Below are positions 1-58,963 of a DNA stretch of 58,963 bases, in pieces. Position 1 is the first letter of the stretch. Each line of letters starts with the position of its first letter. The notes under the pieces are model-generated. The model was not told the origin of the DNA and made no database searches. It worked only from the letters and a program-made list of their open reading frames with translations. This DNA is from a virus (Duplodnaviria; Caudoviricetes): the IMG/VR virus record IMGVR_UViG_3300024264_002160, positions 1 through 58,963 of that record; one strand, given 5' to 3'. Both the position numbers and the translations under genes were made by a program.

Positions 1-3000
1 CCATTAACGGATTACGTAAAACTGGTAACGATTATTATAACTTTAAAGAATACTTTAAGACAAAAGTAAAACAAATATGGAATACAAGTTTATCAACAGA
101 TACGATTCGAGATATTGTTGATAAAGCCCTAACTGAAATTAACATTGGTAAAAATACTACATTTAATTACAGCAAGAGTGATATGGTGTATTATAATAGT
201 GAACGTACACAGACTATAAACATTACTAATGCAACTACTATATTCTACACAGATAATACCAGTAACATGTTTAATGATAGTCATAACCATGTTTATGTGT
301 ATATCAAGGATTACAACGGTAGCGAGTATGTTTGGCGTCCATTACAGCGAGATATTGATTATACTATTAATATTGATGAGCTTTCATTAACAACTGCGGC
401 TGTTCTTGACAGTAGTTCAACACCTGCACAATTGGAAATACGTTGGTATGACTTTAATAATTATAGTTATATTCCACCAAGCACAGTTAAACTTGGGTTG
501 ATTAAACCATACACTGTTGAAGTAGTTAATGGCAAACTATTAAACCATGATGGAAGTGTACATGTTTGTGATGGTACTGAATTTTACAATACAGCAGATA
601 CTAACTTTGATATTGTGTCTGCATGCTTATTGGAACTAGAAACAAGAATTGTAGCTGGTCTAATTGATAAACACTATATTATACAGCAACAACTTATGGA
701 TATTTTGCCAAATGCAAATCGCACTACTAGTAATAGTTGGGCCGATATGGCTGATATACTGGACGATTGGTACAACTCATACGCTACTAAAAACAACTTG
801 GTAGGATTTAATAGTGCTTCATATTATGATGTTAGCGATGAGTTTACCTGGAACTACAGTAGCGTTGGACCTAAGATTGGCAGCTGGAAAGGGATATACT
901 CTTACTACTTTGGTACAGATCGACCAGACACACACCCATGGAGAATGCTTGGACATCATCGTAAGCCAAGTTGGTGGGATACAAATTACAGTTGGACTGA
1001 TCCAACCAAACGTGCTGCACTTATTGCAAGTTTAAAAATTGGTGAAATTGGAGATCCGTCCTTGGCTAATAGATATACTGATGTATTGGTTAATCGCTCA
1101 GCATATGATTGGGATAATAATACACTGGTTACTACTGGCGGCACGATAAATGGACCAGTTACAGCAGGCGTTGTGCCTACCCCAACAGCTATTGAGCAAG
1201 CAAAAAACTTCCAGTTTAATGACTGGGGACCGATTGAAAATAGTTGGAGATCAACAAGTTTATTTACTTTTGCTTTAGCTGAAGCAGCATTGTTGTTTAA
1301 ACCATTCCGTGTTTTTGAAAACTTTTACAAACTAAATCATGTTAGTACAATTGAAACTATCAATACTAAACATGCTCAGCGAGTAATAGACACACCGAGA
1401 TTTAGAAGCAATTTAAAAAATACATCAATGCATCAACAGTCTGTAGACAAAAGAACAATTATAAATGTAGTTGTAGATACTTCAGGATCTGGCTATAATA
1501 ATAGTACTACAATAGACGCCAACAATACTAAATTTGGTGATAGTAAGTTCACAGTTAGAGTGGCCGGCGGAGAAGTCAAAGCAATTGGTGTTGCAAAGTC
1601 AGTTGCAGGATACTCAGATAATGTATCTCTTAGTATATCAGGACCAATTGGAGCTAGTGGAGCAACTGCTAGTGGGTTTACTGACATTATTAATCCAGTA
1701 ATACCTGGACTAAACAGTATAGTGGTTGAATGGGCTAGTAACTATAATATTACACCAGATGATCTTATTGAAAGTTTTGGAAATTTACAAAGTGAATTGA
1801 TGATACCAGTTGGTGGATATACTGATAAAAATATTATTTCTGTACTACTGGATAGTAGTTATCAGAAAGGTCCAGTAGAAATACCAAAGCAAGACTATAG
1901 TATTGTATTAACTAAAAGTTCACCTATCAAGAATGTATTTTATTCTGGACTTAAGATTACTAAAGGTGATTTTGGATATAGTGTAACTGGTTTTGATACA
2001 ACAAACAGAACCTTTACTGTGTATCCTGTTAGCGAAGGTGGTCACGTAAGCAAAATAGATATTGGGAATTTAGATGTTAAACGATTCCACAAATACAGAA
2101 ACAACACTGTAAAATATACATATGGGCATACTTTTCTTAAACGTCAAGACTTGTTTAACTTTATACTTGGACTTGGTGAATATTATCAAACGCAAGGATT
2201 TGAAGCTGAAGCTCGTTGGTTGCAAGATGCTCGCACTGCAATGGAATGGAGCCTCAGTGAGTCACCAAGCCCATTATATATCAACGGAGTACTAAACACA
2301 CTAGAGTTTACCCAAGGGTCAGTGGGGTATGTAGACTATATAGGCTATAGTTATGATGGTACTTCTAATATTATTAACAGTGACAACAAGCAGATTAAAC
2401 CAAGTCAGATGCTGGTATTGCGTAACGATACAACTACTGAATTTAGTTTAAAGGATACTACAAAAGAGATGTTTGGTCTTAATGTAAGTGTTGTTGAATA
2501 CGAACATATTATTACATTAAACAACCTTAGCCAGTTTAGTGATATTACATATGATCCAGTAACTGGTATTTCACATACACGCATTAAACTAGAAGGCGAG
2601 CGTACACGTAACTGGAATGGGCGTATTGAAGCACCAGGATATTTGGTTAAATCAGATGGTATTATGAGCAACTTGGAAACAAGTGTTCGTGAAGTTGAAC
2701 GTGATAACATCAACAGTGATAGTAAAACATTAAACCTATCTACTAGACAGACTGCAAGATTTAATACTGGGTACATTGAGGGAAGTTATCTAAGCAATAC
2801 ATTTATTGAAGACAACGCTGGATACAACTTTGGCAAAGGATTACGTAAAATGAAAGGCACAACTGTTGCAGTTGATGCATTTATGCGTAATCAAAACTTA
2901 TTTGGAACTACCCAAAGTTATGATATATATGAAGAGTGGATGGTAAGACTGGGCGATTATGGCGATACTCAAAAGCGTAACCCAATTGAAATACAACTTG

Positions 3001-6000
3001 ATAGTAACTTACTTAAAACTAACCCACAGGCAATACGCTTTAATGAAAATTACGTCAGTGACAATGCTGGCGACCTTATAATAGATTATCACAGTGGTAG
3101 TACTACCCTTATTACTGGCGATTTAACTAAGCCTTTTGACGTATTACCTCCGGAGTATAACAATACCAGTAGTATTAGTGTAAGTGAAAAGTTTAAATCA
3201 CATTTGCCATTAGCGGGATTGCCACTGGCAAGTGAAGCTGAACACAAATTAAAAAGCATTGACGATATTGGAAGTGCATACAGTATCCTGGAAGATTATG
3301 CTACCTTACCAAATTGGAGTGCAGTTGTTGCATACAAAACTGGAGATATGGTACGCAAGGATGGTAAAGTATACCAGTTAAATATTGCAACCACAGGACT
3401 AAGCAGTATAAGTGACACAATTATATTACGTGGTAGCACATTATATCCAAGTGTGCCTAGTGGTGAAACTCTAATAATTGACGGTACTACAATTACAATC
3501 AGTAAAACAAGTACCACTACTGCATATGATGTTATCAATGTGGATGGTACAATTAATAATCCAACAGCACCCAACAATAGTACACTTATTATTGACGGGT
3601 CAACTATAGTTTTAGATAAAACTATAACCACAACAAACTATGCACCTATTGTAGTAACTGGAACTGTAGGCAATCCTACAGTCACAGGTAATGTAGGCGA
3701 AGGCCTACTAATAGATGGTACATTTGTTGACCTTGTACAGAATACTAGCATTACCACTAATATTAGTGCATTGAGTGCATTAGAACAAGGATTTTCACCA
3801 GCGTTTGTTACTAGTGCTAGTGAAAATACTGTAGCAGTTGCTAGAATTAATGCACTGGAAGACTTGCGTGTTGCATACACTGCAATTGAAGGCGGAAGTG
3901 CGTGGACCACATGGATTGGAAACTACTACACTGGCACATTTGCTAATAGTGGATTAAACATACCATATTTGTCTACTGAATTAAGCGGTGCAAATGCTGG
4001 GTACAGTGCAGAGATAACAACATTATTGCAAAATGATGTAGATATTGTTAATGCATGTACAAACCAAAGTTACACCACTGGCAGTTTACCAACAAATAGT
4101 GACAGAACTACATCAGTAAATGCACTGGCAACTGGTACATATATAGATGACTTTGCTACATTTGTAAAAATTGGTGGAAGTATACTAACCGGTTCAACAG
4201 TCGCTACAGTGAATACTACAGTGCCACGTATTTTTGATATTGATGACTTAATAAGTGAGATCCAAAGCTCACTAACAAGTGCTGGTAATTCTACTATTAC
4301 ACCAAGTAAAAATGCTACTAATCAGTTGGTAATTACAAAAACTGCAAGTGCTGGAGACTCAAGTTTAACAATTGGTAGTGCGGGCAGTAATACTGAAGTA
4401 GGATTTAGTACTAATAGTCAAGTATATAATTCACAAACAAGCACAGTGGTATCAGGCGGTACTCTTAATCTTAATGAAATTATACAAGAAATTAATGAAG
4501 CATCTTTAAGTGGTGTTAGTGCATCCGCAAATGGAACACAACTACGTATACAAAGTGTAAATCAAACCATAACTATTGGTTCAGGCACTGCCAATGGTAA
4601 CGTTGGTATCGGAGTTGGTACTACTAATGCCACAACAACAGTTACTACATCACCAACAGATTCACAAATTTACGATATTGTTGATCAAATTAACAGTGCA
4701 TCTATTAGTGGTATAACAGCAACTAATGTTAACAATAATTTGGTGTTAAACAGTACAAATGATACACTTGTTATAGGCTCTGGTACAGCAAACGTCAGTG
4801 TGGGCATAAGTGCAGGTACAATAACTGCATCAACCACAGTTACAAATACATTTAGTGCTAGTGATTGGAATCAGATTGAAGACCCTGCAAATGCCAAATT
4901 AAGTACTTGGGTATTAGACAACATTGGAATTACAACCACTGACTACAGTAGATCTGCAGGATATAATGTATACCAAACATTTGATTATGATTTTGAAATT
5001 ACAGAAATTTGTGCAGGTAATGAAACTGGCGATGATGCACTGATTAAAACTTCAGTAGATCACAATTTGTCAAGTGGTGATTATGTAGTTATAATCAACA
5101 GTACAAGCACACCAAGTGTTGACGGCATACATCAAGTTACACGAGTAGATGATTCAAATCACTTCTATATTGACAAGTATATTGAATCATTGGGTAAAGG
5201 TGGAAAACTTTTAGCACTACGCCCTACTAAATTTAACAACAACACAGAATTAACAAACACATTAACAAATTCCAAATACTATAACAACCTTAAAGGTTGG
5301 CGTGTGGGTATGTTAGCATATGTTGACAATGTTATTACTAACGGTATTAGTACTAACCTTGGTGCAGTTTATCAGACAGTTCAAGGAACTAACGGTATTG
5401 AATTTAAAAAGATAAGAGATCAAGCAAAGCGTACAGACAACAGTATGATCAAAAATGCAATTTTGTATAATACACATACGCAACAAACTGTACAAACATT
5501 TGAAGTATTCCATCCACTGGCTGGCATTATTCCAGGTGTGGTTGATACTGAGTTATCGTATAAGTTAAATTTTGACACAGCTAACTATACCAACACAACT
5601 GATAGCACGTACTCAATTACAGATTCAAATTATTGGGACGAACAGCATATTGGAGAAACATGGTGGGATATAAGTAACGCAGTATATTATGATTATGAGC
5701 AAGGTGATCTTGTTTATAAACAAAGCTGGTGGGCAACATTATTCCCAACTAGTAGTATTGATATATACGAATGGACCAAGAGTACAGTTACACCAGATGA
5801 ATATGAAGCTGAAGTTCGTGCTGGTACTGTTGTTGACGGCATACAGTTAAGTGGCACTCCATATATACGTGATGGCGAATACGGCGAAGCAGTATACTAC
5901 TGGACTGAACTTACTGAATATAATATTTCCAGTGAACAAGAAGAAACATTTTACTACTTCTGGGTCAAAAACAAAACAACAAAAACTGGAGATAATCGTC

Positions 6001-8159
6001 AGTTTACAACAACTCAATTGACTAATATACTGAGTGATCCTAGTACGTTTGGATACAACTGGATTGCATCATCTGGCAGTAGCACAAACCAAGATCAAGA
6101 AAATAGTATACTAGTAAGTAACTTGGAAACATTTATCAACAATGGCGAAAGTGCTTTACAATTAAACTTTGCTAATTCAGATATTGACTTACATCGTGAA
6201 TATGTGTTGCTGGCAGAAAATGACCCAGCTACAGTAATTCCAGAGTGGCTACACATGGGCTTACGTGATAGTATTGCTAGTTTTGATAAAACTTCAGTAA
6301 CTGAACCATACGCCGTGTGGAATGCTTCTGCATCATATACACAGGGTGAATTAGTACAAGCATCAGACGGTACCTTCCATCGTGCATCAACTTCTAATGT
6401 TAACAATGATCCTGTTACTGATTCAGCTAATACATGGAGTCAGATATATGTTAGTAAAATCAATCCTGACACAACTGATATAGATATAAACCAAGCAACT
6501 GTTGAGATACCTCAACCAAATCCAGTACCGGACAGTAATTTACATCCACTGGCACAGTATGGTAGTATGATACGTCCAAGACAAAGTTGGATCAAGTATT
6601 TGCCGGAAGCTAGACGGGTATTGGTTGATAAATTAAACAGACAGTTATTAAAAATTAACTTGATTGACACAGTTAAAAATTGGGATAAGGTTTTAAACTC
6701 AACAATTGTTAGTGGACAGCACAGTTATAAAATTAATGACTATTGGTCGTACACTGACTGGATGGTAGATGGGTTTATTATTGGACAAGATACTGATCGA
6801 ACAGTTACCCTACGCAGTGAACTTGCACTTACTCCTGGTATTGCAGGAGAGACAGCACGTGTCTTAAAGAGTTCACCAAATGAACAAGTAAGAAGACAGC
6901 AGATATTTAAATACAGTGGAACAACATGGGAACTGCAATTTAAAGAAAAAGCAACTATACAGTTTAAAACTTTATTGTGGGATTATAATAAAGAAGATTT
7001 TGGTTGGGATACTGGCAATTGGGACTTTACATTGTGGGATCACGATCCAGGTGCGATGTTGGGAGAAATACTGGATACGCTAAGATTTGATATTTTTGTA
7101 GGACAATATCAGCCATTATATGCTGATATGTGGTTTACAATGCTAAATTATGTAAACAGTGAGCAGAATAATCTTGACTGGGCGTTTAAATCAACGTATA
7201 TTAAAGCAGTGATTAAACACAACTTAGATAAAAATACCAAACTGTTTGAACTTGATAGAATAGACGATGTAATTGATTACATAAATGATATTAAGCCGTT
7301 CCATACTAAAATGCGTAACCTGTATACCCAGCGTGATCATCTAGATCAGTTTAAAGTTACAGCACAAGAGATTATGTATGGAATTAACATTACAGAAAAA
7401 TTAGATGCCCATGCAAACACTGGATTTGATGGCGTATTATTGGAAGGCGGTTCAAACTGGGCAATTGGCACAAATACTGATACTAGTTTGTTTACAACAC
7501 AAGAAACAGCAAGTGGTGCAGACATAAGTAATACTACAATAACAGTGGATGCTAGTAATATTAGTATTGATGGTAGTGATAGTGAGTTTACTGACATATA
7601 CGCAACTCACGGGTTCCTACAACCACAGTATGCAGGACATGGCACAGAACTATATCCAGCACAATTTGATGAAGCACTAGAGCTTCGTGTTACAACAAAT
7701 GTTACTGGTAGTACTGAAGATGCAAATAGTAAACGATTCAGAATGTTTATGGACAGTAACCGTGAAACTGAAGCAGTGGTAATTAATGTTAACACTACAC
7801 TAAGTGGCGACATTACACTTACTGACACTTCGATTCCAGTAACAAGTGGATCAGTGTTGTACAATGCAACACCAGATCAACTGGGTGTGATATGGATTGG
7901 AAATGAGCGTATTACATATACGCATATTGATAACGACACGCTAATAAATTGTACTCGAGGTACAGGTGGCACATGTAGTACAGCGCACAGTAATGGTGAT
8001 ACTGTATACGAATCAGGCCCTACAGTACGTATACCAGCACTAGACGAGCTTCAGGATTACGGTCAGCAACTACTGCCAGCATTTAATGACTTTGGTAAAA
8101 GCATAACCGATGCAACTAGTACTAGTAGTGAAGCCAAGTTTGTATATGACAACGGATAA
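1..8159 (+). CDS. Giant virion structural protein (baseplate/tail-associated), 5'-truncated, >2,700 aa
   Basis: The frame is open from position 3 (INGLRKTGNDYY...) into the ATG at 183, so the real start lies upstream of the window. The protein is T/S/N/G-rich, has two CBM5/12-like W..Y..G..V motifs and flagellin-IN-like repeats, and ends in a 'CTRGTGGT...H..G..V' motif. It heads a run of structural genes. Confidence 0.75.
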   Translation, partial: INGLRKTGNDYYNFKEYFKTKVKQIWNTSLSTDTIRDIVDKALTEINIGKNTTFNYSKSDMVYYNSERTQTINITNATTIFYTDNTSNMFNDSHNHVYVYIKDYNGSEYVWRPLQRDIDYTINIDELSLTTAAVLDSSSTPAQLEIRWYDFNNYSYIPPSTVKLGLIKPYTVEVVNGKLLNHDGSVHVCDGTEFYNTADTNFDIVSACLLELETRIVAGLIDKHYIIQQQLMDILPNANRTTSNSWADMADILDDWYNSYATKNNLVGFNSASYYDVSDEFTWNYSSVGPKIGSWKGIYSYYFGTDRPDTHPWRMLGHHRKPSWWDTNYSWTDPTKRAALIASLKIGEIGDPSLANRYTDVLVNRSAYDWDNNTLVTTGGTINGPVTAGVVPTPTAIEQAKNFQFNDWGPIENSWRSTSLFTFALAEAALLFKPFRVFENFYKLNHVSTIETINTKHAQRVIDTPRFRSNLKNTSMHQQSVDKRTIINVVVDTSGSGYNNSTTIDANNTKFGDSKFTVRVAGGEVKAIGVAKSVAGYSDNVSLSISGPIGASGATASGFTDIINPVIPGLNSIVVEWASNYNITPDDLIESFGNLQSELMIPVGGYTDKNIISVLLDSSYQKGPVEIPKQDYSIVLTKSSPIKNVFYSGLKITKGDFGYSVTGFDTTNRTFTVYPVSEGGHVSKIDIGNLDVKRFHKYRNNTVKYTYGHTFLKRQDLFNFILGLGEYYQTQGFEAEARWLQDARTAMEWSLSESPSPLYINGVLNTLEFTQGSVGYVDYIGYSYDGTSNIINSDNKQIKPSQMLVLRNDTTTEFSLKDTTKEMFGLNVSVVEYEHIITLNNLSQFSDITYDPVTGISHTRIKLEGERTRNWNGRIEAPGYLVKSDGIMSNLETSVREVERDNINSDSKTLNLSTRQTARFNTGYIEGSYLSNTFIEDNAGYNFGKGLRKMKGTTVAVDAFMRNQNLFGTTQSYDIYEEWMVRLGDYGDTQKRNPIEIQLDSNLLKTNPQAIRFNENYVSDNAGDLIIDYHSGSTTLITGDLTKPFDVLPPEYNNTSSISVSEKFKSHLPLAGLPLASEAEHKLKSIDDIGSAYSILEDYATLPNWSAVVAYKTGDMVRKDGKVYQLNIATTGLSSISDTIILRGSTLYPSVPSGETLIIDGTTITISKTSTTTAYDVINVDGTINNPTAPNNSTLIIDGSTIVLDKTITTTNYAPIVVTGTVGNPTVTGNVGEGLLIDGTFVDLVQNTSITTNISALSALEQGFSPAFVTSASENTVAVARINALEDLRVAYTAIEGGSAWTTWIGNYYTGTFANSGLNIPYLSTELSGANAGYSAEITTLLQNDVDIVNACTNQSYTTGSLPTNSDRTTSVNALATGTYIDDFATFVKIGGSILTGSTVATVNTTVPRIFDIDDLISEIQSSLTSAGNSTITPSKNATNQLVITKTASAGDSSLTIGSAGSNTEVGFSTNSQVYNSQTSTVVSGGTLNLNEIIQEINEASLSGVSASANGTQLRIQSVNQTITIGSGTANGNVGIGVGTTNATTTVTTSPTDSQIYDIVDQINSASISGITATNVNNNLVLNSTNDTLVIGSGTANVSVGISAGTITASTTVTNTFSASDWNQIEDPANAKLSTWVLDNIGITTTDYSRSAGYNVYQTFDYDFEITEICAGNETGDDALIKTSVDHNLSSGDYVVIINSTSTPSVDGIHQVTRVDDSNHFYIDKYIESLGKGGKLLALRPTKFNNNTELTNTLTNSKYYNNLKGWRVGMLAYVDNVITNGISTNLGAVYQTVQGTNGIEFKKIRDQAKRTDNSMIKNAILYNTHTQQTVQTFEVFHPLAGIIPGVVDTELSYKLNFDTANYTNTTDSTYSITDSNYWDEQHIGETWWDISNAVYYDYEQGDLVYKQSWWATLFPTSSIDIYEWTKSTVTPDEYEAEVRAGTVVDGIQLSGTPYIRDGEYGEAVYYWTELTEYNISSEQEETFYYFWVKNKTTKTGDNRQFTTTQLTNILSDPSTFGYNWIASSGSSTNQDQENSILVSNLETFINNGESALQLNFANSDIDLHREYVLLAENDPATVIPEWLHMGLRDSIASFDKTSVTEPYAVWNASASYTQGELVQASDGTFHRASTSNVNNDPVTDSANTWSQIYVSKINPDTTDIDINQATVEIPQPNPVPDSNLHPLAQYGSMIRPRQSWIKYLPEARRVLVDKLNRQLLKINLIDTVKNWDKVLNSTIVSGQHSYKINDYWSYTDWMVDGFIIGQDTDRTVTLRSELALTPGIAGETARVLKSSPNEQVRRQQIFKYSGTTWELQFKEKATIQFKTLLWDYNKEDFGWDTGNWDFTLWDHDPGAMLGEILDTLRFDIFVGQYQPLYADMWFTMLNYVNSEQNNLDWAFKSTYIKAVIKHNLDKNTKLFELDRIDDVIDYINDIKPFHTKMRNLYTQRDHLDQFKVTAQEIMYGINITEKLDAHANTGFDGVLLEGGSNWAIGTNTDTSLFTTQETASGADISNTTITVDASNISIDGSDSEFTDIYATHGFLQPQYAGHGTELYPAQFDEALELRVTTNVTGSTEDANSKRFRMFMDSNRETEAVVINVNTTLSGDITLTDTSIPVTSGSVLYNATPDQLGVIWIGNERITYTHIDNDTLINCTRGTGGTCSTAHSNGDTVYESGPTVRIPALDELQDYGQQLLPAFNDFGKSITDATSTSSEAKFVYDNG
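3420..4820 (+). repeat. Protein-level repeats: 3x 'G..P....L.IDG..I/V' followed by 3x 'D/EI...I..AS..G..A....L.I......L.IGS' around a central unique domain
   Basis: N-halves are IILRGSTLYPSVPSGETLIIDGTTI, INVDGTINNPTAPNNSTLIIDGSTI and IVVTGTVGNPTVTGNVGEGLLIDGTFV. C-halves are DDLISEIQSSL..., NEIIQEINEASLSGVSA... and DIVDQINSASISGITA... Confidence 0.75.
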
Positions 8160-8179
8160 AATACTAAGATTATAAAACG

Positions 8180-8187
8180 TATAAATA
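8180..8187 (+). promoter_or_regulatory. T4-like late promoter TATAAATA
   Basis: Exact TATAAATA in the 50-bp intergenic gap, followed by a TAGGA SD-like site and the ATG at 8210. Confidence 0.7.
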
Positions 8188-8209
8188 AGTATAATAGGAA
8201 ATTAAGAAC

Positions 8210-8815
8210 ATGCATCAGTTACAAGAAATTGAAAAAACAGGGTTAGGCGTTATGGGCCACATTAAGATTCAGGATCCTGAATCTGGTGAGGTATTTGTAG
8301 ATAAACGTAATGCTATTAACTATGAAAATATGAGTGTTGCTATTGCGCATCTGTTATCTAATTTAACAGACGGTGATGGTACAACAGGAAACGCATACCA
8401 TGTTTTAAACATGGGCTTTGGTAATGGTGGTGTTAATGTTGATGCTACTGGCGTAGTAACTTATCAAGCAACAAATACAAATAGTGCTACTGGACAATTG
8501 TATAACGAAACATATAGCAAAGGCGTTGCAAATACAGCAAGCGCAGATGCTGACAATCATATGGTTGTGTTACACACCGGCGGTAATACTTATAGTGATA
8601 TTGTTATCACTTGTACACTTGGCTACAATGAGCCAGCTGGTCAGGACGCATTAGATAATGCTGCTAACTTGACTGGAAATTACATTTTTGATGAATTAGG
8701 GTTAAAGACTCCAGGAGGCGTGCATTTAACTCACGTTATTTTCCATCCTGTACAGAAGAGTGCAAACCGTAAAATTCAAATCATATATACAATTAGAATT
8801 ACAGCAGGATCATAA
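8210..8815 (+). CDS. Putative baseplate/tail structural protein
   Basis: 201 aa with GHIKI.D....E.....NAI and YIFDELGL...THVIFHPVQKS.NR.IQI.YT motifs, typical of large-phage structural clusters. Late promoter upstream. Confidence 0.6.
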   Translation: MHQLQEIEKTGLGVMGHIKIQDPESGEVFVDKRNAINYENMSVAIAHLLSNLTDGDGTTGNAYHVLNMGFGNGGVNVDATGVVTYQATNTNSATGQLYNETYSKGVANTASADADNHMVVLHTGGNTYSDIVITCTLGYNEPAGQDALDNAANLTGNYIFDELGLKTPGGVHLTHVIFHPVQKSANRKIQIIYTIRITAGS

Positions 8816-8818
8816 GAC

Positions 8819-9883
8819 ATGGCATATACAGTAGATTATACAGACGGAACAAAAACAGCAATCCTTGTCAATGACGGAACAGTAGACACAACCACTGACC
8901 TCAAGTTAATTGGTAAAAACTACAGCCGTTACGGTGAAGTTGTAGCAGAAGACTTTTTACATCTGCTAGAAAACTTTGCTGGGGGAACAGCGCCAAACCG
9001 GCCAAGTGAGGGCCAGCTTTGGTATGATAGTACAAATAATTGTATGAAATATTTTGACGATACACAAGGAAACAGCGGCAACTGGAAAGGTGTCGGTAGT
9101 ATGACAGTACAAAGTGCTGCACCAAACGGTGTTGGCGAAACAGACGGTCATATGTGGTTAGACAGTGATAACGGTCAGCTTTATATGTATTATAACGGTG
9201 CATGGCAAACAGTTAGTAGTCCACTAGGCACAACACAGTTTGTTGCACGTACTAGAATTGATACAGCAAATGCAAGTCATAGCACATTAGAAATGATTGT
9301 TAACGGTGAAATTGTTTCAATTGTTAGTAGTGATGCGGCAGATTGGGCACCAAACACAGCCGGTGCAACAGCTGAGTACTTGGAGAATGGAACTACATTA
9401 CTTAATACACAGTTTCCAACATTAAAGCAAGGTATTAACATGAACAACGGTTCAAGTTACTTGTTTAATGGTACTGCTACTTCAGCACAGTATGCTGACC
9501 TTGCAGAACGTTATGAAGCAGATCAACCAATTGCATACGGTACAGTTGTAGACTTGGGTGGCGAAAAAGAAGTAACCACCAGTAGTACTGAATGTTCAAG
9601 CGCAGTATTTGGAGTTGTATCAACTAATCCAGGACTTATGCTAAATTCAAATGCAGGAACAGATGATACACATCCGTACATTGCACTTGCAGGTCGAGTA
9701 CCATGCAAAGTAATAGGAACAACCAACAAAGGAGACAGACTAGTCACTTCAAGTACCCCAGGTCATGCCAGAGCAGTTAGTGATGGCGAAGATTGTACAT
9801 ACCAGCACATAATTGGTAGAGCCCTTGATGCTAAAATAAATCAAGAGCCAGGGTTAATTGAAATTGTAGTAGGAGTCAAGTAA
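8819..9883 (+). CDS. Tail fibre/spike-like protein with C-terminal intramolecular chaperone / autoproteolytic (Peptidase_G2-like) domain
   Basis: N-terminal LIGKNY..YGE....FLHLLENFA anchor and two 'G.LW.D' fibre repeats. C-terminal ATSAQYADLAERY...GVVSTNP...ALAGRVPCKV...KGD.LV.S..PG...IIGRAL. Confidence 0.7.
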   Translation: MAYTVDYTDGTKTAILVNDGTVDTTTDLKLIGKNYSRYGEVVAEDFLHLLENFAGGTAPNRPSEGQLWYDSTNNCMKYFDDTQGNSGNWKGVGSMTVQSAAPNGVGETDGHMWLDSDNGQLYMYYNGAWQTVSSPLGTTQFVARTRIDTANASHSTLEMIVNGEIVSIVSSDAADWAPNTAGATAEYLENGTTLLNTQFPTLKQGINMNNGSSYLFNGTATSAQYADLAERYEADQPIAYGTVVDLGGEKEVTTSSTECSSAVFGVVSTNPGLMLNSNAGTDDTHPYIALAGRVPCKVIGTTNKGDRLVTSSTPGHARAVSDGEDCTYQHIIGRALDAKINQEPGLIEIVVGVK

Positions 9884-9884
9884 A

Positions 9885-11099
9885 GTGGCAGTTAGCATCG
9901 GTCAGGTAATTGAAGCATCACAGTATAATGCTCTTGCAGATTTATGCAATAAGTGTTTTGCTGATGTTTATACCGGACGAGCATATGATGCAACATTTAG
10001 TGGCGGTAATATTGATAATGCCGCAGACTGTAATGCAATTTTTTCAATACATGAAACTGACCATCCATCAGTAAGCCCAGGCATTGGTCCTTTCTCATTT
10101 ACTTCAAATGTAGAATCAACAGATTTTATTGTGGTAGTGATTGGATATGAAACCAAAGTTGGCAGTGGCTATACTATTGATTATAGTGCTAATACTATTA
10201 CATTTACTACAGCCGTTCCAGCAGCAACAAGAGTGGTAGTTTTTAATCGCACTTCACATAGGTTTGGTTACGGTAACAGTGCAGTAATTAATAATTTAGC
10301 AGCGGGTACACTGGTTGAAAGCGTACACACCAATAGTTTAATCGATCGCACTAATGCTTCATTGACACATGTGGGCGATACTACCCAAATTACCAATGTT
10401 GCAACTGGTCAAAGTATTACAGCAAATGACGGTAACACGATCGAAACTCTTATTAACACTAATTTATTTCAAAATAATGTTCATCTATCAGTGGGATCAA
10501 CTGAAGCTAGTGAATTAAATTCTGCTAATTTTGTAAGATCAACTGATTGGACTACCAGACTAGAAGGAATTTTTGCATACACATTCTCTAGTTATAGTGA
10601 AGCCAGATACTTCTTCAACAGTGGCGGACAAATAAGATTTAGTTTAGATATGACAGGCAATGCTTCAAACAATGGATATCTAAATTGGAATAGTATTTGC
10701 GAACAGTTAGGTACAGTTCGTATGAATCATGATAATACATTACAAAGTGGTACAGGTGGAATTAGCAATGCTAAAGGCTTTTATCATTTAACTGATAGTT
10801 TTCAAACTATCTACAGTAGTGCAACACCCAGCGGTGGAGGCTATGGCGGCGGCGGATATGCAAGTTTACGTGCTAGATTTTATGCAAAATATGTAACCAC
10901 TGGTTCAGGCGAACATCAGATACAAATTAGATGTGTTATGGACGATAGTGCATACAATGCAGATCCTATTACTGGTACAACAACATATTATGCCAAGGTG
11001 TATCAACCAAACAGTATTACAAAAAATTCAGTCACTTACAGTGTAACTGGACCAACAGCTAGTGTCATTGAAGATTTTAATTCAGGTAATGACAGCTAA
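9885..11099 (+). CDS. Putative virion structural protein (GTG start)
   Basis: 404 aa, T/S/N/G-rich, with an 'ARYFFNSGGQIRF' motif and a GGGYGGGGY insert. Located in the structural operon. Confidence 0.55.
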   Translation: MAVSIGQVIEASQYNALADLCNKCFADVYTGRAYDATFSGGNIDNAADCNAIFSIHETDHPSVSPGIGPFSFTSNVESTDFIVVVIGYETKVGSGYTIDYSANTITFTTAVPAATRVVVFNRTSHRFGYGNSAVINNLAAGTLVESVHTNSLIDRTNASLTHVGDTTQITNVATGQSITANDGNTIETLINTNLFQNNVHLSVGSTEASELNSANFVRSTDWTTRLEGIFAYTFSSYSEARYFFNSGGQIRFSLDMTGNASNNGYLNWNSICEQLGTVRMNHDNTLQSGTGGISNAKGFYHLTDSFQTIYSSATPSGGGYGGGGYASLRARFYAKYVTTGSGEHQIQIRCVMDDSAYNADPITGTTTYYAKVYQPNSITKNSVTYSVTGPTASVIEDFNSGNDS

Positions 11100-11104
11100 T
11101 CCGC

Positions 11105-11133
11105 TTGACAAACAATCATAAATAAGTTATAGT
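11105..11133 (+). promoter_or_regulatory. Sigma70-type promoter (TTGACA-17bp-TATAGT) with an embedded late-type CATAAATA
   Basis: TTGACA at 11105-11110, a 17-nt spacer and TATAGT at 11128-11133. CATAAATA at 11117-11124. GGAGGT RBS at 11155-11160 before the ATG at 11170. Confidence 0.75.
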
Positions 11134-11169
11134 AGTAGTTAAATAACCGTAAACGGAGGTAGAAACACT

Positions 11170-11517
11170 ATGGATGACCGCTTAGAAAAAGCATTGGAAT
11201 TTTCTAATTATCGAATGACAATAGAAAATCAAAAGAAAAACCTCAAAATCAGAATGGAAACGCAACAGACGTTCATGCATAACAAAGGTACATGGCGTGC
11301 AAATCAAACGCTACTCAGCTTTATTGAAACGCTGTTAGCAAACGATCTTACTATGGCTGTAGTACAGGATAGTAGAGACAATCCAATTGAAATTGATGAC
11401 CTACATGAGTTTCAAGAAATTGCATTTGGAAAATATAATGAATCAATGAATGAATTTTTAATAGAATCAAACAAACTTTCAAAAGCAAGAAGTATTAAGA
11501 AAGCAATGGACTGGTAA
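11170..11517 (+). CDS. Hypothetical phage protein (first gene of the modification operon)
   Basis: 115 aa, strong RBS, helical composition, no recognisable catalytic motif. Confidence 0.7.
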   Translation: MDDRLEKALEFSNYRMTIENQKKNLKIRMETQQTFMHNKGTWRANQTLLSFIETLLANDLTMAVVQDSRDNPIEIDDLHEFQEIAFGKYNESMNEFLIESNKLSKARSIKKAMDW

Positions 11518-12405
11518 ATGAGTTATAACGGTTGCTGCTTTTTTGCATATAACAACAGTGAAATAGATTATGTAAAGTTAGCAATGCTAGCTGCCTTGTA
11601 TGTAAAAAAGCATATGAAAAACAACAACACTTGCCTCATTACTAGTGAGGGAGATTATGCTTGGTTAGAGAAAAGTCAAGATCCTGATATACTTAATAGT
11701 GCATTTGATGAAATAGTAATTACAAATGATAAGCAAGCTGATAACATAAGAACGCATTATGATAGTCCGTGGACTACTTTTGATAGTCATTTCCAGAATA
11801 GTAATAAGCATTTGATCAATGAGTACTCCCCATTTGATAAGACATTACTATTGGATATTGACTATATTGTACGTAATGATACCCTAGACTATCTGTTTGA
11901 GCAAGATGAAATTCATGTTGGTATGTATAATTCTGCATGTGATTTACGTGGCGATTTACCACATTTATATGAACAGTATTTAAATCCAGTTGGTATCCCA
12001 ATGTGGTGGAGTACTGTAGTTTATTTTGACCGTAGCGAAACCAGTGATATGTTTTTTGATATATGGGCACACTGTCAGCAAGAATATAGTTTCTACAAGT
12101 TTTTATATAATATGCCGGGTAATATGTACCGTACAGACTTTTGTGTAAGTATAGCTACCCATATTATGAATGGTATGGCTGACGGTAGTATAATACATAA
12201 AATAATTGATGGCCCAATGCAATATATGGATCAAAAAGATGAATTAGTTGAAATAAAAAGTGCTACTGACTGGGTATTTTTAGCTAATGATCGAGAAGAA
12301 CCATGGAAAGATATTCTAACAAGAAATTATAGTCGAAATTTACATGTGATGAATAAACGATCAATTGATCGCAACTATACAGCACTCTTGGGAGCAATTA
12401 CATGA
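11518..12405 (+). CDS. GT-A fold glycosyltransferase (GT8-like / nucleotide-diphospho-sugar transferase)
   Basis: 'SPFDKTLLLDIDY' DxD motif after a hydrophobic strand, and an N-terminal 'Y..LA...A...K' pattern. Confidence 0.65.
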   Translation: MSYNGCCFFAYNNSEIDYVKLAMLAALYVKKHMKNNNTCLITSEGDYAWLEKSQDPDILNSAFDEIVITNDKQADNIRTHYDSPWTTFDSHFQNSNKHLINEYSPFDKTLLLDIDYIVRNDTLDYLFEQDEIHVGMYNSACDLRGDLPHLYEQYLNPVGIPMWWSTVVYFDRSETSDMFFDIWAHCQQEYSFYKFLYNMPGNMYRTDFCVSIATHIMNGMADGSIIHKIIDGPMQYMDQKDELVEIKSATDWVFLANDREEPWKDILTRNYSRNLHVMNKRSIDRNYTALLGAIT

Positions 12406-13253
12406 CACAGGGATATATTACAATTGCTGATAAATCTGCTGGCGATATGCAAATTAAACAAGCAGTGGCACTTGCTAGTAGTTTAAAACTAATTGATCCA
12501 ACTCGTGAGGTTTGTTTAGTTGTGGAAAAATTTGAAAATGTGCCACAAAAATTTGAAAATGCATTTGATAGTATCGTAGAACTTCCATATGGTAATTTTG
12601 ACCCAACTGAAGATATTAATATTAATCTATGGCAAATTTATAGCTGTAGCCCATATGAACAGACTATTTACTTTGATAGACATACACTTGTTACTGCACC
12701 GTTAGATGATATTTGGAATAATGTAACACAACACGACTATGTTTTTAACACCCAAACAGTAAATTATAGGGGTGAGATTTCACCCACTGTTTCACAATTT
12801 TATATTCATGATAAAAACAAGATACCCAATTACTATACTGACGTATTTTACTTTGGTAAGAATGAACAATCCCAGCAATTCTTCAAGATGCTGGATGTTG
12901 TTCTTAAAGAGTTTCGTCGTGTATATGTGCAATTTGTTACAGAAAATCGTCCTAATTATTTTGATCTTAACTTGTTAATTAATATTACAATCAAACTATT
13001 AGGTCAAGAGAGTAATATACATGGTAACATTCCATATACATTATTAAGACTGGATAACATAACACTTGATGATCAGGATCTTCCATTGGACTGGGTAGAA
13101 TATATGAGCCATTGGGTGTCTGATGGAGTTATAAAAATAAGTAACCATCGAGTAAACGGTATAATATGTTACAGTAGTGACCAATTTTTAGATGACGAAA
13201 TATTAGAAGAGTATAGGCAACGTGTTAGAGATATCAACATCAAAATCAACTAA
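12402..13253 (+). CDS. GT-A glycosyltransferase paralog with degenerate DxD
   Basis: 'QAVALASSLK...FDSIV...SPYEQTIYFDRH' aligns by eye with the upstream gene. ATGA overlap. Confidence 0.55.
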   Translation: MTQGYITIADKSAGDMQIKQAVALASSLKLIDPTREVCLVVEKFENVPQKFENAFDSIVELPYGNFDPTEDININLWQIYSCSPYEQTIYFDRHTLVTAPLDDIWNNVTQHDYVFNTQTVNYRGEISPTVSQFYIHDKNKIPNYYTDVFYFGKNEQSQQFFKMLDVVLKEFRRVYVQFVTENRPNYFDLNLLINITIKLLGQESNIHGNIPYTLLRLDNITLDDQDLPLDWVEYMSHWVSDGVIKISNHRVNGIICYSSDQFLDDEILEEYRQRVRDINIKIN

Positions 13254-14205
13254 ACAGTTTTATGTTTTTTATGATGAATGGACTGGTGCAATTAGTAATA
13301 TAACTACTGTATTGGATCAAGACGCAGACATGTCTGAATCGTTTAACCCGTATATTATATCTAACAGCGATCTTATTGAACAAATACTTAAAGGTCATAA
13401 AAATGAGAATGATTATATAGTATCATTCAATGACGATAACAATTTAAGTGTTGTTGAAAAGGGCAATACTTTAAGATTGCGTAGTAGTGAAAAATTTCTA
13501 TATCAACTGCCAAGATCTAAGCCTGCAGAGTGGGATATTAAGGTTGCAGTATATGCTGGTAATAGTAAACTGGTAGTAGAAGTAAACCCAGAGGCTATAC
13601 GAAAACTTAGTAGTATGACATTTAATAAGCGTATAGTAGTTGACGATCAAAATGATTTGTCTTTACATATAGTTAAATATAACGCACCAGATTATCTAAT
13701 TGCAACTATCCAAATTGACGCACAAGAATTACTAGATACTGGAAACGTAATCTACGACATTTCTAATATACGACAACATGTTAGTTTATCAGATATTGGC
13801 ATACTTACACGCCGGTGCTTTAAGAATTATTATATGGAAGTGTTTAACAGCTCATTAAACATTGTTCAACAGAGTCTAGTTAAAAATCTAAGCTATCTCA
13901 ATCGAACATGCGAACAAGATTTAAAGTACAGTCATATTAGTATTACTCAACATGATGACATTGTTACATTTTCTACAACACTAAGTAGTGGTGAGTTGGC
14001 TGATATTGGATTGTACGAAGATAAGATATTATTGCATGCAACTGGTAATACCCCAGATCAATACTATGGAAGCATACCAATAAACATACGAGATTTAAAA
14101 ACAAAGAAAAAGGCTGTAGTTAAAGTAAAAGGAAAGTTAAGCGATTACTTCTTATGGCACAAAAAACATAGAGTTATATTTTCAATTAAAGGAAACAATA
14201 CATGA
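13222..14205 (+). CDS. Hypothetical protein
   Basis: 327-aa ORF (GTG start) overlapping both neighbours. No motif recognised. Confidence 0.6.
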   Translation: MLEISTSKSTKQFYVFYDEWTGAISNITTVLDQDADMSESFNPYIISNSDLIEQILKGHKNENDYIVSFNDDNNLSVVEKGNTLRLRSSEKFLYQLPRSKPAEWDIKVAVYAGNSKLVVEVNPEAIRKLSSMTFNKRIVVDDQNDLSLHIVKYNAPDYLIATIQIDAQELLDTGNVIYDISNIRQHVSLSDIGILTRRCFKNYYMEVFNSSLNIVQQSLVKNLSYLNRTCEQDLKYSHISITQHDDIVTFSTTLSSGELADIGLYEDKILLHATGNTPDQYYGSIPINIRDLKTKKKAVVKVKGKLSDYFLWHKKHRVIFSIKGNNT

Positions 14206-15188
14206 GTAAAATAGTACCCATTAACGAATTTGACGTGGTATTCATTAGTTACGACGAACCAAATGCTGATCAAAATTATCAAGACTTACTGGAAAAATGT
14301 CCTTGGGCATTACGCAGTCATGGAGTATGGGGTAGTGATGCGGCACACAAAGCGGCCGCAGCAATGGTTGAAACTGATAGATTTATCACCATTGATGCAG
14401 ATAATGTCGTGCGTGGTGACTTTTTTAATGTCGAGTTGGATATGGACCAAATCGGCGATAATGATGTTATTAGTTGGGCAGGCAAAAATGCAGTAAACGG
14501 ACTTGTATACGGCAACGGTGGTATCAAGTGTTGGCCAGTACATGTTGTAAATGCAATGCGTACACACGAAGCGGCTCCTGAGAATGATACACATGCACAA
14601 GTAGACTTTTGCTGGAACATCAACTATGTACAAATGAATAATATCTACTGTGATGTTGCAAACAATGGTAGCCCGTACCAAGCATATCGTGCAGGATTTC
14701 GTGAAGGCTGTAAGATGAGTTTGGAAGACGGAAACATTGTTGATAAGCGAGCTCTTAAAAAATTACATCGTAAAAACTACCAGCGTATGTTAGTATGGAT
14801 GAGTGTTGGTGAAGATGTAATCAATGGATTATGGGCAGTGTATGGTGCAAGGTTAGGATGTTATATGACTAACTTGGATAGGGATGCCTGGGATTGGCGT
14901 GATGTGCGTGACTTCAAATGGCATACTAAGTTTTGGACTGAGACAGTGATGCCACAATTTGCAGATCCTGAAGGAGAACTGTGTCCAGCAACTGGATATA
15001 GATACAATATAGACAAGCTAAAAGCTGAAACTGTACGCTTGGGTCGAATTTTGCAGGACGAGTTAGAATTAGAGATAGCGGACATGGATGACAAAGCCAG
15101 TAAGTTTTTTAAAGAGGTATATGTCAATCCCAGTCGCATGGCCGCAATGGTGCGTGAAGACGATGTTATTGATTCACTAGAAGGATAA
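14202..15188 (+). CDS. GT2-like glycosyltransferase
   Basis: 'DVVFISYDEPNAD..Y...HGV.G..AAH.AAA....TDRFITIDADN' (DxD) and 'AYRAGFRE' motif. Paralog at 34649. Confidence 0.65.
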   Translation: MSKIVPINEFDVVFISYDEPNADQNYQDLLEKCPWALRSHGVWGSDAAHKAAAAMVETDRFITIDADNVVRGDFFNVELDMDQIGDNDVISWAGKNAVNGLVYGNGGIKCWPVHVVNAMRTHEAAPENDTHAQVDFCWNINYVQMNNIYCDVANNGSPYQAYRAGFREGCKMSLEDGNIVDKRALKKLHRKNYQRMLVWMSVGEDVINGLWAVYGARLGCYMTNLDRDAWDWRDVRDFKWHTKFWTETVMPQFADPEGELCPATGYRYNIDKLKAETVRLGRILQDELELEIADMDDKASKFFKEVYVNPSRMAAMVREDDVIDSLEG

Positions 15189-15192
15189 AGTA

Positions 15193-16758
15193 TTGGACTA
15201 CTTTAACAGTGCAAAAGAAGCACGAGAAAAACTAAACGCAATTTCTCCATCAATGTGTATGGCAAAGTGGTTACAGGTAAGTTTGCACTTACCACAAGGA
15301 AGAACACATAGTTGTTACCATCCTCCCACACATGCGATTCCATTGGATGAACTTAAAGCTAATCCCAATGCATTGCATAATACAAAATTTAAAATGCAAG
15401 AGCGAAAGCAAATGCTAAATGGTGAGCGGCCCAAAGGATGTGAGTACTGTTGGAATGTAGAAGATGCACCAAACCCACCACAAGATGGTAGACTTAGTGA
15501 CCGGCACTACCGTTCAAGCGAATGGTGGGTTAAAGATGCATGGGATGAAGTTGTTAATAATCCCTGGGATCATGACATCAAACCACGTTATGTAGAAGTA
15601 AATTTTAACCAAGCATGTAATTTAAAATGTAGCTATTGCAGTCCACACCTAAGTAGTGCGTGGGAAGAAGATGTTAAAAAGAACGGTGGATTTTGGTTTA
15701 GCAATGGCACAGGACACAATGACACAAGCTATCTAAAACGTAGTGGGCTAATGCCATTGGAAGTCGCACGTAAGGATAATCCATATGTTGAGGCATTTTG
15801 GAAATGGTTCCCAGATATATACCGTGGACTAAAGGTATTTCGCATGACCGGTGGCGAGCCTCTTATGGACAACAATACTTTTAAAGTATTAGATTATGTC
15901 ATTGATAACCCTAATCCACAATTAGATTTAAGTATCACTAGTAATATGTGTCCCCCATCAAACAGTTTGATGGATAAGTTCATTGACAAAATTCGTAAAC
16001 TAGAAGAAGTAAGAGTATGGGAAGACCATATAAATCTTAATCCAGACAGTGGTAATGAATGGTATGTAGCACCAGCTTGCAAGCACTTTAGTTTATATGT
16101 TAGTGTAGATGGAGTTGGTGATCAGGCAGAGTATATGCGTGATGGTTTAGATTTTGACACAATGTATAACAATTGCAGACGGGTACTAAGTGAAACTAAC
16201 GGCACTGAAATATCTTTCATCAATACGTTTAATTTATTAAGTATTCCAAACCTACGTGGATTTTTGAATATGATATTAAAACTGCGTGAAGAATTTGGTT
16301 ATGAAAATCAGACTGATATTGAGATACAGCCGCCAGATAGAAACGGATTTGTACATCCAAAATTTATTCGTAAGCGCCGTCAGCGCATATGGTTTGATAC
16401 ACCATACTTAAGATACCCAGACTGGATGACTATTCAACTAGCTGATCAATCAATGCGTAGTCTTATACAAGAAAATATCGACTTTATGCACGACAACGTC
16501 TTGCCTGATGACGAGTACGGACGCAAGTATACTGGATTTAAAAATTATGAAGTTGCTAAAATGGAACGTGACTTAGCATGGGCCAAAGAGGGACTAAATA
16601 TTGATGAAGAGAAAAGAAACGATAACTTTATTCGATTTTATGAATATTTTACTCAATACGACAAGCGAAGAAATTTAAACTTTCTGGATACATTTCCAGA
16701 AATGGCTGAGTTTTGGAATCGCTGTAAAAAATTAAAGGAAAAAAAATATGGGCCGTAA
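15193..16758 (+). CDS. Radical SAM enzyme with N-terminal auxiliary Cys/His domain (rSAM 1)
   Basis: CNLKCSYC, TGGEP, N-terminal CMAKW...SCYH and CEYC. TTG start. Confidence 0.9.
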   Translation: MDYFNSAKEAREKLNAISPSMCMAKWLQVSLHLPQGRTHSCYHPPTHAIPLDELKANPNALHNTKFKMQERKQMLNGERPKGCEYCWNVEDAPNPPQDGRLSDRHYRSSEWWVKDAWDEVVNNPWDHDIKPRYVEVNFNQACNLKCSYCSPHLSSAWEEDVKKNGGFWFSNGTGHNDTSYLKRSGLMPLEVARKDNPYVEAFWKWFPDIYRGLKVFRMTGGEPLMDNNTFKVLDYVIDNPNPQLDLSITSNMCPPSNSLMDKFIDKIRKLEEVRVWEDHINLNPDSGNEWYVAPACKHFSLYVSVDGVGDQAEYMRDGLDFDTMYNNCRRVLSETNGTEISFINTFNLLSIPNLRGFLNMILKLREEFGYENQTDIEIQPPDRNGFVHPKFIRKRRQRIWFDTPYLRYPDWMTIQLADQSMRSLIQENIDFMHDNVLPDDEYGRKYTGFKNYEVAKMERDLAWAKEGLNIDEEKRNDNFIRFYEYFTQYDKRRNLNFLDTFPEMAEFWNRCKKLKEKKYGP

Positions 16759-18322
16759 GCATTGGGAAGGCGAAACCCTTCATGAATTTAAAGAGCGTAT
16801 AATTGATCCGATTAGTAAATCGTATTGTGCTGCAAAATGGTACAATGCTACTATTTGGTTAGGACACGGCCAAACTACAAGTTGTCATCACCCGCCGGGC
16901 CATTGGATTCCTCTTGAAGAACTAGAAGATAATCCTTCAGCAATTCATAATACGCCACATAAGAAAAAGATGCGTAAGATGATGCAAGAGGGTGAACGTC
17001 CCAGTGAGTGTGAGTACTGCTGGAAAGTAGAAGATATGGGTAAAAACAATATCTCTGATAGAGTATTTAAAACTGAGATATTTTCAGATAAAGACATCAC
17101 TGACAGTGCGGTAGCTAATTGGGACGAAAATGTTATGTTACGTACACTTGAGATTAGTTTTGATAGAGCATGCAACTTAAAGTGCAGTTATTGTAATCCT
17201 GCTTTTAGTACAGCATGGGTTAAAGACATTAACACATTTGGTGCATATCAAAATATACAGAGTGATGGTCGTGGACATTTCATCGACACTGCTCCATGGG
17301 CTGCACCAGCGGCCAAAAAAGAAGCAAATAATCCGTATATTCAAGCATTTCACAAATGGTGGGAAACTGGGCTAGCAGATAATTTGGAAGAAATACGCAT
17401 TACAGGCGGAGAGCCAATCATGCATGCCAGTACTTGGAAGTTGTTTAACTGGTTTGAGCAAAACCCTCAACGTGGCAGAAGTATGAGGTTTGCTATTAAT
17501 AGTAATCTTAGTCCAGAAACACCCAAGGTATTGGACAAGTTAATTGATAAAAGTTGGCACGTTCCAAATTTTGAAATCTATACAAGTTGTGAAGCAGCAA
17601 AAGATCAAGCTGAATACATACGTGATGGATTGCGATATGACTTATGGATGAATAATATACATCGAGTGCTAAAAGAATCTAATGTTAGTAAAGTACACAT
17701 GATGATGACAATTAATGCACTATGCTTAACTACAATCACAGAGTTTATGGATGAAATGTTAGATCTTCGCGAAGAATATGGTCGCAGAGCGCCGACAATG
17801 ACATTAAACATTTTACGTTTTCCTAGCTTCCAAAGTTGTGCAATTATTCCAGTGGAAATAAAATCATACTATAAAGATAAATTACAAGATTGGTTTGATA
17901 GTGATCGTCCAATTGATATGTTAACTGATGCTGAGAAAGAAAGTATACAGCGATTAATTAATTATTTGGATATTGTAAAAACTCCACATAAAAATACAGC
18001 AGACATGCCCAAACTATACAACGATTTTAAAGCATTCTTTGCACAGTATGACATACGTAGAAATAAAAATTTCGTGGAAACTTTCCCCGGTCCATTTGCT
18101 GAATGGTTTGAAAGTATTGATGCTGTTGTACCAACTCGAGAACAAATTGAAAACAAAGAAATTATGTTTGTAAGTGATAGAGCTGGTGATCCAGCCACTA
18201 CTGAAGAATATGCAGGCGGTGATGATGAGCATGAACATGAAGATTACAGTGAACAAAAATTTCATGGGGGTTGGGATACTGAAACAGACGGACTGGGTGG
18301 AATATCTGTAGATGAAGCGTAA
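16748..18322 (+). CDS. Radical SAM enzyme with N-terminal auxiliary domain and acidic C-terminal tail (rSAM 2)
   Basis: CNLKCSYC, TGGEP, N-terminal CAAKW...SCHH and CEYC. Confidence 0.9.
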   Translation: MGRKHWEGETLHEFKERIIDPISKSYCAAKWYNATIWLGHGQTTSCHHPPGHWIPLEELEDNPSAIHNTPHKKKMRKMMQEGERPSECEYCWKVEDMGKNNISDRVFKTEIFSDKDITDSAVANWDENVMLRTLEISFDRACNLKCSYCNPAFSTAWVKDINTFGAYQNIQSDGRGHFIDTAPWAAPAAKKEANNPYIQAFHKWWETGLADNLEEIRITGGEPIMHASTWKLFNWFEQNPQRGRSMRFAINSNLSPETPKVLDKLIDKSWHVPNFEIYTSCEAAKDQAEYIRDGLRYDLWMNNIHRVLKESNVSKVHMMMTINALCLTTITEFMDEMLDLREEYGRRAPTMTLNILRFPSFQSCAIIPVEIKSYYKDKLQDWFDSDRPIDMLTDAEKESIQRLINYLDIVKTPHKNTADMPKLYNDFKAFFAQYDIRRNKNFVETFPGPFAEWFESIDAVVPTREQIENKEIMFVSDRAGDPATTEEYAGGDDEHEHEDYSEQKFHGGWDTETDGLGGISVDEA

Positions 18323-19700
18323 TATACCTATATGGAATGATGATGGCAGCTGTAATGAAGAAAGTGAAAACAAAACTTTCTGTATGGCACCCTGGACACA
18401 CACCTACATATCACCACAAGGCGAACGGCGTATGTGTTGTGCTAGTAGAGAAGAGCATAGTTTTCAAAAACAATATATTGATGCTACAAATGATGAAAAG
18501 TACGGGGAGATACGTGAAAGCGAAACCGAAGCCGACAAATTTAATCCACAAACATTAACTGAACACTGGAACTCTCCTTATATGCGAGATATTCGCAAGA
18601 AGCTAATGGCTGGAGAACGTATTAGTCAGTGTGATGTTTGTAATGATGATATTTTAAGTATTAGTAGTTACCGTAAGTGGTTTACTGGTGTATTGTTTAA
18701 AGACAAGATTCAAGAAGCATTTGACAAAACTGACGATGATGGGTATACTACAATGCCCACTATTAGCTTTGACTATCGTTACTCGAACTTGTGTAACTTC
18801 AAGTGTCGTATGTGTGGAGAGCAACTCTCAAGTGCATGGGAAGCTGAAAAGAAAAAGCATGACATGTGGAGCCCAGAACATCAGCCATTTATGATTCCTG
18901 AAGTAAAACGTAAAATGAACGCCTTTCAGAAAGATGTTGCTGAGCCTGAATTTAAACAAGCCATTAGTGACGGTATTGTAGAAGAAATATACTGGGTAGG
19001 CGGTGAGCCACTTATGTATGATATACACTGGTGGGCATTAGAAGAGATGACTACTAACGGTAGTGCTAAAAACTGTTATTTGCGTTATAATAGTAATCTT
19101 TCAAGGATTGACTTCAAGGGAAAAAACTTGTATGATTACTTACCACAGTTTAAAGACTGGCTAATGTGTGCAAGTATTGACGGCACAGGAGATATTGTAG
19201 AGTTTATACGCAAAGGGATCGTATGGGAAGAGTGGTTAGCAAACTTTAAGCAAGGATTGGAATTGCCAGGTGGCAAAGAAAAAATGCGGTTTGATTTAAC
19301 TATCACTGGTCCTGGTATGTTTAGTTTACGTGATTTATTTGATCTGAGTTTAGAATTAGATGTAAGTATGGAAACTAAAATTATGTTTGCATTCCATCCG
19401 GATATTGTGTTTAGTCCATTCGCTTGGCCCAAACATATATTACACAGGCATATTGATGAACTACTTGCATACATGGAACCACGTGCTACTTGGAGACAGC
19501 AGACCTTAATTAATACACTGCGTGAAATGAAAAATAGACCAACATTTGATGAACAGTTTCCAGACACACATGAACAACAATTTAAGAATGGCAAGGGGTA
19601 TCAGGATCGTTTAGACCAAATACGCCAGGAACAGTTTAGATTAGAAGATATATATCGCAACGACGATGAGTTGTATAATTGGTGGAAACGTTTTGAATAA
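18312..19700 (+). CDS. Radical SAM enzyme, N-terminal twitch-like domain (rSAM 3)
   Basis: CNFKCRMC, GGEP, CMAPW.H...CC and CDVC. Confidence 0.9.
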   Translation: MKRNIPIWNDDGSCNEESENKTFCMAPWTHTYISPQGERRMCCASREEHSFQKQYIDATNDEKYGEIRESETEADKFNPQTLTEHWNSPYMRDIRKKLMAGERISQCDVCNDDILSISSYRKWFTGVLFKDKIQEAFDKTDDDGYTTMPTISFDYRYSNLCNFKCRMCGEQLSSAWEAEKKKHDMWSPEHQPFMIPEVKRKMNAFQKDVAEPEFKQAISDGIVEEIYWVGGEPLMYDIHWWALEEMTTNGSAKNCYLRYNSNLSRIDFKGKNLYDYLPQFKDWLMCASIDGTGDIVEFIRKGIVWEEWLANFKQGLELPGGKEKMRFDLTITGPGMFSLRDLFDLSLELDVSMETKIMFAFHPDIVFSPFAWPKHILHRHIDELLAYMEPRATWRQQTLINTLREMKNRPTFDEQFPDTHEQQFKNGKGYQDRLDQIRQEQFRLEDIYRNDDELYNWWKRFE

Positions 19701-20895
19701 TAACCTTTGTATACTCCCATGGATACACTTACACGCATTTGCCAATGGCGATGTGTATCCTTGTTGTATGGCTGATTACAATTACAAATTAGGAAACAGT
19801 AGAGATCAAACCTTTACTGATATATGGAATAGTGATGGTATGAAAGAGTTGCGTGTGTCAATGATAAACAATCAGAAACACAGTGCATGTAACAAATGTT
19901 ATAATATTGAAAACAGTGGCGGAACAAGTATGCGTCAAAACATGAACGCTCAATTCAGTCATAAATTTACAAATGTGGATACTACACACCCAGATGGCAC
20001 TGTGGACAAAGTTGATATGGCATACATGGATATAAGATTTAGCAACATATGTAACTTTAAATGTAGAAGTTGTGGCCCAACGTTTAGTAGTCAGTGGAAA
20101 GACGAATGGGAACAACTGTATACAGGTGGTACCTGGCCACGCATAACACGTGTTAAAAATACTCTGGAAGAAGTGTGGGAAGATATCGAAACTTGGATTG
20201 ACACTGTGGAAAATATTTACTTTGCTGGTGGCGAACCATTAATAATGGATGAACATTACAAAATTCTAGAGTACCTTATTGCTAATAATAGAACTGATAT
20301 TAATATAAGTTATAATACTAATATGAGCACACTTGCTTATAAAAAATACAACTTGATTGATCTATGGCAGAATTTTAAAAATATAAGGATTGATGCCAGT
20401 TTAGACGGTTATGGAAAGCATGCTGAATACATACGTGCTGGCACTGACTGGAACCAAATTGAGAAAAACATAGAGCATATCAAATTACACTGTCCTAATA
20501 TTGTATTGTCAATATCATGCACTGTAAGTATATACAATGCATTTCATTGTATTGACTTTATTAAATATTGCATTGACAAGAAGTTTGTAGATTGTGGTGA
20601 TATGATTAATATTAATCTGGTACAGTTTCCTGAGTTATTAAACACACAGGTATTACCGATTCATTTAAAAAATCAAGTGGTAGAAAAGGTCAATAAATAT
20701 ATACAAGATGATATACCAGAATACAACACATCATTGCTTAAGAATAATCTAAGAATGTATCAAAAATTTTTACTAGATCAAAATATAGATAAGTTTGATG
20801 AGTTTGTTGGCTGGACAAAAAAATTAGATGAGATACGAAATGAAAATGTCATCGATATCCTGCCTGAAATCAAGGACTTAATAGATGACCGATAG
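19693..20895 (+). CDS. Radical SAM enzyme, N-terminal twitch-like domain (rSAM 4)
   Basis: CNFKCRSC, AGGEP, CILPW.H...CC and CNKC. Likely TTG start at 19693 (ORF track gives 19666). Confidence 0.9.
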   Translation: MNNNLCILPWIHLHAFANGDVYPCCMADYNYKLGNSRDQTFTDIWNSDGMKELRVSMINNQKHSACNKCYNIENSGGTSMRQNMNAQFSHKFTNVDTTHPDGTVDKVDMAYMDIRFSNICNFKCRSCGPTFSSQWKDEWEQLYTGGTWPRITRVKNTLEEVWEDIETWIDTVENIYFAGGEPLIMDEHYKILEYLIANNRTDINISYNTNMSTLAYKKYNLIDLWQNFKNIRIDASLDGYGKHAEYIRAGTDWNQIEKNIEHIKLHCPNIVLSISCTVSIYNAFHCIDFIKYCIDKKFVDCGDMININLVQFPELLNTQVLPIHLKNQVVEKVNKYIQDDIPEYNTSLLKNNLRMYQKFLLDQNIDKFDEFVGWTKKLDEIRNENVIDILPEIKDLIDDR

Positions 20896-22120
20896 ATTTA
20901 AAGATAACAAAGCGATCTGCGCCGCACCCTGGACACATTTACACGTACAGCCTGATGGTAAAGTATATCCATGCTGTACTGCATTAGAGCCTGAAGTTAC
21001 ATACGGCAATACACATGAAATGACGATACAACAAGCATGGCACAGTGATATTGCTCAGAGATTTAGAAAAAATCTATTGGAAGGCAAAAAACAACCAGCA
21101 TGTAGTGTATGTTATAATCAAGAAAAATATTATCAAGATGGCGGCAGTCTACGCACTAGTTTAAATAACAGATATGGAGAATTCATTACTGATAACCTTA
21201 CTCCAGATTTTCATATTAAATATCTAGATGTTCGTAGTAGTAATACATGTAACATGGCATGCGTTATGTGTTATCATGGTCTTAGCAGTAGCTGGTATGA
21301 AGACGGTCTTGCAATAGATTTTGGTGTGGAACCTAATAGTCCAAAGTTTATTGAAATAAACAATGCTGCAGAAGCTGAGATTTTAAAAATTGTAGGTTCA
21401 GATTTAGATATAGTATACTTTGCAGGCGGTGAGCCTTTGCTTACCCCATATCATTATACTGTCTTGGACTATTTAATAGAGCAAGACCTTGCTAAAAATA
21501 TTAGACTAGAGTACAATACTAATTTAAGTGTACTCAGGTATAAAAAGCGTAATGTATTTGATATATGGAAAAACTTTAAGTCAGTTGAAATCAGAGCTAG
21601 TGTCGATATGATGGGAGAACATGCAGAATATCAACGTTACGGCACCAAATGGGATACTATTGTAAAAAATTGGAAAGAAGTACTAACATATCCAGACATA
21701 GTAATAAGGCCACAAATTACAGTTACATCACTGAGTATTGGAGTACTGCCAGAGTTTTTAAATTTTTTAACAACTGAGCTTGAGTGTAAAATCGATCGAT
21801 CCAAAGGTATTAATGGTATAACTTTTAATTTATGTTATGGGCCTAACCGACTATGTGTGCAAAATTTACCAGACAGTATTAAGAAATTGTATACAGACAG
21901 ATTGACTACATTTATACAGCACGGTAACGATTTGGCTAATACAATGTTGCAACCGTGTATTGATTTTATGAATGAAAAACCAGCCACATCATGGTATTTT
22001 GAACATGACTTATTACGTTATATGACACAGTTAGATGAACGTCGTGGATTGAATTGGAAAAAATTATGGCCAGAATTTATTCCACATTTTAAAAAGGAAA
22101 TTATGCATGAGCAACACTGA
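20885..22120 (+). CDS. Radical SAM enzyme, N-terminal twitch-like domain (rSAM 5)
   Basis: CNMACVMC, AGGEP, CAAPW.H...CC and CSVC. Confidence 0.9.
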   Translation: MTDRFKDNKAICAAPWTHLHVQPDGKVYPCCTALEPEVTYGNTHEMTIQQAWHSDIAQRFRKNLLEGKKQPACSVCYNQEKYYQDGGSLRTSLNNRYGEFITDNLTPDFHIKYLDVRSSNTCNMACVMCYHGLSSSWYEDGLAIDFGVEPNSPKFIEINNAAEAEILKIVGSDLDIVYFAGGEPLLTPYHYTVLDYLIEQDLAKNIRLEYNTNLSVLRYKKRNVFDIWKNFKSVEIRASVDMMGEHAEYQRYGTKWDTIVKNWKEVLTYPDIVIRPQITVTSLSIGVLPEFLNFLTTELECKIDRSKGINGITFNLCYGPNRLCVQNLPDSIKKLYTDRLTTFIQHGNDLANTMLQPCIDFMNEKPATSWYFEHDLLRYMTQLDERRGLNWKKLWPEFIPHFKKEIMHEQH

Positions 22121-23420
22121 TACCAAATGCCCGTTACCTTGGATGCATACTAGTATACAAACGTCTGGAGCATTACGAAGTTGTTGTATTGCCAGTGACT
22201 TAGTACGCCATGACGGCGATATTGTCAATATTAAACATACTAGTCTGTCAGAAGCAATCAACAGTAGTAGTATGCAGGAACTACGTGATAGCATGCGCCG
22301 TGGTGAGAAACACAGTAATTGTAGTACTTGTTGGAAAGATGAAGAAAATGGTAAAATTAGTAAAAGAATGTATGAAACAGCATATCTCAAGGACACACTA
22401 AAGAATACGATACAACAAGGTGATTCAATTAGTATACAACAACACAATACATTGGATTATGATAGTGAGCCAACACGGTATCTTGACATTCAATTGGGTG
22501 TTGGCAATGTGTGTAACTTAAAATGCCGTACCTGTAGTCCTTATTGTAGTACAAAATGGATTGATGAATTTAAACACCGTACTGGTGAACAAAAATATGA
22601 GTTCAATAATTTAGAAGTTGATAAGAGTATTACTGACAGTAAATTTTGGGAAGAATTGGACGAATGGAGTAGTACAGTAAAGCGTCTGGAAATTATGGGC
22701 GGCGAGCCGTTTTACATGAAAGAATTTCATATACTAATAGATAAACTTATCGCCAATGGCAATAGTAAACATATAACACTGGCAATGAGTACAAATGGTA
22801 CAATTTTTAATGAAAAGTTATGCAATAAGATACGAGAAAACTTTAAATCTTTAGGTTTGAATGTCAGTATAGATGGAATTGGTAAACACTTTGATTTCCT
22901 TAGACATGGCAATAACTGGGACAAGGTAAAGAAAAATCTAGACGGATTTTATGAAATGTTTCAGAAACATGAAAATTTTAATATGGGTGCCACAATTACT
23001 ATTAGTCAGATTAATATGTATTACATACGAGAGATACATGAGTTTTTTGAACAAAACTATCCTGATATCGATCATGGCACACATTATAGTACATTCAATA
23101 TCTTTAATAATATTATACATTATCCTAGCTATTATAGCAGTAATACTATGCCAGCTGATCTTAAAGAGCATTATCTACACAAGATTAAGTACCCTTCAAA
23201 TTATGGACTGTCCGATTGGAACGAAGACAAATTTCAACAACAAATACAGCCATTGATAAATCACGTATTAACACCAACTAGTTATGTGGACTGGCGGGAT
23301 TTTATAAGAGAAACAAATTCAGCTGATCAATATCGTAATGAAAATTTTCAAGAAACTTTTCCTGAGCTATGGGAAATGTTTAAGCCCTACTGGCATTTAA
23401 TGGAGGACATTAAATGGTAA
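22107..23420 (+). CDS. Radical SAM enzyme, N-terminal twitch-like domain (rSAM 6)
   Basis: CNLKCRTC, GGEP, CPLPW.H...CC and CSTC. Confidence 0.9.
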   Translation: MSNTDTKCPLPWMHTSIQTSGALRSCCIASDLVRHDGDIVNIKHTSLSEAINSSSMQELRDSMRRGEKHSNCSTCWKDEENGKISKRMYETAYLKDTLKNTIQQGDSISIQQHNTLDYDSEPTRYLDIQLGVGNVCNLKCRTCSPYCSTKWIDEFKHRTGEQKYEFNNLEVDKSITDSKFWEELDEWSSTVKRLEIMGGEPFYMKEFHILIDKLIANGNSKHITLAMSTNGTIFNEKLCNKIRENFKSLGLNVSIDGIGKHFDFLRHGNNWDKVKKNLDGFYEMFQKHENFNMGATITISQINMYYIREIHEFFEQNYPDIDHGTHYSTFNIFNNIIHYPSYYSSNTMPADLKEHYLHKIKYPSNYGLSDWNEDKFQQQIQPLINHVLTPTSYVDWRDFIRETNSADQYRNENFQETFPELWEMFKPYWHLMEDIKW

Positions 23421-24610
23421 AAGACACATTTTGTCCATTACTGTTTCAACACTTAGCTACCCACCCACATGGCGGCGTAACACATTGTTGCATTGCAGAC
23501 CATCGCGGCGCTATCAGCAGTAGTCGCACAGACAACAAGTATTTTAATTTAAATGTTGATACAGTACATGATACGATGAATAGTGATACATTTAAAACTG
23601 CACGATTACAGTCATTGAATGGGCAAGTACCCAAAGCATGTATGAGATGTTTTAGCGAAGAAGCCAAAGGAATGAGTAGTAAACGGCTGGAGGAAATTAA
23701 ATCCTATCCACATTATACGCCGGAAGTAGCACGTGATGTAATAGATGAAACTGGTTATATCAATGATGTACAACTTGAGTTTGTTGAGTTACGTTTAGGT
23801 AACGTTTGTAATGTAGCGTGTCGTAGTTGCAATCCAGCCAGTAGTAGTAAATGGCGCAATGACTATGACCAACTGCAAAAAAACTTATCATTTAAAATAA
23901 ACAACTATGATACAATGCAAGGATTTAGATGGCCAGAACGTGAAGGATTTTGGGAAGACTTGTTACAGCACTGTGACAATGTTAAAACATTCTACATTAA
24001 TGGTGGAGAGCCAACACTAATCAAAGAACACTTTAGGTTCTTGGAGCGTTTAGTTGAGATGGGTAAAACAGATATCAAACTGTGGTACAACATCAACATG
24101 ACTAACATGAATGAAGATATCATTGCACTATGGCGCAAGTTCGATCATGTGAAGATTAGTTGTAGCATCGACGATTTGGGTGACAGAAATCATTACATCC
24201 GATACCCAACTAAATGGGATATCGTGATGAAGAACTTCTTGCGACTTAAAGAAGAAGACTTTGAACTAGATGTTACTCAGACAGTATCCTGGATGAACTA
24301 TACATCAATTCCAGAATTTTACAACTTCTTTTATCATGAGCATGGTGTTTGGGTACATCATAATTATGTATACGATCCAGATATCTTATCTCCAGCTGCC
24401 CTACCTAAACGAATGCGTGATCAAATACATCAGTCATTTGAAGGAGTATTTGAAGATTGGAAAGTGCAAGAGTTTAAAAATATGTTTGGTGGACCTGACA
24501 ATGAAATTAAATGGCAACAGGCAATCGAGTATACTCAGCGGCTTGATCTTATAAGAAACCATACAATTGTTGATTACTTGCCGGAGTTTAAAGGAATATA
24601 TAATGTATAA
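23414..24610 (+). CDS. Radical SAM enzyme, N-terminal twitch-like domain (rSAM 7)
   Basis: CNVACRSC, NGGEP, CPLLF.H...CC and CMRC. Confidence 0.9.
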   Translation: MVKDTFCPLLFQHLATHPHGGVTHCCIADHRGAISSSRTDNKYFNLNVDTVHDTMNSDTFKTARLQSLNGQVPKACMRCFSEEAKGMSSKRLEEIKSYPHYTPEVARDVIDETGYINDVQLEFVELRLGNVCNVACRSCNPASSSKWRNDYDQLQKNLSFKINNYDTMQGFRWPEREGFWEDLLQHCDNVKTFYINGGEPTLIKEHFRFLERLVEMGKTDIKLWYNINMTNMNEDIIALWRKFDHVKISCSIDDLGDRNHYIRYPTKWDIVMKNFLRLKEEDFELDVTQTVSWMNYTSIPEFYNFFYHEHGVWVHHNYVYDPDILSPAALPKRMRDQIHQSFEGVFEDWKVQEFKNMFGGPDNEIKWQQAIEYTQRLDLIRNHTIVDYLPEFKGIYNV

Positions 24611-25766
24611 TTATAATCAAATATTACATTTAGACTTTGAGAGCAGTAGTTTGTGCAATGCACTTTGTGCTATATGTAATCGACGGCACAATGGCGGTGT
24701 AAAAACTGATATGGTTGAAACCTATGTTACGCTTAAACAGTTTACAGCTTGGTTCCCGCAAACATTTTTACGTCAGTTGTCGAGTATGAGTATGTGTGGA
24801 AACTATGGCGATAGTATGACCAATCCAGAGTTATTGGATATTATGCGTTATACTAAAAGTATAAATCCAAACATAATGTTTACTGTAAACACAAATGCTA
24901 GTGGCCGCACACCAGAATTTTGGACTGAACTTAGTGAATTAATTGGACCTAATGGACACATAACCTTTAGTGTTGACGGGCTTGCAAATACCAATTGGAT
25001 ATATCGTCGAGGAACACATTGGGATAAGATTATGATGGCCATGGAGAATTATAAAAAAGGTCCAGGTGGCAGTGAATGGCATTTTTTAGTATTCAAACAT
25101 AATCAGCATCAAATTGAAGAAGCTAGGGCGTTAAGCAAGTCGCTGGGTATTGATAAATTTTATCCTAAACAGGCCTTTGGGTTTAACGATGACGCATCCA
25201 GTGGCACTGTTACTAAACAATTTAATGTATACAATGATCAAGACAATAAGATATATTCAATTGAAGCCCCTACTGATGATGAGTTTGACATAGGAACACA
25301 TATTATGAGTTTCGAAAAGGCTGACTTAGATACCACAACTGGATACAAGCGTCCGGCATATAATAAAAAATATGATGATACCACTTTAACTGATTGGGAA
25401 ATTAAACTTGGTCAAACTGAAATAAAATGTCAAATAATACCTACTCGTGGAGTATTTGTAAGCAGTGAAGGACTAGTATTTCCATGTTGTATGACTGCTG
25501 GGAAATTGTATGCGCCCAATAATCCCGAAAGCGATCAGCTAAGAAAGTTTGTTAGTGATATAGGTCGAAACAATATGGACTTAAACCATACTACATTACA
25601 AAATATTGTGGATGGCGATATATTTCAACATCGTTGGCCAGACACCTGGCAGGATAATAATATAAAAAATAAACGCCTACGAGTATGCAGCATGTTCTGT
25701 GGTGTTGAAACAAATGCAACTTGGAAAAGTGTAGCATCCAGTGTGGGGTCATATTATGGAAAATGA
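24603..25766 (+). CDS. Radical SAM enzyme, 'CGNxGD' type with C-terminal twitch domain (rSAM 8)
   Basis: CNALCAIC, CGNYGD, FSVDG...YR, and C-terminal C...G.VFPCC...CSMFC. Likely ATG at 24603. Confidence 0.88.
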   Translation: MYNYNQILHLDFESSSLCNALCAICNRRHNGGVKTDMVETYVTLKQFTAWFPQTFLRQLSSMSMCGNYGDSMTNPELLDIMRYTKSINPNIMFTVNTNASGRTPEFWTELSELIGPNGHITFSVDGLANTNWIYRRGTHWDKIMMAMENYKKGPGGSEWHFLVFKHNQHQIEEARALSKSLGIDKFYPKQAFGFNDDASSGTVTKQFNVYNDQDNKIYSIEAPTDDEFDIGTHIMSFEKADLDTTTGYKRPAYNKKYDDTTLTDWEIKLGQTEIKCQIIPTRGVFVSSEGLVFPCCMTAGKLYAPNNPESDQLRKFVSDIGRNNMDLNHTTLQNIVDGDIFQHRWPDTWQDNNIKNKRLRVCSMFCGVETNATWKSVASSVGSYYGK

Positions 25767-26586
25767 AAAAGAAGTCCCTAGCCATTTGATACCCGGTAAT
25801 TTTTCATACAGCTTCGACGAAGCTCTTCAAATTGAAGATTCAACACGTACCCCATTGGACACTGATTGGAAAAATAAAACTATCATACCATTTTTTGGGT
25901 GCAGTTTTACATATGGACCAGGTCTGACATACAACGATGTGTTCACCAATATGATACAAAATAAATTACAGTCGGATCATTTAGCATTAAATATAGGATC
26001 ACCAGGTGGTAGTATGGATCTGATAACACGGGTCATAACCCAATATTATAATAGAATAGAGTTAAAAAATAGCAAAATTATGGTAATCAATATCCCACCT
26101 ATCAATCGGCGTGAACATTTTTATAGTTTAACAGCCAATTACGATAATCCAAATTGGAGAAAAGAGAGTGTATATGAAAGTAAAATAGAATCTCGGCGTC
26201 TACTTCCAAGTGTTATTAACAAAGCTATGGCTAACGAAGATTGGAGAAGTTATATTCATTTATCAAATCCAGTAACAGATCTTAATAATTTTGAACGCAA
26301 TCTTGTATTTCTATCCAACTTTAGTAAAGCAAACAACATTAAAGTTTTTTTATGGGGAGAGAATGCTGTCCAAAGTAGTATGGTTTGCTCTGCAGATATG
26401 CAACGTATCAGAGCCTATATACATAAATTGGGATTAAAAGCAATTGATATATCAGAAGTTGTTTTGCCCGATCCAAATGACTCGTCCAAATATGTTATAA
26501 GTGAGACTGACCGTCACTACAATAAACTTGGAAACCAAATTATTGCAGATCGTATATACGATTCAATCCAACAATATCTCAACTAA
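25756..26586 (+). CDS. SGNH/GDSL-like hydrolase or acyltransferase
   Basis: Block I 'FFGCSFTYG', 'NIGSPGGS' and C-terminal 'DRHYN..GN'. Likely ATG at 25756. Confidence 0.65.
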   Translation: MENEKEVPSHLIPGNFSYSFDEALQIEDSTRTPLDTDWKNKTIIPFFGCSFTYGPGLTYNDVFTNMIQNKLQSDHLALNIGSPGGSMDLITRVITQYYNRIELKNSKIMVINIPPINRREHFYSLTANYDNPNWRKESVYESKIESRRLLPSVINKAMANEDWRSYIHLSNPVTDLNNFERNLVFLSNFSKANNIKVFLWGENAVQSSMVCSADMQRIRAYIHKLGLKAIDISEVVLPDPNDSSKYVISETDRHYNKLGNQIIADRIYDSIQQYLN

Positions 26587-27666
26587 ATTCCTGTACACTT
26601 CTCCAAAGCAATCGCTAGTAGCGACAACATTGCGATTATGCAGTGCTTGCGCAGTATAGTCACCTGGAGTTAAATCTATCAGTCTAGACAGTTCATTAAT
26701 TAATCCATCCATCCGTTGTTCGTCTGGTAATGTGTTATAAGTATGGTCCACTAAGTCATCATATAACTGGAAGCCCATTTGCCTAAGGTCTTCAATTTGA
26801 TTTTGATATCCGCACAAAACAAACGGTTGCGGGTATATTAAATTTTTAATTGCTTTTTCTGTCACTAACTTTTTTTCCGTGCCATAGAAATTTGTTTCGC
26901 TTACTACAGCATATGGTATGTGTATGAAGTGTTCAGTTGTTACTTGTGGCCAACCATATTCAGAATCAATATTAGTGTCATATGGACTAACTTCAATACC
27001 ACTTGCATTGCTGAGATCGTCACTAGCCGAGCCTTGTTTTATTGTACATATACTTTCAGATTGTGAATAACGGCTTCTTAATTTATCTCTAAGCTCAATT
27101 CTAAATCTTCTAGGGCGTTGCTGTAAACTAATAAATTTATAATGCCAATCAGCCAGTTGCCTTTCTTTACAAATACGAGTAAATCTTTTTTTATCAGCTA
27201 TTCGATCTACACCACTACCCCAGTTATCAAACCAAACATAACGACATACATCTACGATAAACGGCTTACTTATCACAGTGTATGTATTAGTTGGGTGATA
27301 ATTTAAATTACCTGTCATGTATACAATGTGATCATGATCCTGTTGATCAAATCCGTTTGCCCGACACCAAAGTTTAATGCGAATATCAATAATTGATCGT
27401 TCATGACCCTCTTGGGTGTCGTCAATTAATATTATACATTTTTTATCTTTAACTGCTCGTACTACCCGAGCCGGAATTGTGACGTCTGTCAGCCATTCCC
27501 AAAATTGATAATTTGGGTCACGATATCTCCCACTTACACTACCATCATGAGTGTCACTGATCAGATATATAAACTTGTCATCATCTGCCTGTCGTGGACG
27601 AGTAAATTTTGTGTGTATATACGGCACATGATTGCCAATTTGATTGTGCAGTTCACAAGGTATCAC
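26563..27666 (-). CDS. Putative GT-B-like glycosyltransferase
   Basis: 'RPRRFR..L' and 'VVSET......VTEK..K......PFV..G......LR..GF..Y...DH.Y' motifs. Paralog at 57259. Confidence 0.5.
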   Translation of the reverse strand: MIPCELHNQIGNHVPYIHTKFTRPRQADDDKFIYLISDTHDGSVSGRYRDPNYQFWEWLTDVTIPARVVRAVKDKKCIILIDDTQEGHERSIIDIRIKLWCRANGFDQQDHDHIVYMTGNLNYHPTNTYTVISKPFIVDVCRYVWFDNWGSGVDRIADKKRFTRICKERQLADWHYKFISLQQRPRRFRIELRDKLRSRYSQSESICTIKQGSASDDLSNASGIEVSPYDTNIDSEYGWPQVTTEHFIHIPYAVVSETNFYGTEKKLVTEKAIKNLIYPQPFVLCGYQNQIEDLRQMGFQLYDDLVDHTYNTLPDEQRMDGLINELSRLIDLTPGDYTAQALHNRNVVATSDCFGEVYRNLVEILLD

Positions 27667-28177
27667 TGGTTACAATCCTTTGTTTGTGTGATAATGCATA
27701 TCGGTATGTATCGTGTATTATTTCGTGTTCGTTATAACCAGTACTGGTTAAATCAATAACACAATCAATTATCACATTGCTGTTATATTTCATATTATTA
27801 ATGCCTAAATCTCTATCTTGTACACATCCAGGAAAACTTACTCCAGCATAATATAGTTCATTTACTTGATTATTCACTAAGTGTGTTATGACTTCCGGCT
27901 TATCCCAACTGATTAATCCAAGTGGTTTAGAGTTGACAGCCATTTCCAATAGTATATGCGGTCGGCTCCATGGATTATGTGTGGGCTTCTCCCAATCGTT
28001 ATATTCAGCATTCCAATAAGTGTTATAGCAAGATAGCACCACTGGGCCTGTCCATTTTTTTACAACATTAACTACACGATTGACAGTTTGTTCATATACA
28101 TTTTGAAATCTATTGTGACCAGGATGATATGTGTCCCACATATCAATTATTATCAATGCGTTATCTGGTGTTGCCAT
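27653..28177 (-). CDS. Isochorismatase-like cysteine hydrolase
   Basis: 'ALIIIDMW' at the N-terminus and 'YYAGVSFPGCV..R..G' catalytic Cys region. Likely ATG at 28177. Confidence 0.6.
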   Translation of the reverse strand: MATPDNALIIIDMWDTYHPGHNRFQNVYEQTVNRVVNVVKKWTGPVVLSCYNTYWNAEYNDWEKPTHNPWSRPHILLEMAVNSKPLGLISWDKPEVITHLVNNQVNELYYAGVSFPGCVQDRDLGINNMKYNSNVIIDCVIDLTSTGYNEHEIIHDTYRYALSHKQRIVTSDTL

Positions 28178-29387
28178 ATTGTACAATCCTAATTGTGCTA
28201 TTATTTGTGGTAAAATTCCTCCATGGGTCTACAACCACACTGTTATCCGGAATTTTGCAATATAGTTTATCTTGTGTATGTTTATTGGCATAGTTGTATG
28301 TTGTACTTGCACTGTGAGCAAGCATCATAATAACTGGGTCAGTGGGCACAAAGTTATCACCAGTTAACGGATCTATATAATTAGGGATAACTCCCAGTTC
28401 CTGCAAGTAATGCCCCACTAGTAAACTGTAGCTGCCATCTAAATAAGAAACATCTGGCTTATATGATTTGCCATGTATACAAATACTATAATTATTTTCT
28501 TTAGCTAAATCAGCTAATTTTACTGCCATATTTTTTGCTTGAATTTCTCTTGCATTCATTATACTATCAAATAAATCGTAACCCAAATCTAGCTCTTGTG
28601 CCATATAACGAAGTGCAATGTTATCACGTGGATGACATCCGCCTCCATCACCCATGCCTGCTTTCATGTATTGTGGCCCCATAATACGCATTGTACTGTT
28701 TGCAAGTGCATCAGTCACAACATCAACATTGATGTTACCTTGCTTTTCTGCTACGTCTTGGATCATATTAACAAGCCCAATCTTAGCACTAATAAATGTG
28801 TTGTAGAATACTTTGATACATTCACACTCGTCCCATGTACCGATAACATATCGAGGTTGGTTTTCCATAATAGTTTTATAAAAGTCAACCAGCTCTTTAG
28901 CATCACCAGTTTCACTTCCATCTGCTGTGCCTATCATAACCATTTCAGGATTGACCATATCCCATGCAACACTTCCCATTGCAATCAAATAAGGATTGTA
29001 TACAAAGCGTGTGTTGGTAACTAAATCTACAAATTGATTTCTAGTAGTACCAGGCAGTACAGTACTGATAAGCACTAGTAATTGGCTGTCGTTCATGTGC
29101 TTGTTTGCCTCAGCCAATACTTCCTTAACTATGTCATAATTAAAGTCCCGTGGGTCTAAGTGAGCTGTTGGCGCTCTTCCATCATAATTTGGGTCGTGTG
29201 GAGTAGGCACTGCCACAAATACTATATCTCTATCTTTAACACAGCTAGCAATGTCATGATACATAGTAACATGTTTGCTGTGCTGATTAACAACATCATA
29301 TCCACTAACATCATGGCCTTTTTGTGCAATTGCTTCTGCGCACGGCATTCCTAATTTACCGGTACCAATAAATCCTATTTTGTTCAT
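28161..29387 (-). CDS. ugd: UDP-glucose/GDP-mannose 6-dehydrogenase family protein
   Basis: GxGxxG 'IGFIGTGKLG', 'FVAVPTP', 'ISTVLPGT', 'IKVFYNTF' and catalytic 'GGGCHPRD'. ATG at 29387 with TAGGA RBS (ORF track starts at 29453). Confidence 0.88.
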   Translation of the reverse strand: MNKIGFIGTGKLGMPCAEAIAQKGHDVSGYDVVNQHSKHVTMYHDIASCVKDRDIVFVAVPTPHDPNYDGRAPTAHLDPRDFNYDIVKEVLAEANKHMNDSQLLVLISTVLPGTTRNQFVDLVTNTRFVYNPYLIAMGSVAWDMVNPEMVMIGTADGSETGDAKELVDFYKTIMENQPRYVIGTWDECECIKVFYNTFISAKIGLVNMIQDVAEKQGNINVDVVTDALANSTMRIMGPQYMKAGMGDGGGCHPRDNIALRYMAQELDLGYDLFDSIMNAREIQAKNMAVKLADLAKENNYSICIHGKSYKPDVSYLDGSYSLLVGHYLQELGVIPNYIDPLTGDNFVPTDPVIMMLAHSASTTYNYANKHTQDKLYCKIPDNSVVVDPWRNFTTNNSTIRIVQYGNTR

Positions 29388-29413
29388 GTTTAATCCTATA
29401 TTAACTACATACT

Positions 29414-29443
29414 TATTTATATAATTACAAATGTAGATAAATA
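29414..29443. promoter_or_regulatory. Divergent late-type promoters
   Basis: TATAAATA on the minus strand (29414-29421) towards ugd, and GATAAATA on the plus strand (29436-29443) towards the ORF at 29476. Confidence 0.65.
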
Positions 29444-29475
29444 TAGTTAACAAATCAACATAGGAGATTCATATT

Positions 29476-30495
29476 ATGAATACAGTAAAATTAACATACG
29501 CTTCTGGCAATGAAAGTATTTCTTTAGACTATACTTTGCAAACAGGATACACCGTTGTACACAAATGGTTAGCAATATGGAAAGAATATTATGAGCGCAG
29601 AGAGCACCAACCTACTTTTATTATTAATAGTGAATGCCCATCTACAGTATTACCGATAGCAGACTATCATGATATAGTATTGGAAAATTGTCAAAAATTA
29701 GTAACAGACTACAATAAAACACTGCCCGAAGGTTGGGATAGTGTTCCATATGAACAAACTTTGCTTAATGTAATACATGACAAATTTGCTGCTGAATGTA
29801 TAGAGCTGGGAGAACTATCTGAGGGCGATTATGATCCTGAGTTACTCGCACTATTAAGAGAGCTAAATCATAATATACACACATTAGAAGGTGCAATAAA
29901 CAACAACGGCACACTACAAAATTATGCGAGAAGTGTATTATTAGAGCCATGGCATGTTGTACATAGTGATCAATCTGCAGAAGATTGGCCTAAATCAGCA
30001 GCGCTTTTAACTCAACAAGACCAAGATGCAAAATCAAGTGGCTTCTCACACAGGCACTGTTTGTTTTTAGCATATGCAACCTTGGGCAAGGACATTGAAA
30101 TGATTTTACAAGACAATCATTTAGATCTAATAACTGCAAACAATGTAGAGCCAAAAAGATCAGTAAGTCCATGGTTTACATTTAATATTCCAGCTGAAGG
30201 AGTAACAGCAGAACGTGAATCAGAATTAACACATAGTCGTTTGGAATGGTATAAAGAGAAATCTCAAGAACATGATTTAGTGGGTACTTATAGCGTAGAC
30301 ATTAATGACTGGATTCACACACCTGGTCGCCACATATTGGCTATCAATGAATCAGGCAATGCAGACGACTTTGATTGGTTTATAGAAAGAGCACATACAT
30401 GTAAGATTGTTAAGATAGATTTTGATACAGAAATTTTAAATGCATCGGTTGTTTATGACGAAGATACAGAAACTTATAGTTGGTCTAACGACTAA
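29476..30495 (+). CDS. Hypothetical protein, possible helical metal-binding enzyme
   Basis: 339 aa with strong TAGGAG RBS. Motifs LNVIH..F, LRELN..IH..E and LFLAY..LGKD. Confidence 0.65.
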   Translation: MNTVKLTYASGNESISLDYTLQTGYTVVHKWLAIWKEYYERREHQPTFIINSECPSTVLPIADYHDIVLENCQKLVTDYNKTLPEGWDSVPYEQTLLNVIHDKFAAECIELGELSEGDYDPELLALLRELNHNIHTLEGAINNNGTLQNYARSVLLEPWHVVHSDQSAEDWPKSAALLTQQDQDAKSSGFSHRHCLFLAYATLGKDIEMILQDNHLDLITANNVEPKRSVSPWFTFNIPAEGVTAERESELTHSRLEWYKEKSQEHDLVGTYSVDINDWIHTPGRHILAINESGNADDFDWFIERAHTCKIVKIDFDTEILNASVVYDEDTETYSWSND

Positions 30496-31141
30496 AGTGC
30501 GCTCTAACTTGAATCATATTTGGATCAGAAGCGTCTGCTGGTAACCCAGAAAATTTCCAAGTTTGCCGTTTTTTAGCAGACGTCTTCCATCCATGATATT
30601 CAAATAGCATACGACAGATCCCCCAACTTGGTTGCCCTGTTGGCATTTGTGATTGCTGGCCATCTGACCATGTTGCCCATTTACTGTCAATTGGTTCAAG
30701 TTGCCATTCCATTATTAAATCTTCATGGTGTGTGGTTTTGGTTTCAAATATAATATGTTTAGCACTTGAATTACTAAGCATTTTGACAATGTCAAAATGA
30801 TTCCTTGCATGATAAAAATGTCCGTGATAAATTATTATATCAAAATTTTGCATATCTATCAGCTGTTGGCTTTTTTGCAATTCATTAGCGTCAAAAAACT
30901 TCCACACATGGTTGTTGGATTTAATATAATCAACGTTAACCCCCTGCGTATCTATCCAGTCATTGAATGTCTCCGGTCTAACATCTGTAAATGTAACATG
31001 TTTTGCACCATGTTCAAGTGCGTACAGTCCATTCATACCAGTACCACAGCAAAAGTCCAGAACCTTTGCACCTGACACTATTGGTTTTAAATTTTTTTCT
31101 AAAAACTCAAGTCTATTAGACGGCTGTTGCCACAATGTCAT
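30485..31141 (-). CDS. Class I SAM-dependent methyltransferase
   Basis: Motif I 'VLDFCCGTG', acidic residue after beta2 'FTDVR', and 'FDIIIYHGHFYH'. Confidence 0.8.
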   Translation of the reverse strand: MTLWQQPSNRLEFLEKNLKPIVSGAKVLDFCCGTGMNGLYALEHGAKHVTFTDVRPETFNDWIDTQGVNVDYIKSNNHVWKFFDANELQKSQQLIDMQNFDIIIYHGHFYHARNHFDIVKMLSNSSAKHIIFETKTTHHEDLIMEWQLEPIDSKWATWSDGQQSQMPTGQPSWGICRMLFEYHGWKTSAKKRQTWKFSGLPADASDPNMIQVRAHFSR

Positions 31142-32987
31142 TTATCCATCCTTTATTCTTTCGTGCAAAGTTCATAAATGCAACCCAGTCTTTATCAAAT
31201 CTATCTTCTATTGCATTATTAGTTATTGTATACTGCACTTTTTGGGATGTCAACGGCGCATTGTTGACAATATACTCGTATAAATTATTATTACATGTTA
31301 AGGTGTGCATTCCGTTTTCTGGTTGTCGTTGTATTTTTTCTTGCAAGTCCAAAACTTGACTTAATTGTGGATCAAACTCATTTAACATACTATTAGCAAC
31401 TTCATACACCTCTTTAAAAAACTTAGCTCTGCGGTACTGGCCAATATCTACTAATACTTCACCATATACAAATCCTGCTATAAAGTATTGAAATTCTAAA
31501 TCTTGTGCATGCTTACTCCATTTTTGTAAATGTGGATAATAGACACTATCTTCGTCATTTAAAAATGTTTCTAGCATTGCCTCGTAAAAATCTTGTTGTG
31601 GAATATTATGATATTGTTCCATGTATCTACTTACTAGATGTGTAAACCCATTTGCTTCAAGTTTGTTTGTGAGCCAGGTCCACAACCATACACGGCTCAT
31701 TGTTTCTTCATCCATGGTACGAGTAGCAACAACCATGTCCTGCCATTCTGTTACATAATTACTAAAATAACTCTTTACAGTTTTTGTTTTTATACCATAC
31801 TGTTCTTTATACTTGGGGTTATTCATTTCACTATTTTGCAACAGTGCTAGTGGATAACTCTCGACAATAAAATCGTCTTTAAGCAGTTCGCAAATACCAG
31901 TTTTCCAACTCTCATATGTTTCTTCTGGCAATCCAACAATCATTTCTGTATTAACATTGATGCCTATTTTACGTGCATCATCTACAATGTTGTCCAATTG
32001 CGCACCATTTAAGTTTGTGCGTTTAATGGCTTTAAGCACATCAGGGTTCATACTTTGTAAACTGGCAGTAAATCTACGCATCATACCAGCATTTAATAAT
32101 TTACTTGCCATCTCTACTGTTGCTTGATTGTTATTTTTATTCCAGTTTGTATCAAATATTTCTGGGAACCCATATTTTTTCTTTGTGGCAATAAGCATAT
32201 CAGTAATAGCCATATCACGTTCTTTAAATATACCAAAGTTAGCATCTGTATTGTTTATATATTCAATCTTATTATCAGCGAACCATTTAACTTCTGCTTC
32301 AATTCTTGTTATATCGAACTTCTTAACTTTACTAAATGTAGTACCTCCCCAATCACAGAATGTACACATGAATGGACACCCTCTGTTAGTTTCAATAATG
32401 CCATTGAGTGTCATATCACTGCGTCCATTGTATTTTTTAACAATGTCGTCAAACAATCCAGTTAAGTAAGGACTGGGAACGTCTGTTAAGTCACTAACTC
32501 TTACACTGGGACCTGTTGTAATACGTTTACCATTTTGATTTATACTGATACCAGGCACTTGGGTTTCATCCCGTTCGCCTATAAAGCTCTTGAGTAGTCC
32601 ACTAAAACTAATCTCTCCCTCCTGGTGTATAAGGTAGTCAATATACGGTTTGTCTTCAAAATACATTATATCACTGTCGGGTGCGTTGGCACCGCCTACA
32701 ATAATTTTACATTCAGGCCAACGTGCTTTAACCTTACGAGCAAACTCCTCATTGTAGTTGGTATTCCATATGTAACTACTGAGTCCCAGTACTGCAGGTT
32801 CTTCCATATTGTCCACTATATTATCAATATCTTCTTTAACAAAATATAGTCCTTTAAGTTGATAGTTTTCATGTAATATTGGGATAGCATCAGCATAACT
32901 CCACACTACACCTACACTATAAGGGAAATAGTAATATTTTGATCCTGGCAATTCTAGACTCATCTGACTCAGGTAAACGTTTTTCAT
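31116..32987 (-). CDS. Cobalamin-dependent (class B) radical SAM enzyme (rSAM 9)
   Basis: N-terminal B12-binding domain (GLSSYIWN...IIVGG...EGE) and 'PSPYL..ETNRGCPFMCTFCDW', 'DANFG', 'IVGLPEET'. Confidence 0.9.
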   Translation of the reverse strand: MKNVYLSQMSLELPGSKYYYFPYSVGVVWSYADAIPILHENYQLKGLYFVKEDIDNIVDNMEEPAVLGLSSYIWNTNYNEEFARKVKARWPECKIIVGGANAPDSDIMYFEDKPYIDYLIHQEGEISFSGLLKSFIGERDETQVPGISINQNGKRITTGPSVRVSDLTDVPSPYLTGLFDDIVKKYNGRSDMTLNGIIETNRGCPFMCTFCDWGGTTFSKVKKFDITRIEAEVKWFADNKIEYINNTDANFGIFKERDMAITDMLIATKKKYGFPEIFDTNWNKNNNQATVEMASKLLNAGMMRRFTASLQSMNPDVLKAIKRTNLNGAQLDNIVDDARKIGINVNTEMIVGLPEETYESWKTGICELLKDDFIVESYPLALLQNSEMNNPKYKEQYGIKTKTVKSYFSNYVTEWQDMVVATRTMDEETMSRVWLWTWLTNKLEANGFTHLVSRYMEQYHNIPQQDFYEAMLETFLNDEDSVYYPHLQKWSKHAQDLEFQYFIAGFVYGEVLVDIGQYRRAKFFKEVYEVANSMLNEFDPQLSQVLDLQEKIQRQPENGMHTLTCNNNLYEYIVNNAPLTSQKVQYTITNNAIEDRFDKDWVAFMNFARKNKGWINDIVATAV

Positions 32988-33014
32988 GTTGTAATTTTCC
33001 TAATAATATGTTAT

Positions 33015-33031
33015 TATAAATACTATTTATG
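33015..33031. promoter_or_regulatory. Face-to-face late-type promoters serving divergent genes
   Basis: TATAAATA on plus (33015-33022) and CATAAATA on minus (33024-33031), between the B12-rSAM and the carbamoyltransferase. Confidence 0.6.
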
Positions 33032-33052
33032 ACACCAGTAGAAAGCGACCAT

Positions 33053-34540
33053 ATGATTATATGGGGATGGACAGGCTTGAGCCATGATGCTAGCCTATCA
33101 GTATTCAGTAAATCAGATAATTTAAAACTATTGTGGAGTGCTCACAGCGAGCGTTACACTAGAGTTAAAAATGATGCTGAGCTTAATACTGATATGTTAC
33201 AAGAGGCATTACAGTGGGGCGATCCACAGCGTGTATACTATTATGAAAATCCACTGTGGAAAAAAACTAGACAACTATATGCTGGACAATATGACCAGTT
33301 AACAAGCATGTCACCAACTAAACATATGAGAAACTTTTATACAGATGCACCACGCAGTCAGTATACTTCGCACCACCATAGTCATGCGGCGGCTGGGTAT
33401 TATACTGCGCCGTTCAATAATACTGCGGTGCTTGTTATTGATAGCATAGGTGAATGGAATACCACTAGCATTTGGACCGGTCGAGATAATAAACTAAAGC
33501 GCAAGTGGAGTCAAAACTATCCACACAGTGTGGGGATCTGGTACAGTGCTATGACACAACGTATAGGACTAAAGCCACAGGAACACGAATACATCCTCAT
33601 GGGTATGGCGGCTATAGGTGATCCCAGCAAGTATTATGATCTTATTAAACATGACTTTATTAAAAAGATGCCTAGTTTAAAAGATCCACGTACACTATTC
33701 AAGCGTAACTGTCACAGAGGATGTTTGGACTGGCGTACTGCCTTGAATAGTGAACAAGACTATGCTGACATTGCTGCCGCTACCCAACTTATATATGAAG
33801 AAATATTAAATATATTATTAATGTCTGCTCAGGCATTGACAAACCAAGAAAACATTGTTATAATGGGTGGGTGTGCATTAAATTGTGTAGCAAATAGTCT
33901 AGCACACAAATATTTTAAAGACGTGTGGATTATGCCAAATCCAGGCGATGCAGGAAGTAGTATAGGGTGTGTGTTGGCACATGAACAAACACATATTAAG
34001 TTTGCGTCAGCATATCTAGGACATAATATACAAGGAGAATATCCAGTTAACGATGTTATTCAACAACTTAAGAAGCATAAAATTGCGGCAGTAGCTGCTG
34101 GGCCAGCAGAGTTTGGACCACGTAGTTTGGGCAATCGTAGTATTTTAGCTGATCCAAGAGGCAGTGATGTTAAAGATAGAGTCAATAAATTAAAAAAACG
34201 AGAACTATTCAGGCCATTCGCACCAGCAATACTTGCTGAACATGCTGATGATTACTTTCAAGGAGTTACTGGTCCTTATATGCAATATACAGCAAAGTGT
34301 AAACAACCTGATAAATTCCCTGCTATTATACACTTGGATGGTACTAGTCGAGTACAGGCTGTATCTAAAGACGATACCAGCGGATTTAGAACACTATTAG
34401 AAACTTGGTATGCAGAAACTGGTTGTCCAATGTTGCTCAACACTAGTCTTAACATAAGGGGCGAGCCATTGGTAAATACAAGACAGGATGCTACACGCTG
34501 GACTAAAAACTATGGAGTACAGGTATGTTTACCCAAATAA
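33053..34540 (+). CDS. O-carbamoyltransferase (NodU/CmcH/TobZ family)
   Basis: 'SHDAS', 'ERYTRVKND', 'HH.SHAA', 'IDSIGE', 'MGMAA.G', 'GGCALNC.AN', 'PGDAG', 'EFGPRSLGNRSIL', 'RE.FRPFAP' and 'LLNTSLN'. Likely ATG at 33053. Confidence 0.93.
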   Translation: MIIWGWTGLSHDASLSVFSKSDNLKLLWSAHSERYTRVKNDAELNTDMLQEALQWGDPQRVYYYENPLWKKTRQLYAGQYDQLTSMSPTKHMRNFYTDAPRSQYTSHHHSHAAAGYYTAPFNNTAVLVIDSIGEWNTTSIWTGRDNKLKRKWSQNYPHSVGIWYSAMTQRIGLKPQEHEYILMGMAAIGDPSKYYDLIKHDFIKKMPSLKDPRTLFKRNCHRGCLDWRTALNSEQDYADIAAATQLIYEEILNILLMSAQALTNQENIVIMGGCALNCVANSLAHKYFKDVWIMPNPGDAGSSIGCVLAHEQTHIKFASAYLGHNIQGEYPVNDVIQQLKKHKIAAVAAGPAEFGPRSLGNRSILADPRGSDVKDRVNKLKKRELFRPFAPAILAEHADDYFQGVTGPYMQYTAKCKQPDKFPAIIHLDGTSRVQAVSKDDTSGFRTLLETWYAETGCPMLLNTSLNIRGEPLVNTRQDATRWTKNYGVQVCLPK

Positions 34541-34641
34541 AAAATTTCCTATTATGGCCATATCGAAAGATACGTGCCCACTATGCCTTGAAGCGTAAAT
34601 TAAAAAGTTTACGTGATCGTGACCCTTTTATATACAAGTGA
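34525..34641 (+). CDS. 38-aa basic peptide ending RDRDPFIYK (absent from ORF track; SxtK/DUF5989-like C-terminal motif)
   Basis: Translates as MFTQIKNFLLWPYRKIRAHYALKRKLKSLRDRDPFIYK*. GGAG RBS upstream. It overlaps the carbamoyltransferase stop and fills the gap to 34649. Confidence 0.7.
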   Translation: MFTQIKNFLLWPYRKIRAHYALKRKLKSLRDRDPFIYK

Positions 34642-34648
34642 GATCTAA

Positions 34649-35356
34649 ATGTTAGACGTTATATTTTTAAGCTATGATGAACCCACAGCAGACGAAAACT
34701 TTGAACTACTACAACTGTTTGCTCCACATGCAAAGCGTGTACACGGTGTTGATGGTATCTTAAACGCACATAAAGAATGTGCAAAAGCAAGTTCAACCAA
34801 TTACTTTTATGTAGTTGATGCAGATGCCATTATAGACGAATTATTTACATTTAAGTTTAATCCTAGTAATCAAAAGGAAGTTTACCCTGGTGTGACTGAA
34901 GACAAATGCGTATACACCTGGCGTAGTTTAAACCCAGTAAACAAATTGGTGTATGGTTATGGTGCAGTTAAACTATTTCCCAAGCGTCAGTTACTGGAAT
35001 CTGAAGAATTTAAAGTAGACATGACCACTACTATTGGTTGCCCATTTGTTCCCAAGTTTCAGATCAGTAACATCACAGCATTTAATACAGATCCTTTTAG
35101 TACGTGGAAGGGTGCGTTTAGAGAAACAACTAAACTAGCGTCCAGTATAATTCCAAATGGCGATAATACTGACAACGAGTATAGACTTAAAATCTGGTGT
35201 GAGCGTGGAATTAAAGCTGATTTTGGTGAATATAGTATTATGGGTGCTCAACAAGGTAGAGATTTCGGCAATTACTATCGAAACAAGCCACAAACTCTGC
35301 ATTTAATCAATGATTACAAATGGTTACGGGAGAAATTTGATGAGTCAACAGCGTAA
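34649..35356 (+). CDS. GT2-like glycosyltransferase (paralog of 14202)
   Basis: 'DVIFLSYDEP.AD.NF...RVHGVDGI..AH...A......FYVVDADA' and 'WKGAFRE'. Confidence 0.65.
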   Translation: MLDVIFLSYDEPTADENFELLQLFAPHAKRVHGVDGILNAHKECAKASSTNYFYVVDADAIIDELFTFKFNPSNQKEVYPGVTEDKCVYTWRSLNPVNKLVYGYGAVKLFPKRQLLESEEFKVDMTTTIGCPFVPKFQISNITAFNTDPFSTWKGAFRETTKLASSIIPNGDNTDNEYRLKIWCERGIKADFGEYSIMGAQQGRDFGNYYRNKPQTLHLINDYKWLREKFDESTA

Positions 35357-36311
35357 TAATGAACCAGAACTAAGTTCGGATGGATCGCATGTGGTCAATC
35401 ATGAACTGAGTACAAATTTACACTGGATGCACGGACTTGAAGAATACCTAGAATTTAATAATCATCCTGACATTAGAATATATCAAGATATTAAACGAGC
35501 CATACTGTATGGAAACATCTGGCATATTAAGCATTTATTGACAAGTGAAATACATCGTGGCTATACTGACTTAACTGACGATTTTCTTAATATCATACTA
35601 GCACACTACACTGGTTATGGGCACGTAAATCACCGTAAAGTTTTACAGTATATTGCACATTGTGTTGACAGTGAGTATATACGTAAAATGAGTAGTTGGA
35701 GTATTAAATGGCAACACCGAGCAAACCTCAATGATCACTTTAGTCGCGGACAAATGAAAAGTAAATGTTGGATGGTATCTGAATTGTCACAAATATATCA
35801 GGATGAATATCTGGGCACTGTGGCGCATTATGGCGGATGGTATGCAACAGTTGCACAAAACATATTTGAGAAGTTTAGAGTTAAGAATTATTACAATCTG
35901 GAAGTTGATCCTGACTGTATTGAGATCTCAGATGACTTTAATTATGAACAAACTGTTGGATGGAAGTTTAAAAGCACATTGCAAAACGTTAGTGACATTG
36001 TGTGGAAAGACAACAATAATTTTGATATAAAAATAAAAAACCTTACCAATGACACGATTACTACCAATGTCAAACCTGATCTTATTATCAATACCAGTTG
36101 TGAACACATGAATGAAGATTGGTTTAATAATATACCCACTGGTAAGGTGGTGTGTTTACAAACTAACGATTATTTTGATAACTCACAGCATGTAAATTGT
36201 TGTCGAGATTTAGCTGATGCTATTGCAAAATATCCAATGAGTGAAGTTTATTACAGTGGTGAAATTGATACACACTTGTATAAACGATTTATGATAATTG
36301 GTGAAAAGTAA
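35340..36311 (+). CDS. Putative SAM-dependent methyltransferase
   Basis: 'FSRGQ..SK.W', 'GGWYA', 'LEVDP.C', 'DLIINTSCEH' and 'YKRFM.IG'. Likely ATG at 35340. Confidence 0.6.
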   Translation: MSQQRNNEPELSSDGSHVVNHELSTNLHWMHGLEEYLEFNNHPDIRIYQDIKRAILYGNIWHIKHLLTSEIHRGYTDLTDDFLNIILAHYTGYGHVNHRKVLQYIAHCVDSEYIRKMSSWSIKWQHRANLNDHFSRGQMKSKCWMVSELSQIYQDEYLGTVAHYGGWYATVAQNIFEKFRVKNYYNLEVDPDCIEISDDFNYEQTVGWKFKSTLQNVSDIVWKDNNNFDIKIKNLTNDTITTNVKPDLIINTSCEHMNEDWFNNIPTGKVVCLQTNDYFDNSQHVNCCRDLADAIAKYPMSEVYYSGEIDTHLYKRFMIIGEK

Positions 36312-37270
36312 TGATGGACGATTTAACCCTGCGTGAACTACAAACTGAAATGGCGGTTACAACACATGAACTATTAGACCGTTACGAAATACTGTATCCA
36401 CAAATAGATGAGCTTGCTGATCTAAGACGTTCAGTTATTGATCAAGATTTAAGTAGTATATTCAGACTACTGCCCAATCATGTATCAGGCGATATTGAAG
36501 AACTACGCAAAGCAGTACTAGAACAAAATTTACACAGCATATTTAGATTAGTCGATGATGAAGATTTACGTAAATTAATATTAGAAGACAACACATGGAA
36601 ACTTTGGCCTATACTAGACAGTTATGTAGATACACAATTTACTAGTGCGTTTAAAAGTTTCTTTATAAACAATACAGTTATTGACACTGACTGTTTTAGT
36701 AGAGGACAACTACAAAGCAAACAATGGTTAGTAACTGAACTAGGAAACCTAGATGTCCAACTAGGCACAGTATTCCTGTGCGCTGGATGGTACGCTACAC
36801 TTGCTACAATGTTATTTGAAAGCGACATTAAAGTAGATAAAGTTAGATCTTTCGACATTGATCCTACTTGTGTAGACATTGCTGAAACATTCAACAAGCC
36901 GTGGTTTATGGAACAATGGCGATTCAAAAGTATTACACAAGATATAATGGATATAGATTATAACGAACATATGTGGCAGTTCTGGAGTAATGCCAATAAT
37001 CGAATGAGCTATCCAATCACGGACAGTCCTGATACAATTATAAATACAAGTTGTGAACACATTGAAAACTTTGCAGAATGGTATGCTAAGATACCAGATG
37101 GTAAACTAGTAATACTACAAAGTAATAACTTTTTTGATGTCCAGGAGCATATTAACTGTGTTAAAGACATTACTGAGTTTAGCAATATGGCACCTATGTC
37201 AAATACATTATACGCAGGCGATTTAGACTTGCCCAAATACAAAAGGTTTATGTTAATTGGATATAAGTGA
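36311..37270 (+). CDS. Putative SAM-dependent methyltransferase (tandem paralog) with N-terminal helical repeats
   Basis: 'FSRGQ..SK.W', 'AGWYA', 'FDIDP.C', 'DTIINTSCEH' and 'YKRFMLIG'. Confidence 0.62.
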   Translation: MMDDLTLRELQTEMAVTTHELLDRYEILYPQIDELADLRRSVIDQDLSSIFRLLPNHVSGDIEELRKAVLEQNLHSIFRLVDDEDLRKLILEDNTWKLWPILDSYVDTQFTSAFKSFFINNTVIDTDCFSRGQLQSKQWLVTELGNLDVQLGTVFLCAGWYATLATMLFESDIKVDKVRSFDIDPTCVDIAETFNKPWFMEQWRFKSITQDIMDIDYNEHMWQFWSNANNRMSYPITDSPDTIINTSCEHIENFAEWYAKIPDGKLVILQSNNFFDVQEHINCVKDITEFSNMAPMSNTLYAGDLDLPKYKRFMLIGYK

Positions 37271-37478
37271 TCTAAGTGTACGACAACTGCAAACTGAAAG
37301 CGCAAGAGCTTTGAGTACAATGCAAGCCACCAATAACAACATTTACAAGTTTAATAAATTGGCGCACCACGATAGTCAAAACTGGTATAAGGCTGTCATT
37401 GAATGGTATGTAAATACATATGGTGATTTACCTAGCAGAGTCGGACCAGGTAAAGATGTAGAACTGATACTTAAATGA
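37257..37478 (+). CDS. Small hypothetical protein, 73 aa
   Basis: TTG start, overlaps both neighbours. Its N-terminus is homologous to the N-terminus of the ORF at 36311. Confidence 0.7.
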   Translation: MDISDLSVRQLQTESARALSTMQATNNNIYKFNKLAHHDSQNWYKAVIEWYVNTYGDLPSRVGPGKDVELILK

Positions 37479-38422
37479 AATATTTAACAAACGATAGACC
37501 AGACAGTATGCACGCTGAATGGGTAGTAAGTAATGTGTGTAACTATACTTGTACCTATTGTGATCCAAAACTGTACAGCGGTAGCAGTGGTTGGCCTAGC
37601 TTAGAAAAAAGTCTTGAGTTCTGGAGTCACATACATACAGATGTAAACAGTAACGATAAAATGCTTACACTTAGCGGCGGTGAACCAACTATATGGCCAC
37701 ACCTTAGTGAATTTTTTAATAAGTTGGACCCTAGTTATAAAAAAGCTATTGTTACTAATGGTAGTAGAACACTTCGTTGGTGGCAAAAGTTTATTGATAC
37801 AACTGAAATGGATCAGATTGCTATTAGTGTACACTTACAATTTGCTGATGCTGAACATATCAAAGAAGTTGTCAGAATAATCGGACCACATTGTAGAGCA
37901 ACAGTGCTTATCATGTTAGATGAAGACCTAGTACAAAAAGGTAGACAGTTTGCGCAGACAATTGCTGATGCTGATTTGTACTGTAAAATTGTAATTAAGC
38001 CAGTTACACGCAGACACAAGGCAGGCGATAACGAATCACAAAGTTACGATCAAGACACAATCGACTGGATGCGAGAGTTTGATTATAATAAAGATGCTCC
38101 TATACTTAAAACTAGATCTCGAACAACTGCTGTAAATATTATTATTGATGGTCAAGAGCATGGTGTTTTTCATATGTATGATATGATAGCAAATAATCAA
38201 CACAAGTTTAGAGGCTGGAGATGTCATGCTGGTACACACAGATTAATTGTCTGGCATGATGGAAATGTATACGGAGCGCAGTGTAGTACAGCAAAAAGAA
38301 ATAAACTAGGCAATATAGCACATGGCAAATTAGATGGTGAGATTAAGCCTCTTATATGTGATACAGAATTCTGTGCGTGTGTTCCTGACATACGTATACC
38401 CAAGGAAAGTATAGATGTATAA
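37475..38422 (+). CDS. Radical SAM enzyme with C-terminal Cys cluster (rSAM 10)
   Basis: W...NVCNYTCTYC, SGGEPT, TNGSR and C-terminal CHAG...C...C....C.C. Confidence 0.9.
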   Translation: MKYLTNDRPDSMHAEWVVSNVCNYTCTYCDPKLYSGSSGWPSLEKSLEFWSHIHTDVNSNDKMLTLSGGEPTIWPHLSEFFNKLDPSYKKAIVTNGSRTLRWWQKFIDTTEMDQIAISVHLQFADAEHIKEVVRIIGPHCRATVLIMLDEDLVQKGRQFAQTIADADLYCKIVIKPVTRRHKAGDNESQSYDQDTIDWMREFDYNKDAPILKTRSRTTAVNIIIDGQEHGVFHMYDMIANNQHKFRGWRCHAGTHRLIVWHDGNVYGAQCSTAKRNKLGNIAHGKLDGEIKPLICDTEFCACVPDIRIPKESIDV

Positions 38423-39491
38423 TATAGATGATATCAAAACCATACACTTGGAAGTCACACAAAATTGCCAAGCTAGTTGTCCTATGTGTGATCGTAATGA
38501 AAATGGTGGAGCAGTTAATAAGCATATTGATCTTAGTGAACTAAGTTTAGCTGACTGTAAACACATATTCTCACCTAAATTTATTTCACAACTTGATACA
38601 ATGTACATGTGTGGCAACTTGGGAGATCCTATTGTTGCTCGTGATACATTAGAAATATTTGAATACTTTAGATCTCATAATCCTAACATGTGGCTAAGTA
38701 TGAATACAAACGCTGGAGCCAAGAGTGCTGAATGGTGGAGCGAATTGGCTAGTGTTATTGGCAGGATGGGTGCTGTTATTTTTAGTGTTGATGGTTTAAG
38801 AGATACCAATCACCTATATCGTCAAGGTGTAGTATGGGATAATGTAGAACGTAATGCTCGTGCTTTTATTGATGCTGGTGGGAGAGCTCGTTGGGACTTC
38901 TTGATATTTGAACATAATCAACATCAAGTTGAAACAGCTAGAGCTATAAGTGAGCGACTAGGATTTGAAAAGTTTATTGCTAAAAAAACTGGTAGGTTTA
39001 TAAATGCCAGCAGTAATAAAAAAGAAGAACATCAAGCTGTAAATCGCAAAGGTGAGAAGACAACTAAACTAAAGAAACCAGAACAAAAATATCAAAATAA
39101 AGAACTAAGTAAACAACACAGTTTAATAGAAAAATATGGTAGTATGAATGCTTACTATGATGCTGTACCTATTAGCTGTAAAGTAGCAAAAGAAAAAAGT
39201 TTGTTTATTACAGCAGAAGGTATCGCATTACCTTGCTGTTGGACTGCTGGACGCATGTATAAGTGGTGGCATAAAGATCCTAAAGTAGAACAAATATGGG
39301 ATTTTATAGATGCTGCTGGCGGTAAATCAGCATTAAATGCTAAACAAGGATTAGCCACAGTATTTAAAAGTGGCATATTCGATAATATAACTAACAGTTG
39401 GAACAAACCCAGTTGTGGCGAAGGCAAACTAAACGTATGCGCAATGAAGTGCGGCGTTGAGTTTGATCCATTTACGGCACAATTTAAATAG
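38415..39491 (+). CDS. Radical SAM enzyme, 'CGNxGD' type (rSAM 11)
   Basis: CQASCPMC, CGNLGDP, FSVDG and C-terminal C...PCC...CAMKC. Confidence 0.9.
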   Translation: MYNIDDIKTIHLEVTQNCQASCPMCDRNENGGAVNKHIDLSELSLADCKHIFSPKFISQLDTMYMCGNLGDPIVARDTLEIFEYFRSHNPNMWLSMNTNAGAKSAEWWSELASVIGRMGAVIFSVDGLRDTNHLYRQGVVWDNVERNARAFIDAGGRARWDFLIFEHNQHQVETARAISERLGFEKFIAKKTGRFINASSNKKEEHQAVNRKGEKTTKLKKPEQKYQNKELSKQHSLIEKYGSMNAYYDAVPISCKVAKEKSLFITAEGIALPCCWTAGRMYKWWHKDPKVEQIWDFIDAAGGKSALNAKQGLATVFKSGIFDNITNSWNKPSCGEGKLNVCAMKCGVEFDPFTAQFK

Positions 39492-39500
39492 GAGAAAAAC

Positions 39501-40070
39501 ATGACTTGGATTAAATTGGAAAACTTTCCACAAGATCTATTACAAGAACTAAAAGATATATGGTACGAAGGCGAATGGGTTAAGGAATTAGAAGCAAGCC
39601 CTGGAGCAATGTGGCACCACTGTCTGCGAAGCTCTCATCCTGTGTTTAAAAACTTCCCAGAAGAAACTCGCACACTAGAGTACTTTAGTAACCCACCACA
39701 CTGTGGCAATGGGCCACATTTGGACAGAGGACGTTGGAGCGCACTAAACATTCCAATTGAAATGGACCACGACAATAGTTATTTCTTTACAGGCAAAACA
39801 CACTTGCTAAAAGGATACGATAGAAAGCGGCACTTAGATCAATACAAAGACGGACATGTGGTCAAAAGCACAAATGGCCCTACAGGATTTTTTAGAGAAG
39901 AGGCGGATAAGTTTGATTATTATAACTTAGAGAAGCCTGTGCTGTTTAGTACAAAAACTCCACACGGATTTGAAAACAAAAGCGATAAGCCTAGAGTATT
40001 ACTGAGTGTAACATTTGATCTTACATTTGAGCAGATGATTAATATACTACCAGAGGAATGGTTCGAGTAG
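39501..40070 (+). CDS. Putative Fe(II)/2OG oxygenase (double-stranded beta-helix)
   Basis: 'PHLD' HxD, 'ALNIPI', distal 'PHG..N....R..LS' facial-triad pattern. GGAG RBS. Confidence 0.6.
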   Translation: MTWIKLENFPQDLLQELKDIWYEGEWVKELEASPGAMWHHCLRSSHPVFKNFPEETRTLEYFSNPPHCGNGPHLDRGRWSALNIPIEMDHDNSYFFTGKTHLLKGYDRKRHLDQYKDGHVVKSTNGPTGFFREEADKFDYYNLEKPVLFSTKTPHGFENKSDKPRVLLSVTFDLTFEQMINILPEEWFE

Positions 40071-41068
40071 TGTTTTATAACCTGCCACTGAGTTACATAC
40101 ACATAGAGCTTACTACAAAGTGTAATGCTGCGTGTCCTATGTGTATGCGTAACTTAAATGGTGATAGAGATCATCCTAGCCTTGTTAAACAAGACTTTGA
40201 TATTGACTGGTTAGATAATTTAGACCTACCAGCAAACAAACTAACACTGTGTGGCAATTACGGCGACCCGTGTGTACATCCACAGTTACATACTATAATT
40301 GATCGTTGGTTAACCAAACACAACAAGCCTATATTAATGATGACCAACGGCGGTGCTAGAAAGCCTGAGTACTGGGCAAGTTTAGCACAGCTTGCTGGAG
40401 ATCGTTTACATGTTGTGTTTGGTATTGATGGATTAGCTGATACTAATCATTTGTACAGACGCCATGTACAGTGGGATAAACTTATGCTTAATACTCAAGC
40501 ATATATAAACGCAGGTGGCAATGCTACATGGAAGTATATTATATTTGATCACAACAAACATCAAGTTGAAAGCGCAAATGCTCTGGCAAAACAAATGGGG
40601 TTTCGTAAGTTTGAAAAAATTAAAACAAATAGATTTGAGCAGGACTTTCTTCCTGTTTTTGATAAAGACGCAAATGAACTTTATAGACTGTATGAAGCAA
40701 AAATAGACAATACTGGATTTACTGCTAAAAACCCTAACAGAATACAAACTACAAAAGTATGGACTGGTGATATTGATTGTTATGCCAAGAAAGAAAGCAG
40801 TGTGTATATTGCTGCTGATGGCAGAGTGTATCCTTGTTGTAACACAGGATATCATTACAACGATGATAGGTCATTGAACAAAGAAATTATTGAATTACAA
40901 CAGCAAATTGGTGCGCCTAATTTAAAAACGCAACAGTTAAGCAAGATTGTTGATAGCAAGTTTTTTGAAACAATACAAAACAAATGGGAAGATACTCCAC
41001 TAAAGAAATGTAAAAAAACATGTGGTGTACTTAGAGATAATCTACATGCTGTTGAAACTTTTAGTTAA
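40070..41068 (+). CDS. Radical SAM enzyme, 'CGNxGD' type (rSAM 12)
   Basis: CNAACPMC, CGNYGDP, FGIDG and C-terminal C...YPCC...CKKTC. Start at GTG 40070 or ATG 40058. Confidence 0.9.
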   Translation: MFYNLPLSYIHIELTTKCNAACPMCMRNLNGDRDHPSLVKQDFDIDWLDNLDLPANKLTLCGNYGDPCVHPQLHTIIDRWLTKHNKPILMMTNGGARKPEYWASLAQLAGDRLHVVFGIDGLADTNHLYRRHVQWDKLMLNTQAYINAGGNATWKYIIFDHNKHQVESANALAKQMGFRKFEKIKTNRFEQDFLPVFDKDANELYRLYEAKIDNTGFTAKNPNRIQTTKVWTGDIDCYAKKESSVYIAADGRVYPCCNTGYHYNDDRSLNKEIIELQQQIGAPNLKTQQLSKIVDSKFFETIQNKWEDTPLKKCKKTCGVLRDNLHAVETFS

Positions 41069-41078
41069 CTAAACACTT

Positions 41079-41086
41079 AATAAATA
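41079..41086 (+). promoter_or_regulatory. Late-type promoter AATAAATA 5 nt upstream of ATG (possible leaderless transcript)
   Basis: aataaata-catat-ATG(41092). No SD sequence. Confidence 0.55.
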
Positions 41087-41091
41087 CATAT

Positions 41092-42501
41092 ATGAAAAAT
41101 AAAACTTTACCCTCAGAAACATTTTGTGCTTTACCCTGGATGCATCTTAGCAGTAGACCAGATGGTAAAATGCGTACTTGTTGTACCAGCAATGCTAGTA
41201 GCGTACAAGACCCCAATAGTGATATAAAAATTGGCGGCGGCGAAGTGGGCGTTGTTAAAACAGATGACGGCACACCAGCAAATTTTAATCACACAAGTTT
41301 AGAAGAAGCATGGAATAGCAGCTATATGCGTAATGTTCGTAATATGATGTTACGTGGTGAAAAGCCTGCTAGTTGCTTAAAATGCTACAAAGAAGAAGAG
41401 CAGGGGCATCTTAGTAAACGTAACTGGGAAACACAATATTGGGGTAATAGATTTAATATTGATGAACTAGTTGCTGAAACAAAAGAAGATGGAAGCATAC
41501 CTCCTAAAATTAGATATATTGATTTACGTTTAGGTAGTAAGTGTCAACTTGCCTGTGTAATGTGTTCACCACATGATAGTACAGGATGGATCAAAGATTG
41601 GCAAGCAATTAGTCCTAAAATAAAAAACAAAAAACTTGCTAATACTAGTCAGTGGGAAAATAAAGGTCGTAACAATGGAGCAAGTTATAATTGGCATAAA
41701 AATAATCCACGTTTTTGGAATGACCTTATGGATCAAATCCCTCATATGTATCAGCTATATTTTGCAGGCGGTGAGAGTCTTATCATTGATGAACACTACG
41801 AACTCTTAGAAGAATGTATAAAGCGTGGGCATGCCAAAAATATGGAACTACGTTATAACAGTAACGGTGTTGAATGGCGTAAAGATTTACCTGAGTTATG
41901 GAGTCACTTTAAGCGTGTACGTTTTCATTACAGTATAGATGCTCTGGGTGAACAAAACGATTATATACGTTATCCGAGTAATTGGGAACATCAAGAACGT
42001 GTATTCCACATGCTAGATAACACGGCACCACAGGTTGAAGTTACTACAGCTACTACTATAATGGCACTCAATGTAGCGTACATACCAGAGTTTGTCAAGT
42101 GGAAAGTTGAACAGGGATTTAAAAAGATCAACAGTTGGCCTTTTGGAGCGGGCGGTATTAATATGCACTTTGCTTATTGGCCACCTCAACTAAATGTAAA
42201 AGTATTGCCCGAACATATTAAACAAGAAATTACCGAGAAGTATGAGAATGAATTTTATCCATGGATGGAAGAAAACTGGCAGAGTTTTACAGGTGTAGAG
42301 CAAATGGGTATAACAAAAGAAGAATGGTTAAATGCGCCATATGGATTAAAACGCTTTAAAGGTATTATTAAATTTATGAACAGTGAAGACTGGAGTGCTA
42401 GACTGCCTGAAACAAAAGAGTATTTAAACTTACTTAATAAACATCGAGGCTGGCACAATAGATTCCCTGAAGTATTTCCTATACTGAAAGATATAGTATG
42501 A
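41092..42501 (+). CDS. Radical SAM enzyme, N-terminal twitch-like domain (rSAM 13)
   Basis: CQLACVMC, AGGES, CALPW.H...CC and CLKC. Confidence 0.9.
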   Translation: MKNKTLPSETFCALPWMHLSSRPDGKMRTCCTSNASSVQDPNSDIKIGGGEVGVVKTDDGTPANFNHTSLEEAWNSSYMRNVRNMMLRGEKPASCLKCYKEEEQGHLSKRNWETQYWGNRFNIDELVAETKEDGSIPPKIRYIDLRLGSKCQLACVMCSPHDSTGWIKDWQAISPKIKNKKLANTSQWENKGRNNGASYNWHKNNPRFWNDLMDQIPHMYQLYFAGGESLIIDEHYELLEECIKRGHAKNMELRYNSNGVEWRKDLPELWSHFKRVRFHYSIDALGEQNDYIRYPSNWEHQERVFHMLDNTAPQVEVTTATTIMALNVAYIPEFVKWKVEQGFKKINSWPFGAGGINMHFAYWPPQLNVKVLPEHIKQEITEKYENEFYPWMEENWQSFTGVEQMGITKEEWLNAPYGLKRFKGIIKFMNSEDWSARLPETKEYLNLLNKHRGWHNRFPEVFPILKDIV

Positions 42502-43817
42502 ATATAAACGAAGACAATTTCTGTGTTGTACCGTTTGTACAGCTCAATACTAGAGGTAAAGGCGATGCTAGAGTTTGTTGTAGTATTGAAGGTATTGATT
42601 ATGGCATACCCAAAGAGCTTGCTCTAGAGGAAATAAATGACGACACTTATAGTAGTGACACAGATGTTTATAATCTCAGCAAAGACAAAATAGAAGATTT
42701 ATGGAACGGAAAATTTATGAAAAATTTCCGTATGAGAATGCTCAGTGGTGAACGTATTAGTAACTGTGAGTTTTGTTTCAGAATGGAAAACAGCGGCTTT
42801 GGGAGTAAGCGTACTGGTAAAAACAAACGCTTCTTGGAAAAAGCAAAACCACATTTACTCAAGTATTGGGAAGCAAACGGTCATGTAGATATAATGCCAC
42901 AGTGGTGGGAAGTAAGACTTAGTACAAAGTGTAATCTAAGTTGTGTGATGTGTAGTCCAAATCTTAGCAGTATGATGTACAAAGAATACAGTAAGTGGGG
43001 CGATACTATGACCAATCAAATGCAAGGTAGTTTAGATATTGCCAAGCGTAGTGGACAAGAGTATCTCAGCCAAAGTGAGTTCTTTAGAGAACAAATTATG
43101 ACTAACTTACAACACGTATTGTTTATGGAGTTCAGAGGTGGCGAAGTATTTGCTGATAGACACAGTATAAACTTTATGTGGGAAATAGCAAACACAGAAT
43201 ATGCTAAAAACATCAGCCTTGACATCAGTACTAATGCAACACTAATAACACCTGAGATAGTTGATTTACTAAATCATTTTAAAGGTGGGCTACTACGTTT
43301 TAGTATTGATGCTGGGCAAGAAAAAGACGAATTAATACGTTATCACACAGACTGGAATAGTGTAATAAGCAGTATTGAAAACTCAAATAGTTTACATGAT
43401 GAATGGGAAATGGTTACACAAACTTGTTTACAAGCACTTAATTGTGTAGGCTTGGTGCCTATGTTGGAATACTTTGATAATATGTGTGAACGTACAAGTA
43501 ACCAACGCTTTCATTTAGGATTTACTAGTGTACGTGGTAAAGAATGGATGCGGCATGAACTAGTACCGTTGGAATATAGACAACAAGAGATTGAAGATTT
43601 AGAAAACTTTATTGATAATAGTTGGATGTGTAATCGCAGTAAGAGTAAAAACAGAGAAACTAAAACTGTACAAGGGTTAATAAAAGCACTAAGTGCGCCC
43701 ACTAGAGAAGACGATAATTTAAATAATAAAGCTCGAGAATATTATTTAAGATTAAACAAATTAAGAAATGTAGACTATTGGACTACATTCCCTCACTTGG
43801 AGTATTTAAATGAATAA
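42498..43817 (+). CDS. Radical SAM enzyme, N-terminal twitch-like domain (rSAM 14)
   Basis: CNLSCVMC, RGGEV, CVVPF...CC and CEFC. Confidence 0.88.
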   Translation: MNINEDNFCVVPFVQLNTRGKGDARVCCSIEGIDYGIPKELALEEINDDTYSSDTDVYNLSKDKIEDLWNGKFMKNFRMRMLSGERISNCEFCFRMENSGFGSKRTGKNKRFLEKAKPHLLKYWEANGHVDIMPQWWEVRLSTKCNLSCVMCSPNLSSMMYKEYSKWGDTMTNQMQGSLDIAKRSGQEYLSQSEFFREQIMTNLQHVLFMEFRGGEVFADRHSINFMWEIANTEYAKNISLDISTNATLITPEIVDLLNHFKGGLLRFSIDAGQEKDELIRYHTDWNSVISSIENSNSLHDEWEMVTQTCLQALNCVGLVPMLEYFDNMCERTSNQRFHLGFTSVRGKEWMRHELVPLEYRQQEIEDLENFIDNSWMCNRSKSKNRETKTVQGLIKALSAPTREDDNLNNKAREYYLRLNKLRNVDYWTTFPHLEYLNE

Positions 43818-45186
43818 CACACTATGTCCTGTTCCATGGATGAGTACAAGCCTTAGAGCAAATGGCGATATTAGAGTCTGCTGTCAAGCACAGCATGGAC
43901 CTACTGGCGGTATACTTCGAGATGAAAATGGCAAAGAATATAATGCCAGAAATGCAGACCTACAAATGGTTCGAAACAGCGACCTCAGCAAAGAAATACG
44001 CAAGTATATGATGGAAGGACGTTGGCATCCAGAATGTGTACGTTGTCAGACTGAAGTTGAAAGCGGAATGAATGCTCGTATAGAATATGAAAATAAAATA
44101 TGGATAGAGCGTGGCGAATTTAGTTGGGAAGACTTGTTGAGTAAAACTGAACAAGATGGTACTATACGTGCAGATGAAATCAACTGTAGCTTCTACGATG
44201 TACGCTTTGGTAACTTGTGTAATTTAAAATGTCGTATGTGCGGTCCCACTGACAGCAGCATGTGGTATGAAGATCAAGTTAAACTATGGCAAGACAGTTA
44301 CAAAGACAGTCATGGTAAAGTAAAATTAATTAAAAATGATAAAGGCAAGTATGAGCCTGAAGAGGACTTGTACAATTGGCACACCAGTGATCACTATTGG
44401 GTACAAATGGACGACAACATTGAACAGATACGTAAACTGTATATTGTTGGCGGCGAGCCATTGATGATTGACAGACACTATGAATTTTTACAAAAGTGTG
44501 TGGATCAAGGTCATGCTAAAAACATTATTGTAGAGTACAACACAAACCTTACCAATATACCACAACGTGCTTGGGATGTCTGGAAACATTTTAAACAAGT
44601 AAACATTGGTGCTAGTATTGACGGAGTAGGTGATATAAACTACTATATGCGTCCTCCTAGTAGGTTTGATAAAATATATGAAAATCTAATTAAAGTAAGT
44701 CAAGCTGAAGGCAACTTCAAAGTATGGATCGCGGCAACTATCAATGTGTTTAATGTACTACACTTTCCAGAGTTTATGGAATGGATATTGTTAAACAAGA
44801 TACCACGTGTAAATGACGATGACTGGCGTCCTATTATTACACCACATCCACTGCATGGTCCTAAGTTTTACAATATTAGAATGTTACCAGGTTGGGCAAA
44901 AGACCATATCAAACAAAAGTATGAAGACTACAAACCACGACTGTTAAAAATAATTGATGAAAGCGACTTTACAGAAGAACGTAAAGCCAGTAGTAGAAAA
45001 GAAGCAGTTGCACTTCTGGATCAATATGTAAAGTATATGTACGCCAAAGACTTCAGTGAACACTTGCCACAGTTTTGGTATGCGACACGTAGATTAGACA
45101 AGATACGTAATCATAGTATTGAAACATATATTCCAGAGCTGTACGAATTGTTAAAGGACACTGAAGTTGTTTCTGAATCTGAATGA
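43810..45186 (+). CDS. Radical SAM enzyme, N-terminal twitch-like domain (rSAM 15)
   Basis: CNLKCRMC, GGEP, CPVPW...CC and CVRC. Confidence 0.9.
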   Translation: MNNTLCPVPWMSTSLRANGDIRVCCQAQHGPTGGILRDENGKEYNARNADLQMVRNSDLSKEIRKYMMEGRWHPECVRCQTEVESGMNARIEYENKIWIERGEFSWEDLLSKTEQDGTIRADEINCSFYDVRFGNLCNLKCRMCGPTDSSMWYEDQVKLWQDSYKDSHGKVKLIKNDKGKYEPEEDLYNWHTSDHYWVQMDDNIEQIRKLYIVGGEPLMIDRHYEFLQKCVDQGHAKNIIVEYNTNLTNIPQRAWDVWKHFKQVNIGASIDGVGDINYYMRPPSRFDKIYENLIKVSQAEGNFKVWIAATINVFNVLHFPEFMEWILLNKIPRVNDDDWRPIITPHPLHGPKFYNIRMLPGWAKDHIKQKYEDYKPRLLKIIDESDFTEERKASSRKEAVALLDQYVKYMYAKDFSEHLPQFWYATRRLDKIRNHSIETYIPELYELLKDTEVVSESE

Positions 45187-46225
45187 GATTAAAATAATCC
45201 AAATGGATCACACCAGTAGGTGCCATCTAGCATGTCCGCAGTGTGCTAGATTCCACGGCAGTCAGACTGAACTTAATCCACACATGCCTATTGCTGATAC
45301 AACTGTAGACGACTATAAAATTATACTGGAACCATTTGATCGTGATAGTGTAAAACTATTTCACTGTGGTAACTTTGGCGACAGTCTTAGTAGCCCTACA
45401 CTAGATGATTGTATTGACTATAGTATAAGTCAAGGCGTTAAAGAATTTAAAATGGCAGTAAATGGTAGTGCCAGAACTTCTGCTTGGTGGCGTGACTTGG
45501 CACAAAAAAGTGATCGTATTACTGTAAACTTTAGTATAGACGGACTAGCTGATACCAATCATTTATATAGAGTAAACAGTAACTTTGATAAAATAATGAC
45601 CAACGCACAAGCATTTATAGATGCTGGCGGCAACGCCCGTTGGTACTTTATTGAGTTTGAACACAACTATCATCAGATAGAAACTGCAAAACAAATGGCA
45701 ACAGATATGGGATTCAAACAGTTTAATGCCAAGTATACAGGAAGATTTGCAGAACAACAACAAAAACAAATCGAAACTCGTAAAGGAAGTGTTGTAAAAG
45801 ATAAAAAAGACAATCACAATCAAAGCGATATGAACACTATTAAAAAAACTTACGATAGTTTTGACCAGTATATAGAGCAAACTCCTATTACGTGTAAATA
45901 CAAACAAGAAAACAGTGTGTTTATTGATATGAATATGCGTTTATGGCCATGTACTTGGATGGGAGCACCAGCATATTTTGGACCACACAATCCTCAACGT
46001 CAGAGTTTTGATAATATCTATAACTTATACGGACAAGATTTTAACGATATGAGAACACACGGCTGGGACGTACTACAACACGACTTCTTTGCTAAGTATT
46101 TAGATAGAAGTTGGCATAACGCAGACGAAAAATATAAAAGAATATATACCTGTGGTAGAACATGCGGCGACAAATTTGAATTTAGCAGTGGGTATGGTAA
46201 AAATACAAAGAGAGTAAATCTATGA
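45167..46225 (+). CDS. Radical SAM enzyme, 'CGNxGD' type (rSAM 16)
   Basis: CHLACPQC, CGNFGD, FSIDG and C-terminal C...WPC...CGRTC. TTG start. Confidence 0.88.
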   Translation: MFLNLNEIKIIQMDHTSRCHLACPQCARFHGSQTELNPHMPIADTTVDDYKIILEPFDRDSVKLFHCGNFGDSLSSPTLDDCIDYSISQGVKEFKMAVNGSARTSAWWRDLAQKSDRITVNFSIDGLADTNHLYRVNSNFDKIMTNAQAFIDAGGNARWYFIEFEHNYHQIETAKQMATDMGFKQFNAKYTGRFAEQQQKQIETRKGSVVKDKKDNHNQSDMNTIKKTYDSFDQYIEQTPITCKYKQENSVFIDMNMRLWPCTWMGAPAYFGPHNPQRQSFDNIYNLYGQDFNDMRTHGWDVLQHDFFAKYLDRSWHNADEKYKRIYTCGRTCGDKFEFSSGYGKNTKRVNL

Positions 46226-46878
46226 TAATAGAAAATAGTCAGGATATAATTGAATTTAATTTGCCAGATGACTTTAATAAAATAGGCATTAAACTGAGTG
46301 GTGGAGCAGACAGCGCAATAGTACTTTATATGTTGTGTAAGTATATCACAGAAACTAATAAAGAATGTGAAATTATTCCAATGACAGTTTGTCATGCGGG
46401 CAAGGCGTATCAGCTACAGTTTGCAACCAAAGTGATTTTCTTTATGGAAGAAACATTTCCTGGTATTAAATTTGGTATACATCCAACTGGTGTAAATTAT
46501 CATGGTGAAAGTTATGATTTGGTACAGCAAAAAGTAGTAGACAGCGCATATCGCAACAACCAAATAAACTGTCATTATGTGGGAATTACTAAAAATCCTC
46601 CCAGTGATGTAATGATAGCATTTGATCAAAATGGTCCTGTTGATGATAGAAATTCTGACACTGTTAAGCCAACTGTACGAGGCGGGCATGTGTTTTTACC
46701 TTTAATTAACATAGACAAACAGGGTGTAAGAGAACTGTATGAAAAATTTAATCTTATGGACACACTGTTTCCACTAACAAGAAGTTGCGAAGTATTCACC
46801 GACGACTTTAGCAAGCATTGTGAAACAGACTGTTGGTTTTGTTTAGAACGATATTGGGGGTTTGGTAGATATGAATGA
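46222..46878 (+). CDS. QueC-like PP-loop (adenine nucleotide alpha-hydrolase) enzyme
   Basis: PP-loop 'LSGGADS', 'PL...DK' and C-terminal Zn-type 'TRSC...HC...CWFC.ER'. Confidence 0.7.
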   Translation: MIIENSQDIIEFNLPDDFNKIGIKLSGGADSAIVLYMLCKYITETNKECEIIPMTVCHAGKAYQLQFATKVIFFMEETFPGIKFGIHPTGVNYHGESYDLVQQKVVDSAYRNNQINCHYVGITKNPPSDVMIAFDQNGPVDDRNSDTVKPTVRGGHVFLPLINIDKQGVRELYEKFNLMDTLFPLTRSCEVFTDDFSKHCETDCWFCLERYWGFGRYE

Positions 46879-48049
46879 TATAATATGTCCATTGGTATAC
46901 AACGGTATTGCTACAGATCCCAGTGGAGGAGTAAGACCTTGCTGTGTGTTTGATCAGAAATACAACTACAGAGGCAGCGTAGCAGAATACAAAGACAGTA
47001 AATTATGGAAAGAAATAGAACAAGACTTTCTAAATGGAAAGTACCATGTTGGATGTCATCACTGTGAAAGACAAGATTCTGCCGGAAGTAGTAGTAAGCG
47101 TACCAGAGAGGTTCGAAACTATCTAGAAAAATACAAACGTGACACAGTTGATTTAGAACATTTAAAAAGTATTGGATATGATTTAATTGATCTGAGGCTC
47201 AGTAACAAATGTAATCTAAGTTGTATTACCTGTAACCCCAAAAGCAGTAGTATGATATTTGATGAAACAAAAAAGCACTACGATGATACAATGTTTCACT
47301 ACAAGAACATATATGATTTAACCAAACACAGGGACTTAACCAATCCTTACAGTGATAAAAATATAGAAGATCTACTAAGTTGCATGAACAAAACCAGTAG
47401 ATTATATTTTACAGGCGGCGAACCCAGTGTTGTTAAAGGTGTACTTAAAATACTACAGAGATTGATTGACGAAGGTCTCAATGAAGATGTAGAAATAGAA
47501 TTTAACAGTAACTTTCAAACAACCAATCCCAAGTTTATAGAGCTGTTGAGTCATTTTCCTAGTGGACTTATGATGCCCAGCATTGACGGTGTTGGAGTGA
47601 GAGCAGAATATATACGCTACCCTAGTAATTGGGATATAGTTCATAAAAATATGAAGTACTTCACTGAACGATGTCCGGGTTGGCGTTTTCATGTAGCGCC
47701 TACTGTGAGTATACTAAGTTTGTTTTATCTAGACGAACTGTTAGAATATTGCTATAGAAATAATTATTTTTTAACTTTTACTAATATGTTATGGGGTCCG
47801 ACGTATTTAAATATCAGCAACATACCAGAAAAATACAAAGAGATAGCGATGAATAAATTAAGTAATATGGAAAAGCATATGAAAGTAAGAGGCTTAAAAA
47901 ATATAGAAACTTATCTTTACAGTGCAGATACAGATCTAGAACTGTTATCAAATGCTAGAAGCAATTTAAATAGACTTGACAAAATAAGAAAAAACAGCTA
48001 TCATGATAGCCTGCCAATACTAAAGGAGATGTTCGACGAATGCTTGTAA
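46871..48049 (+). CDS. Radical SAM enzyme, N-terminal twitch-like domain (rSAM 17)
   Basis: CNLSCITC, TGGEP, CPL...PCC and CHHC. Likely ATG at 46871. Confidence 0.9.
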   Translation: MNDIICPLVYNGIATDPSGGVRPCCVFDQKYNYRGSVAEYKDSKLWKEIEQDFLNGKYHVGCHHCERQDSAGSSSKRTREVRNYLEKYKRDTVDLEHLKSIGYDLIDLRLSNKCNLSCITCNPKSSSMIFDETKKHYDDTMFHYKNIYDLTKHRDLTNPYSDKNIEDLLSCMNKTSRLYFTGGEPSVVKGVLKILQRLIDEGLNEDVEIEFNSNFQTTNPKFIELLSHFPSGLMMPSIDGVGVRAEYIRYPSNWDIVHKNMKYFTERCPGWRFHVAPTVSILSLFYLDELLEYCYRNNYFLTFTNMLWGPTYLNISNIPEKYKEIAMNKLSNMEKHMKVRGLKNIETYLYSADTDLELLSNARSNLNRLDKIRKNSYHDSLPILKEMFDECL

Positions 48050-48594
48050 TAGGAAATAAAGAATATGGATTAGCAGAAAGTATTGCTAAACTTTATCCAC
48101 ATGCAGAATACTACAGTAGATCCAGTGGATACAACATGGGAAAGCGTGATGTTAGACAGCAAGCGAGTGGAAAATCACTAGACCACGACGTGGTAATACT
48201 ATGTAGCGCATTAGGTGACTTTAGTCAAGTGTTACTTGCTGAAGCTATAGCAAAAGAATGGGTTAAAAATAATCACCAAGGTTATCTAATAGCCGTTGGA
48301 AGTAGTGCAGACACACCTGTTAAAGGATCCCAATGGATTTACCCTGTTGAAAAACGTGCATTGCGAGCATATATGAGACAACTCAGTCAAGCATGCAGTA
48401 GTGATACTCCACCCGCTTGCAAAACAACTTACATTGCTCCGGGCAATATGCATACTCCTAGACAAGATGAAAAAATGCCCGACACTCTGAAGTTAGACAC
48501 AGACTATGTTGCTGGTGTAATTAAATGGTTAATAGATCAACCTCACAATGTTAATATCAGTGAGCTATGTTTGGATCGTATTCAAAAAGTGTAA
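48040..48594 (+). CDS. Minimal short-chain dehydrogenase/reductase-like protein
   Basis: Degenerate Rossmann 'VIGN..YGLA', 'VGSS', catalytic YxxxK (YPVEK) and SDR C-terminal 'P.NVNI.E'. Confidence 0.65.
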   Translation: MLVIGNKEYGLAESIAKLYPHAEYYSRSSGYNMGKRDVRQQASGKSLDHDVVILCSALGDFSQVLLAEAIAKEWVKNNHQGYLIAVGSSADTPVKGSQWIYPVEKRALRAYMRQLSQACSSDTPPACKTTYIAPGNMHTPRQDEKMPDTLKLDTDYVAGVIKWLIDQPHNVNISELCLDRIQKV

Positions 48595-49748
48595 TAGGGA
48601 TAAACTGTTTTAAAATCCTGCGATCTAGACTTATCCCAAAAAGCAGTGTGTGATTTAAACTTATCTAAGATATTGGATTTATCTTCACTGTACATGTATG
48701 TTAAAATATAGTCACATAGATTTTTAATAGTTTCATTTTTGTAGTTGTAGTTGTGATATTTTTGTTTTATAATATCTTTTTGACTCTGTGGTAACACTGT
48801 TAACCCCAAATACAATGGAAACGTTAGGTGTGTAGGGTTTAACATAATATTTCTATCATCCAACCATTCAAGTGTTTCAGGCAAATGATAAGCATTATAG
48901 ATTGTAACCGTGGGTCTTGCTACCACAGTCATTCCAACAGTGTCTGCTATTTCTACATATTTGTCAATATTTTTCAGTGCGCTTTCGTGATTGGTCAAGT
49001 GTCGTTGATATTCATTTTCTTCTTTAATAATACTATCTAAACTAACAGCAAGTTCAATATGGTCAAACTCTTTCCATATATCTACAATTTTCTTCTTGGG
49101 CCACACTGTACAATTGGTACTATAGTTTAATCTTATGTTTTTAGCATAGCCCTTTTCCACAGCATGTTCTATTAGTTTCCAATGATCAGGAATAATAAGG
49201 GGCTCGCCGCCTGTAAATTTAATATATTTCATATCCTTTAGATGAGGGTATATACTATCTAAATTTGCTTTTGTATGTTTTATCTTAGAGCCAGGTTCAC
49301 TGCCAATAGCCTTTCCAACAAACGTTTTGCCATGATATTCTTGTTCTTCATCAAACAGTTTAAAACTATATCGACTGTCGCACATTCTACACATAAGATT
49401 ACAGTCGTTACTTAGGCTAAGTTCCAAGTATTCTAACTTATAATTTTCAGTATCAACAGTTTTAGCGCCAACTTTTGGATGTTCGTTGAGACGCATACGT
49501 AAACTTTTTTTATTGTTGTCTTCTTCTTCATAGCAACGTGTACATCCTTCCAATCTTTCTCCAGCAAGTATACGCTTGCGAAGATCGTTTTGAAAGTCAC
49601 TGTCGAATATTTCCTGGATACTATAATTATCCAGTGTATGATCTTTGGGACGATAGTCTTCTAAGAATCTACAACAGGGCTTTACTCTACCGGTACCGTC
49701 TACCATCTGGTGATTCCATAATACTGAACAAAAGGTTTTATTTTCCAT
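48582..49748 (-). CDS. Radical SAM enzyme, N-terminal twitch-like domain (rSAM 18)
   Basis: CNLMCRMC, TGGEP, CSVLW.H...PCC and CTRC. Likely ATG at 49748 (MENKTFC). Confidence 0.9.
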   Translation of the reverse strand: MENKTFCSVLWNHQMVDGTGRVKPCCRFLEDYRPKDHTLDNYSIQEIFDSDFQNDLRKRILAGERLEGCTRCYEEEDNNKKSLRMRLNEHPKVGAKTVDTENYKLEYLELSLSNDCNLMCRMCDSRYSFKLFDEEQEYHGKTFVGKAIGSEPGSKIKHTKANLDSIYPHLKDMKYIKFTGGEPLIIPDHWKLIEHAVEKGYAKNIRLNYSTNCTVWPKKKIVDIWKEFDHIELAVSLDSIIKEENEYQRHLTNHESALKNIDKYVEIADTVGMTVVARPTVTIYNAYHLPETLEWLDDRNIMLNPTHLTFPLYLGLTVLPQSQKDIIKQKYHNYNYKNETIKNLCDYILTYMYSEDKSNILDKFKSHTAFWDKSRSQDFKTVYPYYTF

Positions 49749-49761
49749 AAATATATTTATA
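49746..49761. promoter_or_regulatory. Abutting late-type promoters serving divergent genes
   Basis: CATAAATA on plus (49746-49753) and TATAAATA on minus (49754-49761). The minus-strand motif lies 5 nt upstream of ATG 49748. Confidence 0.62.
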
Positions 49762-49789
49762 TACATATATAATTACAAAAGGAGCAATC

Positions 49790-50914
49790 TTGGAACCCGT
49801 AGCAAGTTATTTTAAATGGAACCCAACTGGCGCATTTAGCGTTGACTGGTATATAGGTAAACGTTGTAACTTTAGTTGTAGTTACTGTGTGGATTATCTA
49901 CATGATTATACAAGTCCACACGTGCCATTGGAAAATATGAAACAGTTAGTAGATGTAATTTATGAAAAAGAAGGCTCGAATGTACTGTGGAGTTTAACCG
50001 GTGGTGAGCCAACAATTAATCCAAAGTTCTTGGATCTATGTGCGTATATACGCAGTAGAGGCAGACGTTATATCAGTGTTACAACAAATGGTTCACGCAC
50101 ACTACAGTATCACAAAGACATGTTTGATCTAGTAGATGGTATTACACAAAGTTTTCACTTTGAGTTTATGGAAGATCGTATAGATGAATATATAGAAAAG
50201 TTTATTGAATTAGAAAAATATAGATTAGAATTAAACAGCAAGTTAGCTAAAGGTGAACCTAAGAAAACACTTATACTTAGATTTATGGTCGAAACTGGAC
50301 AGTTAGATAACGTAGATCGTATGGATCGAGCATACAGAGCTGCTGGTATTACTAATATAGAACATAGATATATCAGACCGCCTGGTAAAGACAAAGGCAA
50401 AGGTATGCAACCAGAAGAGAAGTATAAATTTAAAGATAAAAAAGACCCTAACCAAATTACTGATAAAGCAAAAGTAGAAAAAATAGAATCTAAAGAAGCA
50501 AGTTATTATGGACATAACGAACAAGGTGCTATTAAAGAAATATATCGTAGTACAGCAGACCCTGACAAACGTAAATTAAAGTTTTGGTTTCAGGACAGCA
50601 ACGGCGAATACCACGAAGAAGATTATCACTACAATGAACTAAACTACGATAAAAAGAATAATTACGAAGGCTGGATATGCTGGGCAGGTATGAAACATTT
50701 AAAAGTTACACCCACTGGCGACATATACATTGGCAGTTGTCATGTTGGTGGTAAGCGTGGTAACGTATATGAAAAAGATAGTATTGATTTGCCAACTGAG
50801 CCTATACGTTGTAGCAAATGGCGTTGTACAGACAATACAGATTTAAAAGTACCCAAGATCAAAGATTGGGATCATTACCATTTAGTCAAGGACATGATAG
50901 AATGGAAACCATAG
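49790..50914 (+). CDS. Radical SAM enzyme with C-terminal Cys cluster (rSAM 19)
   Basis: W.IGKRCNFSCSYC, TGGEPT, TNGSR and C-terminal CWAG...SC...C....C. TTG start after AGGAG. Confidence 0.9.
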   Translation: MEPVASYFKWNPTGAFSVDWYIGKRCNFSCSYCVDYLHDYTSPHVPLENMKQLVDVIYEKEGSNVLWSLTGGEPTINPKFLDLCAYIRSRGRRYISVTTNGSRTLQYHKDMFDLVDGITQSFHFEFMEDRIDEYIEKFIELEKYRLELNSKLAKGEPKKTLILRFMVETGQLDNVDRMDRAYRAAGITNIEHRYIRPPGKDKGKGMQPEEKYKFKDKKDPNQITDKAKVEKIESKEASYYGHNEQGAIKEIYRSTADPDKRKLKFWFQDSNGEYHEEDYHYNELNYDKKNNYEGWICWAGMKHLKVTPTGDIYIGSCHVGGKRGNVYEKDSIDLPTEPIRCSKWRCTDNTDLKVPKIKDWDHYHLVKDMIEWKP

Positions 50915-52113
50915 CCAATCCACCCACACTGTGTAGTTTAATGAGCTACAATATTAGAGTGGATCATATACGTAGAAGAATAGCAAGATGTCCCAAGCAA
51001 GAAGGTGTTGAATTAAGTGCTGAATACTTGAGAACACACGGTGCTGACGTGTTTAATCATCAGCACTTTGCACTTGCACTAGAAGATATGAAATTGAATC
51101 AAACAGCTAATATATGTAGAATGTGTCATCCAAGCTACAGAGACAGTAAAAATGAATGGCAAACAACTGAATGGAGTGTGAATAATTTTAAAAATTTAAA
51201 AATAAACACAACACCGGCAGCCATATGTGATTATATTTTCAGTGATGTGTGCAACATGACCTGTATGTATTGTGACGCTCATCACAGTAATCTGTGGGCT
51301 AAATTAACAAATAACCCTCAGCCAATGAATCAAGAATGGGATAGCGCAGCAGAAGACTGTTTAGTTGATTACTTAAATCGTTATATTATAAATCAAGTGC
51401 CTCAATTTAGATTACAGATGCTAGGCGGTGAACCGTTATTGAATTGGAATAAACTAGAAAAGTTTTTGTTACGTATTACTACAGTGTTTGAACACACTGA
51501 TACTAGGCTGACCATTGCCGTTATCAGTAACTTAAATGTACTACAAAAGAATGTAGAAAATTTTGTTAAATTTAGTGAGCAACACAATATTCAAACAGAG
51601 ATACAAGGCAGTATAGACACTGTAGGAGATACAGCAGAAAACATTAGAACAGGTTTAAACTTTGATCTGTTTGTAAGCAACATGGATATATTTGCTAGTC
51701 GTAGTCAAATACAGTGCAGTATCAATGCTAGTGTTAATCTATTAAGTGTGAGTACAATGCCCCAACATTATCAATACTGGACTGATTATGCAGTGCGTCA
51801 TCAACGCACACTTGGCAAAGATTTTTTGTTTGGTAACAATACTGTTACTAATCCTAAGAGCATGAGTATTACAATATTACCTAAATCATACATAGATTAT
51901 ATAGAAAAGTCAAGAGAAATATTAAATAAAAGTTTTAGCGATAACTCATTTAAACAAATACTGAATCGAAGGTTTGATATATTAGCTAATAATATTGGTA
52001 TTGACAGAAATGAAAAAAATTTACAAAATGCTAAACAGTTTTATACACAGCAAGGACTACTCAAAGGTATCGATTACTTTGATGTATTTCCAGAATTAAA
52101 TAGTATATTATGA
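50902..52113 (+). CDS. Radical SAM enzyme with divergent N-terminal Cys domain (rSAM 20)
   Basis: CNMTCMYC, GGEP, N-terminal C...RC...CRMC. Likely ATG at 50902. Confidence 0.87.
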   Translation: METIANPPTLCSLMSYNIRVDHIRRRIARCPKQEGVELSAEYLRTHGADVFNHQHFALALEDMKLNQTANICRMCHPSYRDSKNEWQTTEWSVNNFKNLKINTTPAAICDYIFSDVCNMTCMYCDAHHSNLWAKLTNNPQPMNQEWDSAAEDCLVDYLNRYIINQVPQFRLQMLGGEPLLNWNKLEKFLLRITTVFEHTDTRLTIAVISNLNVLQKNVENFVKFSEQHNIQTEIQGSIDTVGDTAENIRTGLNFDLFVSNMDIFASRSQIQCSINASVNLLSVSTMPQHYQYWTDYAVRHQRTLGKDFLFGNNTVTNPKSMSITILPKSYIDYIEKSREILNKSFSDNSFKQILNRRFDILANNIGIDRNEKNLQNAKQFYTQQGLLKGIDYFDVFPELNSIL

Positions 52114-52658
52114 TTATAACAGGTAACCCACAAAAAGGTTTAGCACATAGTCTACATAAGATATATCCTGACGCAGTATATTGTAGTCGAGCTAGTGGAC
52201 ATGAACTTACTAGTAACAAAGGTATGGACGAATTTGCGCAGTTAGCCGCACAACATGATACTATTATTATTAATAGCGCACTATGGCGCTTTCATCAAAC
52301 TGTACTACTGGATTTAGTATACAAGGCGTGTAGAACCGCCAACAATGACGCACATATTGTATGTATAGGCAGTACCACAGACAGAACTAGCAAAGGCACG
52401 GCATGGCTATATAATGCTGAAAAGAAAGCACTCAGAGATTATTGTAATAGTTTAGCATTGGTGGGAGTGTGGCACAGTGGCCCTAGAGTAAGTTTAATTA
52501 GTTTTGGTACGCTGAGTAATAATCAAGAGAAACACCCTGACAGAGTATGTATGGATATAGATGAAGCAGCTTCATATATCAAGTGGTTGACAGAGCTTCC
52601 TAAGCATGTTACAATAAATGAAATAAGCATGGATCCTATGCAAAAGAGAGTAGTATGA
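52110..52658 (+). CDS. Minimal short-chain dehydrogenase/reductase-like protein (paralog of 48040)
   Basis: 'ITGN..KGLA', 'INSA', 'IGST', YxxxK (YNAEK) and 'P.HVTINE'. Confidence 0.68.
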   Translation: MIITGNPQKGLAHSLHKIYPDAVYCSRASGHELTSNKGMDEFAQLAAQHDTIIINSALWRFHQTVLLDLVYKACRTANNDAHIVCIGSTTDRTSKGTAWLYNAEKKALRDYCNSLALVGVWHSGPRVSLISFGTLSNNQEKHPDRVCMDIDEAASYIKWLTELPKHVTINEISMDPMQKRVV

Positions 52659-53767
52659 CAGAAGATTTAAAATGGAGCAATTATGACTTTACCAAAATAC
52701 CGTTTGACGACATTGTTAGTGTTGGTCAGCGTACTTTGTTGTACCGTGATCTATTCACTGTCAGCTGGCTGCTCGGAAGATTCTGTAACTACAAATGCTC
52801 CTACTGTTGGCCTTATGCCCGTAGTGACCGTAAAGACCATCGTCCTACCGAACTATGTGTCAAAACAATTGACGAAATAAAGAGGCAAGCACGTGAAAAC
52901 GGATTTAATAGCTTTCATTTTTCTCTTAGTGGTGGTGAGCCTACTTTTCATCCTGGGTACCTGGACATTCTACAACATCTGGCTGATGACATAGACAACA
53001 CAAACTATACTAGCGTTCACATGACATCAAACTGTAGTCGACCAATGAAATGGTTTGAGGACTATGTAGAACGAGTAAAACCTTTCCATAGAGCTAGTAT
53101 AACAGCTAGTTTACACACAGAACACTTAAATACACTTGACAAGCTACAGGAGTTTGCAAACAAACTCATATTATGTCAGGAGCATGATGTACAGGTCACC
53201 ATCAATATGGTTATGGTTCCGGAATGGTTCGAAAGGGATTGGGAAAATGCCTTGTTCTTCCACGAGCAAGGAATCAACGTCACACTCAAGCCACAAAGTG
53301 ACCCAACGGCGTCAAGAGTCGTGGAAGGTTATACGGACGAGATGTTACAGCGATTGTATAACGGAATGCCGCAAATGGCGTATACTGAAACAAAACGTAA
53401 ATGGGCAGCACGCCCAAGGCCTAGTTTCGAACTGCCGCCAGAAACACTAGGCGAAAACGACAAGAGCGTGCCTTGGCATATGCAAGTAGAGTTTCGGGAC
53501 AGTACTGGTAAGAAATGGTACATGGATCAAGCAGAACGCTTTAATGCTTTTAACTTTAATGAGTTTAAAGGCTGGAGTTGTAATGCTGGTTACAGTGGCA
53601 TTATTATACGTGAACCAGATGGCAGTGTCAAGCGTAGTTATAGTTGTGCTGATGTACCATTAGGTAATATTGAGACAGGATTTAAACTGTTTGATAAGCC
53701 TAGAGTTTGTATTAGCGATAATTGTGTAAGTAGTGCTGACAGTAAAATACCCAAGAGAAAAATATGA
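52655..53767 (+). CDS. Radical SAM enzyme with C-terminal Cys cluster (rSAM 21)
   Basis: WLLGRFCNYKCSYC, SGGEPT and C-terminal CNAG...SC...C....C. Confidence 0.9.
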   Translation: MTEDLKWSNYDFTKIPFDDIVSVGQRTLLYRDLFTVSWLLGRFCNYKCSYCWPYARSDRKDHRPTELCVKTIDEIKRQARENGFNSFHFSLSGGEPTFHPGYLDILQHLADDIDNTNYTSVHMTSNCSRPMKWFEDYVERVKPFHRASITASLHTEHLNTLDKLQEFANKLILCQEHDVQVTINMVMVPEWFERDWENALFFHEQGINVTLKPQSDPTASRVVEGYTDEMLQRLYNGMPQMAYTETKRKWAARPRPSFELPPETLGENDKSVPWHMQVEFRDSTGKKWYMDQAERFNAFNFNEFKGWSCNAGYSGIIIREPDGSVKRSYSCADVPLGNIETGFKLFDKPRVCISDNCVSSADSKIPKRKI

Positions 53768-54582
53768 AAACATTTGCTATACTCAGTTATAATCGTACTG
53801 GCAGTACAGTTGTTGGTCAATGTTTAGCACAAGCACATCACAAAGAATATATAGGTGAAATAACTAATATACCACTAGTGTTGATGCGGTATGATGAAAA
53901 CGGCAAAGATGTAAACGTACCATACGATCCACCATTACCTGTGGGAACATATGTAAAAACATATGATCAAATTGATGGAGCAGTACAGCGTAGTTTTTTA
54001 TACGACAATCCCAAGCCGTTTGATATAGGCAGTGAAAGATACTACAACGAAGTAATCAAAAGAAAACAACTATTACAACAAAATGTACACAACCAAGACA
54101 AGAGTTTCTTTAAAATACAAACACAAACATTTGCACAAAACTTTCAAGATCCTAAACTATTAAACGGATATAGTTTTGTATTTTGCGCAAGAAGAGACAT
54201 CAGAGAACAAATAATAAGTTACCTAATAGCTAAACACACTAAAATAATGCACATTGGCTATCAGGATCAAACTGTAGATGTACCTACATTTGATATTCAA
54301 CGTCAGCATTTTGATTTTTGTGTACAAGGACTACAAGAAACAAATCGGTTGTTTGAATACTTTAAACAGCGTAAACAGATAGATACTGTTATACATTACG
54401 AAGACTGGCAAGATGATGTAGATAAAATATTGCCGTTATTAGGTTACCCTACACAGAGTGTTGAAACATTTAAAAAGATAAAATACACACTAGGACACAA
54501 AAGTAATCTTGTAAATAACTTAGAACAGGTGATGGACTGGATGCAAGATCCAGATATATTCGAATACGAATATACACTTTAG
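53764..54582 (+). CDS. Putative PAPS-dependent sulfotransferase (Stf0-like)
   Basis: 5'-PSB-like 'SYNRTGST', 3'-PB-like 'RRD...Q.IS' and 'IHYED'. Confidence 0.62.
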   Translation: MKTFAILSYNRTGSTVVGQCLAQAHHKEYIGEITNIPLVLMRYDENGKDVNVPYDPPLPVGTYVKTYDQIDGAVQRSFLYDNPKPFDIGSERYYNEVIKRKQLLQQNVHNQDKSFFKIQTQTFAQNFQDPKLLNGYSFVFCARRDIREQIISYLIAKHTKIMHIGYQDQTVDVPTFDIQRQHFDFCVQGLQETNRLFEYFKQRKQIDTVIHYEDWQDDVDKILPLLGYPTQSVETFKKIKYTLGHKSNLVNNLEQVMDWMQDPDIFEYEYTL

Positions 54583-54591
54583 GAAGAAATT

Positions 54592-55311
54592 ATGAATAAG
54601 ATAGCAACACTACTAGATAATAGAAAAAATACTAGATGCTTTAGCAATAAGCCTGTAAGCACAGAAATAATAAATGATTTACTAGCGGTTATTAATCGTA
54701 TACCAGCTAAAGAACAGCAAATGCCAACAGAAGTTTTTGTGCTAGGAAACAACGCACAAGATATGAAACAAGAGCTATATGTTAACACAGAGTGCGAAGT
54801 AGATGTATTTAATCCACAGTTATTAGCACCAGTTGTATTTTGTTTTTGTCCTAAAGCAAATGTAGTAGACGCAAATGGTGTAACAGATCCTAGTGTGCCA
54901 CCAGCGGCATTAAATGAACTACACAGATACTATGCAGGTATGGCTAGTATGGCAGTTGGGTTAGCTGCTTTGGATGCTGGCTTGAACATCGGTTTCTGTC
55001 AAAGTCAAGGGTTAGACGGATGGACAGGCACACAAGATGAGAGCAGAGGCGGAGCATTAACCGTTAACGGTGAGCTTAGAAAAGTATCATTGAGTTTAGG
55101 TGTGGGATATCCTGCTACTGAAACAGACCATATGAGCAGAGCTAGAGTTACACTAGAACAATCAGACAATATGAGTGCTGAAAGTTTGGTAAGACGTGGA
55201 ATAGAAGAAACTCGACCTAGACCAGGATTAGATAGCTATGTAATTATATTTGGACAGGATGATGTATCATTGCCAGACACGTGGCTTAATCTTCCACTGG
55301 CAGGTGCGTGA
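54592..55311 (+). CDS. Nitroreductase-fold flavoprotein
   Basis: 'R.NTR.FS.KPV..E.I..LL......P', 'APVV', 'A...GL..GFC' and 'LGVGYP'. Confidence 0.7.
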   Translation: MNKIATLLDNRKNTRCFSNKPVSTEIINDLLAVINRIPAKEQQMPTEVFVLGNNAQDMKQELYVNTECEVDVFNPQLLAPVVFCFCPKANVVDANGVTDPSVPPAALNELHRYYAGMASMAVGLAALDAGLNIGFCQSQGLDGWTGTQDESRGGALTVNGELRKVSLSLGVGYPATETDHMSRARVTLEQSDNMSAESLVRRGIEETRPRPGLDSYVIIFGQDDVSLPDTWLNLPLAGA

Positions 55312-55832
55312 TGTCAGAATTAATTAGCGCAATAGACTACAGTGTAGATTTTAAACAACTAGCAAAAGACACCAAGTTGGTATTAGACAAGTACCCATTT
55401 AATAATCATAATCAAATATGTTTTCAGAATACAGTAGGTGTTGAAGCTGATCCGTATCAAGGCACAGGTGATAGTAGACTAGATCATTGTCCTATGTATG
55501 GGCTAGAAGAATCTGATTTTACTGAGTTTAATCCTGAGTTTAACGGAACAGTGTTTGAAGAAATATTTAAAACATTCCCTCACAACATGGGAAGAATGAG
55601 ATTAATGAAAGTACCTGCTAAGAAATGTTATTGGATGCATAACGATCCAGGTATGGTAAGATATCACTTTGCGGTAGATACAAATGAAAATTGTTTTATA
55701 CTGTATAGAGATCACAAGCATTTCCATATACCCGGTGATGGTGTATGTTATGAGATGAATACAGATGAATATCATACTGCTGTAAATGCTAGTAGAGAAG
55801 ATAGAGTACACTTAGTTATTAGCGGCATTTAA
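55311..55832 (+). CDS. Aspartyl/asparaginyl beta-hydroxylase-like Fe(II)/2OG oxygenase
   Basis: 'R.RLM......Y..HND....RYH.A..TN' and 'HTAVN.S...RVHLV'. Start at GTG 55308 or ATG 55311. Confidence 0.72.
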   Translation: MSELISAIDYSVDFKQLAKDTKLVLDKYPFNNHNQICFQNTVGVEADPYQGTGDSRLDHCPMYGLEESDFTEFNPEFNGTVFEEIFKTFPHNMGRMRLMKVPAKKCYWMHNDPGMVRYHFAVDTNENCFILYRDHKHFHIPGDGVCYEMNTDEYHTAVNASREDRVHLVISGI

Positions 55833-56537
55833 ATGTTTGATAAAATAACAACACATCACGATCATATTCATTTTACTCCAGATAGATTTTCAAAGGAATT
55901 ACCGTTGCTTATAATGAGTCACGGCTCTGGAGGTATAAGTGATATAGATATAGATTTCGCAAACATGGCATGTGCTAACGGATACCAAGTTGTTATAGTT
56001 GATCATTTTACAAAACGTGATGTTAAAAGCCAAATATGGCATGATGTAAATGATGTCTATCCTACTTTTGATGACAGAGCTACTGACATTTATGCTGTAA
56101 GTAAAAAGTATAATGCCACCAAAAAAATATTGTTTGGTATTAGTGCTGGTGGAACATCATGTTTAATATGCAGCGCAGACTTTGATAAAACCTTTGTAGC
56201 GTACCCTGCGCTTGTAGGAATAACAACACCAATGTTAACTGCACGCCATGTAACTATTGTAACAGGCAAAGATGATAATTGGACACCAGTTGCTCAAGCA
56301 CATAGATATGCGCAACATGTAGATGTAGAATTACATGTAGTTGATGGGTTTCATGGATTCTTAAATCCACGTGAAGATAGATTTTTAGAAAATGTTGTAA
56401 GCCTCAGAGATATTGAATTGCCTGTACCGTTTGAAGGAACGTTAGATAAATTAAATTATCAAAAAGGAGTAACTGTAAAGTACAACGAACAAAGTAGGTT
56501 ACTCACTGAAAACTTATTCACTGAGTGGCTATCCTAA
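55833..56537 (+). CDS. Alpha/beta hydrolase (dienelactone hydrolase-like)
   Basis: 'HGSGG', nucleophile elbow 'GISAGG', 'YP', 'GKDD.WT' and 'HGF'. Confidence 0.75.
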   Translation: MFDKITTHHDHIHFTPDRFSKELPLLIMSHGSGGISDIDIDFANMACANGYQVVIVDHFTKRDVKSQIWHDVNDVYPTFDDRATDIYAVSKKYNATKKILFGISAGGTSCLICSADFDKTFVAYPALVGITTPMLTARHVTIVTGKDDNWTPVAQAHRYAQHVDVELHVVDGFHGFLNPREDRFLENVVSLRDIELPVPFEGTLDKLNYQKGVTVKYNEQSRLLTENLFTEWLS

Positions 56538-57185
56538 ACGCTGTAAACGTGTTTTTTGTGTGCTAGCATACACTTGATTATACTCCGCAATACTGATATT
56601 AGGCAACTCAAACCCTCTGTCAATAACGCTTTTAAGCGGTGTGTAGCACACATTTTGCCAGCAGTTAGAGTCTTTGTTTACTCCTATAAACTTGCCAGTA
56701 TCGTTGTGTTGTCTACATGTATTACACATGTTATCGTGTAGTATCCAGTTTCTGTCTTTACTGATATAGTTGACCAAATCCTGCATACTTCGCCTACGCA
56801 TTAGTAACTCAATACTAATGAAAGCATAATCATAACCCAGTTGAATTGCTTTATCTACTTCGTATGGAATAAACCAATCTTCACTCCAACGTACATTACG
56901 CTTACTGCCTCGGTTTCTGTAGTCAGGATGATAATATGTTCTAGTGCTACAGCGCACAGTATTATTGGGATAATGTCCGTTGTTCCACAAGCCACTAAAC
57001 GCAACAATGTTGTTGTCGTCATAAATGATTTCAAAACTATCAAACTTGTCAACAAACTGATCTAAGTTATAATAGTTCTTTGCATTACGATGATTGTCGT
57101 TTTGCTCTATCCATGCACATACATTTTTTAAATTTTCCTTGTGCTTTGGATAGTCTGGGCTTTCAAGAATGTTTATTATTTTCAT
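56529..57185 (-). CDS. Possible GNAT-fold acyltransferase
   Basis: 'IVAFSG....R..TR.Y.HPDYR..G' motif-A-like segment and 'A...GY..AFIS'. Likely ATG at 57185 (ORF track gives 57227). Confidence 0.45.
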   Translation of the reverse strand: MKIINILESPDYPKHKENLKNVCAWIEQNDNHRNAKNYYNLDQFVDKFDSFEIIYDDNNIVAFSGLWNNGHYPNNTVRCSTRTYYHPDYRNRGSKRNVRWSEDWFIPYEVDKAIQLGYDYAFISIELLMRRRSMQDLVNYISKDRNWILHDNMCNTCRQHNDTGKFIGVNKDSNCWQNVCYTPLKSVIDRGFELPNISIAEYNQVYASTQKTRLQRLG

Positions 57186-57225
57186 AATCGATGTCCGATA
57201 AAAGTTACGTTTATTATTTTCATTC

Positions 57226-57248
57226 AATAAGTACTAATATTACTTATA
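57226..57248. promoter_or_regulatory. Late-promoter variants (ATAAGTA) serving divergent genes
   Basis: AATAAGTA on plus (57226-57233) and TATAAGTA on minus (57241-57248), at a strand switch. Confidence 0.45.
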
Positions 57249-57258
57249 AGGATAACAG

Positions 57259-58245
57259 TTGTTAGATATTAGAAAAATTAAAATGTTTCCAGATGATGTG
57301 TTTGTTTTAGATCATGTTACGGCACTACAGGGTCATAAAATAAATTGGGGGCATGATATTGGTAAAATCGAATCGATACTACAACAAAATCTAGATGCAG
57401 CAATAGCATCAAACCAATATAAACACTATGCATTTAATACAAGCCTAGACGGCTGGGTAAAACTGTTTGATAATTTTGTCCAAACAAACCCTAATCTACT
57501 TTGCTTTACAGGTTGCTTAGATGTAGATAATCCAAGATGGATCTGGTGGCCGCATTGGCAAATTGTAACTGACACCGATACACCTCCTATAACAAATCCT
57601 AGTTTACCTAATCTTAGATGGCAATTTTGGGTAAGACGACCTAGACCACATAGAATAGAACTGATTAAACACATTGCTAGATTGCAACCCGAGCAAGGAG
57701 ATATTATATTTCCAACACATTTAATAGAACCTACAGGTAGAACTTATCCCACTACTCGAGAACTATTCCAAGATGACGACCTGTACAATAGTATACATTC
57801 GCAATTTAATCCAGCAGTAGATATACCACAAGGTGAAAACGGCGCATATCACGGCAGTTATCAACTACGTTCACAAAGAGCTATAGATGTTGTAACTGAA
57901 ACTATGACTAATTCACAAAATGGTATATTTTTTAGTGAAAAAACACACAAAGCCATAAGAAGCGGACAATTATTTTTGATACTAGGACAACAACACTGTA
58001 TACGCAGTCTCAGGGATTATGGTTATAAAACTTTTGATAATGTAATTGATCATTCATATGATTTAGAGTCCGATATGCCTACAAGAGCTAAAATGATTGC
58101 AGATGAATTAGATAGGCTTAGTAGTTTAAGTCAGTCTGATTTTCATGACTTGTGGACTAGTACATACAATGATAGATTATATAATCAACAGTATAAGAAA
58201 TATAATTTAGCCTACTGGAAAAAATATCTACATAGTTTCTTTTAA
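57259..58245 (+). CDS. Putative GT-B-like glycosyltransferase (paralog of 26563)
   Basis: 'RRPRPHR..L' and 'VVTET......FFSEKT.K.I...Q.F...G......LR..GYKTF...IDHSYD'. Confidence 0.5.
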   Translation: MLDIRKIKMFPDDVFVLDHVTALQGHKINWGHDIGKIESILQQNLDAAIASNQYKHYAFNTSLDGWVKLFDNFVQTNPNLLCFTGCLDVDNPRWIWWPHWQIVTDTDTPPITNPSLPNLRWQFWVRRPRPHRIELIKHIARLQPEQGDIIFPTHLIEPTGRTYPTTRELFQDDDLYNSIHSQFNPAVDIPQGENGAYHGSYQLRSQRAIDVVTETMTNSQNGIFFSEKTHKAIRSGQLFLILGQQHCIRSLRDYGYKTFDNVIDHSYDLESDMPTRAKMIADELDRLSSLSQSDFHDLWTSTYNDRLYNQQYKKYNLAYWKKYLHSFF

Positions 58246-58833
58246 GTCTTTGTGTATTGTTTCAGCATACAATATTTGTGCTTGTTTTCCAGGATGTGTT
58301 CCGTCAAGAGCTTTATCTGTTTCTCGAAACTTAAACATATTGCCGCCTACAGTTGTAATATTTTGCATCCAATCTTTCATTTTAAAGTCTTTACCAGTTG
58401 TAAAACTATGATAGTTTTTGATACCAATTGAATCAAGAAAAAAAGCACAATGACTGATCCTAAGTTGATTGTCTAGTTTAATATCAGTATCGCTGTAAAA
58501 GTTTTCATAAAATATATCAGTAAGTTTTTTATTTGCATAACGTGTTGACATACCTATCTTAACAGTGTTATCGTTGTTAAAAAAACAAAATCTGTGTGCA
58601 GTATTCCAATTGACTATCACAAAATCATTGTCTTGATATTCAAAGTTTACGATATTGTGCCATATTTCTTTATTACTTGCTCCTGGAACTCCACAGTTTT
58701 TTAAGTCTACTTGTAGTGTTTTAGCAAGCACAGAAGGCCACGAGTATATACTAGGAACAGTTGGTGTATCTATGTTATCATCTAGCGCATAGCCAAAAGT
58801 GATACTATCTCCAAATGCTACTAGTCTATTCAT
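58228..58833 (-). CDS. SGNH/GDSL hydrolase or acyltransferase
   Basis: 'AFGDSITFG', 'N.GVPGASN' and 'DGTHPG'. Confidence 0.75.
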   Translation of the reverse strand: MNRLVAFGDSITFGYALDDNIDTPTVPSIYSWPSVLAKTLQVDLKNCGVPGASNKEIWHNIVNFEYQDNDFVIVNWNTAHRFCFFNNDNTVKIGMSTRYANKKLTDIFYENFYSDTDIKLDNQLRISHCAFFLDSIGIKNYHSFTTGKDFKMKDWMQNITTVGGNMFKFRETDKALDGTHPGKQAQILYAETIHKDLKETM

Positions 58834-58963
58834 ACCGCCATTGGAGCCTTGATAGTATCCATTGGATTGTAACCCATTAATTTATAGTCTTCAGTCTTTG
58901 TACTTAGTAATTGTTCCAGGTTGTCGAACGATGGCATCACTAACATTGGATGTTTTCTGGTTG
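58830..58963 (-). CDS. thyA: Thymidylate synthase, C-terminal fragment (runs off window)
   Basis: A minus-strand frame reads TRKHPMLVMPSFDNLEQLLSTKTEDYKLMGYNPMDTIKAPMAV*. '..Y.P...IKAPMAV' is the canonical ThyA C-terminus. Its TGA overlaps the ATG of the SGNH gene. Confidence 0.8.
   Translation of the reverse strand, partial: TRKHPMLVMPSFDNLEQLLSTKTEDYKLMGYNPMDTIKAPMAV

Follow-up and report, generated by a model that had tools for sequence, protein, structure and literature searches.

The window analyzed here, a stretch of 58,963 nucleotides from a caudoviricete genome (IMG/VR record IMGVR_UViG_3300024264_002160), begins inside the gene for a giant protein. The whole protein, P0002 (3672 aa), was identified through a 100% match, and the giant protein belongs to PHROG 10938, annotated "virion structural protein" (E 5.7e-181). 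It was colinear with a member of that family found in virions, gp355 of Pseudomonas phage PA5oct, a 3857-aa structural protein detected by ESI-MS/MS; eight BLAST segments of 25 to 35% identity spanned the whole protein. By annotation, PA5oct gp355 is flanked by a baseplate wedge gene and a T4 gp10-like gene, and its neighborhood matches that of the window, including a 201-aa ORF downstream. The C-terminal third of the protein had matches in 88 phage records.

An internal module of this protein is the subject of the analysis (Table 1). Residues 1967 to 2758 of P0002 correspond to residues 1974 to 2297 of PA5oct gp355, in which HMMs of the N-half repeat, the C-half repeat, and the closing strand found no match. 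The module is missing from this colinear homolog and is therefore accessory. A tblastn search of 50,697 phage records with the module as the query found none, and no nested module of this kind was found described in the literature on phages. Two numberings are used below: that of P0001, the 2658-aa reading that starts at nt 183 (residue n is residue n+1014 of P0002), and that of a 561-aa region containing the module (residue r is at window nt 3270+3(r-1) and is P0001 residue r+1029). In relatives down to ∼35% identity, all parts of the module were conserved to about the same degree as the remaining sequence.

Table 1. Features of the nested module in the window. Paired residues are taken from the split-chain contact list, and level spans come from the first and last aligned residues of structural matches (region numbering).
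Feature	Position (nt)	Strand	Evidence
Giant virion structural protein, 3' 2718 codons of 3672 aa	3..8159	+	ORF list; 100% match to P0002; PHROG 10938
Complete nested module	3297..4904	+	Models and relatives
Level 0 N-part, first ∼35 residues of CBM5/12-like domain (region 10-44)	3297..3401	+	Pfam CBM_5_12 match; chitin-binding domains align from model residue 9-12
Level 1 N-strands (region 45-78), hairpin before B1 and first B1 hairpin	3402..3503	+	Strands E45-48, 51-54, 66-70, 73-77; contacts 53:493, 69:502/503; matches 46-51..514-523
Level 2 N-strands (region 79-116), second B1 hairpin and first B2 hairpin	3504..3617	+	Contacts 89-91:426-429, 105-108:435-441; FliD matches 87..455/456
Level 3 N-strands (region 117-156), second B2 hairpin and first B3 hairpin	3618..3737	+	Contacts 127-130:354-357, 127:366, 138:322; FliD/sheath matches 122-125..390-392
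Outgoing strand to core (region 157-166)	3738..3767	+	Strand E158-166; 157-166 in C-arm interface
Innermost tip, helical core, ∼140 aa (region 167-305)	3768..4184	+	Seven helices, pLDDT mostly >90; replaced or absent in relatives
Return strand from core (region 306-319)	4185..4226	+	Strand E310-319; 311-324 in N-arm interface
Level 3 C-half, repeat B3' (region 320-396)	4227..4457	+	HMM cross-matches; helix and strands; pairs with 127-138
Level 2 C-half, repeat B2' (region 397-462)	4458..4655	+	HMM cross-matches down to 2.5e-22; pairs with 89-108
Level 1 C-half, repeat B1' (region 463-527)	4656..4850	+	HMM cross-matches; pairs with 53 and 69
Level 0 C-part, closing strand of CBM5/12-like domain (region 528-545)	4851..4904	+	Invariant columns; strand E533-536; contacts; alignment to model residue 534-543

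The preliminary description of this DNA had placed the start of a CBM5/12-like motif near nt 3315 and its end at ∼4851 to 4880, and both were found in place. The Pfam CBM_5_12 match comprised P0001 residues 1044 to 1071 (nt 3312 to 3395) and was limited to profile positions 1 to 28 of 44 because the rest of the domain lies ∼490 residues away. The match scored E 1.7e-3 and 18.8 bits in P0001, 3e-4 and 21.2 bits in the region, and 2.4e-5 and 24.7 bits in full-length P0002, all three below the curated cutoff of 26.2 bits (PF02839). The closing motif, FSASDWNQIEDP, is at region residues 528 to 539 (nt 4851 to 4886); F528, D538, and P539 were invariant in 27 sequences, and W16 and Y22, conserved in at least 90% of them, are candidate sugar-contact aromatics. 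In the split-chain prediction (see below), residues 532 to 539 contacted N-arm residues within 13 to 39. Chitin-binding domains aligned with the two ends of the AF2 model (41 to 55 residues, model 9-12..534-543, Z 4.4 to 5.4, 17 to 28% identity) and of the model of a relative, P0052 (8-11..369-380, Z 3.8 to 4.8). The topology, including the C-terminal strand, fits a CBM-like fold, with Z scores that are low, as expected for a domain of ∼45 aa. Known CBM5/12 domains (PDB 4tx8, 2rts, 8yug, 4hmc, 5zl9, 4ny2, 2d49, and 6z40) resemble this one in the first 28 profile positions and may resemble it in predicted fold; unlike them, it is broken by ∼485 residues and scores below the Pfam cutoff, and its closing tryptophan is not kept in all relatives.

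Between the two parts of this domain, three N-half and three C-half repeats had been read from the sequence, and HMM cross-matches in the frame of the ORF bore them out. With one HMM per repeat, built from orthologous columns, the N-half repeats mapped to P0001 residues 1088 to 1124, 1125 to 1162, and 1163 to 1193 (cross-match i-Evalues of 5e-11, 1.4e-13, 1.5e-7, 1.8e-5, and 0.023) and the C-half repeats to residues 1349 to 1425, 1426 to 1491, and 1492 to 1556 (2.5e-22 to 5.9e-3). Each HMM found only its two sisters in the protein, except that the B2 N-half profile did not report B3; outside the repeats, the N-half HMMs found nothing better than 0.2 over the 2658 aa, and the best C-half match was 0.012. 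Levels 1 and 2 were mutually closest on both the N arm (28.4/36.8 bits versus 0.7 to 17.3 bits for B3) and the C arm (55.1/65.0 bits versus 2.9 to 32.7 bits). Tandem Repeats Finder detected no tandem repeat in the DNA from nt 3000 to 5200; thus, the repeats are old and diverged, and they are visible at the protein level only.

The AF2 monomer model of region residues 1 to 561 had a mean pLDDT of 89.4, with 406 of the 561 residues at 90 or above; its pTM of 0.45 leaves the mutual orientation of the repeated units (beads) and the shape of the stalk uncertain. When the N arm and the C arm were folded as separate chains, the ipSAE was 0.69, compared to 0.19 for the best of three controls; 58 of 80 solved complexes attain the ipSAE mark of this test, as do 2 of 110 mismatched pairs. 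The split-chain runs agreed on at least 97% of contacts, with partner pLDDT values of at least 91 and ∼580 contacts in nested register. The monomer model and the complex were built on one 27-row alignment and are therefore not independent of each other.

VIA-align comparison of the models with 48,161 chains showed single solved domains aligning over discontinuous ranges of the AF2 model at four levels. Inside the chitin-binding matches of level 0, level 1 (46-51..514-523) was matched by flagellin, sheath, and nozzle domains, level 2 (82-87..455-459) by FliD domains, and level 3 (120-125..388-392) by FliD and sheath domains (Z 6.9 to 7.2). From the split-chain contacts, together with discontinuous matches in two models, the N and C segments of each level are predicted to touch each other in nested order. 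The order A1-B1-B2-B3-core-B3'-B2'-B1'-A1', with each unit inside the previous one, had been proposed from the sequence and is supported by two predictors and by the comparative data given below; the arms are predicted to pair, and the local, sequential folding that would have contradicted nesting was not seen. The repeats themselves needed reinterpretation as structural units. They are real as sequence repeats, but the structural domains of the N arm are shifted by half a repeat: in the models, the first hairpin of each 37-aa N-half repeat belongs to level k and the second to level k+1.

The core between the arms had been described as helical looking and ∼160 aa long; DSSP analysis of the AF2 model confirmed its helical character, assigning seven helices within region residues 167 to 301, at an extent closer to 140 aa. 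Compared with solved chains (model 163..305), the core gave generic helical-bundle matches only, with Z scores of 5.2 or less, below the helical background stated for the tool, and therefore no fold family was assigned. An ESM Atlas search with the core gave a best score of 0.82, below the lead level of that tool, and Pfam searches with four kinds of core gave sub-threshold noise only, with no family of known activity. A hypervariable receptor-binding tip was considered and rejected: among relatives that share the tip, mean pairwise identity was 0.40 in the tip, 0.42 to 0.53 in the arms, and 0.43 elsewhere in the protein. Judged by its sequence conservation, the tip does not look like a receptor-binding tip caught in an arms race.

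The relatives provide natural variants of the module. In 26 homologs (own protein excluded), the numbers of N-half and C-half repeats counted by HMM were equal in every case: 3+3 in 25 and 2+2 in P0028, which has two levels and 8 aa between its arms. In more distant proteins, the short N-half HMM often counted fewer repeats, and a divergent third N-half was visible by eye in those inspected. The relatives comprised 42 representative clusters, too few for coevolution analysis. Among 57 proteins in which the N anchor was accompanied by one or more C-halves, BLAST assigned the helical core to 37, a 126-aa core to 2, a "GDG" core to 2, and none of these to 16. Four of the 16 (P0028, P0049, P0052, and P0063; three full-length relatives and one 1826-aa entry) were essentially coreless, with 1 to 8 aa between the innermost halves, and the last three of them are 3+3 forms. 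Loss of the core, or its exchange for an unrelated one, was always at the innermost junction, and the insertion point was identical in all relatives. Hence, nesting depth varies and the core can be absent or replaced, as alignment of homologs had been expected to reveal, and whole inner levels are gained or lost with N:C parity kept, distant proteins with unequal HMM counts aside.

The coreless region of P0052 was also predicted with high confidence (mean pLDDT 90.5). Here the innermost bead forms one uninterrupted stretch (123..226) and matched a baseplate chain of phage XM1 (Z 9.1) and FliD (Z 8.9 and 8.3), and the outer levels are again discontinuous (82..294, 49..357, and 8-11..372-380).

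The preliminary description had compared the repeats to "IN"-type domains of flagellin and FliD. This identity is supported by fold but not by sequence. The top VIA-align matches of the AF2 model were FliD from five species (Z 8.9, 8.7, 8.4, 8.4, and 7.8; 86 to 89 residues aligned, rmsd 2.2 to 2.5, 9 to 23% identity), where a Z score of 8 to 9 barely exceeds the best Z of 7 to 8 stated as typical for models without a clear match. At level 2, the model superposed on most of the solved D3 domain (Z 8.4 to 8.9, against the same background of 7 to 8; 86 to 87 aligned, rmsd 2.2 to 2.5, chain ranges ∼104 to 225), which points to a FliD D2/D3-like head fold; the superposition was repeated on the P0052 model (Z 8.9 to 7.5, 93 to 94 aligned). 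The predicted bead fold was similarly alike across FliD/HAP2 heads (6kty, 5h5t, 5h5v, 5h5w, 9m67, 5fhy, 6sih, and 6iwy; Z 8.9 to 7.2, 86 to 93 aligned, rmsd 2.2 to 2.8), and the contiguous P0052 bead gave Z 8.9 to 7.0 against FliD. At the sequence level, Flagellin_IN/FliD family HMMs, FliD_N and FliD_C included (PF07196, PF07195, and PF02465), had no match at E≤10 on the region, the P0028 module, or the contiguous P0052 and P0049 beads, and the full-length protein likewise gave none at E≤1. Apart from CBM_5_12, Pfam searches with the module and the contiguous beads of relatives yielded sub-threshold noise. Searches of PDB sequences by phmmer and by profile (P0002, A1, and A3) found no FliD, the only sensible row being chitinase A1 (E 0.78). 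Foldseek found nothing in the PDB at E≤1e-3; the best match was Helicobacter pylori FliD (3e-3, with a poor TM-score), along with short CBM5 matches.

The premise that the halves of the FliD "IN" domains are contiguous needed qualification. In FliD as described in PMC8306008, D3 alone is unbroken, as a middle piece, and D1 and D2 each combine an N-terminal with a C-terminal portion; D2 is split by D3, and nesting is therefore a known habit of the fold and not a departure from it. The module differs from FliD in that it has no terminal coiled coils and places three homologous beads inside a CBM-like domain, with a helical tip, in a phage virion protein. An out-and-back chain path is likewise common to the module and to flagellin outer domains (D4/D5 of Geovibrio thiophilus, 9au6; D2/D3 of Campylobacter FlaA; D2 of P. 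aeruginosa FliC). Entry 4nx9 aligned over 50..521 of the AF2 model (Z 6.5) and with the P0052 model (Z 7.1), and 9au6 (chain 176..591) aligned over 86..291 of the latter (Z 4.0). In flagellins, nesting of the fold, including self-insertion of a duplicate, has already been described, and this is the same evolutionary move as that proposed here; the comparison of D4 with FliD may be informed by Supplementary Fig. 5A of PMC11532411. The flagellin example has two self-nested levels and the module three; unlike flagellin, the module has no filament-forming D0/D1 and has a CBM5/12-like base, variable tip cassettes, and a phage setting.

Contractile-tail chains, known to us by their entry titles only, share the bead fold in a protruding domain: 7kh1_A6, 8env_A, 8kee_A, 9khy_a, and 9cb9_A gave Z 7.9, 7.0, 6.9, 5.2, and 6.1, respectively, with the AF2 model and 9.1, 7.5, 8.0, 5.5, and 6.1 with the P0052 model. 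The bead fold is thus no rarity among phage tail proteins. Unlike in the module, it occurs once in each of those chains, as an unbroken stretch of ∼120 residues (∼90 to 215) that is neither repeated nor self-nested. Sheath domains are themselves nested in T4 gp18.

These results suggest that the module consists of four nested domain insertions, but other readings need to be weighed. A string of separate domains, with the N-half repeats, the helical region, and the C-half repeats folding one after another and the split CBM motif a coincidence, would be in keeping with the sub-cutoff CBM match, with the lack of a FliD match at the sequence level, and with structural evidence that is all predicted. 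We regard this as highly improbable, given that, in both models, single-domain matches at four levels bridge the N and C segments, that the arms pair in the split-chain test with controls at 0.19 or below, and that relatives lose or swap only the content of the innermost junction with N:C parity kept; in addition, a 37-aa hairpin pair would probably lack a core of its own. Pairing of the arms as two chains also fits a domain swap, in which the N arm of one copy pairs with the C arm of a neighbor and the module is an inter-subunit clasp rather than a free stalk. Several copies probably surround the baseplate, judging from the place of the PA5oct homolog among wedge genes, and a tip conserved to the same degree as the remaining sequence is what a structural contact would show. 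A swap nevertheless appears unlikely, since a single chain suffices to complete the nest in the monomer models (pLDDT ∼90), the 1 to 8 aa between the innermost halves of coreless forms suit an intramolecular turn, and PA5oct-type relatives dispense with the module.

It is also conceivable, although rather doubtful, that the nested fold is right and the module has no specific partner, being a surface decoration grown by accretion with at most weak, generic adherence like other small phage-surface domains. Absence of the module from cultured relatives, complete loss of the tip in the four coreless proteins, and cores that match no family of known activity all lean this way. Against it are the even conservation of the parts noted above, the retention of the scaffold even where there is no tip, and the invariant residues at the junctions.

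We therefore favor, at a probability of roughly 70% for the explanation as a whole, the reading that the giant protein belongs to the baseplate region of the virion in an uncultured marine jumbo phage and carries one accessory module of four nested domain insertions. Models and relatives together show N/C pairing in nested register, a fixed insertion point, and two-level, coreless, and core-swapped natural forms. As modeled, a CBM5/12-like domain would be opened after its first ∼35 residues and filled by a bead resembling a FliD head or flagellin outer domain, whose N-terminal β-hairpins are set apart from its C-terminal helix-plus-sheet part. A second homologous bead would occupy the gap of the first, a third that of the second, and the helical bundle of ∼140 aa that of the third. 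The chain would then run out over three beads to the tip, return over the same beads, and close the CBM-like domain ∼490 residues later. The beads may have arisen by repeated insertion of a bead copy into its own hairpin/helix junction; on both arms, the closest pair is that of levels 1 and 2. The module would act as a stalk that holds a swappable tip out from the baseplate periphery, and its most likely job would be to contact something outside the protein, such as the host surface, for adhesion or sensing, or else a neighboring virion protein.

A more far-reaching version is less probable. The module may be an insertion-tolerant telescopic scaffold whose bead was copied into its own junction at least twice and whose innermost slot swaps unrelated tips (helical, two β-rich kinds, or none), retargeting the baseplate to other host-surface ligands. 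If true, the module would amount to a cassette-style specificity system that differs from tail-fiber swapping, as well as a natural template for domain-insertion engineering.

Domain-in-domain nesting usually has one or two levels; here the prediction is of three self-nested levels of one fold, within a fourth domain and around a fifth. Automated annotation is blind to the module because every domain in it is discontinuous in sequence. The module also points to a loop able to accommodate very large insertions, a property of use in protein engineering. Flagellar proteins already show the design; its depth and its phage setting are new, linking the outer-domain fold of the flagellar cap and flagellin to the baseplate of marine jumbo phages. 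Intermediates persist in living relatives, some with two levels and others with three, the latter either tipless or bearing other tips, and this family is a rare case in which the stepwise origin of a discontinuous architecture may be read from sequences.

The elements of the nested module (nt 3297-4904) lie where the preliminary description placed them, in the order A1-B1-B2-B3-core-B3'-B2'-B1'-A1', where A1/A1' is the CBM5/12-like base (level 0), B and B' are the N- and C-half repeats, and the core is a helical tip between the outgoing N-arm and the returning C-arm. The region sequence reads as given there, and the repeats were recovered by hidden Markov models (HMMs). For each repeat, a profile was made from its orthologous columns across 27 homologs and searched against P0001, the 2658-aa "183-start translation" of the giant protein. 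The three N-half repeats were each found by sister profiles (i-Evalues 5e-11, 1.4e-13, 1.5e-7, 1.8e-5, and 0.023), except that B3 was not reported in P0001 by the B2 profile, and the three C-half repeats gave sister-profile cross-hits of 2.5e-22 to 5.9e-3. Outside the repeats, the best profile score anywhere in the 2658 residues was 0.012, and no tandem repeat was found at the DNA level. The proposed CBM5/12-like start held as a resemblance but did not reach the family threshold: Pfam CBM_5_12 matched at nt 3312-3395 over profile positions 1-28 of 44 only, and the scores (18.8, 21.2, and 24.7 bits, varying with the protein length supplied) were all below the 26.2-bit cut-off. The same giant protein carries a second, contiguous CBM5/12-like motif (W..S.SY..GE.V ... 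W.QIY), weakly detected by a profile of the N-part of the split domain (i-Evalue 0.017) and without a Pfam match at E≤1.

The region (561 aa, nt 3270-4952; residue r is P0001 residue r+1029) was modeled with AlphaFold2 from an alignment, checked by eye, of the region and 26 full-length homologs. The mean pLDDT was 89.4 (at least 90 for 406 of 561 residues), and the pTM of 0.45 was in line with an elongated multi-domain chain. The model was compared with 48,161 representative chains using VIA-align, with the first and last aligned model residues as the readout. Compact single domains, with 41 to 108 residues aligned, matched over model ranges hundreds of residues long; therefore, each predicted domain consists of an N-segment and a distant C-segment. 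These matches were discontinuous at levels 0 to 3, as anticipated if each domain is inserted into the previous one.

Coordinates of the module elements and of other features in the window (model, residue of the 561-aa region; P0001, residue of the 2658-aa translation; nt, position in the window)
Feature	Position	Strand	Matches	Score
N-half repeats	P0001 1088-1124, 1125-1162, 1163-1193		sister-repeat HMMs
C-half repeats	P0001 1349-1425, 1426-1491, 1492-1556		sister-repeat HMMs
Level 0	model 9-12..534-543		chitin-binding domains and small phage baseplate/fibre domains	Z 4.4-6.6, 41-55 aligned
Level 1	model 46-51..514-523		P. aeruginosa flagellin, cyanophage sheath, podovirus nozzle proteins	Z 4.7-6.9
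Level 2	model 82-87..455-459		FliD of Bdellovibrio, Salmonella, E. coli; phage XM1 baseplate chain	Z 8.9-7.8, 86-95 aligned, rmsd 2.2-3.0
Level 3	model 120-125..388-392		P. aeruginosa FliD; phage E217 chain	Z 7.2, 7.0
Core	model 162-187..265-305		generic helical bundles	Z ≤5.2, within helical-protein background
Second CBM5/12-like motif	nt ~6318-6452 (P0001 2046-2090)
201-aa ORF	first in nt 8210-11099	+	PHROG 11259	E 1.8e-63
354-aa ORF	second in nt 8210-11099	+	tail-fibre and virion-structural PHROGs
404-aa ORF	third in nt 8210-11099	+	no match
Radical SAM ORFs	nt 15193-24610 and 41092-43817	+	Pfam Radical_SAM, PHROGs
Nol-like carbamoyltransferase	nt 33029-34540	+	PHROG 1601	E 4.4e-95

Pairing of the N- and C-halves, set beforehand as the test of the nested reading, was assessed by folding the two arms (N-arm, 10-166; C-arm, 308-545) as separate chains. 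The arms were predicted to pair, with an ipSAE of 0.69 versus 0.19 for the best of three controls. The calibration of the tool, in which 58 of 80 solved complexes attained its mark and 2 of 110 mismatched pairs did so, is approximate here, as our own alignment was supplied. Contact agreement between runs was at least 97%, and partner pLDDT was at least 91. Along the lowest-error contacts (53:493, 69:502/503, 89-91:426-429, 100:399, 105-108:435-441, 127-130:354-357, and 138:322) the C index drops as the N index rises, which is a nested, out-and-back register, and the base halves were also in contact (A1 residues within 13-39 with 532-539). Recall of a known structure is unlikely to account for this result because PDB sequence searches revealed no like complex among solved structures; the bead fold (one FliD-like domain) is itself known. 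One detail of the first proposal is corrected: the nesting order holds, but in the model and contacts the N-arm beads are out of phase with the sequence repeats by half a repeat. The first hairpin of B1 (66-77) packs against B1' and its second (80-92) against B2', the second hairpin of B2 (118-134) packs against B3', and the missing piece of level 1 is a hairpin ahead of B1 (45-54).

Comparative evidence is independent of structure predictors. All matches to the module, 42 representative clusters at E≤1e-3 out of 1.84 billion, belong to this giant-protein family and are 3000-4000-aa proteins or fragments. Apart from the window's own protein, 23 of 25 homologs with both conserved flanks have a spacing of 529-564 aa, the outliers being P0022 (495) and P0028 (280); P0009 is a fragment. 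Pooled HMMs gave the order N-N-N-C-C-C in 25 of 26 homologs. P0028 is N-N-C-C, its arms separated by 8 residues, and by its sequence has lost exactly the innermost level and the core. Three others (P0049, P0052, and P0063) have three levels and essentially no core, the innermost N-half running directly into its C-half. An unrelated 126-aa core occurs in P0022 and P0038, and a beta-rich core of another kind in P0056 and P0064; P0053, P0055, P0057, P0058, P0061, P0062, and P0066 have beta-rich cores of apparently similar kind by eye. Of 57 proteins with the N anchor and a following C-half, BLAST placed 37 in the helical core type, 2 in each of the two other types, and 16 in none of these. Thus, nesting depth varies among homologs and the core may be absent or swapped, with the variable material in every case at the junction of the last N-half and first C-half. 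The short N-half profile often picks up only one or two N-halves, against three C-halves, in distant proteins; a third, divergent N-half, in several cases with a loop insertion, was visible by eye in each such protein inspected, which is not a statistical test.

The coreless P0052 module (386 aa, alignment of 29 rows) was modeled with a mean pLDDT of 90.5 and the same nest. Its innermost bead is contiguous (123..226; Z 9.1 to the XM1 chain and 8.9, 8.3, and 7.8 to FliD), within outer levels at 82-86..284-294, 49-50..351-357, and 8-11..369-380. Another relative, P0031, has a lone bead (aa ~2640-2716) whose N-half is joined straight to its C-half, ~140 residues downstream of its nested module; the unit therefore also occurs un-nested in the family. 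By profile score, levels 1 and 2 are mutually closest on both arms (N-halves, 28.4 and 36.8 bits versus 0.7-17.3 against B3; C-halves, 55.1 and 65.0 bits versus 2.9-32.7 against B3'), suggesting that bead halves were duplicated together. The simplest route would be repeated insertion of a contiguous bead copy at the junction between hairpin and helix in a bead already present, with tips captured later at the innermost junction. Forms without a core or with two levels would be expected of such intermediates, or of reversals.

The window is a linear IMG/VR fragment (58,963 bases, ~36% GC, CheckV completeness 4). Its first ORF (3..8159, +) is open at the 5' contig end and encodes 2718 residues that match the C-terminal part of P0002, a 3672-aa metagenome-collection protein, without any difference; thus, P0001 is an internal piece of the giant protein (residue n is P0002 residue n+1014). 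The record start, at nt 1-3, falls within the giant gene, with ~954 codons upstream. The giant protein matched PHROG 10938, "virion structural protein" (E 5.7e-181), and its C-terminal third matched 88 phage records at <60% identity. These are for the most part jumbo phages, including PA5oct-like Pseudomonas phages and Sinorhizobium phage Phosso, with Vibrio, Xanthomonas, and Salicola phages and many from Escherichia and Klebsiella. The PA5oct homolog, gp355 (3857 aa; according to its annotation, seen by ESI-MS/MS), aligns with P0002 in eight colinear BLAST segments and is flanked by a "baseplate wedge subunit" and a T4 gp10-like protein; a 201-aa ORF lies downstream of the giant gene in both PA5oct and the window. 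From the position of gp355 among PA5oct baseplate genes, we infer that the giant protein is a component of the baseplate periphery. The ORFs past the giant gene follow the PA5oct order.

Elsewhere in the window, paralogous ORFs of ~400-520 aa, with radical SAM cores that were also identified by PHROG matches, form an extended series. Pfam Radical_SAM matched 9 of 10 scanned at E≤1e-3, three of the 9 below the 29.5-bit cut-off. SPASM was also found in seven; in these it precedes the radical SAM core, an inversion of the usual order. So many radical SAM enzymes beside baseplate genes is unusual for a phage. The Nol-like carbamoyltransferase lies in a stretch of coding-strand switch (26.5-33 kb).

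The T4 sheath protein gp18 also shows nested insertion. Such insertion is well known in flagellin and FliD (PMC8306008) and in G. thiophilus flagellin (PMC11532411), whose structure, 9au6, was among the matches to the P0052 model. By structure matches, FliD head domains and flagellin outer domains share the bead fold, as does the protruding domain of several solved phage tail chains. The flagellin/FliD "IN"-type identity first suggested is therefore upheld for the fold but not by sequence searches, which did not support membership in Pfam Flagellin_IN or FliD. What appears new is the predicted depth (a fourth domain enclosing three homologous beads nested in one another, with a fifth domain at their center), the putative phage baseplate setting, and the range of depths and tips that occurs naturally among the homologs; literature searches turned up no such module described in phages. 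The original observation is confirmed, and its nested interpretation, with corrections, is supported.

In the proposed arrangement, the chain would leave a small CBM-like base, build three beads outward, and complete the same beads on its return, with a helical bundle of ~140 aa as the tip of a stalk. Flagellin and FliD project a variable domain from a conserved base (PMC8306008), and the module probably follows the same principle. It appears to be accessory, since it is absent altogether from PA5oct gp355, and its tip seems exchangeable between lineages. In the lineage sharing the helical tip, mean pairwise identity of the tip was 0.40 versus 0.43 for the rest of the protein (24 rows; P0009, P0022, and P0028 excluded). 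Because the tip thus evolves no faster than the rest, we favor a projecting stalk with a specific, conserved contact, made either to a ligand on the host surface or to an adjacent virion protein. Specificity would then be changed by cassette exchange and not by point-mutation arms races.
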